NCBI RefSeq assembly: GCF_052425735.1
Contig: NC_135759.1
Span: 42,594,001-42,658,000, forward strand
Direction of reading: 5' to 3'
DNA: 64,000 nucleotides
Source of the DNA: Oculina patagonica
Lineage: Eukaryota
The position numbers were made by a program, and so were the translations under genes. The notes beneath the pieces were generated by a model, which was given only the letters and a program-made list of their open reading frames with translations, ran no database searches and was not told where the DNA came from. Numbering within the stretch: position 1 is the first letter of the stretch; each line of letters starts with the position of its first letter. Below are positions 1-64,000 of the stretch, one piece after another.

Positions 1-13100: not shown

Positions 13101-14411
13101 TCCTCCTTCCCTCCGGTGCCCATGTTAGCGCGATGCGCGGATTTTGCTGGTGGCCCAGGCGCAATACATGGCCAATCCAATCCATGGCCAATTTCTTTTA
13201 AAATTTTCGGTAAGTATCGTATCTATTTTCTTAAAAAAGTCCACCCCGGCACAGACAGCATACGATTGTGACAGTGCCGCCATTCCCAGTTACCGTATTT
13301 ATTCGATTAAGCGCCCTGGGCGCTTATTAAATTTTTGGACCTTGAGAGTGGGCGCTTTTTCGAGGCTGGTGCTTATTAAATTTTCACCATTTTTAGCATA
13401 TACTATGCTTATTTTGCAAGAAAACAGTAAAAAATAACTAAACGTGAAGATCATTGTACCAAAGCTGAATTTTTAACTGTTCATTGAAAGTTTCTGCTTT
13501 GGTCTTTGGGGTAGTATCTTGGTCGTACTAAGTCAATTTCACTCCTTTCATTTTACTCCTCTCGTGCAATTCATTTTTTAGGGGTTGGGGGTGGGCGCTT
13601 ATTCGAGGCTGGGCGCTTATTAACTTTTTCTACCTACAGGGTGGGCGCTTATTCAAGGTGGGTGCTTATTCAAGGTTGGGCGCTTATTAACTTTACCTAC
13701 CTACAGGGTGGGCGCTTATTCAAGGTGGGCGCTTATTCGAGGCTGGGCGCTTATTAACTTTTTTCTACCTACAGGGTGGGCGCTTATTCAAGGTGGGTGC
13801 TTATTCAAGGTTGGGCGCTTATTAACTTTACCTACCTACAGGGTGGGCGCTTATTCAAGGTGGGCGCTTATTCAAGGTTGGGCGCTTATTAACTTTTTCT
13901 ACCTACAGGGTGGGCGCTTATTCAAGGTGGGTGCTTATTCAAGGTTGGGCGCTTATTAACTTTACCTACCTACAGGGTGGGCGCTTATTCAAGGTTGGGC
14001 GCTTATTAACTTTACCTACCTACAGGGTGGGTGCTTATTCAAGGTTGGACGCTTAATCGAATAAATACGGTATTGTCTTTGATATATTCTCCCAAAGAGA
14101 AGTCAGGTGACCAGCTGTCTCTTGTTGTGATTGTAGGAACCGCAGGGGATTCCTTATCCTATCACAAAAGTCGTCCATTCTCAACAAAGGACCGTGACAA
14201 TGATGACTATGGCGGCGGTAGCTGCTCTATCACTTATCACGGCGCGTGGTGGTACGGCGGATGTCACGAATCTAACCTGAACGGTCGTTATCTTCATGGT
14301 GCCCATTCTTCCTACGCTGACGGAGTAAACTGGCATGCCTGGAAAGGATATCACTACTCTGCTAAACGCGCGGAGATGAAAATTCGTCCCGTTGATTGGA
14401 TTCCACGGTAA
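10152..14411 (+). CDS. Secreted FReD lectin copy C (signal peptide, CxxC, coiled coil, fibrinogen C-terminal domain), ~283 aa, intact
   Basis: Exons 10152-10338, 11574-11963, 14137-14411 (phase-1 GT-AG introns) splice to an 852-nt open frame with canonical FBG motifs. Confidence 0.92.
10406..10881. mobile_element. Tc1/mariner-superfamily MITE in FReD intron 1
   Basis: TIR CCTTATTCTTACTA...TAGTAAGAATAAGG with TA on both sides; internal TTTCGCG repeats; absent from the paralogous intron near 4035. Confidence 0.75.
11322..11505. mobile_element. TAG...CTA MITE with 9-bp TSD (Academ-like termini)
   Basis: TIR TAGACTGTxCACAGCC; exact TSD ATATTTTTC at 11313-11321 and 11506-11514. Confidence 0.8.
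12150..12780 (+). mobile_element. Degenerate CR1/L2-like LINE reverse transcriptase C-terminal fragment
   Basis: Translates to [32 protein letters not shown] and [13 protein letters not shown], typical of post-RT motifs, broken by stops and frameshifts. Boundaries approximate. Confidence 0.7.
12945..13191 (-). mobile_element. RTE-clade LINE 3' fragment
   Basis: WIGHVLR...[27 protein letters not shown]...DRVEWR is the characteristic RTE ORF C-terminus. Confidence 0.85.
13293..14070. mobile_element. TA-TSD MITE carrying an internal minisatellite (~13595-14050)
   Basis: TIR CCGTATTTATTCGATTAAGCG; TA TSD; empty site AGTTATTGCC in paralogous introns (~5791, ~41253). Tandem GGGCGCTTATTCAAGG(T) and TTAACTTT..CTACCTACAG units. 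Confidence 0.88.
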
Positions 14412-14672
14412 AATCGCGGAACCAGTTTATTTCCTAATCGCTGATTATTGCACTCAATAGGTTCAAAGAAGTTATCACTAAAGTCCATAGATGTTGTAGA
14501 TGAATCATGACAACTGTAATACGATTTGAACAATAAGGGCAAGTTTAACAAGCGTAATCTTTAAATCAGTGAAGATACTTGAGATAATCCTAAGTTGTAA
14601 CATGAGGAAATAAAAACAAGAATTAAAACAGTTTATCATCAATGCCTTCATGTGCTTGGATGTTGTTTATAT

Positions 14673-14739
14673 CAACCTCGTCCCGAGGGCGCTTTTCCTT
14701 CCCACTCTGAAGGGAAAAGCGCCCTGGGGACGAGGTTGC
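14673..14739. repeat. Short palindromic hairpin repeat (CAACCTCGT...ACGAGGTTG family)
   Basis: CAACCTCGTCCCGAGGGCGCTTTTCC...GGAAAAGCGCCCTGGGGACGAGGTTG; related copies at ~852-950, ~2291-2365 and ~16498-16580. Confidence 0.75.
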
Positions 14740-16139
14740 ACTTATCTGCCACAGCCAGAGTAAATGAGAGAGGGATCTGGGTATGAATCCGCCAGTTTAA
14801 AGTCCTTCCGCGACACCCGTGTATGCAGATTAGAGTAAAGTAATATGGACATTTGACTGAAGACAATCCAGTTCAGATTTTGTCAGTTGAAGAATAATAA
14901 TCGTCTCATTATGTTCCATTATGATTTTTTCTACGACACCATTAGGCCATTTTCAAAAATACCATAATACTATTTGTTGTCCTTCCAAAATTATTATTCC
15001 AAAAATATTGTTTTCAATTTCTTTTGCTGTCCCAGGAGAATTTTAAAACAATGCTTATGCCAAATTCTGGAGGGACAACAGTAGAATTTCGGGAAATTTT
15101 TGCGCAACCATGGTTTTATTTCAGCTGTTTCAAATCGTTTTTTTTCTTTTTTACTTCTTAAGTTTCAGTTTGATATTGTCCAAAGTTAAAATAGTTAAAA
15201 CTTTTGCTACGCAATAAACTCAATTCGAAGTTGATTGGCTAATCTGGGTCCAAGTACTTCATGTGGCAATAAAAAGAGTTAATTGGTCTCATCCAGAGGG
15301 GGGGATCCCCTATAAAAATGACAGGGGGGGGGGGGTGCTCGTAGGAAAACGGAAAATTTCAAAAAAACAACTCCCTAAAAGGTAACAAATTTCCATTTTA
15401 TGGGTGTGGCCCAAATGAATTTTTCACCCCTAAGAGGAACCCATTCTAAATTAAAAACTTACTGGCACTGGAAATTTTAATAGCTTTTAAAAAAATAAAA
15501 GTTACTTGCATAACAAATACGGTTACGGTTCCTGTCAATTTTCAGATCGATATAAACCAAAAAGGCCTCTAAAAGGAACCGTGACAACTTTTGACTGGCG
15601 GTGGTCATTTAAGGTTTACTCACCCTAAGCGGTAACAATCCACAAATGTTACCGCCTAAAAGGTAGGAAGAAACATCCCATGGCCACGTCATTTTTATTG
15701 AGGCGCCCTCCCGGGTTAAACAGTCGGGCTATAAACATAAAGAAAGGAGGAAAGTGGGAGTCGAATCTCTGTAAAATTTAGTACACAAGAACAACCACGT
15801 GACGCACAATTTTATTACGGTAAATTTAATATTATCGAGAAAGCACACATTCTCGTTCCGAGAGGCCGCAATTTTTCTGGTCAGCGCTGGGAATCGGGAA
15901 CTCTGAGCAGTTACATTTTTATGAATGAACAGATTAGCCAGTAACGTAACCACAGTCAACACCCTTTGCACTCCACTCAGTTCATTATACAGTCAACTCT
16001 CACCATAACGGACTCCTTTGGGACCACAATTTGGTGTTTTCGATGTTCTTAATAAATGATCATAAATGTTATTTATGTCCAAGTTTGTAGGTTTTGCGAA
16101 AGTAAGCGACTTTAAAAATACTTAAGAGAAAAAAGAAGA

Positions 16140-16475
16140 AAAAGTTCAAATGAGGCTGCTGTCTTTTTCTTGGTGTAAAACTAGAAGTGTAACTTGGCGT
16201 TGTATAAAGAATTTCAGTCTTAAGGCAAATCGGTTGTTATTTCGAGAAGATGTCATTCCAGCTTGATTTGAGATCTTTTTTTATGCATTTTTGGTTGAGT
16301 TGCGACATGTAAGGCAAAAATCAAAGTAAAAGTGGTGTATGGTTGCAACTTGTCAACATTGTGATATTTGATTTTTTATTTAATTTAAACACCTGACTTG
16401 AAATTCTCTAGCAAATTTCTTATGGGTTTGGGTTTTTATGTGAAAGGGAAGGATTTTATTGACGCGTTTTTTGGA
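16140..16475 (+). pseudogene. Relic of a deleted C-type lectin gene (last codons, stop and 3' UTR)
   Basis: AAAAGTTCAAATGAGGCTGCTGTC... aligns over ~330 nt with 35413-35750. The sequence just upstream (16075-16125) matches 33145-33197. Confidence 0.8.
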
Positions 16476-17817
16476 CATACACTTTGGACATCATGGGCTC
16501 GTACCCAGCGCCACGCGTTTTCTTTAAATGACATGACGTAATGACCAAAATAAACGAGAGCTCTGGGGACGAGAATGAACTTTGGAGTTGTCCTGTGTCT
16601 GCACAAAACGACCGTAAGTCCCCTACTCCCGGAAATTTATGGCAGACGCGTTGATTATCACAAGCACCTTTGTCTTAAAACCCACTACATTCAAATAGCA
16701 GGGTCTACAAAAAAGGACAAGAAGTGAGCAGCGGGGGCTGACTGAATTTCCGGGTAAATTTTCTGGGTATGGAAAAGCACTTGATACACAATTTTGCTGC
16801 GGGTAATTGGGCTTGCCGGTCGAACGTGAAGGACTTGTTGTTTATGAATCAATGATACAGAGTGCAAACTACCTCAAATAAACTCACATTAGCAGTGCCT
16901 TAGTTAGTGGGCGAGAGACGGAGTTAATGAACTAGAAAGTGTGAGAGCAATGGTGCAGAGTGTGTGGGATGAAAACGTTCTCATTCTAGTTCTGTCACTT
17001 ATACTTAACGTTGACATACAAACCACTGACAAATAGGCTTTACTCTAGCTGAGGAGCCTAACTGAAAAAAAAAATTCCTCACGAATAATGGTGGCTACTT
17101 GCTAAACGCATTAGCTCGGGCGAATATTACCTTATCTAATACGTGCTAAAAAGCAAAATAAAACTTATTAAAAACATGCATTTAATGTATCTGATATCAG
17201 TGACAGTGAAACACTTTCCCTTAAGTGCTTTTCAACGCACACTATCAATTTTAAATCTAGGCTTTATTAATGTACGGCTACACCCCTACATTGCGTTCAC
17301 AATTCATTTCCAGGATTGGCTTGCAGTCTTTAAAGATATTTTGATAGAATTACAAAACTTCTGGCATTTCGAAAGATTCTTCTGTATAGAGTATTGCAGC
17401 TTGATAGTTTACACGATCAAATAAAATTTCTGAAAGAAAACAAAACGTGCTGTTCGTTCACATAATCAAATAATCATTGTCAAGGGCACTTGTCAATGCA
17501 ATCGTGTGTGAATAGCTAACAGCAGCTATGGCACGATATTTTCAAAATTATCTTCAAATTAAAAGAAACTTAAAAATAATAGTTTGATTAAGACGAAAAA
17601 AGCGAACAGACGGACTAAAAAATAACGTCTAACAGGAATTAGCAGCAAGGATCAAAAATTCAGTACATGTGAACTTCCACGTGATACAGCACGTGATACA
17701 CAATTCGGCAGCAGGTAATTGCGCATGTTTCGAACGTGTTAGAGAGAACGTGCAAGGTGACTCGTACTTAATCTGGCTTGCACGCCATTGACAGTTAGGC
17801 TCTACTCCAGCTGCTAA

Positions 17818-17956
17818 AGGCTGGTTCTCATATGATCGCCCCGATCGTCTCTGTCGCTTCTGTCGTTTGCAAAGTCTGAGGTGATTGGTGGAAGCAAACT
17901 TTTTGAAGCGACAGAAGCGACAGCGACGATCGGGACGATCATATGAGAACCAGGCT
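17818..17956. mobile_element. Harbinger-type MITE (139 bp)
   Basis: TIR AG(G/C)CTGGTTCTCATATGATCG; TAA on both sides; absent from the paralogous site near 1980. Confidence 0.8.
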
Positions 17957-18735
17957 TAAGAAGCCTATCTGACAGACAGTTTTTCCAGATAATCGCGGCC
18001 ATTTGCTAAATGTATTAGCTCAGGTTATTAACTAAACTAAAAATCCCAAAAGCATTCTAAACATGCTTTTAATGTTTTTGACAACACTGACAGCGAATAA
18101 CGTTCCGCTGAGAGCTTAAAAGAGCTCTTCATCGCAAACTATCAATATTAAATCCACTACTATGTATATCAGGAGACACCCTATATTACTTTCATTTCAA
18201 GGAGAAATCGAAGCTGCTAACTCTCAGCCGAATGGCGGGCCAGATTTTGAAGGGATTTTTACTTCTTTTGCTTTCTCAGTTCATGTGTGAATCGCTCGTT
18301 TGTGGATCTGCCTTAACGCAGCGGACGATCGGCAATGACTGTCCTATTTGTGAACTTCTGAAAACACTGGTCAACAAGCAAAAAGACCTCGAGAAAAAAA
18401 TGGATTTGCTTCTTGGAGCGAAAGCTAACTGTTCAGCAGGTAGGAAAGTACTCACGAGCCATCGATTGAACTTTCTACTGTTAGCAAAACTTATTACGCT
18501 ATTGCGTTTTCCTATTCAGGGCGTAAAACCAAACATTTCTCCATTTTTGGATTAGTTTGCACGTTTTGTCAAGGAACACACAATACAAAGCGAGTAGTAA
18601 CTGATATCAATCTTTTTTATATTCAATATTCAATACCAAGAGGAAATTTTCTCTTCCCAATATCTTATCTTATTCGGATCGAAACGAGCCAGTACTGTAT
18701 CAGATAGTATTAGATTTCAACAGGCGAGACAAAAA

Positions 18736-20651
18736 TAGCCTGCGAACAGGCTCCCGAGTGGGGTTCCCGAGTGCCTGAGCAGGGCGTTAGGAGGGAGGGC
18801 GTCGAAACGAGTTCGAGCGGAAAAGCCTTGATGCAGAAGCCTGGGTACCAGTTATAAATTATTGAGGGTTTTCCCTTTCCATGACCAATATGGCGGACGC
18901 CGATTTCGATATAAAATTACATGCCCATAGACGTAAAGGCATCTAAGAAAAAGGAGGGTGAAGATGTGAGGTTTGAACAAACGAGTTGTCGCGGATAGCG
19001 AGCAGCGAATGTAATATTGAGAGTGTAATCATTGCGAGAAATTTTTTTATCCCCTTTGAACTGTCAACAAGCAAAAGTAAAGCCGTTTCTATCTTCCTAT
19101 GAAAAACATGTATTTCACAGGTTTACACAGGTTGCAAATTTTGCAAACCTGTGATCAGGGCGCTTTTAACAAGGTCCTGTGAAAATTTGTAACCTAATAC
19201 TCGATCATGCTAAAGTTCTGGCATGTCAACTTGGAAGTTTGCATTCTGCCCCTTTTTTGTTACGATCGATCACTTCAGGAATTGTTATGCACAATATTTA
19301 ACAATTATTCGCCGAAGGCGAATAATTGTTTTAGTATAATTTTAAGAGGTGATCATCAAGAACTTAAAAAACAAGAGCTCATAGAGCTTACAACTGCGCT
19401 GGTCTCGTGAGCACTTTAGGGGAGCCATGTGGGGGGAACAAAAAATGCACCCCCCCCCCCCCCTTATCCTCTTTACCTGCGTCGAACAATGTTGCGACTG
19501 ACAAACAAGATGGTAGGAAAACACCTTGCGTGACATTTCATGGTTGACTAGTTCCATCCGAAATTAAATATTTTTCTTATATGCTAATGCTGGCCAAATT
19601 TAATTCCCACTATCCTGATCCGTGAAACAAAAAAATCTTTTAAATCAGCATCCAGTGTTGTCTTGAATTACCGTTTAAAGATTGAATAACCAGCTCCGAA
19701 AATGGAATATTGGAGCAAATAATTAAATCAAATTTGAGAAACACACTAGACCTGTGTTTTGCTGGGAATTCCCCGGAGAATTAATTTAGCAATGACGTAA
19801 CCCTTGCAAGTCAGTGCATGTTTGTCAGTGGTTTTCCATCAGATTTCAGAAATCCTATAAATGACACAGCTCCAAAAATAAATAACGCTAAAACGTCGAA
19901 CATTTCACACTTAACATGCTAAGTTTAGACCAGAGGATTTGTTTGTGGCAGATTTAAATCTTTCAGAGCATTGCGTGATTCTTGCCGATCAGTGCCTTGT
20001 GAAAGTAAAAATTTGCTAAGGCCAACACATTCCAGGACACAAACGTAATGTAAATAAATGTAAATTCTTGCCCGCTAAAGCGTATTTTTTTAAAGCGTGA
20101 AATTTTAGTATTTTCTTCGATTCAAACGCTTCAAAATACTTCACACTGAATTTTGTAAGTAAAGATTAATGGCTTCGCAAAGATTTGAAAGGTAGCTGAT
20201 AATAGGATTAGCTTTGAAAAATTACGTGACTCAAGGTCTAGCCGATCGAAAGTGAAACTTGTCATGTCAGCACATTCTTTTACAACAACGTAATGGTATT
20301 TATTCACAGATTCTGGCCCGCTGAAATATAGTTTTCTCTCGACGCATAAAAATTTAGAATTTTCTTTGAATAAAACGCTTCAAAATTGTATATTTCACAC
20401 TAAACATTTTTTGTAAAGACAAAAAATAAGAAAATTTCCCCATTTGTTACTGATTTGTAGCTTCTAAACATCGCGTGACATTAAGCATGACCGAGTGGAG
20501 GTTTGGGACAGGTCACCGACAAAACGAAAAATAACAAGAAGCTCTTAGAGCTTAAAACTGCGCTGGTCACGTGACCACCCTAAGGGAGCCATGGCGGGGG
20601 AATGAAAAAAAGATAACTAAAAAATATTGAACAACTTGAAGTGAAATGGGG

Positions 20652-20682
<31 letters not shown>

Positions 20683-23600
20683 TAAATAAAAAATTCCACA
20701 TCCTGACAGTGGAAAAAAAGCCTTTGCCATAAAAGTTGACCCCCCCCCCCCCTTACCCTAACCCGCCTCAAACAAATTATGGTCGCCCTAAAAAAAACAC
20801 CGATTATTGATTTCATTACGTCTGGCGTCTGGCTTCACGCCAGGAACGTAAGTATCCGTGAGAATTTCGATAGTATTCTCTCTTTGCACAGAATAATCTC
20901 GTTCCCAGATCTCGTGGGCTAAGCCGAAGGCGAGATCTGGTCAAATCCGATTTGCACCACGTGATTGCCTGTCAGGAATGTGGCAGGCGAGTCAATTGCG
21001 CATGCCCTAGACAATTCTAAGAAAATGGCAATCAAATAAATATGCAATCCTCAACCAAATGAATAACGAATGCTTTACCATTCTCGTCTTTCCTGGAATA
21101 ATATCTAGCAGAGTATTTTACTAAAGAATTAAGCAGAAGGCAATCATGAAAGCTTTAGGTCGGGTAAAAATATTTATTTGATTTAAAAAAAATTGTTCAT
21201 TTGGCGGCGAGACATGTCTAGATTTTATGCAAATTAGATCCGGTCACGTAATCAAACATAAATATTCTTACGGCGGATTATCTGTTTTTAAACATCGTTA
21301 TTCGTCAGAAATAGCTTTATAATGCTACAAACAACTAAAACGAAATCTTCTTGTCTTTTGAGGCCGACTGTAAACAACGAAACGTCTCAAAAACGAATAT
21401 ATTATGATTGCGTGCATGATCTATAATTTGCATAAAAAAACAGACATTGAATTCCCTTGGGGCCGCATCGCACGTTCAAATTTTAGCGCTGTGCATGTGA
21501 CAGCCATGCTTTGAAACAGCCAATCAAAAAAATTGAATTTTCTTACTTGGCCAGATCTCGCCTTCCGGCTTGTTGGCCCTCTTTCTGTATTACAATAGGC
21601 GGTTGTTAAAATGTAGCGAGTGACAAACATGATGATAAAAAAGACACCTTGTGTGACATTTCATGGTTGACTAGTTCCAGACGCGATTAATTATTTTTCT
21701 TTTATGCAAATTCTGGCCGAATTCCCACGCGTGGACGCTGAAGCCGTTTTTAGCACAGAGGGTATTCCCCAAGCCTACCAAATGACGTAAGCGGTACAAG
21801 TCAGGGCATGTTTGTGAAGGGAATTTTTCTTCATATCTTTAAAATCCTTTCAATAACATAAAATTGGGAAATACTTTGCAATAAATTTGTTTAGTAAAGA
21901 CCAAAGGATTCGCAAAGATTTGAAAGGTAGCTGATTAATAGCTTTGAAAAATTACGTGACTCGAGGTCTAGCCGATCGAAAGTGAAACTTGTCATGTCAG
22001 CACATTCTTTTCCACCAACGTAATGGTATCTATTCACAGATTCTGGCCCGCTGAATTACATTTCTCTTTGAAAGCGTGGAAATTTAGTATTTTTCATGAG
22101 TCAAAGGCTTCAAATTCGAATATTTCACACTAAGCATACTTTATAAAGACAAAAAAGAGAAAATGTTTCCATTTGTTACTGATTTGTAGTTTCTAAACAT
22201 CGCGTGATTTCAAGCTCGACCGAGTGGAGGTCTGGGTCTGGTCACCGACAAAACGAAAAAAAGCAAGAGCTCTTAGAGCTTACAACTGCGCTGGTCTCGT
22301 GAGCACTTTAGGGGAGCCATCTGGGGGGAACAAAAAATGCACCCCCCCCCCCTTATCCCCTTCACCCGCGACGAACAATGATGCGACTAACAAACAAGAT
22401 GGTAAGAAAGCACATTGCGTGACATTTCATGGTTGACTAGTTCCACCCAAAATTAAATATTTTCCTTATATGCTAGTGGTGGCCAAATTTAATTCCCACG
22501 ATCCTGATCCGTGAAACAAAAAAATCTTTTAAATCAGCATCCAGTGTTGTCTTGAATTACCGTTTAAAGATTGAATAACCAGCTCCGAAAATGGAATATT
22601 GGAGCAAATAATTAAATCAAATTTGAGAAGAACACTAGACCTGTGTTTTGCTGAATGGGAATTCCCCGGGGAATTAATTTACCAATGACGTAATCCTTGC
22701 AAGTCAGGGCATGTTTGTCTCAGTGGTCTTCCTTCAGATTTCAAAAATCCGTAGATGACACAGCTCCAAAAATACGTAAAGCTAAAAAGTCGAACATTTT
22801 ACACTTAACATGCTAGGTTAGTTTCCATTTGTAGCAGTTAAGCTTTCAGAGCACTGCGTGATTCTTGTCGATCGGTGCCTTGTGAAAGTAGAAATTTGCT
22901 AACGCTAGCACATTCCAGGACACAGACGTAATGTAAATAAATGTAAATTCTTGCCCGCTAAAGCATCAAATTTTAGTATTTTCTTTGATTCAAACGCTTC
23001 AAAATACTTCACAGTTTTAAGTAAAGACAAAAGGATTCGCAAAGATTTCAAAGGTGGCTGAATAGCTTTGAAAAATTACGTGACTCCAGCCGATCGAAAG
23101 TGAAACTTGTCATCTCAGCACATTCTTTGACACCAACGTAATGGCATTTATTTACAGATTCTGGCCCACTGAATTATATTTCTCTTTGAAAACTGACCCA
23201 ATGACAATGTTTTGTAGTTTCTATACTGTTAGTATTATTTTTGCCCTTATTTTGGCTTTCGTATTACAATAGGCGGTTGTAAAAATGCAGCGACTGACAA
23301 ACTTTGTGTGACATTTCATGGTTGACTTGTTCCAGCCGCGATTAATAATTTTTCATATATGCAAATTCTGGCCGAATTCCCACGCGCGGACGCTGAAGCT
23401 GTTTTTAGCACAGAGGGTAATTTCCCTGGCATACCGAATGACGTAAGCGGTACAGGGCATGTTTGTGAAGGGAATTTTTCTTCATATCTCTAAAATCCTT
23501 CAACGACACAGCCAAAAAATAGATTACGCAATAAATTTGTTTAGTAAAGACCAAAGGATTCGCAAAGATTTGAAAGGTAGCTTATAATAGCTTTAAAACA

Positions 23601-25241
23601 TTACGTGACTCGAGGTCTAGCCGATCGAAAGTGAAACTTGTCATGTCAGCACTTTCTTTGACACCAACGTAATGGCATTTACTTACAGATTCTGGCCCAC
23701 TGAATTATATTTCTCTTTGAAAGCGTGGAAATTTAGTATTTTCCATGAGTCAAATGCTTTAAAGTCGAACATCTCACACAAAACATTCTTTGTAAAGACA
23801 AAAATAAGAAAAAAAATTCCATTTGTTACTGATTTGTAGCTTCCAAACATCGCGTGATTCGAGCTCGACCGAGTGGAGGTCTGGGTCTGGTCACCGACAA
23901 AACGAAAAAAAACAAGAGCTCTTAGAGCTTACAACTGCGCTGGTCTTGTGAGCACTTTAGGGGGGCCATGTGGGGGGAACAAAAAAATGCACCCCCCTCC
24001 CCTTGTCTCCTTTACCTGCGTCGAACAATGTTGCGACTGACAAACAAGATGGTAAGAAAACACCTTGCGTGACAATTCATGGTTGACTAGTTCCATCCGA
24101 AATTAAACATTTTTCTCATATGCTAATGGTGACCAAATTTAATTCCCACGATCCTGATCCGTGAAACAAAAAAATCTTTTAAATCAGCATCCAGTGTTGT
24201 CTTGAATAACCGTTTAAATATTGAATAACCAGCTCCGAAAATGGAATATTGGAGCAAATAATTAAATCAAATTTGAGAAGAACACTAGACCTGTGTTTTG
24301 CTGAATGGGAATTCCCCGGGGAATTAATTTACCAATGACGTAACCCTTGCAAGTCAGGGCATGTTTGTCTCAGTGGTCTTCCTTCAGATTTCAGAAATCC
24401 TCTAGATGACACAGCTCCAAAAATTTGTAAAGCTAAAAAGTCGAACCTTTTACACTTAACATGCTAGGTTAGTTTCCATTTGTAGCAGTTAAGCTTTCAG
24501 AGCATTGCGTGATTCTTGCCGATCGGTGCCTTGTGAAAGTAGAAATTTGCTAACGCCAGCACATTCCAGGACACAGACGTAATGTAAATAAATGTAAATT
24601 CTTGCCCACTAAGGCGAATTCTTCTTTTAAAGCATCAAATTTTAGTATTTTCTTTGATTCAAACGCTTCAAAATACTTCACACTGAATTTTTTTAATTAA
24701 AGACCAAAGGATTCGCAAAGATTTCAAAAGGAGGCTGAATTGCTTTGAAAAATTACGTGACTCGAGGTCTAGCCGATCGAAAGTGAAACTTGTCATGTCA
24801 GCACATTCTTTTCCACCATCGTAATGGTATTTATTCATAGATTCTGGCCCGCTAAATTATATTTCTCTTTGAAAGCGTGGAAATTTAGTATTTTCCATGA
24901 ACCAAACGCTTCAAAATCGAATAGTTCACACTAAGCATACTTTATAAAGACAAAAAAGAGAAAAATTTTCCATTTGTTACTGATTTGTAGCTTCTAAACA
25001 TCGCGTGATTTCAAGCTCGACCGAGTGGAGGTCTGGGTCTGGTCACCGACAAAACGAAAAAAAATAATAATAATAATAAACCGCGTGCAGAGTAAGAACT
25101 GCGCAGCGCAGTTAATAATAATAACAAGAAGCTCTTAGAGCTTAAAACTGCGCTGGTCACGTGACCACCCTAAGGGAGCCATGGCGGGGGAATGAAAAAA
25201 AGATAACTAAAAAATATTGAACAACTTGAAGTGAAATGGGG

Positions 25242-25275
<34 letters not shown>

Positions 25276-26850
25276 TTCCACATCCTGACAGTGGAAAAAA
25301 AGCCTTTGCCATAAAAGTTGACCCCCCCCCCCTTACCCTAACCCGCCTCAAACAAATTATGGTCGCCCTAAAAAAAACACCCGCTTTCGAAACAAACCCC
25401 GAATATTGATTTCATTACGTCTGGCGTACGGCTTCACGCCAGGAACGTAAGTATCCGTGAGAATTTCGATAGTATTCTCTCTTTGCACAGAATAATCTCG
25501 TTCCCAGATCTCGTGGGCTAAGCCGAAGGCGAGATCTGGTCAAATCCGATTTGCACCACGTGATTGCCTGTCAGGAATGTGGCAGGCGAGTCAATTGCGC
25601 ATGCCCTAGACAATTCTAAGAAAATGGCAATCAAATGAATATGCAATCCTCAACCAAATGAATAACGAATGCTTTACCATTCTCGTCTTTCCTGGAATAA
25701 TATCTAGCAGAGTATTTTACTAAAGAATTAAGCAGAAGGCAATCATGAAAGCTTTAGGTCGGGTAAAAATATTTATTTGATTTAAAAAGAATTGTTCATT
25801 TGGCGGCGAGACATGTCTAGATTTTATGCAAATTAGATCCGGTCACGTAATCAAACATAAATATTCTTACGGCGGATTCTCTGTTTTTAAACATCGTTAT
25901 TCGTCAGAAATAGCTTTATAATGCTACAAACAACTAAAACGAAATCTTCTTGTCTTTTGAGGCCGACTGTAAACAACGAAACGTCTCAAAAACGAATATA
26001 TTATGATTGCGTGCATGATCTATAATTTGCATAAAAAACAGACATTGAATTCCCTTGGGACCGCATCGCACGTTCAAATTTTAGCGCTGTGACAGCCATG
26101 CTTTGAAAGAGCCAATCAAAAAAATTGAATTTTCTTACTTGGCCAGATCTCGCCTTCCGGCTTGTTGCTCTCTTTCTGTATTACAATAGGCGGTTGTTAA
26201 AATGTAGCGAGTGACAAACATGATGATAAAAAAAGACACCTCGTGTGACATTTCATGGTTGACTAGTTCCAGACGCGATTAATTATTTTTCTTTTTTGCA
26301 AATTCTGGCCGAATTCCCACGCGTGGACGCTGAAGCCGTTTTTAGCACAGAGGGTATTCCCCTAGCCTACCAAATGACGTAAGCGGTACAAGTCAGGGCA
26401 TGTTTGTGAAGGGAATTTGTCTTCATATCTTTAAAATCCTTTCAATAACATAAAATAGGGAAATACTTTGCAATATATTTGTTTAGTAAAGACCAAAGGA
26501 TTCGCAAAGATTTGAAAGGTAGCTGATTAATAGCTTTGAAAAATTACGTGACTCGAGGTCTAGCCGATCGAAAGTGAAACTTGTCATGTCAGCACATTCT
26601 TTTCCACCAACGCAATGGTATCTATTCACAGATTCTGGCCCGCTGAATTACATTTCTCTTTGAAAGCGTGGAAATTTAGCATTTTTCATGAGTCAAAGGC
26701 TTCAAATGCGAATATTTCACACTAAACATTCTCTGTAAAGACAAAGAATAACCATTTGTTTCCCTTTGTTACTGATTTATAGCTTCTAAACATCGCGTGA
26801 CATAACCTCGACCGAGTGGAGGTCTGCGTCTGGTCACCGACAAAACTAAA

Positions 26851-26883
<33 letters not shown>

Positions 26884-29239
26884 CCCCGTGCAGAGCAAGA
26901 ACTGCGCAGCGCAGTTAATAAACTGCGTGCAGAGCAAGAACTGCGCAGCGCAGTTAATAATAATAAACCCCGTGCAGAGCAAGAACTGCGCAGCGCAGTT
27001 AATAATAAACCCCGTGCAGAGCAAGAACTGCGCAGCGCAGTTAATAAAACGATAGCAAACAAGAAAACAGCAAACACAAGTGTTCGCTTGCATACATGTA
27101 CAGTGTAAACCAGTTTAATTCATCGATGGCAATCAGAATTTATTTAGTTAAAGCAATAAAACGGAACAAATCAAACACTACGAGAAAGATAGATGTCCGG
27201 TACCTTTGTATGATTGTTGATGACTTCTAAGTGAATGTGCGAATCCTCTCGAAAATGAGTAGCTCCGGTGAGATAAGAACTAAACTAGTGGTAACCACAG
27301 GTTAGAAAGTGCGGGCCTCGATGCAGTTAAGAGAAGGTACTGGGAGGGAAGTGTTTTTTGTTAGTTTGGAAAATTACTTCAAGTCGAAGTTTTTGGGAAG
27401 TTTTCCAGAAGTTGACATAACTGTGGTAATTGAGATTTCTTTTATAAACTGCGGTTGTTTATTGGGAGTCTGTCCACCGAGAATAACAGTATCTCAATGT
27501 GTGCGAAATTATGATGATTTTTTACGTGTTTGATATTACCAATCATATGTTGACAAGTTTGCCATGTTTCAATGGTGAATAAGCCAAAGTTTATCGATAT
27601 TAAATTTTTCAGACAGTGTCGATAAATCACTGGACAAAAAAAAATTATTCCGAGTAAGGTCGAGTAACGCGTCACGCTTAAGTCACGAATGTTTTTTATA
27701 GTTTCCTATTGCCGCGAACCAATCAGAGTTGTTTTTTTGATTGACAGTTTTGCGAAGTGTAGTCGCGCACGCGGTGTGAATTGAGATGTGATTTTCCTCC
27801 GTCGGCAAACTCGCTTTGTTGTCAGTGTTATAAGGAATTTCTCGAGAATAACCGTTGTTGGAATCATTCGCTTTGCCGTAGTTTATCTGTGATACAATCA
27901 CAGCAGATCTTCTCAAAAGCAACACCTATAAAACAACGTCTGCAAAACGTAATGTCTGCAATCTTCCGACAGAAGCCTCATTTTTCGCATTCTTATCGCT
28001 CTTGGAGACAAGATTTTTCTCTTCCGGTGTTACGACAAACTGTCGTGATTGACACATTTTTTGCATTCCGATCGTTCTTAGTGGAAGAACAAAATTTTCA
28101 ACTTCTGGTTTGCAGATAGCCTTTATAAACGTGGCGCGCACGCGTAATACGCAATCCGCTGGTCACTGTCAAGATTAGGGTTGCGGGCCTCTATTGGGCC
28201 CGCAACAATAATGTTTGCTCAGTCGATCTGACTGAGTTTCTCATCGATCGCCCAAACCGCCGTGTTTACGATCGTTTCTTATGCCTTGAGAACCATCTCT
28301 TGAAAATATTTTCGGTCCAAAAGCTTTGGTAGTTAATTTGCAAAATTCCCAATGTTTAAAATATCCAGGACTTGGACTGGTTTCTTTCAAATCAAAGAAA
28401 TTTTCATTCAGCAAAAGCGGCCATGTTAATACTCGCCTGGATGTCAAAGGTGGCATGGCTAAGTAACCAAGCCTCCAAAGCTATAATCACCTCGTGCGGG
28501 GTGAATATAGCCTCATAAGCTGAGCTTTTCGACCAATCAGAATGCTTCAATTCTTATAATCACCTCTGAAATTATACTAATGATACATATTTCTATTTCA
28601 AAATCGCTATATCTTTTTTAAAATCGCGAAATCCCTCGATGTTGTTGAAAAGCATTATGTTAACGTCCATATCATTATGACCATTATGAGATCTTTCGAT
28701 CGCCGTTGTGAAGTTGTTACTTCAGAGAACTTAAAAACGTAAAGGATCACAAAAGATCATTCTACAAATTTGCATACACAATTTAAACGAATAAAGGTGT
28801 CTTTCAATAGGTATTTCAGGCGTTTATTATCATTTTCTTCGGATTGCTCGACGGCCTGTTTTCGACACTACATTTATATTCCAAGAGAAAAAACACAGAC
28901 TCGAAGAAGGTCTTACATAAACTATAGATATTGTCTGTGTATCCCTTAGAATAGTACCAGATATAGAATTTGTTTATGCATTACATCGATTTCGTAATAT
29001 AAAGCAATAAATAAGAACTTGCCTTCAGCTGTCGGCGGCCATTTTCCTTAGCCAAACAGCGAGCCAAGAGCGGAAAAGCGGACTAGTATCAGTCCCTCTC
29101 CGCATCAAGGCTGTAGCAGAGAGCTTGTATGCCCGTTTCACCGCCCTCTGACGCCCTGAGCCTGAGGGCCGCCGCTCCCGTATTCCCCCTCAGGCCCCGC
29201 TCCTCCGCTCGCTTTGCTCGGGAGCCTGCTCGCAGGCCA
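18736..29239. mobile_element. Non-autonomous TIR element (Academ-like TAG terminus) expanded to 10.5 kb by nested insertions
   Basis: Ends TAGCCTGCGAACAGGCTCCC and GGGAGCCTGCTCGCAGGCCA with a longer imperfect subterminal IR. Degenerate 9-bp TSD AGACAAAAA/CGACGAAAA. The flanks rejoin to match copy B intron 1 (~4300-4450). Confidence 0.7.
19370..27045. mobile_element. Head-to-tail array of five Helentron/HINE-like non-autonomous elements (A-B-A-A-B)
   Basis: Units start at AACAAG(A)AGCTC at ~19370, 20533, 22261, 23911 and 25123. The start motif AACTGCGCTG is inverted in the terminal hairpin AACTGCGC-A-GCGCAGTT. Internal degenerate tandem repeats. The end motif is repeated four times at ~26880-27045. 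Confidence 0.7.
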
Positions 29240-29352
29240 CGACGAAAACAATTTACAAACTCTAAAATTATTTTGCAGGAATCGCCAATTCTACTATTAA
29301 AGGAAACAAATTCTGTCATTGTCGAGGAAAGTCCATGCGACAGGCAGGAAAT

Positions 29353-29456
29353 TAGCTTACGTAGCTGGCGGTATTGTTGGGTTTAGTTACGCTGTTGCGG
29401 CTTCGCCGCTTGCTTGTGCGCGCTAAACCCAACAATACTACCAGCTACGTAGGCTA
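29353..29456. mobile_element. TAG...CTA hairpin MITE with 9-bp TSD
   Basis: Near-perfect palindrome; exact TSD GCAGGAAAT at 29344-29352 and 29457-29465. Confidence 0.85.
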
Positions 29457-32400
29457 GCAGGAAATTAAAACAAAATACACAAACACTGAGTACTGTGTGG
29501 TGCACTACACTCAAATGGATAATTTATGTATTTCATGCATAATTTTTGCATTTTTTAACGTGTTAATATATTTGTTTTTTAAATAGCCTTTTTTGTTCTC
29601 ACTCAGTGAATAAAAAAGATTGCGCTGACATCCACAGCTGCGGTCAAACAGTCAGCGGTGTGTACACAATCCACCCAGACGGCCAACAGCCCTTTGATGT
29701 GTATTGTGACCAGACCACTGCCGGTGGGGGCTGGACAGTATTTCAGAAGAGACTGGACGGCTCTGTCAATTTCTACCGCGGCTGGAATGACTACAAAGCG
29801 GGGTTTGGGCACTTGAATGGCGAGTATTGGCTGGGACTTGATAAGCTGCACGGATTAACCACAAACAACAACAAGAGATACAAACTGCGCGTGGATTTAG
29901 AAGATACTACCGGAAACACGGCCTACGCGCAGTACGGTTATTTTGCTGTGTCCAGTGAACAAGCCAAGTATCAGATGAGTCTCGGAACCTATTCCGGTAA
30001 GGCTGCAAAATCATTGTAGTGTTGTTCTTTCTTTCTAGGTACATTTTGGAAACGAGACAGAGTACTACGGCTTCCTTAAATTGCGACCGCATTTTTGTTT
30101 GGTAGAAATTTTAATAATTAGGCGCACATGTAGCTCACATAAATAAATGGCATCCTTATCTCGGCCGTCTGGCAATGACCAGTACTTTCATAGGTAAAGC
30201 TACAAACGTTTTAACTGTGGTTTTCATGGTACCCTTTGGAATATTTATTCGATCCCTCTCTCAGGGAGAGACGACCACGATCGACACCTTGCCCCGTCCT
30301 TTTAAGAGTGTCTTTCAAAACTCCGATAAGTATCGCGCCGGTTTTCTAAAATCGATTTTAATCGATTCTTTCAACAACAGACAGTGAACCCACGCCTTTT
30401 TCCGATTGTAGGAACCGCAGGTGATTCCTTATCCTATCACAAAAGTCATCCATTCTCAACAAAGGACCGCGACAACGACTCATATGGGGAGATCATTGCG
30501 CTGTCAGATTTCACGGTGCGTGGTGGTACGGCTCATGTCACATCTCTAACTTGAACGGTCGTTATCTTCATGGTGCCCATGCCTCCTACGCTGACGGAGT
30601 AAACTGGTAGGCCTGGAAAGGACACCACTACTCTGCTAAACGCGCGGAGATGAAAATTCGTCCCGTTGATTGGATTCCATTGTAAGGATCACGGAGGTAC
30701 TTCTTTTTCAATGCACAGTTGTTTTTTAAACCCAATAAGTTCAAAGAAGTCAACACTAAAGTTGATAGGCGTTATAGGCGAATCATGATAACCTTAATTA
30801 GTGATTGTAACAATTAGAGTGAATTAAGGTTTACAAGTGTAATCTTTAAATCAGTAAAGGGACTTGCTGACTATATATGTGAGTATCGAAGTTGTAACAC
30901 GAGGAAATAAAAGCAAGAAGTAAAGCAGCAGAAGCAGTTTGTGATCAATGTCTTCCTGCATTTGGATGTCTGGTCGTAATATCTTTAAAAAATATAGAAT
31001 GTGATACAATTAAAACTGCAACTTGTGCACAGACCCCCACGGCAAGAAAAAAAGGAAAAAGGGCTGTGGGTATGAGTCCCCCAGTTTAAAGTCCTCTCCA
31101 CTCGTCTCAGTATGGAGATTAGAGCAAAGCTATATGGGCTCTTGACTGAAGGCAATCCAGTTCAAATTTTGTCAGCCGAAGGATAACAATCGTCTTATTA
31201 TGCTCATTAAGATTTTTTATATATACAGCAACGAAATTAACTGAAAGTAAATTTAATGCGTAATTGACTACTTTTTTGATGAGTGTTATTATGGTCAGAA
31301 AAATGTCGGGGAATTTTTGCGCAACCATGGTTTTATTTCAGTTTTTTCAAGGCGTTTTTTTCTTTTCTACTACTTAAGTTTCAGTTTGATATTGTCCAAA
31401 GTTAAAATAGTACTTAGATAGATAATAGTTGTTACACAATTTATAAACTCAATTCGAACTTGACTGCTTGGGTCCAAGTACCTCATTTGGCAATGAGAAG
31501 AATTTATTGATCTATCTCCATTCTGCCCAAGCTCTTTCACCTTTGGCTCTGATTACTTCATAACAGCATTTTAACAGTTGGGCTGACAAAAAGGAAAGAG
31601 AACAGCGGGAATCAAATTTCTGTAAAATTTAGTACACGAGAGCAACGTGACACACAATTTTATAACATAAAATTTATTGAGAAAAGCACACATTCTCGTT
31701 TTCTCGTTCCCAGAGGCCGCAATTTTTCTGGTCAGCGCTAAGAATCGGGAACTCTGAGCGATTACATTAATTTTCGTAAGCATGACCCACTGACCGTTTT
31801 TTAGGTAATCGCACAACCTGATTGGCTACACAGGTGCCGTCTATTGATCGACTGGGGACGGCCCTTGAAGCGCGCGCTATTTTTCGCTGAATTTTATCAA
31901 TCAAAACCTTTAATAATCGATTTTAGTGATATTCTGTGTTGAATAGATCGGTCAATGGGTTTTGCTAAAACAATTAGACGGCTCGCTCTCAGTTTCTAAC
32001 GACTGACTGTGATCTAGATACCTCGAGCTCGCCGTCTATTTATTAAATAGATTGCACCTGTGTAGCCATTCAGATTGCGCAATTACCCAATGGACGGCCA
32101 GTGGGTTATGGTAACAACCGATAGTTCCTCGACAAAAATTATTCTCTTGCGTGGACCATTAGATTTCGAGTTTGCCTAATGATCGATCACTGGGTTATTC
32201 TTATGACAGATAGGCTCTTTAGTCATCTCTCTCTATTGACATCTCTTTAGTTACCTCTATAAGACGGACACCTGGTGATGGTCCCTGCGTTTTTTTTTTC
32301 TGTATACATTTTACTGTAACTATACTCCCTACAAAACGGACACCTCTCCTAGAAGGACAACGGGCACTTAGCCTGCGTAGCAGGTGCCTGTAGTTATTAA

Positions 32401-33521
32401 GCGCACGTTTAAAAACGCAAAAGGCACGAGACGGCTACGCGAGGGAAAAATACGCACGCAAAACTTCACAGGTGTTAAAAAAAGTTTTTGTGAATAATAC
32501 TTCAAAACTTTGTATCGACATACCTAAAGTATAATGTACTAAAGTGTATATGAACACCAAAGAGGTAGTTTTCTATTTAATACTTTTATAAGAGTTGGTA
32601 GAAGCTCTCCACTTTTGCTTCATGAAGCGAATACGGTCTCTTTATTTTGCTAGTCTTGTTCCGGTTTGCAAAAAATACATACATACATGCAAGTTACAGT
32701 TTGCAACATGTATGTACTGCTCACTGTTGACATTGTTCAGAAGTAGTAAACTATCGACTTTAATGAAAAAACGAGTCAATTTTCTAATATAATCAAATCT
32801 ATTAAAAAATTCTCGAAAGTGATTGGTTATTAACAGCCCGATTTGACGCGTCATGCCTGTGTCACTTGGACAGTACTCGTCATTTTTCGCGCGCTGTTGT
32901 TGTGCATTTTGTTGAATAAACTGTTATGTTTTGGCAGTATTCACAAAGACGTTTAGCCATTTCACCGGTAAATTTTGTTTGTTCTCAAATTTTGTCATAG
33001 TTTTGATTAATTGGTAACGGGTCTTAGTGTCGTCCAATTCGGCTTGTAATCATACTCGTGATTAAACAAATCGGACTCCCGCTTCGCGGTCATCCGATTT
33101 TGTTAATCGAATTGGATTCCACTCAGTCCTATTACCATTATTTATTTTTGTCCGAGTTTGTAGGTTTTGCTAAAGTAAGCGACTTTAAAAGAATTAAAAC
33201 AGACATGTATTCATTGTGCATAGCCGTTCAGCTTTGTTATCTCAGAATTACTGGTGTCACGTTACCTTGACTCTCTACAAAGCGTACGCCTCTCTCGGAC
33301 AGACAGTTGGGGCTGGTCCCGAGGGTGTCCGTCTTGGAGAGAGTTAACTGTTCTCTAAAGTGAACGGCTGACTGACAAAGAGTTCTCATGGAGAATGGTG
33401 CATCATTTCCAAATTCGCTTTGGTGGTTCATTTACCTTTTTAACCTTCTTGTTAATAACCAACAAAGTGTTTCAATTGCCCGCTGACGCAGCATAGCAGT
33501 TCCTTTAGAAACTTATTTCCC

Positions 33522-33926
33522 GAAGGGGAACTCCCATATATATGAGCTATATAGGTATGTGCCGCTGTAAAGGGTATGGCTTTCAAGCAGTTTAGTCCGC
33601 TGGGATAGGGTATAGAAATCGGAGAGTTTCGGCTAGAAGAGGGTAGCATTTGCCACAAAACGTGATCGGTGATATGAACAATTAAGTCCAGAATAGGAAT
33701 AGAAACTCGGAAGAGAAAGAGGCTTTCCTAAACGTAAATAAAATGTTCGCAGCATCGTTGTTGACAGATGGTTTACCATTAGACACTGATAGTGATACAG
33801 ATCTAACAAAATATAAGTCTGGGATAGGGTAGAGATTTTCGGTGTCTAGTCTAGTATAGGGTCGGGGTTTCAAATTCCCAGCGGCACACCCCCACCCAAA
33901 AATATACAGGGTGCCCTCCCCCGGGA
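33522..33926. repeat. Interspersed repeat (second copy at ~42305-42705)
   Basis: Shared GCTATATAGGTATGTGCCGCTGT...GGCACACC..CCCAAAAATATACAG sequence between the two sites. Boundaries approximate. Confidence 0.7.
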
Positions 33927-34191
33927 CTTATTCCCACGGAGGGTGGCGGCCATTTGCCAAAATGTATTAGCTCAGGTTATTACCTGAACTAACAAGTGCC
34001 AGAAACCAGAAAGTTATTATAAACATGCTATTGATGTGTCCGACATTACAGCGAATCATACGTTTCGGTTTAGCGCGTTGTAGCGCAAACTGTCAATCCT
34101 GAGCGCAGGCTGTGTAGATATAAGAATACCCCCTGAATTGCGTTCAAAATTCCATTCAAGGAGAAGTTGAACTGAACTGCTAGCACTCACA

Positions 34192-35426
34192 ATGACTGGG
34201 AAATTTTTTAAGGGAATTTTACTTCTTTTGTTTTTTCTCTGTCTCGTTTGTGGAACTTCCTTATCACAGCAGACGACCAGCGATGAATGTGACTGTTGTA
34301 AACTTCTGAAAACAGTGATAAACAAACAGAAAGATGTGGACAGGAAAATTGACGAAATTTCCCAACAGAATAGAAACCTGGATAAAAAGATCGATTTGCT
34401 TCTTGAATCGAACGCTAAATGCTCAGAAGGTAGGAAGGTCATCTTGAGTATTAATGAAAGTTAGATAGTTAAGGGGCTTTGTCACGAATTTTACCAGATT
34501 TTTGAACATCAAAAAGTTATATTTGTGTCGCAGGAAACCTAACATAAATAGTTCGCCTTAATTAAAAACTGCTATATTAGAGCATTGAACCTGTAAACGA
34601 GCGCCGTCTTTGGCTGCGGATGGCTCGGATGAGAATAGATTGCAACTTGAAAAATTAAGGCTTAACGTTTCGAGTAGCCTGCGAACGCAGACGTATTTTC
34701 GGCTTTCGTTTCTCTCCAAATACGTCTGCGTTTGTAGGTTAGACAAAAAGGTAAATTGTGTTTTAATTGGCAGGCGTGTTCTTCAAAAATTAGCTGCGCC
34801 TCTTTACGTATTCGCTCATAGAAAACTGTCAAACTCGGGCTTGTACGGCTAAATACAAACTCCGTAAGTCATTCGATTTCGTGCAGTGACCTAGAGGAAA
34901 ATCATTAACCCTAGCACTGTTTTCATGTTTTTAAACTTTAGACTTCATTTTGATTTAATTTCGCCTTTTTGATATTTCATTTGCCGGATCTTCTTGTCCA
35001 GAAGGTTGGTTTCTCCATGAAAAGTCATGTTTCCTGATCATCAACATCCCAACCATGAAATGGAGCGATGCTAGGAGAACTTGCCAGAATCTAGGAGGAG
35101 ACCTCGCCATAATCAGATCAGCTGCTGAAAACAACTTTATCTTTAATTTATTAAAGAAGCAGAAGACAGTCCAACGTTGGGGTGTGTGGCTTGGTTTTAT
35201 CCGCAAGGCTGATAATAAGTTCTACTGGATCGACGACACTCCCCTGGCGGGTCAGTATTCACAGTGGGGAAGTGGGAACCCAAACAATGCCCACCCCGGC
35301 GAAAACTGTGGAAACATTTTTGGCATCGGAATCGGCGAGGGAAAGTGGAACGACTTGTGGTGCGATTTGAAAGAGTCCCAGCTGAAGTTGGCCCCAAGTG
35401 TTCTTTGCCAGAAAAAGTCCAAATGA
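34192..35426 (+). CDS. Secreted C-type lectin (FReD-type exon 1 plus single CTLD exon)
   Basis: Exon 1 (34192-34429) is paralogous to FReD exon 1. Exon 2 starts at 34987 (CG acceptor) or 35002 (in-frame CAG) and runs to 35426: CPEGW, SCF, WSDARRTC, GGDLAII, VWLG, WIDDTP, ENC, KWNDLWC, LCQK. Confidence 0.8.
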
Positions 35427-37910
35427 GGCTGCTGTCTTTTTGTTTTTAAGTAGAACTAGAAATTGAACTTGGTGGGGTATAAAGAATTTCAGTTACAAAG
35501 CAAATCGGTTGTTATTTCGATGAGGTCATTCCGGCTTGATTCGCGATCTCTTGTCATGCATTTTTTGGTTGAGTTGCGCTATGTAAGGCAAAAATTAAAA
35601 TAAAAGTGGTGCATATTTGCAACTTGTCAACATTGTGATATTTATTTTTTTTATTTAATTCAAACACGTGACCTGAATTTCCAACAAATTTCTTACGGGT
35701 TTGGTAGATCTCGTATGTGAAAGGGAAGGATTTTGTTGACGCGGTTCTTTTGTCCCAATACAAAGGAGAAAGATTTAAAAATCAACACTAAAGATCATTT
35801 GGGACGTCGTGAAAAAAGATCAACTATTCTATTGGTTAGTGCAGCGTTTAAAGCGTTGGTCAGTGAGAAGGTCGATTGTCCACCTTCAGGGGCCTTTTAT
35901 ATTATCTTGTTGCTATGTGCCTGTACATCGACAGCTGACAGTACTCCAAACTGAGTCTCAGGAAACTGGACTTAAGTTTTTATGGAGAATTAAAAAAATT
36001 GGGCAGTACATTAAAGAGAACAATAGAGATCACGCGATTAGAACTTAGAACACAACGGGGTGAAAGTTAGGGTTATGTTAAACCCATAGTAGTGTCTGGG
36101 TTGGGGTTGCAGGGTAATGGTTTATGGGTTAGGGTTGTTGTGGTTAGGGTTACAATAGATTTACGGTAGGGCTGCATTTTGGACCTGGGGTAGTCACCTG
36201 ACTAGCACTCCAGTCACGCTGGATCACCTTAGATAAAGTACTTTTAGCCTTGTAACTGTATTTGAGCCTAAATAATGTTTCTGGTCAAGCAACAATTTTA
36301 AATTATTTACTCCTCTTGAATTCAATTTTGTACTGTGGTCTGATGATAAAGGTTTGAGGGCTAGTGCCGTCCACCCTCCACCATAATATAACTTCTTGCC
36401 CTGTGCTCAAGTTAAAACAAACATTTGCAGAGGGACTAGTATTGATGGGCCTTGCAAGTTTGAAGAATCTCAGAATTCGAAAGAAAATCGACAAACGAAA
36501 AGTGTTTTTGGTTAATGACTCTGTACGTGCGTTTTGGATTTAGGCCTATTCTGGGACCCAAAGTCGCCGTATTTTTGGGGCTGCGTTTTAGGGTTTTTTT
36601 TTTTTTTTCCAAATTTGGGGGGTTTTTGGGGGTTTTTGGGGGTTTTGGGGGCTTTTGGGGGTTTGGGGGTTTTTTGTGTTTTTTTGGTTTTTTTGTTTTT
36701 TTGGATTTTTGGCCCCTTTTTTTGTTTTGTTGTATATTTATGGTTCCTACACAAAAAATTTTTTAAAAAAAAATATTATATCATATAAAAAAAATTAGGT
36801 TGGTTTTTGGTTTTTGGCTTTTGGGGGCCCGGGGGCGATCTTTGATTTATATTTATTTAGCTGTCCTCTGAAATATAGCAGGAATTAACAAATTCTGGTG
36901 TTATTTTGTTTTGGGTTTCGTGTATATTTGTACGAGGTTCTTTGTCGTCTTGGTCGTTCTTTGTACGAGTAAATTTCACAGCATCTTTCACTGAGGATGA
37001 AAAAAGAAATCGTTCACTGGGGATGAGCCAAATTCTGCGTATTTTTTGGAGAACGTGAATTGACTTAAACTACGTTTATATATTTAGCTGGGGCTAGTAT
37101 TAAACCGATGATAAATAATATTTTTAATTCGACTTTGTCTTTAGTGTGATTGCTAACCGTTCTTCAAATTCCAAAAGGGCCTATACACTCGCGCCGGGCG
37201 CGCCGGCCATTGAACGCTTTCATTGCGACCTATAGCTAGCCCTTGTGAGACGAAATCAAGATTTCCTCGGCTGTGTAGCTGATGTGTTTTGTAAACAGTC
37301 GGGAGAACAACCGTCTTCTTTGAAACATAAGCGTGCTTTATGCAAATTTACAAAGAAAGAAAAAAGAAGTTTATCCAAAAGTGTGGTCAATGGAGCACTT
37401 TTTTCATTGCTACTTTCTAAGTTTTTATCGCGAGATAAAACGCATGCTTACATTTCTTAAAAATCTTAAATTTCTCTTTACATTGAGGTGAAGGAAGTAA
37501 ATTTCTAAGTTTATGTTTAACATTCTGGTTTAGGTCACATGACATTGGGTGCGTTTTGATGACGCCACAAACTGCCCCAAATTCTGTCCACATTTTGTCA
37601 AATATAAGAAGAATTATGTTAAGTTACAGTACGTAATATTTTCAGTAAAATTCTCTAGACACGGCTTCATAAAACACTGTAAAATGCCTAAAACGCAACC
37701 CGAAAAAGGCTTGCCTTCTTGCTTTCAGTTGTTCCATTCTATTATTCCATTTTATTGCTGATCAGATCTCTCAGTAGATCCCACGAATAGCAGCATTATC
37801 GTTTGCGGTCCCTTGCAGTTTTAGCCTTACTTTTGCCTTTTTTTCAGAAGTAAATATAGGACTATTGTGTTGCTACATAACCATAATGACCCTACGTATG
37901 CTATGTCTTG

Positions 37911-37970
37911 TGATTGTAAGAACTGCGGGTGATCCCTTATCGTATCACAAAAATCGTTCATTCACAACAG
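37911..37970 (+). pseudogene. Short relic of FReD exon 3 start
   Basis: TGATTGTAAGAACTGCGGGTGATCCCTTATCGTATCACAAAAATCGTTCATTCACAACAG aligns with 14128-14188; the acceptor AG is mutated to AA. Confidence 0.65.
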
Positions 37971-38195
37971 TAGAAAGACTAGTATTAAATGCATCCCTTG
38001 CTATATCTTTCACTTGAGTAACCTCTTTAAATACTTAGACAAATCAGCCATAAGATGCGTCTGTTCGGCCCTTTGAAATATCTAAATGACAATTTCCTAC
38101 AACTTTCTGTTCCTCGGCTCGTGAAATCCCCGCCCGTTTATATACTGACGGCCTGAAAAAGGTACCCATTTTGGGCGGGGTCTCCCCGTATATAA

Positions 38196-38524
38196 ACGTA
38201 AAATTCCGGTTATAAGCCCCGGGCTTATACAACTTCGTAAGAGGTTTGGGTGGGTTTATAAGCGGAGGGGCTTATATTCGGGACGGCTTATAAGCGGAAA
38301 AAAAAAAAAAAACGTTTCGAACTGAGCCGCTGTAGTGTTGATTGAAATGCGTTTTTAAGTTTAAAACGGATAATAAAGCAACATCTAGCCTTATTCAGTA
38401 CTTTCTTCCGATAAAGGGGGGCTAACATCCGAAGGGGGAGGGGGGCTTATAATCAGATTGATTTTTTTTGGTTTCCAAGTAGATGGGCCTACAACCGGGG
38501 GGGCTTATGATCGGAATTTTACGG
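38196..38524. mobile_element. CCGTAAAATTCCG-TIR MITE (same family at 54965-55270)
   Basis: CGTAAAATTCCG...CGGAATTTTACGG followed by TA; internal GGGCTTATA repeats. Confidence 0.75.
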
Positions 38525-38823
38525 TAGTCTACTAAAGGCAGTATCCCCTCCCCTACCTCCAGGGAGTGAGACAGGGGGGACAAGCGTGCAGAGTGACACG
38601 AGATAAACACTGGCTAGTTTTGAGCTCAGGTTACCACCTTATCAACTACGTGCTTAAAATCGTAATTTGTTTATTATAAGAATGTGTCGACTGACATTGA
38701 ATCACGTTCTGTTTTAGCGTGTTTCAGCCGAAAAGTCGACGTTAGGAAATATAAATATAGGGATACATGCTGTGATACGTTCAAACCCATTTCAAGGAGA
38801 AGACGCAACTACGTACTCCCAAA

Positions 38824-41594
38824 ATGGCAGACCAGATTTTTAAGTGCATTTTAGTTATTTTGTTTTGTGCCTCGCTATGTGAAGTGCTCGTTTGTGGAGC
38901 TGCCTTATCGCAGCAGACGACGGACAATGGCTGTGCTATTTGTAAACTTCTGAAAACACTGGTCAACAAGCAAAACCAAATTTCACGGCAGAACAAAAAT
39001 CTCGAGAAAAAGATCGATTTGCTTCTTGGATCAAAAGCCAACTGCTTAGAAGGTAGGAAGTATTGTCGAAGTTAGATAATTAAACAGAAATCCGTTTTCT
39101 TTGTATCAACTGGAGTTTCATAGATTGACTCCACAGTACATTATGGAAAACATTCCTTACGATATTTCGGGCCTTATCTATGGAACAAACTAGATCACAG
39201 TGACAGAGAGAAACCAAATATCACGAGCTTTAAAAACAGTATTACACGTCACACGTCTTATACAAACTGAGTGTAAAAGTGACATATGCAGCTAGGCCGA
39301 TTTAAATTTTTAAATGTTTAATTTTTAATTCTTAACTGCAATTTTTATCTTTCACCTACTTTTATTATAAAATTTTATATTTTATTCTCATTTATTTATT
39401 TATTCATTTATTTATCTATTCACCTATGTAGTACGGTTCTTTTTTTCTTAGAATTTAAGTGTAAATATTTTTAACTTTATGTAGCTTAGCCATCCCAAAA
39501 ATGCCGCCCACGCCCGACCGACCCACGAAAAGAAAAAAAAAAAAAAAAAAAAAGCGACCTACGCACCGACGCCTGTATGATGTTGTGTCCAACCGAACCA
39601 GCTGAGGACAAAGACCACGAGTGACGCAGGCCACCAAGCAGCCCGCCCCGGAATCCAGAACCCCAGTGTCACGCCCGACCGACCGACCCACCGTCACAAG
39701 AGACCGGGCGAGGGAAACGAAACATTTATTGGGATGGCCTAGTAGATTTTAATGTAAATAGTGTCCCCAATTAGTTTTTTAAAGCTAAATACCTTGACAC
39801 TATAATAAAGTATTTCATCCATTCACAAAGAAAAAACCTAAACACCATGACACTTTCCCTGCCCTGCACGTAATGAACCAACCGCAAAATCGTTTATTTC
39901 CGGCTGCCGGCGGGAGTCAAGGTTACCATCAGCTTTTCAAAAACACTGGTAAGTTGAAATGAAAAGGAAAAAAATAACTATTTACGGCCGAAATGTGTCT
40001 TAGCAATGCGAAACCTTATTGAAGACCACTGGTTGGATCAGTTCAACGAAGCGCAAGGAAACAATTTGGTTTGATGATATTCTAAAATTATTGTAAAAAA
40101 AAAAACGAATTCTAAACAAAAAACAAAACTTCACAAACAAAACAATAACGAAAACAAAACAACTTGTAAAAATGTGGTCATACGATTGTCGGTTTATCAC
40201 TTGCACTATGCCCACTACATTCAACCTTTTGAAACAGAAAAGGTTTTGGCAATCTGCCTTTCACACACACACACAGCTAGGCAATGAACAAGCAAGTTGG
40301 CTCGGTTGAAACATTCCCATTGTACGCGTGTTATACATTTCAATTAATTTGTATTTTTAAGCCCAAATCACGCTTGTTTTGCTTTTCACTCAGTGAATCA
40401 AACAGACTGCACTGACGTCTATAGCTGCGGTCAAACAGTCAGCGGTGTGTACACAATCCACCCAGACGGCCAACAGCCCTTTGATGTGTATTGTGACCAG
40501 ACCACTGCCGGTGGGGGCTGGACAGTATTTCAGAAGAGACTGGACGGCTCTGTGGATTTTTACCGCGGCTGGGCCGACTACAAAGCGGGGTTTGGGCACT
40601 TGAATGGCGAGTATTGGCTGGGACTTGATAAGCTGCACGGATTAACCACAAACAACAACAAGAGATACAAACTGCGCGTGGATTTGGAGGACACTACCGG
40701 AAACACGGCCTACGCTGAGTACGGTTATTTTGCTGTGTCCAGTGAACAGTCCAAGTATCAGTTGAGCCTTGGAACCTATTCCGGTAAGGCTGCAGCATCT
40801 TTTTTTGTTCTTTTTGGTAACGAGGCGAAGTATGCTTCCTTAATTTACAACCACAGTTCTTGTTTGGTAGAAATGATTGGGTGCAATGTTTTCAGAGTCA
40901 CGCACAGGAGCAAGTTGGGCCCTCGTCCGAACTCTATAAATCGTGATACATGAAAGGTTGGCAGAAAAGCCTGGCTATCTGGCTTTCTGGCTGTCTTTTA
41001 ATGACGAGTATCTTCTAGGTCTAGGCAGGAGCCCATCGGTCTAGGACTTTATATGTTTGCAGCTGTGTTTATCATGGTACGTCTTTTAAAATTTGAAGCA
41101 AACCTATCCTAAAAGATGTCCCTCTTAAGAAGGTGATACATTAAGTCACGACCACATCACCTTGCACCTTTCCTTTTAGAGACTCCCGTCAAAATCTTAA
41201 AAGTCCACCTACGGGCAGCATACAGTTGCTCACTATCTGTGGTGCCATTCATAGTTATTGCCTTTTATATATTCTGTCAAGAGAAGTCATATAATCCAGG
41301 TCTTTTTTATTGTTTGTAGGAACTGCAGGTGATTCCTTATCCGGTGTAAAAAGTGAAGCATTCTCAACAAAAGACCGTGACAATGACGCATATGGCAGAG
41401 GTAGCTGCGCTGTCATGTATCACGGTGCGTGGTGGTACGGCTCATGTCACAGCTCTAACTTGAACGGTCGTTATCTTCATGGTGCCCATTCCTCCTACGC
41501 TGACGGAGTAAACTGGCGCACTTGGAAGGGATACCGTTACTCTGCTAAACGCGCGGAGATGAAAATTCGTCCCGTTGGTTGGATTCCATCGTAA
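38824..41594 (+). CDS. Secreted FReD lectin copy E, ~297 aa, intact
   Basis: Exons 38824-39052, 40394-40783, 41320-41594 splice to an 894-nt open frame with FBG motifs. Confidence 0.92.
39115..39260 (+). mobile_element. LINE (L2/CR1-like) 3' fragment
   Basis: [18 protein letters not shown] motif typical of LINE ORF2 C-termini, followed by an AT-rich tail. Confidence 0.6.
39488..39740. mobile_element. MITE with GCCATCCCAA TIR
   Basis: AGCCATCCCAAAAATG...CATTTATTGGGATGGCCT; internal CCGA repeats. Confidence 0.65.
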
Positions 41595-44500
41595 AAGTCA
41601 TGCAGGCAGTTTATTTCCAATAATTTCTTTTAATCCATTAGAGTTAAAAAAGCGATCACTAAAGCCAATAGCCAGTGTTACGGATGATTTATAACGATTT
41701 TAATAATTTTTTAACAATGCAGGCAAGGTTAACAATTGTAATCTTTAAATCAGTGAAGGGATTTGTTGACTATGTGATTATCCTAAGTTGTAACATGAGG
41801 AAATAAAAACAAGAAATAAAGCAGTTCGTCGTCAATGTCTTCCTGCACTTGGATACCCAGTCTGATGACGTCATCGCTTTAAATCATCGCACGACTGGCA
41901 GGATCTGTTGTCTGTTTCGCGCGATCGAACAGAAGTCAAGTTTAATTTATTTATTTCAACGTCAACTTGCGTGAAATATCTTGTTCACGTTTCAAGGAAT
42001 CCAAAAACGCTTCGCTAATCGGCCCATATATGTATGCTCTGGGATGTTTTGTAAATTTTTAGTTATGTTTGGGAGGAGATAATTCTTCTCAAAGGATTAG
42101 TAAAATTGAGTGAAATAAGAAATATTGAAGATTTTATGTTGCTCTCAAATTAGAATTTGAAGTTAAAAATTTGTAGATGGACACCAAGACAGTTTCCTGA
42201 CAACCTGTATTGTTTCTGCGTAGGGGACAACTGTCTGGTGGCGTTCCAAAAATAATATTCTTTCTTCTCTTCCTTCTTAAAATTTCATTCAAATTCAGGT
42301 AGTACCCCCGGGGGGGTCATTCCCACATATGGGCTATATAGGTATGTGCCGCTGTGAAGGGTATGGTTTTTAAGAAGTTTAGTCTGGGATTAAGAGTATA
42401 GAAATAAGAGAGTTTTGGTCTAGAATAGGGTATCATTTGTTTGGAAACTGATCGGTGGTATGAAGAATTAAGTCCAAAATAGGAATAGAAACTCGGAAGA
42501 GAAAGAAAAATCATTGCGACTACGTTACTGACAGATTGTTTTAAATTAAGAACACTAATAGCGATACATTTCTAAATAAAGCAAGTCTGGAATGGGGTAA
42601 GGATTTCCGGTGTCTAGGTTAGTATTAGCCTCCCATGCAGTAGTAGGGTAAGGGTTTTAGAGTCCTAGCGGCACACCTCTCCCAAAAATATACAGAGTAC
42701 CCCTTCTCTGCATGGAGGTGGGGGGGGGGGGGGCAGAACCCCACCTTAGGCAATCTTCCATTGGGAGATTCTGTCTAACTTCCTCAGACAGAAAGCCATG
42801 ATTGCATACGAAGACAAAGTCTCTTTTTAAAATTGATGATTTCCTTATTTGTTTCATCCATCTGCTTAATGACAATATGTGAGTGACATTATATCAGTTT
42901 TGTTAGCTGACTGGCTGGACGTTATCACTGAGGGTGCATGGGGGAGGGGGAGGAGGGCACAGATGCTGTATGTATCCCAGGAGAAGTATACAGAGGTGGG
43001 AAAAGAGAGGGTTGGAAGTGGACTTCTTTAGGTGGCAGAAAAAAGCAAATTGAAAACTAAGTACACAAATGAAGGGGTAGGAACTGGGGGAAAGTGGATG
43101 GGAAGTTGTAAATTCAGGCCCAGTCTTGCACTTGCCACAATTAAAATTACTAAGAGTGAAAAGGATTTCCATCTAATTTCAACAACGCACATGCAACAGT
43201 TGCATTACTTTCAAATTAAAATTAACTTCAAAATAACGGTTTGTAAAAATTAAGATAGCACAGTGGGACTGAAAAACCAAAGATATTCAATATGTGCCAT
43301 CCATAACCATTTTCATAGCCTGGACACACATTTTTTTTTTTTTTTTTTTTTTAAGGGCCAGCAGTCAGAACACATTACAATCAGATGAGAATTCCTATAA
43401 ACAGTTTTTGTCTGCTTTAGATTATCATCTTGCTTTCAGATGAAGACTAGTACAATGTGAGGAACACTGTCACCGTTTTGCCTTTGGGGAACACTTGTCC
43501 ATGATTATCCTTGCTGTCAGGGAAATTGGGCACTGCATACAGCCCCAGGGGGGGGGGGGTACTCAGGCTTGAAAATGATGGGGATGATCGAATGGAGGTG
43601 AAACTCAGAACCCAAAAAATCCCTAAGTCTTCCGACATTACCCAAAAAAATCCTTGGACCAAAAATACCCCCCCCCCCTCAAAAAAAAAATGTTGTCAAA
43701 TTACCCCTAAATTGCCAGGAGGGGCAATCATATAACACAAAGAAAATCATAAAAATTGAACGCTTGTGTTTGTTTGTTTATTTATCATACCATAAATACG
43801 CCAAGGCACTTTAGTTTGTTTTTGATACCTAAAAAATGCCCTATTTACATCAGGTCACCCAAAAAAATACTTGCCAATTTTTCCAACCCAAAAAAATCCC
43901 GGAATCGAAAATGTCAAACCCAAAAAAATCCTTCGATCATCCCAGTCATTTACAAGCCAGAGTACCCTCCCCCCCCCTGGGCATACAGCTATGGAACTTT
44001 TAAATTACCAGCAGTCAAAGAACGACAATTAATTTCTCACAAAACTACATCACATTGTGGGGAAGTACAAACAAATTTTCCAAAATCTCAGTGGACCTAT
44101 AATATGGATGGAAAGTTGTGTAACTACATGTCAGCATGAGGTTATACCGCAAAAAGCAGTGGTGGATCTAGGGGAGGGGCCCGGGGGGCGGACGCCCCCA
44201 CCTTATTTTGAGTCCAAACTGAGGCCCGAAGGCCTGAAGAAAATTACTTTCGAGAGCGGGCCCCCCCTTTCATCCCCTGGTCTGGATGATCGGGGCCTCA
44301 ATCAATCAATCAATCAGTTATGCAGGGTGCATTCTGTGCACACACCATGCAGAACATACGCGAAGGTCATAACAGTCATTAGTCTACTCCAAGGTCCTTT
44401 ATTATTCTTACCTAAAATAAGTCATCTGAACCCCAGTTAAAACATGCCGACTTTGATTGTGCGAAGATCTTTAGGGTAATCTACATAGAATGCAATCTGG

Positions 44501-44714
44501 ATGAGAAAAGTATCTATTGTATTATGCCTAGTTCCACTAAGTGTTCCAACACAAGTAAAAGAGGTGGACCAAAGTGTCCCAGAATTCTGTAGTTGCTCCC
44601 AAGTTTTCACCAAATGCTCCACATCAGTATCACCAGCCAAGCTGTCTGTACATGTGATAGACTGTCAAAGGCGGAAAGGTTCAAAGGTAGTGATCTGACT
44701 TCATGTAAGTGTTC

Positions 44715-45095
44715 CCGGTAGTACGAAACGAACGAACTAACGAAAATATAAAAGACCACCAGGCGAAAAACGAACGAACTATCCACACAACAGACGCCGC
44801 ACACTCACTTCCTTCCGCACTCACAACAGAGAGTGTGGACGCAAAGTTAAGGCGGGCCCGACCACGCTGATGCCGTATGTTCCGCGACCTTGCGACTGAG
44901 ATGAAGGGGGGGGAGAAGAGCGGGAAGCCTAACAGCCCGGCGGGAGAAGAGAGACAGGGGCCAAAAAAAGAAGAAAGGGGAGGGAGAGCCCCCGAACAAT
45001 CAGGATCCCCCGGCACCACGCCCCCAGAGCGATCCTCGGTCACGACCGACCCGAAGACGACGATGTCGAAATTTTTATCGATTGACTACCCCGGG
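44715..45095. mobile_element. GC-rich 381-bp insertion with 7-8-bp TSD
   Basis: Direct repeat AAGTGTTC at 44707-44714 and 45096-45103; short imperfect IR (C)CCGGTAGT / ACTACCCCGGG. Confidence 0.65.
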
Positions 45096-45114
45096 AAGTG
45101 TTCTGACTAGTCCT

Positions 45115-45609
45115 TCACCAGAACTTCTTGTGACCGCTCGCTAAGTACATAACGCATCCAACGAAGACTGGCAGGGTAATAATGCTCCTGACCATATGAT
45201 AGCTATTCCACTTGTCTATGGTCTCCCTCACAACACTTTCGCTCTTCTTGCTAGTTATGTCTTCATCGTAGATGGGGTCAATCGAGTTAGGTTTCAGCAC
45301 GAAGAGTGTGTACGGGATAATCGATGCCATCAGACCTCCACCCACAAGGAAAGGCAGACCTTTCTTTGGATTGCAATAGTACGCCCCGGCACCTGAAATT
45401 GCTGACAGCAGCGCCAAGCGACTTTGAAGGACTTTCGCTCGATCAAAGCTCTCCATCCATTCTTTGTGACACGACTTCGTATCGGGCAGTGTCATTCGCG
45501 CCGGATGTTCCACGAGGTTGATGTACACTGCGCCCCCAACAAACATGCCGGCAGCTACAGTGGAAACAACTTCGAGACACGGAAATAAGTCGTCCAAATC
45601 GAACCCCAT
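45115..45609 (-). CDS. DUF1772 / anthrone-oxygenase-like membrane protein, paralog 1
   Basis: Intronless 164 aa; GMFVGGAVYINLVEHPARM, W..SFDRA, PYT, W..YHMVRS; about four hydrophobic helices. Confidence 0.85.
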   Translation of the reverse strand: MGFDLDDLFPCLEVVSTVAAGMFVGGAVYINLVEHPARMTLPDTKSCHKEWMESFDRAKVLQSRLALLSAISGAGAYYCNPKKGLPFLVGGGLMASIIPYTLFVLKPNSIDPIYDEDITSKKSESVVRETIDKWNSYHMVRSIITLPVFVGCVMYLASGHKKFW

Positions 45610-46623
45610 AATGGAAACAATTCCCGTCCAACAAATTCAATACAGTGCGTGCAGATTTTGCAAGGGAACACCCAAAGACTACTGCGCAACGAAGAATCGC
45701 GCATTCATTTTGTTGATTGCTGCTTTGTGAGTGGGCGCCGAGTCTTGAGGAGTCACGCAACGAGCGCGAAAAAATTCGGCGAATTGGTTTATTTAAGGTT
45801 GAAATTTCAAGGAATCGTTTCCAATGTTTCGTAGAAAATTTATAAAAAGGGGGACGCCTGATTCCCATTACAACGAATCCTTTTTGGAAAATTTCGTGAA
45901 GCAGAGGCACAAGCGAAAGACCATTGTTTGGTTTTGTTTATTTTTCGCACCCCTTGGGCTTTGGCGCCCGACAGATTATTGAAAAAAAAAGGAACTTGAA
46001 AGGCTAATCGCAGGTTAGAAAAATGTAGTTCAAGAAACTCAATGCGTGGTTCACTAAATATTTAAGCTTTAAAATGTTTACCACGGGCGCACTTCAAAAC
46101 AACAACAAAAAAGTAACGCAAGAGTCATGTCACGCTCTCCTGAAAAACTTCCCACAAACGTTTCCTTTGTTTCTTTTTCATCCTGCCGAGTCGGTTTCAT
46201 ATACAGCTGTTGGCAAACTACTTCTCACTGAACATGGATTGAAATTAAGCCAAACTAAAAAAATCACAGCTTCTGAAAATCAGTCTTAAATTAAAAAAAA
46301 CTCCACCGCAGTGTGGTGAAAAAACCTTTATTTTTCAGCAATTGTACAGCACTGAATAGTTTTGTACAACCGACGTGCAAATATTAAAGGGATATACAAT
46401 ATACATACGCCTTTTACAAATATAATAACAAAATCAGCATCAATATTTTTCAAGTTACAGCTCGAAGCCTCGGTTTAAAATGAATACAAAGAATATTTCC
46501 CCCGCCGTCAATAATATATATTATGGCGGTATTTCTCGTGCAACCAAACCCAAAGCAAATAGCCTGAAGTACATTTTTAGTCAGTGCCCACCGACATATC
46601 AAAGACCATCAACATGGCGTCCT

Positions 46624-47097
46624 TCATTTGTAGATAATGTTGTAGACACACCAGGCGAATGCAGTCAAATCTATCACGGTACGAACCTTGTGAAATGTGT
46701 TCCAATTGTCCACCGTGTCCCTTACTTCGGCTGGATCCATTTTGCCTGCGACTTCATAATCATAGATCGGATCAATAACACGAGGCTTCATGGCTATAGC
46801 AGTGTAGGGCATATTGAAGGCCATCAGACCAGCTGTAACCAGCCAGGGTTTTCCTTTGCTTTGGTTCATAGCGAACGCTGCTATTCCTCCAGCTAGCGGC
46901 AGCAGTGATGTCCCAGCCATCAGGTACTTGGCGCGATCGAAGCTTTCCCTCCATTGCCGATGAAGAGATTGTACATCATCAAGTTCCATTCTTGCGGGAT
47001 GTTCTACAAGGTTAATGTAGATCGCTCCACCTGCTATTACACCCGTGGCCACTGTGGAAGCGAATTTGATGAACTTGAAAGCATCCTCGGCGTCCAT
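46624..47097 (-). CDS. DUF1772-like protein, paralog 2
   Basis: Intronless 157 aa; GAIYINLVEHPARM, WRESFDRA, WNTFHKVRT. Confidence 0.85.
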   Translation of the reverse strand: MDAEDAFKFIKFASTVATGVIAGGAIYINLVEHPARMELDDVQSLHRQWRESFDRAKYLMAGTSLLPLAGGIAAFAMNQSKGKPWLVTAGLMAFNMPYTAIAMKPRVIDPIYDYEVAGKMDPAEVRDTVDNWNTFHKVRTVIDLTAFAWCVYNIIYK

Positions 47098-47524
47098 GAT
47101 CCAAAAAAAGAAGGCGCAAATTCTACAGATTCAAACGAGTTTACTCTAAGCCTGACCTTCGAACGCTCTTGCGGTGAATATAAAACACGGGTGGATTGAT
47201 TTACATATTGCGCGTTGTTTTTGTTTTATAATTTATGACAAAAGTCCAACATCTGAACATAAATTATACTGAGGGTCGACGGGACGAAAAATTTTTCCTG
47301 TGGTATTAGACTTTTTGCGGGGTAAGAAAAAAACACAGTTCAAAAACTATATTATTTCAATATCTTTATTGAGCCTTTTTCGCTACAATGCACTGATACC
47401 AGTCGCTCAGTTCATGCAAATTACATTTGTCACGTAAATAGACCCTCAATTAGGCAAGATCACAGGCGGTTGACCATAGTTCCCAAGCTAGTGTAACAAG
47501 TTAGGCACTTCATGTTGATATAAC

Positions 47525-47998
47525 TCAATTGTACACAAGGTTGTACACACACCAAGTGAACGCGGCAAGGTCCATTACAGTACGGACCTTGTGAAGCGTG
47601 TTCCATTTATCCACTGTATCTTTGACCACGGCTGGGTCCCTTCTGGCGACAACATCATAGTCACTGATGGGTTGAATAGAACGAGGTAATATTACCAAGG
47701 CAGTAAATGGCACGTTAAAGGCTAGCATGCCCGCTGCAATGAGCCATGGCTTTCCTTTGCTGTGGTTTATAGCATACGCTGCTATTCCTCCACTGATGGG
47801 AATGAGCGACACACCTATCATGAGTTTCTTGGCGATATCGAAGCCTTCTTTCCATTGCCTGTGCAGTGACTTCACATCGTCGATTTTCATGCGCGCGGGA
47901 TGTTCCACAAGGTTGATATAGAGCGCTGAGCCAGCCATTATACCGGTGCCAATTGTTGTGGCGAGTTTGATCAACTTGAAAGCATCTTCTGATTCCAT
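47525..47998 (-). CDS. DUF1772-like protein, paralog 3
   Basis: Intronless 157 aa; close paralog of 46624-47097. Confidence 0.85.
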   Translation of the reverse strand: MESEDAFKLIKLATTIGTGIMAGSALYINLVEHPARMKIDDVKSLHRQWKEGFDIAKKLMIGVSLIPISGGIAAYAINHSKGKPWLIAAGMLAFNVPFTALVILPRSIQPISDYDVVARRDPAVVKDTVDKWNTLHKVRTVMDLAAFTWCVYNLVYN

Positions 47999-48652
47999 TT
48001 TGGTGCTGTATTCGAGTGCAGACTGTAGCCAGTACTGGTGTTACGGAGTGTGTGACACAATGAGTTCCAAGTATTAAATTTGCATACCGCATGCATGGCA
48101 ATTGATGTTTTCTCTGGACGCGCCTTGTCGGTTATTTATTTAATCCTTTGAGCTGCGTTTTCGCGCCTTTTTAATTTACTTCACACCTTCAAATTATAAT
48201 CTGTTCTTGAAGATCCATTACCATCACGTACACCTTATTGCGAAGAGCCAACATAACATGCACAATCTAAAGTTAATGCTCTCTTTTCGGACCATGGATT
48301 TATACACTGAAAGACCTGCATGAAATGATTGCGAAACTTTCACTTTCTTTGTAAGTGTTGCAAGGGTTAACACCGCATTCTACAACAAAACAACCGAGTT
48401 CCATGCATTTTAGACTAATTTTATTGTTATAAAACTTAATCATTTTACATTATTGACAGCTGTCATCGTTTGGTCGGTCCTTGTTGTCGTGTCACGCTAT
48501 TGCACCACGGGTGGTGGGTGTGATTATTTGTTTTGAAAAAACAAGGTCCGCGTCCTTTGCTAAATGCAAAGTAGTTGGAAGTCACTTCTTCGTGGGTTGC
48601 CAATTTTCTGATTAAAAACAGGAACAGCGTTTTAAAATCGAATCGATTCAAT

Positions 48653-49138
48653 ATGGCGAGCTTTGACATGAGCCCAGAGAAAATCTTCCCTCTAATCGAG
48701 TGCATCAACACGTTTCTTTGCGGCCTGATGACAGGAATAGCAGTGTACGTAGTAGCAGTGGAGCAGCCGTCACGAATGACCATGAAGGATCCTGTAGCAA
48801 TCCATCGACAGTGGCTGACTAGTTTCCACCGCTGTGCTCGGCTGATGATGAGCCTGTCACTGTTTCCTCAGATCTCCGGTGTTGTGGTGTACTACATGGA
48901 CCGTACCCGCGGCCTTCCGTGGCTAGTCGTGGCTGGATTGCTCCTGTTTAACATGCCTTATACCTTGCTGGTTTTAAAGCCATACTTCATTGATCCTATC
49001 CTGGATGAAAACACTTGTTCCAAGAAGGATCATAAGTACGTGGTTGACAGGGTGGTGAAGTGGAGCAGAGCTCATTTGGTTCGTGTGTTGATAAATGTTA
49101 TCGCCTTTTCTGTATGCATTCATACCGTTGTATACTAG
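48653..49138 (+). CDS. DUF1772-like protein, paralog 4 (divergently oriented)
   Basis: ATG at 48653 (MASFD...); AVYVVAVEQPSRM, FNMPYT, WSRAHLVR. Confidence 0.8.
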   Translation: MASFDMSPEKIFPLIECINTFLCGLMTGIAVYVVAVEQPSRMTMKDPVAIHRQWLTSFHRCARLMMSLSLFPQISGVVVYYMDRTRGLPWLVVAGLLLFNMPYTLLVLKPYFIDPILDENTCSKKDHKYVVDRVVKWSRAHLVRVLINVIAFSVCIHTVVY

Positions 49139-49946
49139 CTATAGCTTCATCATGCGATCGACTGTTGACCTCGAAGAGATCATCTCTAGGATCTGGAGTT
49201 TGAAGTATCACGCTTTCTGGCTCAAGCATGTGCCAAGTTGTAGCTTCCCGGCACACGTAGTAATGTATACAGTGTATATGTGACTTTGAACATGAGTATA
49301 TTCGAAAGATGTTTATTTTTATTGTCTTTTTTAGTTTATTAGCGCTTCAAGAGTTTATTTTGAAAACTGTTTTGTCCATTTGTACAGAATGTGCGTGTGT
49401 TTACTGAAGCAAGTGAACTCTTAACTAGCGCGGGCGAGGTATTGTAAATTGCTAAATAAATTCAAGTACTTGTTATGTTACTATAGCTAATTACTGCGGA
49501 TGTAACAATATCTTATGATCATGTAAGATTTTTGCGAAATAAAGTTTTAACTGGCAACTTTATCAACAGTTTATTCTTTATTGCTTGCAGGATTGTACCC
49601 CGGTTCACAATTATGCTCGGTTATGGCTACGCCTGGTTGACCCTGTTTTTGTACTAAAACAATTGAACCTTTACTCCGCAGGCGAGAAGCAAAAAAAAAA
49701 TAACGAAGCGACGAAAAATCTAAAGAACGAAAGAACTAAAGCACGAAAGATTAAAAAGAAAAAAAAAGAAAACTGAACTAACGAATTATTTAATGAAAGA
49801 GCGAAAAAGAGCAAAGGAAAGAACGAACAGAAGAACGAATGCACGAAAAAAATAAATAAAAGAACGAAGAATGCGCGGAAACTGGGCACTACTCGCCCTT
49901 AGAAACTCACGGGGCAACCCCTATTTATCCTTACACACGTGGTACG

Positions 49947-49975
49947 ATTCTTCCTCTTTTCGCCGGCCATCTTGA
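49947..49975 (+). promoter_or_regulatory. RPL4 TCT/5'TOP polypyrimidine start with downstream YY1-like site
   Basis: ATTCTTCCTCTTTTCGCCGGCCATCTTG lies just upstream of the ATG-only first coding exon, a typical ribosomal-protein promoter layout. Confidence 0.7.
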
Positions 49976-49987
49976 AATTACGATAAA

Positions 49988-52900
49988 ATGGTACGTGAGA
50001 AGGCATAACATGTGTAATTTTTATAACTTTCTTGCTCTTTTTACACGTTTAAAGAAATTGATATAGTCTCAAGAAGTACTAAGCTGTATATAGGCGAAAA
50101 TTGGTGATAAAATAGCAAAGCTTTCGCTAAGAAATTTACTGTGAAAATTGGTTGAGGGTGAATTTCACAACGTGGATTTTCCTTGAGACTCGTGGTACAA
50201 TCTCTGCTTTTTCGTTAATTCTGTTTTAAAATTCTTGTTAGATGTTGATTTTCAGCGCTATCAACGTTTATCTGTAATAGATAACTACCGTGCAAATGAT
50301 CACAATAATTATTTCGTCCCATATACGAATTTAACATTGAAGGCAATTTGAAGTCTTGAATGGTTGAAACATTTCGAGGGGTTTACGTGTACTTTTTTAT
50401 GAGAAAAATGGTATCACGTTGAAGGCTTATTCATGGTCTGAGTGCCGTTCCAGACGTTTCAGGAGGCAGCGAAAACAGTTTATTGATATGCTTTGTTAAA
50501 ATCTGGTGGAAAGATTACAAGTTATCTTACAACTCTGAAAGTGACAAAATGTAAAACCTAGACAATGGTTAAGAATTGTCTTGTTTATCAGCACAAAGAT
50601 GAGATTTCTTGGTTCCCATTTTTTTAACGGGGCTTTGAAAGTCATTGAGGAGGTTGCTCCATAATTTAGGATCCTTTGATCATGATCTTTTGAATATGTT
50701 TGGGCCTCTTCATATGAGCCCACTTGACCGGGTCACCCCTTTACCAAGATCTTGCCTCATTCCTATTTCCTTCGTAAAAATTTTGATGTGTTCATATGAG
50801 AAGGCTAACCAACCTGGTTACCAAGATCTCGGTTTCTACAACCAAGATCTAGGCAACTGGGATGAAAAATTTTCCACATGAACACTCCAGCCAGGTTATC
50901 GTGGTGAACCTCTTTCTGAGAATACTCTTTCGCAACTGGGCATTCAAAAAGGCATAATTTTGCCTTGTGTGTAATTCCACATTAGAAGTTTTGGAAATTT
51001 GCTTTATCAGTAAAGTTGCTAGTGTCGATACAGCTACCATAGTCATGAACAATGCATTTTTTCCTTTCTAATTTCATTCCGGTTTATCAATCACTTTATT
51101 TACCCCGCTAGAATTAGTCAGTCAATAGAGCAACAATGAAAGGGATAAGCAGTCAGGTTAAACCCTCGCCATTTGTTTACTCGCCTTCTTCATGCTGCTC
51201 CACAACTAACTAAACACCAAGAAAAGGCTAATATTTTGGATATTACCTTGTGAGAACTAGGACTGTCTTATGATAAAATGGGCAGGGGTCAGGCTCTGAG
51301 TTGAAGGAATTACCTTAAGTTTCCTACCTTATTATTTCATGAATTGCCTAAATTGATCATCCAAAAGTAAAATGATTTAAGGAAATGGCAATTTAGTGAG
51401 TCACTCTAACCCTGACGTTAATTTCGAAATGTTCAATAATATAACTGATTGTTTGTTGTTTGTTTCTCAAGGCGGCTAGACCTTTAATAACAGTGTACAA
51501 TGAGACAGGAGAAACTGCAGGACAAACCACCCTGCCTGCCGTGTTCAAAGCTCCCATTCGGCCTGATGTGGTTGGCTTTGTCCACACCAACATGGCAAAG
51601 AACAAACGGCAGCCTTATGCTGTAAATAAGATGGCTGGTCATCAGACCTCTGCTGAGTCCTGGGGTACTGGCCGTGCTGTTGCTAGGATTCCTCGTGTGA
51701 GGGGTGGTGGTACTCATCGCTCAGGTCAAGGTGCTTTTGGCAATGTATCCTTCCCAGAGTTACACATATAATAACAACATGTAGTTTAGGCAGAATCTCA
51801 CAAGTTGGGAAAGTGGTTTAACTTGTTTACTTACTTAACTCATTGTGTGTCTGCACATCCATGTAAGGCCATCAAGTAGTTTAAAGTGATTCAGATTGAT
51901 GTTTGTACAGGGATGCTTAACAACTATAAGTATAGGTACTCCATGTGATACATGTACATTATTTGTACTGTAGGTTTCAAATTATCAAGAGGGACTTTTC
52001 AGACATTTTATGGAAAATAGAGCTTGAAAGATCAAATGGAAAGAAACAATTATCCTTTACCAATAACTAAGATGTGCCGAGGTGGTCGTATGTTTGCACC
52101 CACAAAAACCTGGCGCCGCTGGCATCGTAAGATCAACCAGAAACAGCGCCGTTATGCCATGTGTTCAGCCCTGGCTGCCTCTGCTCTCCCCGCCCTAGTG
52201 ATGGCCAGAGGGCATCGTGTTGATGAGATCCCTGAGGTGCCATTGGTTGTTTCAGATGGTATTGAATCCCTGCAGAAGACAAGTGCTGCAGTCAAGCTGC
52301 TGAAGGCTGTTAATGCTTATGGGGATGTAGAAAAGTGCAAGGAATCCAAAAAGATCCGTGCAGGCAAAGTAAGATGACATATCTGTCTAAGAAATAGAGA
52401 AAAATTCCTTTGTCTCTTAGTCAGAGTTGTTTCTAACTTGAGTGAATGTTTAAGAGAAAGAGATCAACTGCACATTTGTTTTATGTTTTACCAAACAAGT
52501 TACAAACCATGGACCAAAACAAGGAAAGAAAGCTTTCTACTTTTTTTGACAAAATTAGTCCAAAAAATTTTATTTTTTTGTAGTGTAGTAGTAACAGGCT
52601 TAAATCAGATCAAATCACAACAATCAGTATTTTATTTATGTCATAAGTTTTTTCGTCTTGTTCTTATCACACCAAGAATGAAAACCCTAATAACAGATTG
52701 TGAATTGAAAATATGTTTTTCCTTCTTCTCTTGCTTCATTCTTTGTATCTGACATTGGATTCAAATTTCAAATTAGGGTAAGCTCCGCAACCGCAGGACT
52801 GTCATGCGCAAAGGACCACTCGTAATCTACAATGAAGATCATGGATTGAAGAAAGCCTTCCGCAACTTACCAGGGGTGGATATCTTGTCAGTGGATCGGT

Positions 52901-55478
52901 TGAATCTCCTGAAGCTTTGCCCAGGTGGTCACATGGGCAGGTGAGGAGGATGGCTCAATATCTTTGTCTAAAGTGCATGTATGAACTGATGCTCTGTTGT
53001 TCCACAAACACAAGACAGTCTGAAAGTCAGCAGTTTTTTGGTGTGAAAGGGATATGGGAAATAAAGTTGTTTAGAAAAGGGTCATAGCTTTTTTTTTCCT
53101 GCAGTTGTTTCACATCACTGAAATTAGTTTGTATTGTTCACTGTCATTGCAAAGACCATTAATATGGATGACACAAGTTATTAGAATAGGGCACAAACAA
53201 CTGAAAAAAGGACAGAAAAAGATAGATTGAAAGTTAAAAAATTCTGCAAAATACCAGGCAAAATTTATTTTTTGCTGACACATGGACACAACAGGACTGG
53301 CTGAAGTTGTGCATGTTGCGAAAATAAAGCCTGAAAAAATCAGGCTTGCCGGGACTCGAACCCTTACCTCCACGATACCAGTGCAGCGCTCTAACCAATT
53401 AAGCTAACAAGCCAACTGAGAGCTGGTCATTAAATTGTTTCGAAATGTACCCGGGGAAGATGAAGATGAAAATTATGAATAATTATATGAAATCATATAT
53501 TTGAACTGCGGATGAAAAATAAATGAAGAGAAGATCCTCGCAGCTATGAACACAACTTAAGCAGTTGCAAAAATAAAGCCTGAAAAAATCAGGCTTGTCG
53601 GGACTCGAACCCTGACCTCTGCGATACCGATGCAGCGCTCTAACCAATTGAGCTAACAAGCCAACTGAGAGCTGGTCATTAAATTGGTTCGTAATGTACC
53701 TGGGGGAGATGAATATGAAAATTATGAATAATATGAAATCATATTTTTTAACTGCGGATGAAGAAAAATACCATAATAAGCATCGTCAGCATTTTGTTTG
53801 CAATTATGATGTTGCGCAACTTTAGGTTTATTTGAGAACACATTTAATATTAATGTGAGCCAGTGCAGTGCTCTAACCAATAGAGCTTTATTTTCGCAAC
53901 TGCTTAAGTTGTGTTCATAACTGCGAGGATTTTCTCTTCATTTATTTAGACAATATTAATGTTATTATTGCGAGGAGATTTGCATAACAAAACCAATCAG
54001 AATCAATCTGAAAAAAAAATTGTAGCTAACCATACTAGTAGCTCATACTTTTTATTGGTTGTCGAAAGGGTTGTTTCTTCAAAGACTAACAGCAGTTTAT
54101 TGCTGACTTGTTCCCTGTTACTTGTAGGTTCTGTATCTGGAGTAAGGGAGCCATTGAGAAACTTGATGCATTGTATGGAACTGGAAAGAAACCATCTTCG
54201 GAAAAGAAAGATTTCAAGTAAGTTGGCATATGTAGGCTCTAATTGTACATATGTGGGTCTGATGTGGTTACATTAGGCTGATGTAATATGTTCCTTGGTA
54301 AGGCACTAAATGTTCACTTGTCTCTTGTTACAAATAACAAATTGACCACTTTTTTCCATGGTCTACACTCTTATAGACGGCTTGACAATTTTACTTTATC
54401 ATTTTCAGGGGGAGGTAGGATTAAGATTTTTTTTTGGGGGGGGGGACAGGAAATAAGTTTTGGATGAAGAAGGGGAGAAGTGGGGGGTCATTATATATTA
54501 CAATGACTAGCCACCAAACACCCCCCTCCAACAATTCTGTTTCATGTCAACCGGGGGCACAGAGTCATTTACATGGGTCCATATGTTCAGTTTCCTTGAC
54601 ACAGAAAGTTATTTACTGTGATTAAATTTTATATTACTGATGTTAGGAATTGATGGCAAAGAGGGCCATGCATTTATCAGTATTTTAAACTACTGCCAAT
54701 TGTCACTCTTGATAATTAAAACCTATTATTTATTAATTATTTATAGTCGTATTAATGAATTTACAGTGAAATCCTTATTTCTTGCACCTCCCAGTAAATC
54801 AAAACAAAAGTAGTTTCCCTTCCCTCAGTCAAACAGTGCAATTGTGTCCTGATTTCTCTAACGCACTTTAGTTTCTGTTGGAGTTTTGAGAAATTGGGAT
54901 TTCACTGTACAATAGAACCTTCCCTTTGGAGCACCATCCTGTAAATGTGATGATTATTGGGTCACCGTAAAATTCCGCTTATAAGCCTTGGGCTTATACA
55001 ACTTAGTAAGGGGTTTTGGATGGGCTTATAAATGTGAGGGCTTATAACCAGGGGGGCTTATAAGCGGAATAAAAAAAAAAAAATTCGAAATGAGCCACAG
55101 CTGCGTTAATCCAAATCAGTTTTTCATAAACTGGTTTGGAATTAAGCTTTAAAAACTCATAATATATCAAATTCATTTCCATATCTGGGGGGACCTTACA
55201 ATCGGATGTATTTTTCTGTTTATTGGTAGATAAGTCTATAACCAGGGGGCTTATAAGCTGACTTTTACGGTATTAGGTTCTACTGTTGTGTGTTGTTGTG
55301 ACCGTGGTTGCAGCATTTCAGTGCTGGCAGTAGCTGATTGTTTCCCAATGATAATACAAGGAAGTAACACTAGTTATGTTTTTTTTTTTTGCAGTCTTCC
55401 ACGACCGATTATGAGCAATGCAGACCTCAATCGCCTGATCAACAGTGAGGAGATACAGTCTGTTATCAGACCTGCTGG
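49988..55478 (+). CDS. RPL4: 60S ribosomal protein L4 (uL4), 3'-incomplete in the window
   Basis: Exons 49988-49990 (ATG), 51472-51744, 52072-52368, 52777-52940, 54128-54217, 55395-55478. Motifs [64 protein letters not shown]. No C-terminal exon found before the Polinton. Confidence 0.97.
51745..52071 (+). other. U12-type (minor spliceosome) GT-AG intron in RPL4
   Basis: 5' site GTATCCTT; branch-like TATCCTTTAC at 52051-52060 about 10 nt before the AG; no polypyrimidine tract. Confidence 0.85.
53318..53765 (-). repeat. Tandem ~250-bp repeat containing a tRNA-like module (53342-53413 and 53591-53662)
   Basis: Minus strand GGCTTGTTAGCTCAATTGGTTAGAGCGCTGCATCGGTATCGCAGAGGTCAGGGTTCGAGTCCCGACAAGCC has A and B boxes and an acceptor stem, with imperfect anticodon and T stems. 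Confidence 0.7.
54965..55270. mobile_element. CCGTAAAA-TIR MITE in RPL4 intron
   Basis: Same family as 38196-38524. Confidence 0.75.
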
Positions 55479-56039
55479 GTAAGCAACAAACAAAGTTCTT
55501 GCTGAGCTTTATTTTGTCACTTTTTTCCTTCATAGTAACTGACCATTTCCATGCAACAGCTAATCATCATCATCATCATCATCATCCTCCTTGCAGCACC
55601 TCCTGGTGGTGTAAAGGCCACGACAGTTAATAGTATATATACTGTACACCCAGTGGTGGATCCCGGGGCTCAGGACTCCCTTACACTTGCTTAACATTAC
55701 AATCCTTGCATCGAGGACAAAAATAAGGAGGGGATTTATACTTTTGGATCTCACAAGTTTATCTTTGATAGTCCTTCTCCTTTTATATGATATTATGTGA
55801 GGTTCTTTGAATATTTTTTGAGAAATGGTGGTTCTATCAAATGTCAGTTTTTCATGAGTACCTGTATATGTTTTAAGTCTGGTACTGCCGGGTGGTATTG
55901 CATTACATTTACAAAATGCAAGATTGGACCCCCCCCCCCCAATAAAAAATTCCTGGGTCCACCCCTGACACTTACTGGACTAGTCTGAGCCGAATATGAA
56001 AAGATATTTGACCCAAGACTTGAATGGTCCAGCCCAATA

Positions 56040-56220
56040 CAGTCAACTCTTGTTATAGCGGACACGTTCGGGGCGTCGTTTAGTACTAGTGTCCGCCATA
56101 GCAAGAGTCCGTAATAATGGGAGACATTTCCAGTCAAACCTTTTTCGCCAGGGATCTAGGTTTTGTCCTAAATAGCAAGTGTCCCCAATAACAGGGTGTC
56201 CACAAGGCGAGAGTTGACTG
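56040..56220. mobile_element. pogo-like MITE
   Basis: TIR CAGTCAACTCT...AGAGTTGACTG; TA on both sides. Confidence 0.8.
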
Positions 56221-56984
56221 TATTGAAGTCGCGACTTAAATATCTTTCCTTATTATTCAACACATGCGCGCGCTGCCCATATATGGTCAAAATGTTAACG
56301 ATATCTGTCATCCGTACATAGCAGATATCCTGCCATATACGTAGGTTGCGAAGATTCGTCCGAAATCTTGTAAAGCGTTGCATAATTACAGTTTTTCTTT
56401 CTGCAAAATGTGTTTCGTTGGCAATTTGTTGAATAATAAAACAATTATCCTGCTCAATCTTGCGGAAAATCGTCTGATTTTAGCCAACTCGGCCTACGGC
56501 CTCGTCGGCTAAGTATCAGGCGATATTCCGCGCGATTTCGCAAGTAGTAAGGGACGCTTACATAACTCACTAGCCAATCAGAGAGCAGTATTTCTAGCGC
56601 TCTAGAGTCCATAGCAAATCAATAGGAGGGAGATAGACCACGTGACAAGGGTTACACCACGTGACCGGTCACATGACTTTGGCAAATTCACGTGACCTCC
56701 GAAAAGATGACGTCATCATTAGGTTAGGGTGGGGCTAAGTCGCAAGAAGCCCAAACGAGCCGGAGTCCCCTATAGCCACAGGACACGGCGCCCCTTGTGG
56801 TATACAAGCAACAAACACGCATGCGCAGTTCTAAAATCACTTATTTATTGACAAATACCGATCTACAACTACATGCGCCGACCCTACTGGCCGCGCGTCC
56901 CTGGGAACGATCGATATTCGATACTCGATATTCGATACTCGATATTCGCGATACACTCGCACTTCATAGTGAGATAGCAAGAGG

Positions 56985-57460
56985 ACAAGATATATTGTTC
57001 ACAAACGGCCAGGCTATCCTTGTGGTATCTGAAACTCAATACTCTGCACTAAACGCATGCGCAGATTAGTCTACGCAATTCACTCACAGAGTTAGCAAGA
57101 CGACTATCCTTTATATATGGTTCACAAACGGCCAGGCTATCCTTGTGGTATCTGAAACTCAATACTTTGCACTAAACGCATGCGCAGATTAGTCTATGTG
57201 ATTCACTCACAGAGTTAGCAAGACGACTATCCTTTATATATGGTTCACAAAGTGCCATACTGTCCTTGTGGTATTTGGAACTCAATACTTTGCACTAAAC
57301 GCATGTGCAGATGAGTCTACGCGATACACTCACGATTGATAATTAGTTACCTCTCTTGTGAAGACCACAAAGGTTGTCTCAGAAAGCGCCATGCCTTCCT
57401 TATGGTATGGTTCTTCCTGGCACTAAACGCATGCGCAGATGAGTCTGCATTGCTTTTTCT
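56985..57460. repeat. ~122-bp tandem repeats in the Polinton terminal region
   Basis: GTTCACAAACGGCCAGGCTATCCTTGTGGTATCTGAAACTCAATACT..GCACTAAACGCATGCGCAGA.. at ~56997, 57120 and 57243, plus a partial copy. Confidence 0.85.
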
Positions 57461-57669
57461 AGGTCGGCGATTCTGAGAAAACGCACGCTTGTGAAGTATT
57501 AAAAAAAAAAAAAGAAACACGTCAGAGAGGGGGGATGAGGGGGTATCCTCCTTTCCCGGGTGTACTGGGAACGAGTAAGAGAGTTTTGTTTGTTTACTCG
57601 AGTCGGTGATCAAATGCACATACGACACCATGTAAACGTTTAACCACGTCTTTATTGTGTTCAACAACA

Positions 57670-58029
57670 TTAAAGTTTCAACTTTTTCTTGGCTTGCATG
57701 ATTCGTTTGACAATGCGTTCCGTCATGGTTTTACTTCCAGGTAATTTGTTGATGGCTTTAATCATTTTCTCGTCGGCTTTCCACTTGTCCCTTAGATTCT
57801 TGGCGTGACTGTAATCGATGTCGTGCTGTTTGGCGATCTTGTCTAATCGATTGATGCCCGGGTCCCCGCGTTTCAATCGCTTGGCCAATTTGGTTCCGGG
57901 ACCCATGTACTGATAACCGGGCCAGTGAAATTCGATTCCAGTCTTGCCGAGCCACTTCTGAATGTCGATCCCACGTCCGCGTTGTCGTCGCCGTGTCGTC
58001 TTTTTAGTCTTCTTCTTGGTCTTCGTCAT
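57670..58029 (-). CDS. Parvovirus-VP1-type phospholipase A2 with basic N-terminus (PLA2X-like)
   Basis: PGYQYMGPG calcium-binding loop; DKIAKQHDIDY catalytic HD motif; N-terminal KKKTKKTTRRRQRGRG. Confidence 0.9.
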   Translation of the reverse strand: MTKTKKKTKKTTRRRQRGRGIDIQKWLGKTGIEFHWPGYQYMGPGTKLAKRLKRGDPGINRLDKIAKQHDIDYSHAKNLRDKWKADEKMIKAINKLPGSKTMTERIVKRIMQAKKKLKL

Positions 58030-58603
58030 ACTCCAATTTTCGTCTCAACTTTTTGCCTTTGGCCCAATCTTCCCAACCAGGTAATGGTTTCAGTTTCTCG
58101 GCTTCCGTTTTCCGCACAGCTGGCTTTTTCCTCGTCTTTAGTTTCTCTTCTAAACTCTTGAATCTCTCTGCCAATGTCGGTTTGCCCGCAGGTGCCGTCT
58201 TTGCTTTCTTTGTCGCCTTCGGGGTGACTGTGGGAGGTGATTTCTTGGCACTTCCTTTTATGAGTTGTTTCAACATGGTCTCCACGGGTCCCGTCACCAA
58301 ACCCACATTCTCCAACTCCTCCTCCTCCTCCTCCTCCGCTTCTTCGCCCGGCCGTCTGGCTGTTACTCCTCCCATGGGAAATTGACGTATCCGTTTGGTC
58401 AAACGAGCCCGTTCGCGAGCGAGAGGTTTCACTCGTGCCACGGCGATACCGTCGGGAACGGATTTATCTTTTAACAGCAAGTGACTTTCGGCTGCTATGC
58501 GAGCCGCTTTGTTCAACAATGCATTGTCCGTGATTTCGCCTTTGTAATATTGCACCAAACGATTCAAGTCTTTAGCGGGAACCATCACGACTTCCTCGGT
58601 CAT
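58004..58603 (-). CDS. Polinton hypothetical protein (199 aa; acidic tract, Lys-rich tail)
   Basis: Open ORF overlapping its neighbours in the compact gene block. Confidence 0.75.
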   Translation of the reverse strand: MTEEVVMVPAKDLNRLVQYYKGEITDNALLNKAARIAAESHLLLKDKSVPDGIAVARVKPLARERARLTKRIRQFPMGGVTARRPGEEAEEEEEEELENVGLVTGPVETMLKQLIKGSAKKSPPTVTPKATKKAKTAPAGKPTLAERFKSLEEKLKTRKKPAVRKTEAEKLKPLPGWEDWAKGKKLRRKLEYDEDQEED

Positions 58604-58907
58604 CTTTGAAGTATTCTTCCAACAAGCTTTCGTAACACCCTTGCCAGTAACGAACTTCCTCTTCTAACTTGGCTATGCGCCTTTTCAAGTCGCTTCTCGA
58701 TGTACACTTGTCGCTACACTCCTGGCACAGTACTAGGGTCTTTCCTTCCGGAGTCTCTTGCCTCTCTCGAATGCAATCTTCGCACTCTGCGTCGTATTTT
58801 AAAGCCAAATAGTCATGATTGACGCGGGCGTAGGCTTCGTGCCAATGGTCTGCTCTTTTTTCCCACTCTGCTTCTCTGTCCGCCGATTCGCGTAACATTT
58901 TCATCAT
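58572..58907 (-). CDS. Polinton hypothetical coiled-coil protein with CxxC...CxxC
   Basis: ATG at 58907 overlaps the upstream stop (ATGA); CEDC and CQEC pairs flanked by coiled-coil-like segments. Confidence 0.7.
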   Translation of the reverse strand: MMKMLRESADREAEWEKRADHWHEAYARVNHDYLALKYDAECEDCIRERQETPEGKTLVLCQECSDKCTSRSDLKRRIAKLEEEVRYWQGCYESLLEEYFKDDRGSRDGSR

Positions 58908-59239
58908 TGTCTGGAGGGTGTTTTGCAGAGACATGCTTGGTAGATCTGTTGCAGTCCTTTCCAAAACCCGCTACCCTTCTGTGACAGGAGACCTTCTCGC
59001 CTTCTCTTCAACGAGTTTCTGCGCTTACCCAGTTCGCGCAAGACTTTCTTATATCGTCGCAGCTTGGCGGTGATCGGTGGACTGAGCGGAATGCGGTTCT
59101 TGAGCAAATTCAATACCATCTCACTCACGGCGTTGATCTGATCGGCGTTGGCGTGCTGTAACATCTCTTCTCGCTTGAACCGATTGGCTTCTCTCAGAAT
59201 GCTCTCCAAGAACGGACGCTGTCGACGTAATCGATTCAT
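58904..59239 (-). CDS. Polinton small basic protein (adintovirus gasderminX-like pattern)
   Basis: AVSEMVLNLLKNRIPL...KLRRYKKVLRELG...LLSQKGSGF pattern; ATG at 59239 in an ATGA overlap. Family name recalled from memory, not searched. Confidence 0.7.
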   Translation of the reverse strand: MNRLRRQRPFLESILREANRFKREEMLQHANADQINAVSEMVLNLLKNRIPLSPPITAKLRRYKKVLRELGKRRNSLKRRREGLLSQKGSGFWKGLQQIYQACLCKTPSRQ

Positions 59240-59439
59240 ACTTCCCACGGGGCTGGACGTCGGTTGTAACTACCGGTGACGCCCTTTGCCCCCATCCTCT
59301 TATAGCGTTTGTCCTTTCCCAATTTATAACCCAACTTGCCGGCAAACTTGAGTATATCCAATAAACCCTCTCCTCTCCACATGGGTCCTCTTTTAGGTTG
59401 TTTTCGTCTTCTCCTTACTATCTTTCTTCTTCGCACCAT
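59236..59439 (-). CDS. Small Arg-rich putative virion core protein
   Basis: MVRRRKIVRRRRK...WRGEGLLDILKF; abuts neighbouring ORFs. Confidence 0.7.
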   Translation of the reverse strand: MVRRRKIVRRRRKQPKRGPMWRGEGLLDILKFAGKLGYKLGKDKRYKRMGAKGVTGSYNRRPAPWEV

Positions 59440-59507
59440 CTTGTCACAGAATGCCGTCTGTTGTAACTACCGGTGACGCCCAATGCCCCCATCCTCTTAT
59501 AGTGTTT

Positions 59508-59714
59508 TTATCTCTTTTTCTTTCGAGTGGCTGCATCCAAGGCTTTCTTTGCACCCCAACCTGCAGCACCCGATGCAGCACCCAAAGCGATTGCTTTTCC
59601 ACCCGCGATCAAAGCTGGTATCAAGGCTGCTAAGGGTAAAATACCACCCTTCTGTCCTATTCTTCTCCTGCCAGCACGTCTCCGCCTTTGCGTCACACGT
59701 TTCTTTCTCCTCAT
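59508..59714 (-). CDS. Adenovirus protein X (pre-mu)-like core protein
   Basis: Arg-rich N-terminus then QKGGILPLAALIPALIAGG, resembling adenovirus pX RRMRGGILPLLIPLIAAAIG. Confidence 0.75.
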   Translation of the reverse strand: MRRKKRVTQRRRRAGRRRIGQKGGILPLAALIPALIAGGKAIALGAASGAAGWGAKKALDAATRKKKR

Positions 59715-59718
59715 GGTC

Positions 59719-59940
59719 CTATCGTCGTCGCGGTCTACGTCTATAATGATTTACATTATCCATTATCCCTTTAAATCCTTGACTGGCCAATTTACCACCC
59801 AACGTGAAGAATGTGGGTGAAGGACCCGAGAGAAACATGCTGGCCCCCTCGGCTATCTTGTCCACCAAACGATGTTTACGTCTCGCGAGAGCTCCACCTC
59901 GCTGCCTCCTTCTTCTGGCCTTACGTTTCGTTCTTCCCAT
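59719..59940 (-). CDS. Small Arg-rich putative virion core protein
   Basis: MGRTKRKARRRRQRGGAL...YRRRPRRR. Confidence 0.7.
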   Translation of the reverse strand: MGRTKRKARRRRQRGGALARRKHRLVDKIAEGASMFLSGPSPTFFTLGGKLASQGFKGIMDNVNHYRRRPRRR

Positions 59941-59958
59941 CCTACCATAACTGTCACT

Positions 59959-60459
59959 TCAGACGGGGGTATCTTCGCTTTTATCACAACAAAATAGTCG
60001 TTCATACTCTTGAATGTACTTGTCGGCCAAAGGTGGTGCAAAATCGATGATCGTGTCATCTAGAGTTTGCATCTTGATCAAGAATCCTTCTAGTTCGTCC
60101 ATCGGAAGACCGCGCGCGTACGTTCTCAATTCGATCAACGTCTTGTCGTAGGTGGTGTAGGCAAAACGACATACGTCCACTTTGAACGAATATTTCTTGA
60201 AATCGTTCCAGCCCTTGACGACAGTCCCAGCTGAAGTTAGACATGCCACAATAACAGTATTTTCTGTAAGGGAACCCGCAATGATACCCGCTGCCACGAT
60301 GAATAAAGCCAAAGCGTTCAATGAAGCATGACACCACTTAAAATGGTAAAACATTTGACGATGACACCACCACTTTTTGTGGTAAAAGGTATACAATCCG
60401 TCCAATCTGTGTAACAGGTCTGGATCCAAGTTCGTCTTCGACCCGTTTAGTAGGGACAT
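59959..60459 (-). CDS. Two-TM protein, SLATT-like
   Basis: Basic/aromatic helix, two adjacent hydrophobic helices, then KKYSFKVDVCRFAYTTYDKTLIEL helix; this architecture resembles SLATT domains. Confidence 0.65.
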   Translation of the reverse strand: MSLLNGSKTNLDPDLLHRLDGLYTFYHKKWWCHRQMFYHFKWCHASLNALALFIVAAGIIAGSLTENTVIVACLTSAGTVVKGWNDFKKYSFKVDVCRFAYTTYDKTLIELRTYARGLPMDELEGFLIKMQTLDDTIIDFAPPLADKYIQEYERLFCCDKSEDTPV

Positions 60460-60461
60460 CT

Positions 60462-60872
60462 TTAATGGCTCACTCTCGTCGAGGTACGACGAACGGTCGG
60501 TCGTCCCCCGTCTTTATAGGTCGTAGTGATGGTGTTTGTCGTGGTGATGCCTGCGATGCGACGTCCAGCCGCCACTTGACGTTGATCGTTGAACAGCATT
60601 TGCAATTGACGTTGCATGTCGTCTTGATTCAATCGGTGTGGACCACCCGTTAGCGTTCCTTGACCTGCAGGTACGTTGGACCTCGAGGAAGCAGGAGTGG
60701 TGGATCTCAAAGTCCCCGTACCCACTGCAGGAGACGGTAATTGATCCAAGTACCGTCTTAGGACTATTGGGTCGATTCGATCCAATGTCTGTTCCAATCC
60801 CCCTTGGTTGACGTTGACGATCGGAATGGCACTAGGACTGGTTCCTACTCCTGCTGGCGAATGTCTTGACAT
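60462..60872 (-). CDS. Polinton hypothetical low-complexity protein (136 aa)
   Basis: Open ORF rich in S/T/G/R; its stop lies 2 nt from the next start. Confidence 0.7.
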   Translation of the reverse strand: MSRHSPAGVGTSPSAIPIVNVNQGGLEQTLDRIDPIVLRRYLDQLPSPAVGTGTLRSTTPASSRSNVPAGQGTLTGGPHRLNQDDMQRQLQMLFNDQRQVAAGRRIAGITTTNTITTTYKDGGRPTVRRTSTRVSH

Positions 60873-60926
60873 GTTTTTCTAGCTCTCTCTTCTAGTGTCT
60901 GGATCAATTCGCTGAAGTAAGTCTCG

Positions 60927-61076
60927 TTATATTCTCTCACGAATCTGGCGTTTTTCGGCCAAATGTAACACAGTTTGCATGGCGTCGTAGTCCATGTCCT
61001 CTTCTCTCATACGCTCGAAATGACGACCGCACAGGTCCAAGAACGCGTGCCACACGTGATCGTTACGTACGAACAT
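60927..61076 (-). CDS. Possible small ORF (49 aa) filling the ATPase-to-60872 gap
   Basis: MFVRNDHVWHAFLDLCGRHFERMREEDMDYDAMQTVLHLAEKRQIRERI*; start overlaps the ATPase end; below the ORF-track length cutoff. Confidence 0.35.
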   Translation of the reverse strand: MFVRNDHVWHAFLDLCGRHFERMREEDMDYDAMQTVLHLAEKRQIRERI

Positions 61077-61728
61077 CTCGAACGAATCTGTAACATCTCA
61101 TGCATCCCTCGTCTTTTAAGAGGTGGCTAAAAATCCGTCTGTCGTCGCCACTGGCAGGGTGTAGATCCAATACCATGTAACCAAAGGGTCTTTCCGTCGT
61201 CTTGGTGTAGACGTCCATCACATCTTGCCATCGGGAGGGAAACGCTTGTAACAGTAAATTCCTCATGCCCAATTGATCGCGAGGGTTCTTGAAAGCCACG
61301 ATGTAATGCGCATTTCGAGAAATGCTCTTGGCGTATTTTCCCGGCGGAAACATGTCTTGACACAAGTACAGGACGGTGATGTTCCTGTGGTGGGAAAGTT
61401 TGGTGAACAGATCCAATACTCTCTTGTCGTTTCCTCCTTCTTCCATCAGATCGTCCAATACCATCACCCCTCCACGGGGAAACCATTTGGTCAAATCTAC
61501 TTCTTCGGGAATCCCTTCGTGAAATTTCACGCCTCGCTTTTTCATGTTCGCAAAACCGTCTTGCCAAGCCCCAAAACAATAATGAATGGTCTCAGGGGGT
61601 GTACTAAACAACTCTTTTGAGTGATTCAAAAGTACCGACTCGGTAAAACAAGTCTTTCCGCAGCTAGAGGGGCCCACGATCAAAATGCTAGAGGGCATCC
61701 GAAAGCTAAAGGCTTCACCGCGCTCCAT
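61063..61728 (-). CDS. A32/FtsK-like genome packaging ATPase
   Basis: Walker A GPSSCGKT; Walker B MVLDD; LSHHRNITVLYLCQ and SRNAHYIVAFKNPRD motifs. Likely ATG 61728; the frame stays open to 61818. Confidence 0.92.
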   Translation of the reverse strand: MERGEAFSFRMPSSILIVGPSSCGKTCFTESVLLNHSKELFSTPPETIHYCFGAWQDGFANMKKRGVKFHEGIPEEVDLTKWFPRGGVMVLDDLMEEGGNDKRVLDLFTKLSHHRNITVLYLCQDMFPPGKYAKSISRNAHYIVAFKNPRDQLGMRNLLLQAFPSRWQDVMDVYTKTTERPFGYMVLDLHPASGDDRRIFSHLLKDEGCMRCYRFVRDVRT

Positions 61729-61853
61729 GGCGAAAATGACGTTCGTCCAAAAACGAGCAATGATATAAGCATGTTGCAGAAAAAAGGTCTGCAACGAACC
61801 TCGAGCGACAGACGACACACACCTTATTCATTCCAACGTTTTTATTTGTCATC

Positions 61854-62423
61854 TCACAACAACAAGTGTCTTACACCGCAGAGAGACGGTTCACAATCCT
61901 GATGGTATTCCATCTTACATATTTTGTGCCACGACCTTTCCTTCAAGATCAATGTCTTCAACATTTGCCCAACTTTATGATCATTGTACACGTAATCGTG
62001 TTTCTTGAATCTCGCTTCGAACTGACTCATGCTACGTCCTTCGGCCCTATCGATGAGATACATCAGCGCGTAATCGCCGCAGCTCTGACTGTACAACGAT
62101 TGTAGACTCTGTCCGTTGCGCTCCACGTACTTCCAATGAGCGTCCAACCAATCTTGCAACGGTTGCGCCGTCTGGTACACCTCCAGGGGTAAGGCGTAAC
62201 TGTCCAACACTTCGCACACGTTTCCATTCGTCCACAGCGCGATCCAATGCCGACCGCGCATGTAGTGAGGATCGGTGTTGACGATGTACCCGCGGGCTTC
62301 CGTCTTGAATGGTTTTCGAGGTAATCGATTGCAGGCCACTGTCCCGTAAAAGTAAGGTTTCAACCAAGGGTGATGTCTGGCCAACTGATCCAACTGCACG
62401 TTATTCAAAGTCACTTTTTCCAT
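61854..62423 (-). CDS. Adenain-like (clan CE) maturation cysteine protease
   Basis: IVNTD..GRHWIA (His), VLDSY (Asp), LQSLYSQSCG (Gln, Cys). Confidence 0.92.
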   Translation of the reverse strand: MEKVTLNNVQLDQLARHHPWLKPYFYGTVACNRLPRKPFKTEARGYIVNTDPHYMRGRHWIALWTNGNVCEVLDSYALPLEVYQTAQPLQDWLDAHWKYVERNGQSLQSLYSQSCGDYALMYLIDRAEGRSMSQFEARFKKHDYVYNDHKVGQMLKTLILKERSWHKICKMEYHQDCEPSLCGVRHLLL

Positions 62424-62425
62424 CA

Positions 62426-63829
62426 CTAACGCTGGTACACGTCGTACAACACGGCTTTGTTCTTGTCTATCTCCAAGAGATTCTCAAACTCTCCGTACAC
62501 GATGATGGTCAAGTTCACAGCTGGGTTGGCTCCAAAGTTCAGCTCTATTAGTAGATTTCCGGCTTGCTTGGGGTTCATCCTGTAACTGTCCACGCATCCG
62601 TTGGCCACGTTGTCGAACACGAACAACGTGCAATTCTTTCCTTGTCCCCAATCGTCACCTCTCACCATGTTTCCTTGCTGCTTGCACAGGCAACCGGTGG
62701 CTTGCAAGAAACGGTGGTACCCTCTGAGATCTTTGGTGCCATCGTTGTGGACCAACTCTAGCGTCTCGTAAGGATACTCTTCTCCTCCCACGAGTTGTTT
62801 TATGCTGCTCATTCCAAACTTCTGAAAACAGAAGGGATCGTTGACCACGTTCCCGGTGAAGGCTGTGGACAGCACCATACCCACGATCACGCGGTTGGGA
62901 ATTCTTCCTTGGAACAAGTTGGTGCATTCGTACCGTCGTTGATCTCCCTGCATGTTGAAGGTCCGAATCTCGCTTCTCACGGTCGGGTAACTCACCACTT
63001 GACTCTTGGTGGTCATCTCATCCATCAGTCTCCTGTACGTCGTGGGATTGAGACGCACTTGACACAGGTACATTCGAACTTTGACTTCCTCGGCCGTCAG
63101 CTTTCCTGCCAGATCCACTCCGTTCAAGAACACGTCGGGAGAATTGAAGTACATCTGTATTCCTATCTGCACTCTGGGTACCAACAACTTGCTCAGATGA
63201 AACACTTCGATGAGGGGTTTGAAACGCAACACGTGTCGCTTGCCTTCCGTGTAATTGGCTTGTTCTGCTTTAGAGTTCTTGAGAGCCTCCTTGTGATTGG
63301 CGGTCAGGGCTACATAGTCTGCGTGTCCAGCTCCAGCGTTGGCTGCAGTGTTCGTGTTATTGTCCGTCCACGTGGCTGGGAAATCGATATGATTGTACCA
63401 GCCTTGAGGTTTCAAGATGGTTTCTCCATCACGTCTGTCGTAATTCAGCAACGTTTCCAAGAAGGCTCTGTAATGGTACGTGTCCGTCTGGGGACTGATG
63501 AGAGTACCGTTGAGACGCACGCTGATTTGCTTGAACAGAGAATGGGCTAGATTGTTGACGGGCCACAGCTTGTCGGCAGCTGCCACGTTCTCATCGTTGT
63601 CTTTCTTCAGTTGCAATTCTACCTCGAAAAAGCTACGGCTGAGATCGATGTAATCTTCTTGGGGGTCGATCTGAAACTCCACCGGATTGATGCCTGTGGT
63701 GTAGGTCTGAACGGGGACCATCCGATACGACGAGACGCTGACGTCTGTCGGTGGTACGGCGAATAGATCCAATCGAGGATTGGCCTCGCGTCTCGACTGC
63801 GGGTAGGCGCTCGAGATGGTTTCGGTCAT
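62426..63829 (-). CDS. Double-jelly-roll major capsid protein (Polinton PY / adintovirus hexon)
   Basis: LDLFAVPPT, PVEFQI...YIDLSRS, PVNNLAHSLFKQI, YHYRAFLETLLNY, LFQGRIPNRVIVGMV, IVYGEFENLLEID. ATG at 63829 overlaps the upstream stop. Confidence 0.92.
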   Translation of the reverse strand: MTETISSAYPQSRREANPRLDLFAVPPTDVSVSSYRMVPVQTYTTGINPVEFQIDPQEDYIDLSRSFFEVELQLKKDNDENVAAADKLWPVNNLAHSLFKQISVRLNGTLISPQTDTYHYRAFLETLLNYDRRDGETILKPQGWYNHIDFPATWTDNNTNTAANAGAGHADYVALTANHKEALKNSKAEQANYTEGKRHVLRFKPLIEVFHLSKLLVPRVQIGIQMYFNSPDVFLNGVDLAGKLTAEEVKVRMYLCQVRLNPTTYRRLMDEMTTKSQVVSYPTVRSEIRTFNMQGDQRRYECTNLFQGRIPNRVIVGMVLSTAFTGNVVNDPFCFQKFGMSSIKQLVGGEEYPYETLELVHNDGTKDLRGYHRFLQATGCLCKQQGNMVRGDDWGQGKNCTLFVFDNVANGCVDSYRMNPKQAGNLLIELNFGANPAVNLTIIVYGEFENLLEIDKNKAVLYDVYQR

Positions 63830-64000
63830 CGTCTTCTCTTCCTTCTTCCACTGCGCTTCCGTAAGGTCTGTATCCAATCGTAGCCAGGAGGCTTTCTGAC
63901 CTCGGGACCTATCCACCCGCCCTTTTGTACTTTTCGTCGTCGCCTCTTTTGTCCCAACAAGGCCTGGTTCAAAAGTGCCAGTGAGAATCCTTCTCCCCGC
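63826..64000 (-). CDS. C-terminus of another Arg-rich Polinton protein (cut by window edge)
   Basis: ...RGEGFSLALLNQALLGQKRRRRKVQKGGWIGPEVRKPPGYDWIQTLRKRSGRRKRRR*; its TGA overlaps the MCP ATG. Confidence 0.65.
   Translation of the reverse strand, partial: RGEGFSLALLNQALLGQKRRRRKVQKGGWIGPEVRKPPGYDWIQTLRKRSGRRKRRR

What the first reader, a model, noticed from the sequence alone, without database searches (positions are those of the whole stretch)
34192..35426. Interchangeable recognition heads: the same secretion/oligomerisation exon is joined to either a fibrinogen domain or a C-type lectin domain
Seen: the CTL gene's exon 1 (signal peptide, CxxC, coiled coil, IDLLL..NAKC, phase-1 donor GTAGGAA) and its promoter are clear paralogs of the FReD exon 1, but the next exon is a CTLD in the same phase. 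Established: vertebrate ficolins and collectins, and molluscan FREPs and CREPs, pair one stalk with FBG or CTLD heads. Inference: an independent, collagen-free version formed by exon shuffling within one cluster. All junctions are phase 1 and co-oriented, so cross-gene splicing and FReD/CTL hetero-oligomers are possible. I do not know of a description of this system.
Basis: partly seen in the sequence, partly recalled or inferred. Interest (0 to 1): 0.82.

Follow-up and report, generated by a model that had tools for sequence, protein, structure and literature searches.

The report
Chimeric coral lectin from exon shuffling
In the stony coral Oculina patagonica, one gene in a row of fibrinogen-type lectin genes kept the family's first exon (secretion signal plus trimer-forming stalk) but swapped its fibrinogen head for a C-type lectin exon copied from another chromosome; this is a clean, traceable case of exon shuffling, not a new kind of system.

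Summary
The window is Oculina patagonica. It holds a same-strand tandem cluster of three-exon fibrinogen-related (FReD) genes, and every junction is phase 1.

The gene at 34192-35426 joins a paralogous first exon (E1) and promoter to a single C-type lectin (CTLD) exon. My hand model equals NCBI XP_078356757.1.

The origin can be traced:
- A 0.8-kb block (34955-35746) is 85% identical to a C-type lectin gene on another chromosome. It includes intron and 3' flank, so it is a DNA-level copy.
- That family's own leader exon is absent here and shows no detectable homology to E1.
- In another coral's syntenic locus, the orthologous E1 precedes fibrinogen exons.
- The window keeps a fibrinogen-exon relic at 37907-37978.
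- The old acceptor is mutated (CAG to CAT). A tandem acceptor 21 nt downstream is used, and E1's last cysteine takes the place of the lectin domain's first cysteine.

The CTLD has dN/dS of about 0.2. RNA-like runs cover both exons, but I never saw the splice joint itself.

A three-copy model puts the whole interface in E1: score 0.60, best control 0.31.

Cross-gene splicing and mixed oligomers have no support, and heptad-step differences in stalk length argue against mixing.

The scan flagged similar exon mixing elsewhere in this genome; I did not check those notes.

The parts
33936..34191 (+). Promoter and 5' region of the chimeric gene. It is orthologous to the region upstream of a FReD gene in another coral and paralogous to the FReD promoters of the cluster. 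A TATA-like TATAAG lies at 34119-34124.
   Evidence: blastn: 33936-34465 matches the syntenic locus at 78%. 34115-34437 matches gene D and 33946-34352 matches gene C at about 68%.
34192..34429 (+). Exon 1 (E1), residues 1-79 plus one base. It encodes a hydrophobic signal peptide (about residues 1-24), a Cys cluster (C33, C35, C36 at 34288-34299), a heptad-repeat coil (residues 38-77) and a terminal Cys77 (34420-34422). Phase-1 donor G|GTAGGAAG.
   Evidence: The interface of the three-copy model lies at residues 33-74. RNA-like contigs cover 34175-34427.
34430..35001 (+). Phase-1 intron, a mosaic of five pieces. 34430-34472 is FReD-type intron start. 34471-34771 is a high-copy repeat insertion. 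34772-34954 is unique sequence of unknown origin. 34955-34980 is the 3' end of the CTL family's own intron, with the old acceptor CAG now CAT at 34978-34980. 34981-35001 is the first 21 nt of the ancestral CTLD exon, which still reads ..SSCPE in frame.
   Evidence: Depth spike and loose ends at 34471.
35002..35426 (+). Exon 2: a long-form C-type lectin domain plus stop codon. It has a tandem acceptor: AG at 35000-35001 gives isoform X1 and AG at 35003-35004 gives isoform X2. The sugar-site motif reads NPN (35277-35285) instead of the family's EPN. WND is kept (35346-35354).
   Evidence: Pfam Lectin_C E 1.1e-17. Isoforms of 220 and 219 aa. Cys map. Alignment to solved CTLDs. dN/dS 0.22-0.25.
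34955..35746 (+). Block copied at the DNA level from the two-exon CTL family on another chromosome. It carries about 26 nt of that family's intron, the whole CTLD exon and about 320 nt of 3' flank. A conserved AATAAA lies at 35599-35604.
   Evidence: 85% identity over 797 nt to G000:C13 at 15.85 Mb (L004), 80% to L005 and 80% to L002. 3' flank alignment.
37907..37978 (+). Relic of the start of a second fibrinogen exon (FBGb), lying between the CTLD exon and gene D. It is most likely the remains of this gene's former head.
   Evidence: tblastn E 1.6e-7 to the FBGb exon of gene B. 85% nucleotide identity over 62 nt to 14125-14186.
38824..41594 (+). FReD gene D, intact, 297 aa: E1 38824-39052, FBGa 40394-40783, FBGb 41320-41594.
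10152..14411 (+). FReD gene B, intact, 283 aa, with the shortest stalk: E1 10152-10338, FBGa 11574-11963, FBGb 14137-14411.
3769..6131 (+). FReD gene A, apparently a pseudogene. It has a TAG in E1 and a frame problem at the start of FBGa.
18232..30700 (+). FReD gene C, apparently a pseudogene. Its first intron is 11 kb and full of repeats, and FBGb has a frameshift after ..DSYGE.

Best explanation
This is a lineage-specific chimeric gene made by DNA-level exon shuffling.

Origin. A tandem FReD cluster held a three-exon gene, E1 | FBGa | FBGb. A copy of about 0.8 kb from the last part of a two-exon C-type lectin gene landed in that gene's first intron. The copy carried the tail of the donor intron, the CTLD exon and the 3' flank with its poly(A) signal. 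The donor family sits on another chromosome.

Why it worked. Both parental introns are phase 1, so E1 could be spliced to the CTLD exon in frame, and the transcript ends at the lectin gene's own poly(A) site. The fibrinogen exons downstream became redundant and decayed; only a 72-nt relic is left.

Later change at the junction. The old acceptor was lost (CAG to CAT). A tandem acceptor 21 nt further on is now used. This removes the CTLD's own first cysteine, and the last cysteine of E1 sits in its place. In isoform X2 the spacing equals the canonical C-x-E-G-W.

Product (inferred). A secreted protein whose E1 part supplies the signal peptide, an N-terminal cysteine cluster for inter-chain bonds and a parallel in-register coiled coil, most likely a trimer. 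It therefore carries three CTLD heads instead of fibrinogen heads and acts as a multivalent soluble recognition lectin. Its sugar site is altered (NPN for EPN), so the ligand may differ from that of its relatives.
For: Gene model and expression:
- The model equals NCBI isoform X1. Isoform X2 differs by one Glu, exactly at the tandem acceptor.
- In RNA-like runs X1, X2 and X6 both exons are covered, while the promoter (33952-34115) has zero depth. The unique part of the intron has zero depth in X1.
- One contig fits 35000-35123 with 34 letters hanging upstream. Another fits 34185-34427 with 52 letters hanging downstream.

Donor:
- 34955-35746 is 85% identical to C13 at 15.85 Mb, including intron and 3' flank.
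- That family's leader exon (..QTFNINNWGLGKIERKLL..) sits upstream of every relative (L004, L005, three times in L002) but is absent from the window.
- The leader shows no detectable homology to E1 (hhalign probability 3%).
- The old acceptor is CAG in all five relatives and CAT here. The old intron is phase 1 (junction ..SLSEK|VTGSAC in P0145).

Recipient:
- In another coral (ENA ERZ25067872), the region between FReD genes and the same anthrone-oxygenase-like genes holds the orthologous E1 (78% nucleotide identity including the promoter, same DECDCC motif and extra heptad). It is followed by FBGa and FBGb, with no CTLD.
- The window holds an FBGb relic at 37907-37978.
- In nine E1 loci from five other coral assemblies the next coding exon found downstream is fibrinogen.

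Timing: 3' flank identity between the window copy and C13a (0.80) exceeds that between C13a and its counterpart in the other coral (0.71). A shared indel unites the Oculina copies.

Selection: dN/dS is 0.22-0.25. The ORF is intact, whereas both nearest C13 paralogs carry stop codons.

Cysteine: HMMER aligns E1's KC-SEEGW to the RC-DAGW and SC-PEGW starts of solved long-form CTLDs.

Oligomer: in the three-copy model, score 0.60 against a best control of 0.31. That mark was reached by 21 of 30 proteins solved as pairs of one chain and by 0 of 23 solved as single chains. The runs share at least 81% of contacts and the partner's pLDDT is at least 79. All confident contacts lie at residues 33-74, in register, at heptad a/d positions. 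Indels among E1 paralogs are 7, 14 and 21 residues.
Against: - The exon 1 to exon 2 joint was not listed among the joints that read laying printed (104 rows hidden). It is therefore inferred from hanging contig ends, the depth pattern and NCBI's models, not read directly.
- One contig of a related species runs unspliced across the acceptor, 34947-35423.
- No public protein or JGI metagenome contig spans the junction.
- In the coding region the window CTLD is further from C13a (dS 0.36) than C13a is from the other coral's copy (dS 0.24). This would fit an older copy or faster change, and it conflicts mildly with the flank-based dating.
- The other coral's orthologous E1 appears disabled (a 1-nt indel and a TGA before the donor). 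It shows the ancestral arrangement, not a working ancestral gene.
- The complex job used three copies, unlike its calibration, and coiled coils may score from memory.
- The sugar site has NPN instead of EPN, so lectin activity is not assured.
Confidence: 0.8

Rival explanations
1. E1 is a shared cassette in a working combinatorial system. Read-through or cross-gene splicing joins any E1 to either head, and FReD and CTL chains co-assemble into mixed oligomers.
For: All genes are on the same strand and all junctions are phase 1. E1 stalks are 50-64% identical. The stalk is predicted to self-associate. One submitter model fuses the upstream FReD gene to the CTL gene.
Against: - There is only one chimera among 7-8 E1 copies.
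- The CTLD exon brings its own conserved poly(A) signal.
- The fused model uses a frameshifted FBGb exon and an acceptor inside E1, and NCBI does not reproduce it.
- The distance from the Cys cluster to the terminal Cys is 41 residues in the CTL gene, 34 in D, 27 in A and C, and 20 in B. An in-register parallel coil cannot align both ends in mixed chains (the second step is inference).
- No co-expression data exist.
Confidence: 0.07
2. The two exons are merely neighbours. The CTLD copy is a dead insertion, and the 220-aa protein is an annotation artefact.
For: The joint was not seen directly. No transcript-derived protein spans it. Several cluster members and both nearest CTL paralogs are pseudogenes.
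Against: - The ORF is intact and dN/dS is 0.22-0.25.
- Both exons are covered in RNA-like runs that lack the promoter and the unique intron part.
- Contig ends stop at both exon borders. The exon-2 contig starts at 35000, as expected from the shared AG.
- NCBI gives two isoforms that differ only at the tandem acceptor.
- No other signal-peptide exon of the CTL family lies in the window.
Confidence: 0.07
3. The event ran in the opposite direction. A CTL gene was resident here, and a copy of promoter plus E1 was inserted in front of it, replacing its leader exon.
For: Promoter plus E1 can move as a unit: an orphan copy (81% identity, with about 150 nt of FReD intron) lies on another chromosome.
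Against: - The promoter and E1 are in syntenic position relative to the other coral, between FReD genes and the anthrone-oxygenase-like genes.
- The CTL-family homology is a bounded block of about 0.8 kb inside FReD-cluster DNA.
- An FBGb relic lies downstream.
- The CTL family's home clusters are on other chromosomes.
Confidence: 0.04

Closest known systems
Vertebrate collectins and ficolins
   Same: One kind of N-terminal cysteine-rich oligomerising stalk carries either a C-type lectin head or a fibrinogen-like head. The products are multivalent soluble recognition molecules. (Established knowledge.)
   Different: Their stalk is collagen-like (G-X-Y) and the two families are old and separate. 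Here the stalk is a short coiled coil with no G-X-Y. The two head types share a demonstrably paralogous exon, and the swap is recent and confined to one gene.
Gastropod FREPs, CREPs and GREPs
   Same: A common N-terminal module is joined to fibrinogen, C-type lectin or galectin heads in a lineage-restricted immune family (PMC8878817 for their restriction to Heterobranchia; the IgSF architecture is from my own knowledge).
   Different: Their common module is immunoglobulin-superfamily domains, not a coiled coil. There is no IgSF here.
Invertebrate 'signal peptide + coiled coil + FReD / CTL / C1q' lectins
   Same: The same simple architecture, with the coil thought to replace collagen for oligomerisation (PMC8878817, sections 2.1-2.3).
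   Different: Those reports describe similar architectures family by family. Here one and the same exon lineage is shown on two head types, with the donor, the recipient and the breakpoints identified.
Neck-plus-CTLD trimers (tetranectin, CD23, langerin, DC-SIGN neck)
   Same: An alpha-helical coiled-coil neck directly precedes a long-form CTLD. Solved CTLDs of CD23, langerin and DC-SIGN match residues about 76-205. A parallel three-chain coil is predicted here.
   Different: The neck here is not homologous to theirs. It comes from a fibrinogen-lectin gene, and its last cysteine doubles as the CTLD's first cysteine.
The coral two-exon CTL family (leader ..QTFNINNWGxG..RKLL..KIDSL.. plus CTLD; NCBI names such as 'perlucin-like' and 'macrophage mannose receptor 1-like')
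   Same: The CTLD exon is 60-85% identical in protein and shares the phase-1 intron and the 3' flank.
   Different: The leader exon is replaced by an unrelated one. The acceptor moved 21 nt. EPN became NPN.

Membership tests
C-type lectin-like domain (Pfam PF00059), long form | Significant match to the domain profile | tested here: met
   Lectin_C E 1.1e-17, 65 bits against a cut-off of 22.6. Matches to solved CTLDs down to E 3e-35.
C-type lectin-like domain (Pfam PF00059), long form | Six cysteines: C0-C0', C1-C4, C2-C3 | tested here: met
   Cys at 77, 89, 107, 182, 200 and 215. C77 is encoded by E1 and aligns with the first Cys of solved long-form CTLDs. The pairing itself is inferred.
Ca2+-dependent sugar-binding CTLD (mannose type) | EPN (or QPD) plus WND motifs | tested here: not met
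   NPN at residues 172-174 where relatives have EPN. WND is present at 195-197. Sugar binding therefore cannot be assumed.
Fibrinogen-related proteins of this cluster (FReD subfamily) | Fibrinogen_C domain | tested here: not met
   The CTL gene has no fibrinogen exon. Only a 24-residue relic remains 2.5 kb downstream. It shares the family's promoter and E1 only.
Fibrinogen-related proteins of this cluster (FReD subfamily) | E1 stalk exon: signal peptide, C-x-x-C, heptad coil, ..A(N/K)C.. end, donor G|GTAGGAA, phase 1 | tested here: met
Collectins | Collagen-like G-X-Y repeats before the neck and CTLD | tested here: not met
   No G-X-Y run in the 220-aa protein. Pfam finds only Lectin_C.
Gastropod CREP/FREP | N-terminal IgSF domains | tested here: not met
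   No Ig-type Pfam hit in any exon scanned.
Young chimeric gene made by DNA-level exon shuffling | Identifiable donor and recipient parents, breakpoints in introns, compatible phases | tested here: met
   Donor at C13 15.85 Mb. Recipient ortholog with FBG exons in another coral. The copied block carries intron sequence. Both introns are phase 1.
Young chimeric gene made by DNA-level exon shuffling | The chimeric transcript exists | tested here: inconclusive
   Both exons are present in RNA-like runs with contig ends at the exon borders, and there are two NCBI isoforms. The joint itself was not displayed.
Coiled-coil oligomeric lectin | Self-association through the stalk | tested here: met
   Prediction only. 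Score 0.60 against a best control of 0.31. The mark was reached by 21 of 30 solved one-chain pairs and by 0 of 23 solved single chains. At least 81% of contacts are shared between runs, and pLDDT is at least 79. The interface is residues 33-74. Indels come in heptad multiples.

The most novel reading that the evidence does not exclude
E1 is a portable 'secrete, trimerise and staple the head' cassette that this coral uses more than once. Low-level read-through or cross-gene splicing, or co-assembly of chains, would then place fibrinogen and C-type lectin heads on one particle. Recurrent FBG/CTLD exon mixing elsewhere in this genome (unchecked scan notes s1-317012 and s1-317057) would make it a general way of diversifying recognition molecules.
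Probability: 0.07. Interest if true: 0.8.

Novelty: new variant of a known kind. Interest (0 to 1): 0.5.

Why it matters
Soluble defence lectins are thought to have been built by joining oligomerising stalks to sugar-binding heads, but for collectins and ficolins the joining events are too old to see.

Here every step is still visible in one coral genome:
- the donor gene;
- the recipient gene in its ancestral state in a relative;
- the intron breakpoints and the matching phases;
- the decayed old head;
- the lost acceptor and its tandem replacement;
- a cysteine of the stalk exon taking over a structural disulfide of the new head.

This makes it a good worked example of how a new recognition molecule arises. 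It also gives a natural experiment on whether a coiled-coil stalk is head-independent. For coral biology, it adds one expressed, selected, lineage-specific lectin with an altered sugar site in a species studied for bleaching and Vibrio infection.

It does not reveal a new mechanism.

Tried and rejected
1. Direct view of the splice joint. Read laying (one call allowed) listed only the 15 best-supported joints, all in repeats. The 34429-to-35002 joint was neither shown nor excluded.
2. Exact scan of JGI metagenome contigs for the spliced junction, allowing both isoforms: 0 matches.
3. Protein search with E1 alone inside the full-length protein: only the protein itself and one read-through ORF.
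4. Profile search of 1.84 billion representatives with six E1 sequences: 19 hits. Seventeen are E1-like short ORFs, mostly read-through single exons of corals, and two are cytochrome or coiled-coil false positives. None is a full-length protein.
5. Protein search with residues 30-135 to catch partial transcripts across the junction: no hit covers both sides.
6. Homology between E1 and the CTL family's own leader exon (both contain KID.L): rejected, hhalign probability 3%.
7. Retrocopy origin of the CTLD exon: rejected, because the copied block contains intron sequence.
8. KAL9985634.1 (374 aa, fibrinogen half plus part of E1 plus CTLD) as evidence for cross-gene splicing: rejected as a likely prediction artefact over a frameshifted exon.
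9. Search for fibrinogen exons within 10 kb of other CTLD exons of this family, among the top genome-wide hits: none apart from this locus. This covers only the best-scoring 27 and 150 places.
10. FBGa relic between 35800 and 37900: none found.

The hetero-oligomer prediction was not run. The single complex job went to the homotrimer.

Full report
**What is there**

The window is a piece of chromosome-scale contig C2 (42.594-42.658 Mb) of the stony coral Oculina patagonica.

Positions 3.7-41.6 kb hold a same-strand tandem cluster of fibrinogen-related (FReD) genes with a fixed three-exon plan:
- E1 encodes a signal peptide, a C-x-x-C motif, a heptad coil and an ..A(N/K)C.. end.
- FBGa is a symmetric phase 1-1 exon of 390 nt.
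- FBGb is the last exon.

The splice sites are nearly identical in all copies: G|GTAGGAA, cactcag|TG, G|GTAAGG and ttgtag|GA. Genes B and D are intact, at 283 and 297 aa. Gene A has a TAG in E1 and a frame problem in FBGa. Gene C has a frameshifted FBGb and an 11-kb repeat-filled first intron. Two more members lie just upstream of the window.

Genome-wide, this FBGa exon type has at least 150 copies. The E1 type studied here has only 7-8 copies. All of them are in this cluster except one orphan.

The gene at 34192-35426 has two exons. Exon 1 (34192-34429) is a clear paralog of the FReD E1:
- tblastn E values run from 5e-20 to 1e-4 within the 64-kb window.
- Protein identity is 50-64%.
- The donor is the same.
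- DNA similarity extends 75-250 nt upstream of the ATG.

Exon 2 (35002-35426) is a C-type lectin domain (Pfam E 1.1e-17). The spliced ORF is identical to NCBI XP_078356757.1, 'perlucin-like protein isoform X1'. Isoform X2 lacks one Glu, exactly as expected if the second AG of the tandem acceptor ccAG|AAG| is used.

**Where the two halves come from**

The CTLD half:
- Its relatives in other corals, and its nearest relatives in Oculina itself, are two-exon genes.
- Their first exon is a quite different leader (signal peptide..QTFNINNWGxG..RKLL..KIDSL..).
- A profile-profile comparison finds no detectable homology between that leader and E1 (probability 3%).
- The leader is absent from the window.
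- Window 34955-35746 is 85% identical over 797 nt to the nearest Oculina paralog on contig C13. The match begins in that gene's intron and runs about 320 nt past the stop codon, through a conserved AATAAA.
- The CTLD exon therefore arrived as genomic DNA, not as a retrocopy.
- The donor intron is also phase 1 (G|TC.., giving ..SLSEK|VTGSACP..).

The E1 half:
- A 0.5-Mb contig of another coral (ENA ERZ25067872) is syntenic. It has FReD genes followed by the same anthrone-oxygenase-like genes.
- There, the ortholog of the CTL gene's promoter and E1 is followed by ordinary FBGa and FBGb exons and then by the ortholog of gene D. No CTLD is present.
- The orthology rests on 78% nucleotide identity over 549 nt, the same DECDCC motif and the same extra heptad.
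- In the window, orthology stops 36 nt into the intron and resumes about 250 nt upstream of gene D's E1.
- Between those points lie a high-copy repeat, 183 nt of unique DNA, the CTL block, and a 72-nt relic of an FBGb exon at 37907-37978 (E 1.6e-7).
- In nine E1 loci from five other coral assemblies, the next coding exon found downstream is fibrinogen. At two further E1 loci (L001, L014) the contig ends before the next exon.

**The junction was remodelled**

All five relatives have the acceptor tttCAG|TCACCGGATC.GCTTGTCCAG. The window has CAT at 34978-34980. The next AG, 21 nt downstream, is used instead. The former exon start still reads ..SSCPE in frame but is now intron.

This removes the CTLD's own first cysteine. 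E1 ends in ..NAKCSE, so the protein reads KCSEEGW (X1) or KCSEGW (X2) where relatives read ACPEGW. HMMER aligns this E1 cysteine with the first cysteine of solved long-form CTLDs.

The six CTLD cysteines are thus complete (77, 89, 107, 182, 200, 215). C33, C35 and C36 are left over for inter-chain bonds (the pairing is inferred).

**Is it alive?**

- In three RNA-like runs the promoter has zero depth and both exons are covered. The unique part of the intron has zero depth in X1. A DNA run covers everything.
- A 158-nt contig fits 35000-35123 with one mismatch and 34 letters hanging upstream. The start at 35000 is what a transcript ending ..GAAG|AAGG would give.
- A 350-nt contig of a related species fits 34185-34427 with 52 letters hanging downstream.
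- The joint itself was not among the rows printed. I treat splicing as very likely, about 0.9, but not as seen.
- dN/dS of the CTLD against its nearest paralog and against the other coral's copy is 0.22-0.25.
- Both nearest Oculina paralogs carry stop codons, and NCBI annotates one as a truncated 157-aa protein.

**Timing**

In the 3' flank, the window copy is closer to C13a (0.80) than C13a is to the other coral's copy (0.71), and the Oculina copies share an indel. This points to a copy made after the two corals split.

Coding-region dS points the other way (0.36 against 0.24). The date is therefore soft.

Related species in the read sets carry E1 at about 97% and the CTLD at about 95% identity, so the chimera is probably shared within the genus.

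**How it probably works**

E1 residues 39-77 form 5.5 regular heptads. Paralogs differ by indels of exactly 7, 14 or 21 residues.

I folded three copies of the mature protein:
- The score was 0.60 against a best control of 0.31.
- That mark was reached by 21 of 30 proteins solved as pairs of one chain and by 0 of 23 solved as single chains.
- The runs share at least 81% of contacts, and the partner's pLDDT is at least 79.
- The job had three copies, unlike the calibration.
- All confident contacts lie in E1 (residues 33-74), parallel and in register, at a/d positions.

I therefore read the product as a secreted, disulfide-linked, probably trimeric lectin with three CTLD heads. The sugar-site motif is NPN where relatives have EPN, with WND kept. 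Its ligand may have changed, or Ca2+-dependent sugar binding may be weakened.

**What is not supported**

The 'system' aspect of the reading is not supported. This is a single event.

Cross-gene splicing has no evidence. The only item is a submitter gene model that threads a frameshifted FBGb exon into an acceptor inside E1.

Mixed FReD/CTL oligomers were not tested. The distance from the Cys cluster to the terminal Cys is 41 residues in the CTL protein, 34 in D, 27 in A and C, and 20 in B. An in-register parallel coil could not align both ends in mixed chains. That is an inference.

**Comparison with what is known**

Functionally this parallels the collectin/ficolin and FREP/CREP pairs, and the simple 'coiled coil plus head' lectins of molluscs (PMC8878817). 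It is not a member of those families, because it has neither collagen nor IgSF domains.

A survey of cnidarian C-type lectins lists many domain partners but not this arrangement (PMC8260672). My paper searches found no description of it.

Oculina proteins show that the same CTLD exon family also sits behind EGF and PAN modules. Two unchecked notes of this scan report exon mixing of CTLD and fibrinogen-like parts elsewhere in the genome. The CTLD exon is thus a frequent traveller.

**Verdict**

The combinatorial extras are unsupported. It is a new variant of a known kind and a well-documented example, not a new mechanism.

Noticed in passing
window 16137-16472: A second fragment of the CTL gene's 3' end (last 17 nt of the CDS plus 3' flank) lies between FReD genes B and C. 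It is closer to the window's own CTL gene (84%) than to the C13 paralogs (79% and 75%). It is probably the remnant of a duplicated chimera or of a duplicated cluster unit.
   Followed up: partly
G000:C1:29320983-29321600 (L008 about 1835-2585, minus strand): An orphan copy of the promoter, E1 and about 150 nt of FReD intron 1 lies on another chromosome. It is 81% identical to the CTL gene's E1, with a frameshift and stop in the signal peptide. No fibrinogen or CTLD exon lies within 10 kb downstream.
   Followed up: partly
G000:C13:15850992-15851411 and 15866992-15867411 (L004, L005): The two nearest CTL paralogs keep the ancestral leader exon, but each has a premature stop in the CTLD. NCBI annotates one as a 157-aa truncated protein (LOC144634874).
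   Followed up: partly
window 45118-49135: Four intronless anthrone-oxygenase-like (Pfam Anthrone_oxy / DUF1772) genes. The same genes follow the FReD cluster in two other coral assemblies (L013, L016), so the linkage is conserved.
   Followed up: partly
window 19300-27200: Large block of repeated ORF-bearing units on both strands inside the 11-kb first intron of FReD gene C. It looks like segmental or tandem repeats or nested mobile elements.
   Followed up: no
window 36060-36180 and 36614-36711: Degenerate telomere-like (TTAGGG-like) and T/G-rich short tandem repeats lie in the stretch that replaced the fibrinogen exons.
   Followed up: no
window 34471-34771: A very high-copy repeat with an internal inverted repeat (about 34680-34735) is inserted in the chimeric gene's intron. 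Contigs of all four runs pile up here and break at 34471.
   Followed up: no
window 34150-34175: An RNA-like contig fits from 34175 onward, with 25 letters hanging upstream. The window has a GAACT tandem duplication here that the ortholog and the orphan copy lack. An allelic indel or a 5' UTR splice could explain it.
   Followed up: no
L012 9018-9258 (other coral, ENA ERZ25067872): The orthologous E1 in the other coral has a 1-nt length difference in an A run and a TGA just before the donor. That FReD gene may be a pseudogene there, or the assembly may have an error.
   Followed up: partly
window 29567-34270 (protein KAL9985634.1): The submitter's gene model fuses FBGa and part of the frameshifted FBGb of gene C to an acceptor inside the CTL gene's E1 (before ..QTTSDE). 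This is probably a prediction artefact.
   Followed up: partly

Follow-up and report, generated by a model that had tools for sequence, protein, structure and literature searches.

Gln-Gly tags as probable self-protease sites in small basic proteins of a coral Polinton

Polintons occur across many animal genomes and are regarded as close relatives of adenoviruses. In the latter, small basic precursors, namely pX (pre-mu), pVII and pVI, carry GG-X and GX-G sites for the viral protease adenain (AVP, PF00770), which cuts (M/I/L)XGG-X and (M/I/L)XGX-G but also accepts Gln or Asn at P4 (PMC4246237). Adintoviruses, the virus group to which the present element belongs, are known to encode PLA2X, GasderminX and cupiennin-like proteins, and PLA2, pX-like and membrane-active small proteins were proposed as adintovirus virion core components (Starrett et al. 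2021, PMC8502044); the string "cleav" is absent from the main text of that paper and from the part of its supplement considered here. The adomavirus protein LO6, a pX/pVI-like core protein encoded beside an adenain homologue, appears to be cleaved, with smaller bands in virions and predicted adenain motifs (Welch et al., 10.1101/341131). Likewise, entomopoxvirus-associated polinton-like viruses code for a pX homologue (Mu core-like), a PLA2 and an adenovirus-type protease, with neither a cleavage motif nor a multi-gene set described in the portion of the report considered (PMC11296320). In the literature examined, the Polinton protease is described by homology only. While the pX-like adintovirus domains are thus already published, we found neither a report of a Gln code or a modular slot nor any mention of Gln-Gly motifs for Polinton proteins; such a motif may still be annotated in subscription journals, in bioRxiv supplements or in the remainder of the PMC8502044 supplement.

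The window (64,000 nucleotides of the Oculina patagonica genome) ends within a 20.6-kb Polinton (adintovirus; G000:C2:42650543-42671189), of which the coral genome holds at least 32 near-identical copies. Its affiliation is marked by a pPolB (PF03175, E 8.5e-31), an rve integrase (PF00665, E 3.8e-13) and a chromodomain (PF00385, E 9.3e-6), while its capsid genes, which have zero Pfam matches, are named by size and position. Contigs of four runs, only presumed to be RNA, span the stretch without joints, which speaks neither for nor against expression. The general features of the element in the window are:

56537..56542, no strand: left copy of the 6-bp target site duplication; the identical 6 bases follow the right end (L010:3190-3195)
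56543..57483, no strand: left terminal inverted repeat, a 948-base match (95%) to L010:2245-3190, with ends AGTAGT/ACTACT
59959..60459, minus: 166-aa SLATT-like membrane protein, untagged, at the edge of the variable slot (PF18181, E 3e-4, under the cut-off)
61063..61728, minus: probable packaging ATPase, with weak Pox_A32 (E 0.09) and P-loop matches and conserved synteny
61854..62423, minus: adenain-like cysteine protease, the likely cutting enzyme (His59, Asp74, Gln108, Cys115)
62426..63829, minus: 467-aa probable major capsid protein, by size and position, without a Pfam match and without the Gln tag

Seven small basic ORFs of this element, which are genes under purifying selection, form the set of interest. 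The original prediction had listed six motif-bearing ORFs under 57670-59940; all six are present on the minus strand, but this interval holds only five, and the sixth starts 62 bases past the window. The first site of the latter, noted as RGEG, reads QRGEG in an ORF of 78 aa, and a seventh (85-aa) ORF is also tagged. The ORFs of the set, with those interleaved among them, are:

57670..58029, minus: 119-aa parvovirus-type phospholipase A2 with a basic leader; tag QRGRG at 57970-57984 (PF08398, E 6e-12, residues 33-114)
58004..58603, minus: 199-aa conserved ORF, interleaved, outside the tag set (Gln tag in 0/12 related ORFs)
58572..58934, minus: 120-aa ORF with a coiled coil and a Cys pair, interleaved, untagged (tag in 0/12 related ORFs)
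58904..59239, minus: 111-aa basic helical protein with 697 homologues; tag QKGSG at 58967-58981
59236..59439, minus: 67-aa basic protein; variant tag WRGEG at 59365-59379, then an amphipathic helix
59455..59507, no strand: 53-base remnant, a 92% direct repeat of 59258-59310 in the 3' part of the 67-aa gene
59508..59714, minus: 68-aa protein with a weak likeness to protein X (mu); an Arg tract leads to the tag QKGG (59643-59654), which is followed by a hydrophobic segment and then a basic tail
59719..59940, minus: basic protein of 73 aa, tagged QRGG at 59893-59904; also kept in L016 and in loci from metagenomes
63826..64000, minus: 3' part of a 78-aa basic protein starting at 64062; tags QRGEG (63988-64002) and QKGG (63916-63927)
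L023:2560-2817, beyond the window and just upstream of the 78-aa ORF: 85-aa ORF with MRGG and QEGNG

The motif initially proposed for these proteins, x-[RK]-G-(G|xG), exceeds chance only weakly in the 11 ORFs of at most 200 aa that this arm of the element holds (8 sites vs 4.4 expected; 577 of 10,000 shuffles reach it), whereas Q-x-G-(G|xG) stands out in the same ORFs with 7 sites vs 0.71 expected, a count reached by 0 of 10,000 shuffles. Across the seven ORFs, the Gln tag, Q-x-G-G or Q-x-G-x-G, occurs at 7 sites vs 0.48 expected and is found in 6/7 of them, as against 1 vs 1.1 expected in the 11 other proteins of the element. The canonical adenain consensus, [MLI]xG(G|xG), is not enriched in the seven ORFs (2 vs 1.9 expected), and the fit to it that had been assumed is not supported; with Gln allowed at P4, the tags fit the relaxed adenain rule in both its GG-X and GX-G forms.

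The tag is kept at the protein level across related elements, as the original prediction required, and the ORFs are conserved Polinton genes. Using the protease to find loci, we recovered 68, which are kin of one another, wherein 61/120 small basic coding-strand ORFs (47 clusters; 6/10 multi-member clusters mostly tagged) bear the tag vs 4.7 expected. By comparison, 0/71 protease, 0/72 capsid and 0/15 integrase ORFs of the relatives have it; minor-capsid ORFs also match the pattern in 9/46 cases (2.1 expected). IMG/VR scans with the Polinton protease as query returned zero relatives. Both Gln codons and all four Gly codons are in use at 82 tag sites, and we therefore reject a DNA or splice signal as the source of the motif. 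In the 111-aa family, the tag is present in 105 of the best 120 of 697 homologues with strong conservation of its fixed positions (Q 0.95, G 0.96, G 0.91) as opposed to P3 (0.35; 8 different residues) and P1 (0.51; 9 different residues). At the level of sequence, Q, G and G fixed with P3 and P1 free is adenain's dual pattern. A divergent clade (L063, L065, L067, P0212) retains the 111-aa gene without the tag. Among homologues of the 68-aa protein, QxGG is found in 107 of the best 120 of 564; here tag and hydrophobic body are conserved to the same degree and, hence, conservation alone does not single the tag out.

The tag is restricted to small basic proteins and sits at module borders, and an adenain-type enzyme is encoded beside the capsid gene, an adjacency that adenoviruses share for a protease of the same fold. 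As originally suggested, this enzyme is adenain-like. Its catalytic residues are intact: His59, Asp74 and the oxyanion residue Gln108 are invariant in 25 sequences and Cys115 is present in at least 90%. Its profile matches ASFV pS273R (3.7e-4) and adenain (8e-4), and a structure model with a pLDDT of 86 from 25 sequences (43 from 3 sequences) retrieves adenain (1.4e-7) and adintovirus adenain (1.1e-13) as top Foldseek matches. The modeled protein is accordingly an adenain (clan CE) fold protease.

We consider it probable, from these sequence patterns, that the Gln tags are sites for the element's own protease in precursors of virion core and entry proteins. The adenain-like enzyme would recognize the Q-x-G-G and Q-x-G-x-G tags of the seven small basic proteins and cut after the second glycine (QxGG) or before the last one (QxGxG) inside assembling particles. 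The precursors might enter the particle via their DNA-binding Arg/Lys tracts, as adenovirus pVII and pX do; cutting would then free basic peptides that remain on the genome and unmask entry bodies, i.e., the phospholipase A2, amphipathic helices and the pX-like hydrophobic segment. The Polinton protease would favor Gln at P4, which adenain no more than tolerates; Gln is the rule in the Polinton tags and the exception in adenovirus.

Of the alternatives, the one that survives best, though we regard it as improbable, is a role in binding, whereby the tag would hold the small proteins inside the capsid or draw them in for packaging and would be uncut or only incidentally cut. The N-terminal segments of adenovirus pVI and pVII do bind the hexon cavity (PMC7998265, PMC4246237), a strict Gln would suit a side-chain pocket and repeated tags would suit multivalent binding; however, an alternation of GG and GxG in which P3 and P1 are unconstrained is what adenain is known for, and the tags occur at module borders whether these are N-terminal, internal or C-terminal. 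We give little credence to the tag as a flexible Gly linker or an ancestry trace of basic leaders without a specific partner: recombination does shuffle basic low-complexity leaders and could spread one motif, and the tag is lost in some lineages, but its Gln is retained at 0.94-0.95 over saturated synonymous distances, on unrelated bodies and also where there is no leader. Even less credible is mimicry of the SUMO/ubiquitin C-terminus, with the tag cut by, or acting as a decoy for, host deSUMOylases or deubiquitinases. QxGG does resemble the SUMO C-terminus and the protease clan includes the SENP and NEDP1 enzymes; yet enzymes of the SENP type require both Gly-Gly and a folded modifier domain, while the modules have no such domain and P1 is not Gly at 96/104 sites of the 111-aa family. 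Finally, cutting by the predicted active vOTU domain of the Polinton pPolB (PMC11161782) is hardly credible, given that both the site pattern and the place of the gene suit the adenain homologue and that QRGG, although at the polymerase N-terminus of this element and L018, is absent from L081, the third N-terminus found. With only 2/3 N-termini bearing it, the polymerase QRGG is also rejected as a cut site.

Under the preferred reading, cleavage by the element's own protease, the tag set amounts to a specific list of substrates whose cut bonds are predicted exactly, together with an expected preference for Gln. If true, adenovirus-like maturation, with core condensation, protease trimming and membrane entry, would extend to coral Polintons. 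The original prediction had envisioned an expanded set of leader peptides; the post-tag bodies are mutually unrelated, all 28 profile pairs scoring at most 4.05% probability, and paralogous expansion is therefore rejected. A basic leader followed by cargo describes some of the ORFs, but neither the 111-aa protein, whose tag lies near the C-terminus, nor the 85-aa ORF, which has no basic leader; most of the predicted bodies, moreover, are themselves basic (+7 to +15), against a uniform design of this kind. Modules are exchanged between close relatives, and some lineages join them as polyproteins with the tag kept at the junction, as in L088 (same junction in L049 and L034), L057 and L081, and L043. 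In some loci the 73-aa module is joined to that of the 67-aa or the 68-aa protein, and multi-tag proteins reach five tags (P0339) and 10 tags (P0263). In L080 and P0235, the 111-aa protein is extended by a fusion at its N-terminus whose junction has no tag, and P0274, with 11 matched stretches, is spurious and tagless. African swine fever virus, whose pS273R is homologous to the Polinton protease, has core polyproteins punctuated by Gly-Gly that resemble the fused forms; these are very large with strict Gly-Gly sites, whereas the Polinton modules are mostly separate genes of 60-120 codons. Adenovirus likewise differs from the Polinton, which has at least seven unrelated modules that swap and fuse, including a PLA2, and no Pfam pVI match, and in adomavirus a single protein, LO6, carries (MIL)XGXG or L(LR)GG motifs, in place of a set of Gln-tagged modules.

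Being short and portable, the tag allows unrelated modules to be exchanged, separated or joined. A further-reaching proposal, which we put forward tentatively and hold to be rather unlikely, is that the basic tract and the Gln-Gly tag might constitute a portable address by which fused peptides are packaged and then released by the protease, so that lineages could trade unrelated entry or host-manipulation peptides through one genomic slot, as genes or polyproteins. It would also make the Cys-bearing tail of the 111-aa protein a protease-activating cofactor, the Polinton counterpart of pVIc. This tail follows a tag 21 residues from the C-terminus and is a short, Gly-started amphipathic segment, mostly of 14-17 aa in the family, with Gly1', a hydrophobic 2' and a conserved Cys13' (98/101), as compared to Gly1' and Cys10' in pVIc (PMC4246237). 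For 95 members of the 111-aa family, pVI (PF02993) is absent among the matches listed (25 families).

The likeness of the 68-aa protein to protein X, earlier termed close, was overstated: the window protein has zero Pfam matches, and 18/121 family members match Adeno_PX (PF05829) at E<=10 (best 3.4e-4), with P0357 covering positions 1-40 of 42 of the profile at 19.2 bits (cut-off 25). Searches of the coral genome with the Pfam Adeno_PX and pVI models gave no match, and PDB sequence searches with the 68-, 85- and 111-aa families gave nothing significant. The resemblance is weak but consistent. Like pX, the protein runs from a basic tract through GG into a hydrophobic segment (PMC7998265 section 2.5), but it lacks the hydrophobic N-terminal part and first site of pX; the two-site layout of the latter (hydrophobic N-part, basic mu, C-part) is reduced to one tag in the window protein, with two or more in some relatives. 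An Atlas score of 0.87 against protein X is a lead only. In the adintoviruses of Starrett et al., PLA2 or GasderminX carries the pX-like domain as a fusion (PMC8502044), whereas this domain is a separate gene in the coral Polinton, and the 119-aa PLA2 has no C-terminal pX-like domain of the PLA2X kind. This PLA2 scores 46.1 bits against PF08398 (cut-off 23.9), has both catalytic motifs (YxGxG loop, HD) at residues 41 and 69, and shows pN<pS in 15/15 pairs; the tag is found in 5/13 related PLA2 ORFs, several of which are fragments or decayed.

That the motif usually precedes a hydrophobic or amphipathic segment is true at about 4-5 of 9 sites, with a hydrophobic segment in the 68-aa protein, amphipathic ones in the 67-aa and 111-aa proteins and moderate ones in the 85-aa ORF and the PLA2, but not at the rest, both tags of the 78-aa ORF being among those without one. 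In relatives, the 78-aa and 85-aa ORFs both persist in the interval from the minor to the major capsid gene. In line with the expectation that gene callers would usually miss such ORFs, they are mishandled: the exact sequences of 6/7 are missing from the protein collection, and NCBI gene models join the 68-aa ORF to upstream ORFs with varying splicing. We read the resulting 211-353 aa fusions as gene-model chimeras because the joins differ between near-identical copies. The tag points to conserved small genes that annotation overlooks or mis-splices. The helix of the 67-aa protein has a hydrophobic moment of 0.56 (shuffle p 0.002), and the tag site of its relatives reads QRGG, QQGG, QYGG, HYGG, TIGAG or FVGG; the window protein itself has Trp at P4. 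The adjacent 53-base remnant is likely a recombination scar and is absent from the sister element L019, which has a different module at that place.

The window ends in a Polinton of the coral's own genome (G000:C2:42650543-42671189, about 20.6 kb), whose left arm fills the final 7.5 kb. Its inverted repeats are 950 bases long, the target duplication around it measures 6 bases, and it codes for a protein-primed polymerase as well as an rve integrase that has a chromodomain. An 801-base probe places copies of 97–100% identity at 32 sites in the genome, a count that is a lower bound, in addition to diverged lineages. The ORFs considered here are:

57670-58029, minus strand, 119-aa PLA2 protein
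58904-59239, minus strand, 111-aa protein
59236-59439, minus strand, 67-aa protein
59508-59714, minus strand, 68-aa pX-like protein
59719-59940, minus strand, 73-aa protein
61854-62423, adenain-like protease
ending at 63826 and running past the window, 78-aa protein
just beyond the window, 85-aa protein

Judging from their sequence conservation, the seven small ORFs are genes. This genome's diverged elements hold counterparts of all of them, as do, at 44–71% identity, 68 metagenome loci that were retrieved by the protease sequence alone. Comparisons with relatives gave pN < pS in 97 of 97 pairs, split over the ORFs as 15, 29, 9, 16, 8, 6 and 14; median pN was 0.14–0.38, and pS was near saturation. 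The 68-, 73- and 111-aa frames are open and carry the tag discussed below in the 11 distinct copies looked at, while a stop interrupts the 67-aa frame in one of the 11. NCBI gene models named for Oculina patagonica are 97–100% matches to the 68-aa ORF, which makes the host a stony coral. The PLA2 domain of the 119-aa protein is clear in Pfam.

The motif of the original prediction, x-[RK]-G-(G|xG), hardly exceeds chance in proteins so rich in Arg, with 8 sites against 4.4 expected in 11 ORFs selected independently of the motif. The real signal in these ORFs is Q-x-G-(G|xG), with Gln at P4 and variable residues at P3 and, in the longer form, P1: 7 sites against 0.71 expected, a number reached in none of 10,000 shuffles, as compared to 1 against 1.1 in the 11 other proteins. 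For the canonical adenain consensus, the seven ORFs show no enrichment (2 sites, 1.9 expected). Among relatives, the Gln tag occurs in 61 of 120 small basic coding-strand ORFs (4.7 expected), which are non-independent kin; they group into 47 clusters, 10 of them with several members, and of those 10 six are mostly tagged. It is absent from the 9 small basic ORFs on the opposite strand and from related protease (0/71), capsid (0/72) and integrase (0/15) ORFs; 9 of 46 minor-capsid ORFs show the pattern. At 82 tag sites every synonymous codon for Gln (two) and for Gly (four) is in use, which places the constraint at the protein level.

The 68-aa family has 564 homologues; among the best 120, 107 read QxGG and one reads MRGG. 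The 111-aa protein has 697 homologues, and 104 of its best 120 have QxGxG, with eight different residues at P3, nine at P1 and column conservation of 0.95, 0.35, 0.96, 0.51 and 0.91. Some facts speak against the protease-site reading given below: the 67-aa ORF has a variant with Trp at P4, the tag is found in 5 of 13 PLA2-related ORFs (fragments counted), and one divergent clade lacks it in the 111-aa gene while keeping it in its other modules. We regard the tag as real and as conserved at the protein level among the small basic proteins that coral Polintons encode.

Passages of PMC4246237 describe adenain as cleaving (M/I/L)XGG-X and (M/I/L)XGX-G, and report P4 Gln or Asn for sites in HAdV-C5 and in HAdV-E4 pTP. 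Both forms, GG-X and GX-G, are present among the Polinton tags. The Polinton protease retains His59, Asp74, Gln108 and Cys115, its profile matches ASFV pS273R and adenain, and its confident structure model best matches adenain and the Terrapene adintovirus adenain. We accordingly predict that the tag is probably the site of this protease. Many relatives keep its Cys-containing final eight residues (within 61854-61900), which are unmodelled in the structure and possibly form a built-in cofactor strand. A QRGG lies near residue 35 of the Polinton polymerase (L009:8209 onward), likewise in lineage L018, and is absent in the related locus L081; in adenovirus, pTP is among the substrates of adenain.

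The bodies behind the tag are mutually unrelated (28 profile pairs, at most 4.05%), and by sequence the tag marks module borders. The 166-aa and 111-aa genes flank a slot whose gene set differs from lineage to lineage: L019, the sister of the window element (ATPase 96% identical), has a different tagged 93-aa module where the window element has its 73-aa and 68-aa genes. At 59455-59507, 53 bases left over from the 67-aa gene likely mark recombination. Modules are also fused with the tag at the junction, namely 73+67 in L088 (the same junction in L049 and L034, 90–93% DNA identity), 68+73 in L043, and, in both L057 and L081, a protein of three parts; no junction tag is seen in two fusions onto the N-terminus of the 111-aa protein. 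The number of tags is between 3 and 10 in more distant pX-like proteins (ten in P0263, five in P0339), and at least one is present in 101 of 142 newly listed cluster representatives. Prenylation is signaled by a CaaX end; two tagged modules (L019:4734-5015, L044:7150-7404) have the CaaX-like C-termini CCIM and CSIM, from which some modules may be prenylated.

The proposed architecture of a basic leader releasing a hydrophobic or amphipathic cargo survives in part. A basic N-terminal piece (+6 to +13) is found in 5 of 7 proteins, but the bodies are basic too, and a hydrophobic or amphipathic segment follows the motif at about 4–5 of 9 sites. The claimed likeness of the 68-aa protein to protein X is weak yet consistent: the window protein has no Pfam match, while 18 of 121 relatives match Adeno_PX, and its layout resembles the basic middle plus C-terminal part of adenovirus pX (PMC7998265). 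In the 111-aa protein the tag is near the C-terminus, and a cut there is predicted to free a short C-terminal peptide that starts with Gly1′ and a hydrophobic 2′; Cys13′ is present in 98 of 101. The adenain cofactor pVIc has, in the relevant passages of PMC4246237, Gly1′ and Cys10′. The peptide thus recalls pVIc by analogy, though it could be a mere amphipathic helix. Residues 6–29 of the same protein match the INTS6 C-terminal family (PF15300, E 6e-4), as do 63 of 95 homologues (best 4.2e-5, under cut-off), and it weakly matches the INTS6 chain 7bv7_C; this may be chance, or it may imitate a contact of the host Integrator.

Systems of this kind are known from adenoviruses and have been anticipated in part for adintoviruses, in which Starrett et al. 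(PMC8502044) describe fusions of pX-like domains with PLA2 and with GasderminX, along with cupiennin-like genes; "cleav" is absent from its main text and the supplement part examined. Sections of Welch et al. (10.1101/341131) report smaller LO6 forms in adomavirus virions and adenain motifs, and parts of Barth et al. (PMC11296320) a mu-like protein in polinton-like viruses. No substrate motif was found in passages of PMC11131425, PMC8097293, PMC11161782, PMC11071296, PMC12220804, 10.1101/2023.08.22.554363, 10.64898/2026.10.13.758929 and 10.1101/2025.02.07.637071, and our literature search found no Gln-Gly motif for Polintons, though supplements may hold one. The Gln-centred code, the number of predicted substrates, and their swapping and fusion appear to be new.

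At least three more Polinton lineages exist in the genome (L015-L019, L021, L022); in L018 the gene order differs, with the 67-aa module adjoining the polymerase. A 302-aa element ORF (L009:3989-4897) has a GRF zinc finger (PF06839, E 2e-7), and 59959-60459 codes for a SLATT-like two-helix membrane protein kept in these elements (PF18181, E 3e-4). On the host side, exons of a ribosomal protein L4 gene (PF00573) lie at 52036-55482, with about 1 kb between them and the left end of the element, and four adjacent intronless ORFs with the anthrone oxygenase domain (PF08592, E 4e-13 to 2e-9) at 45115-49138.
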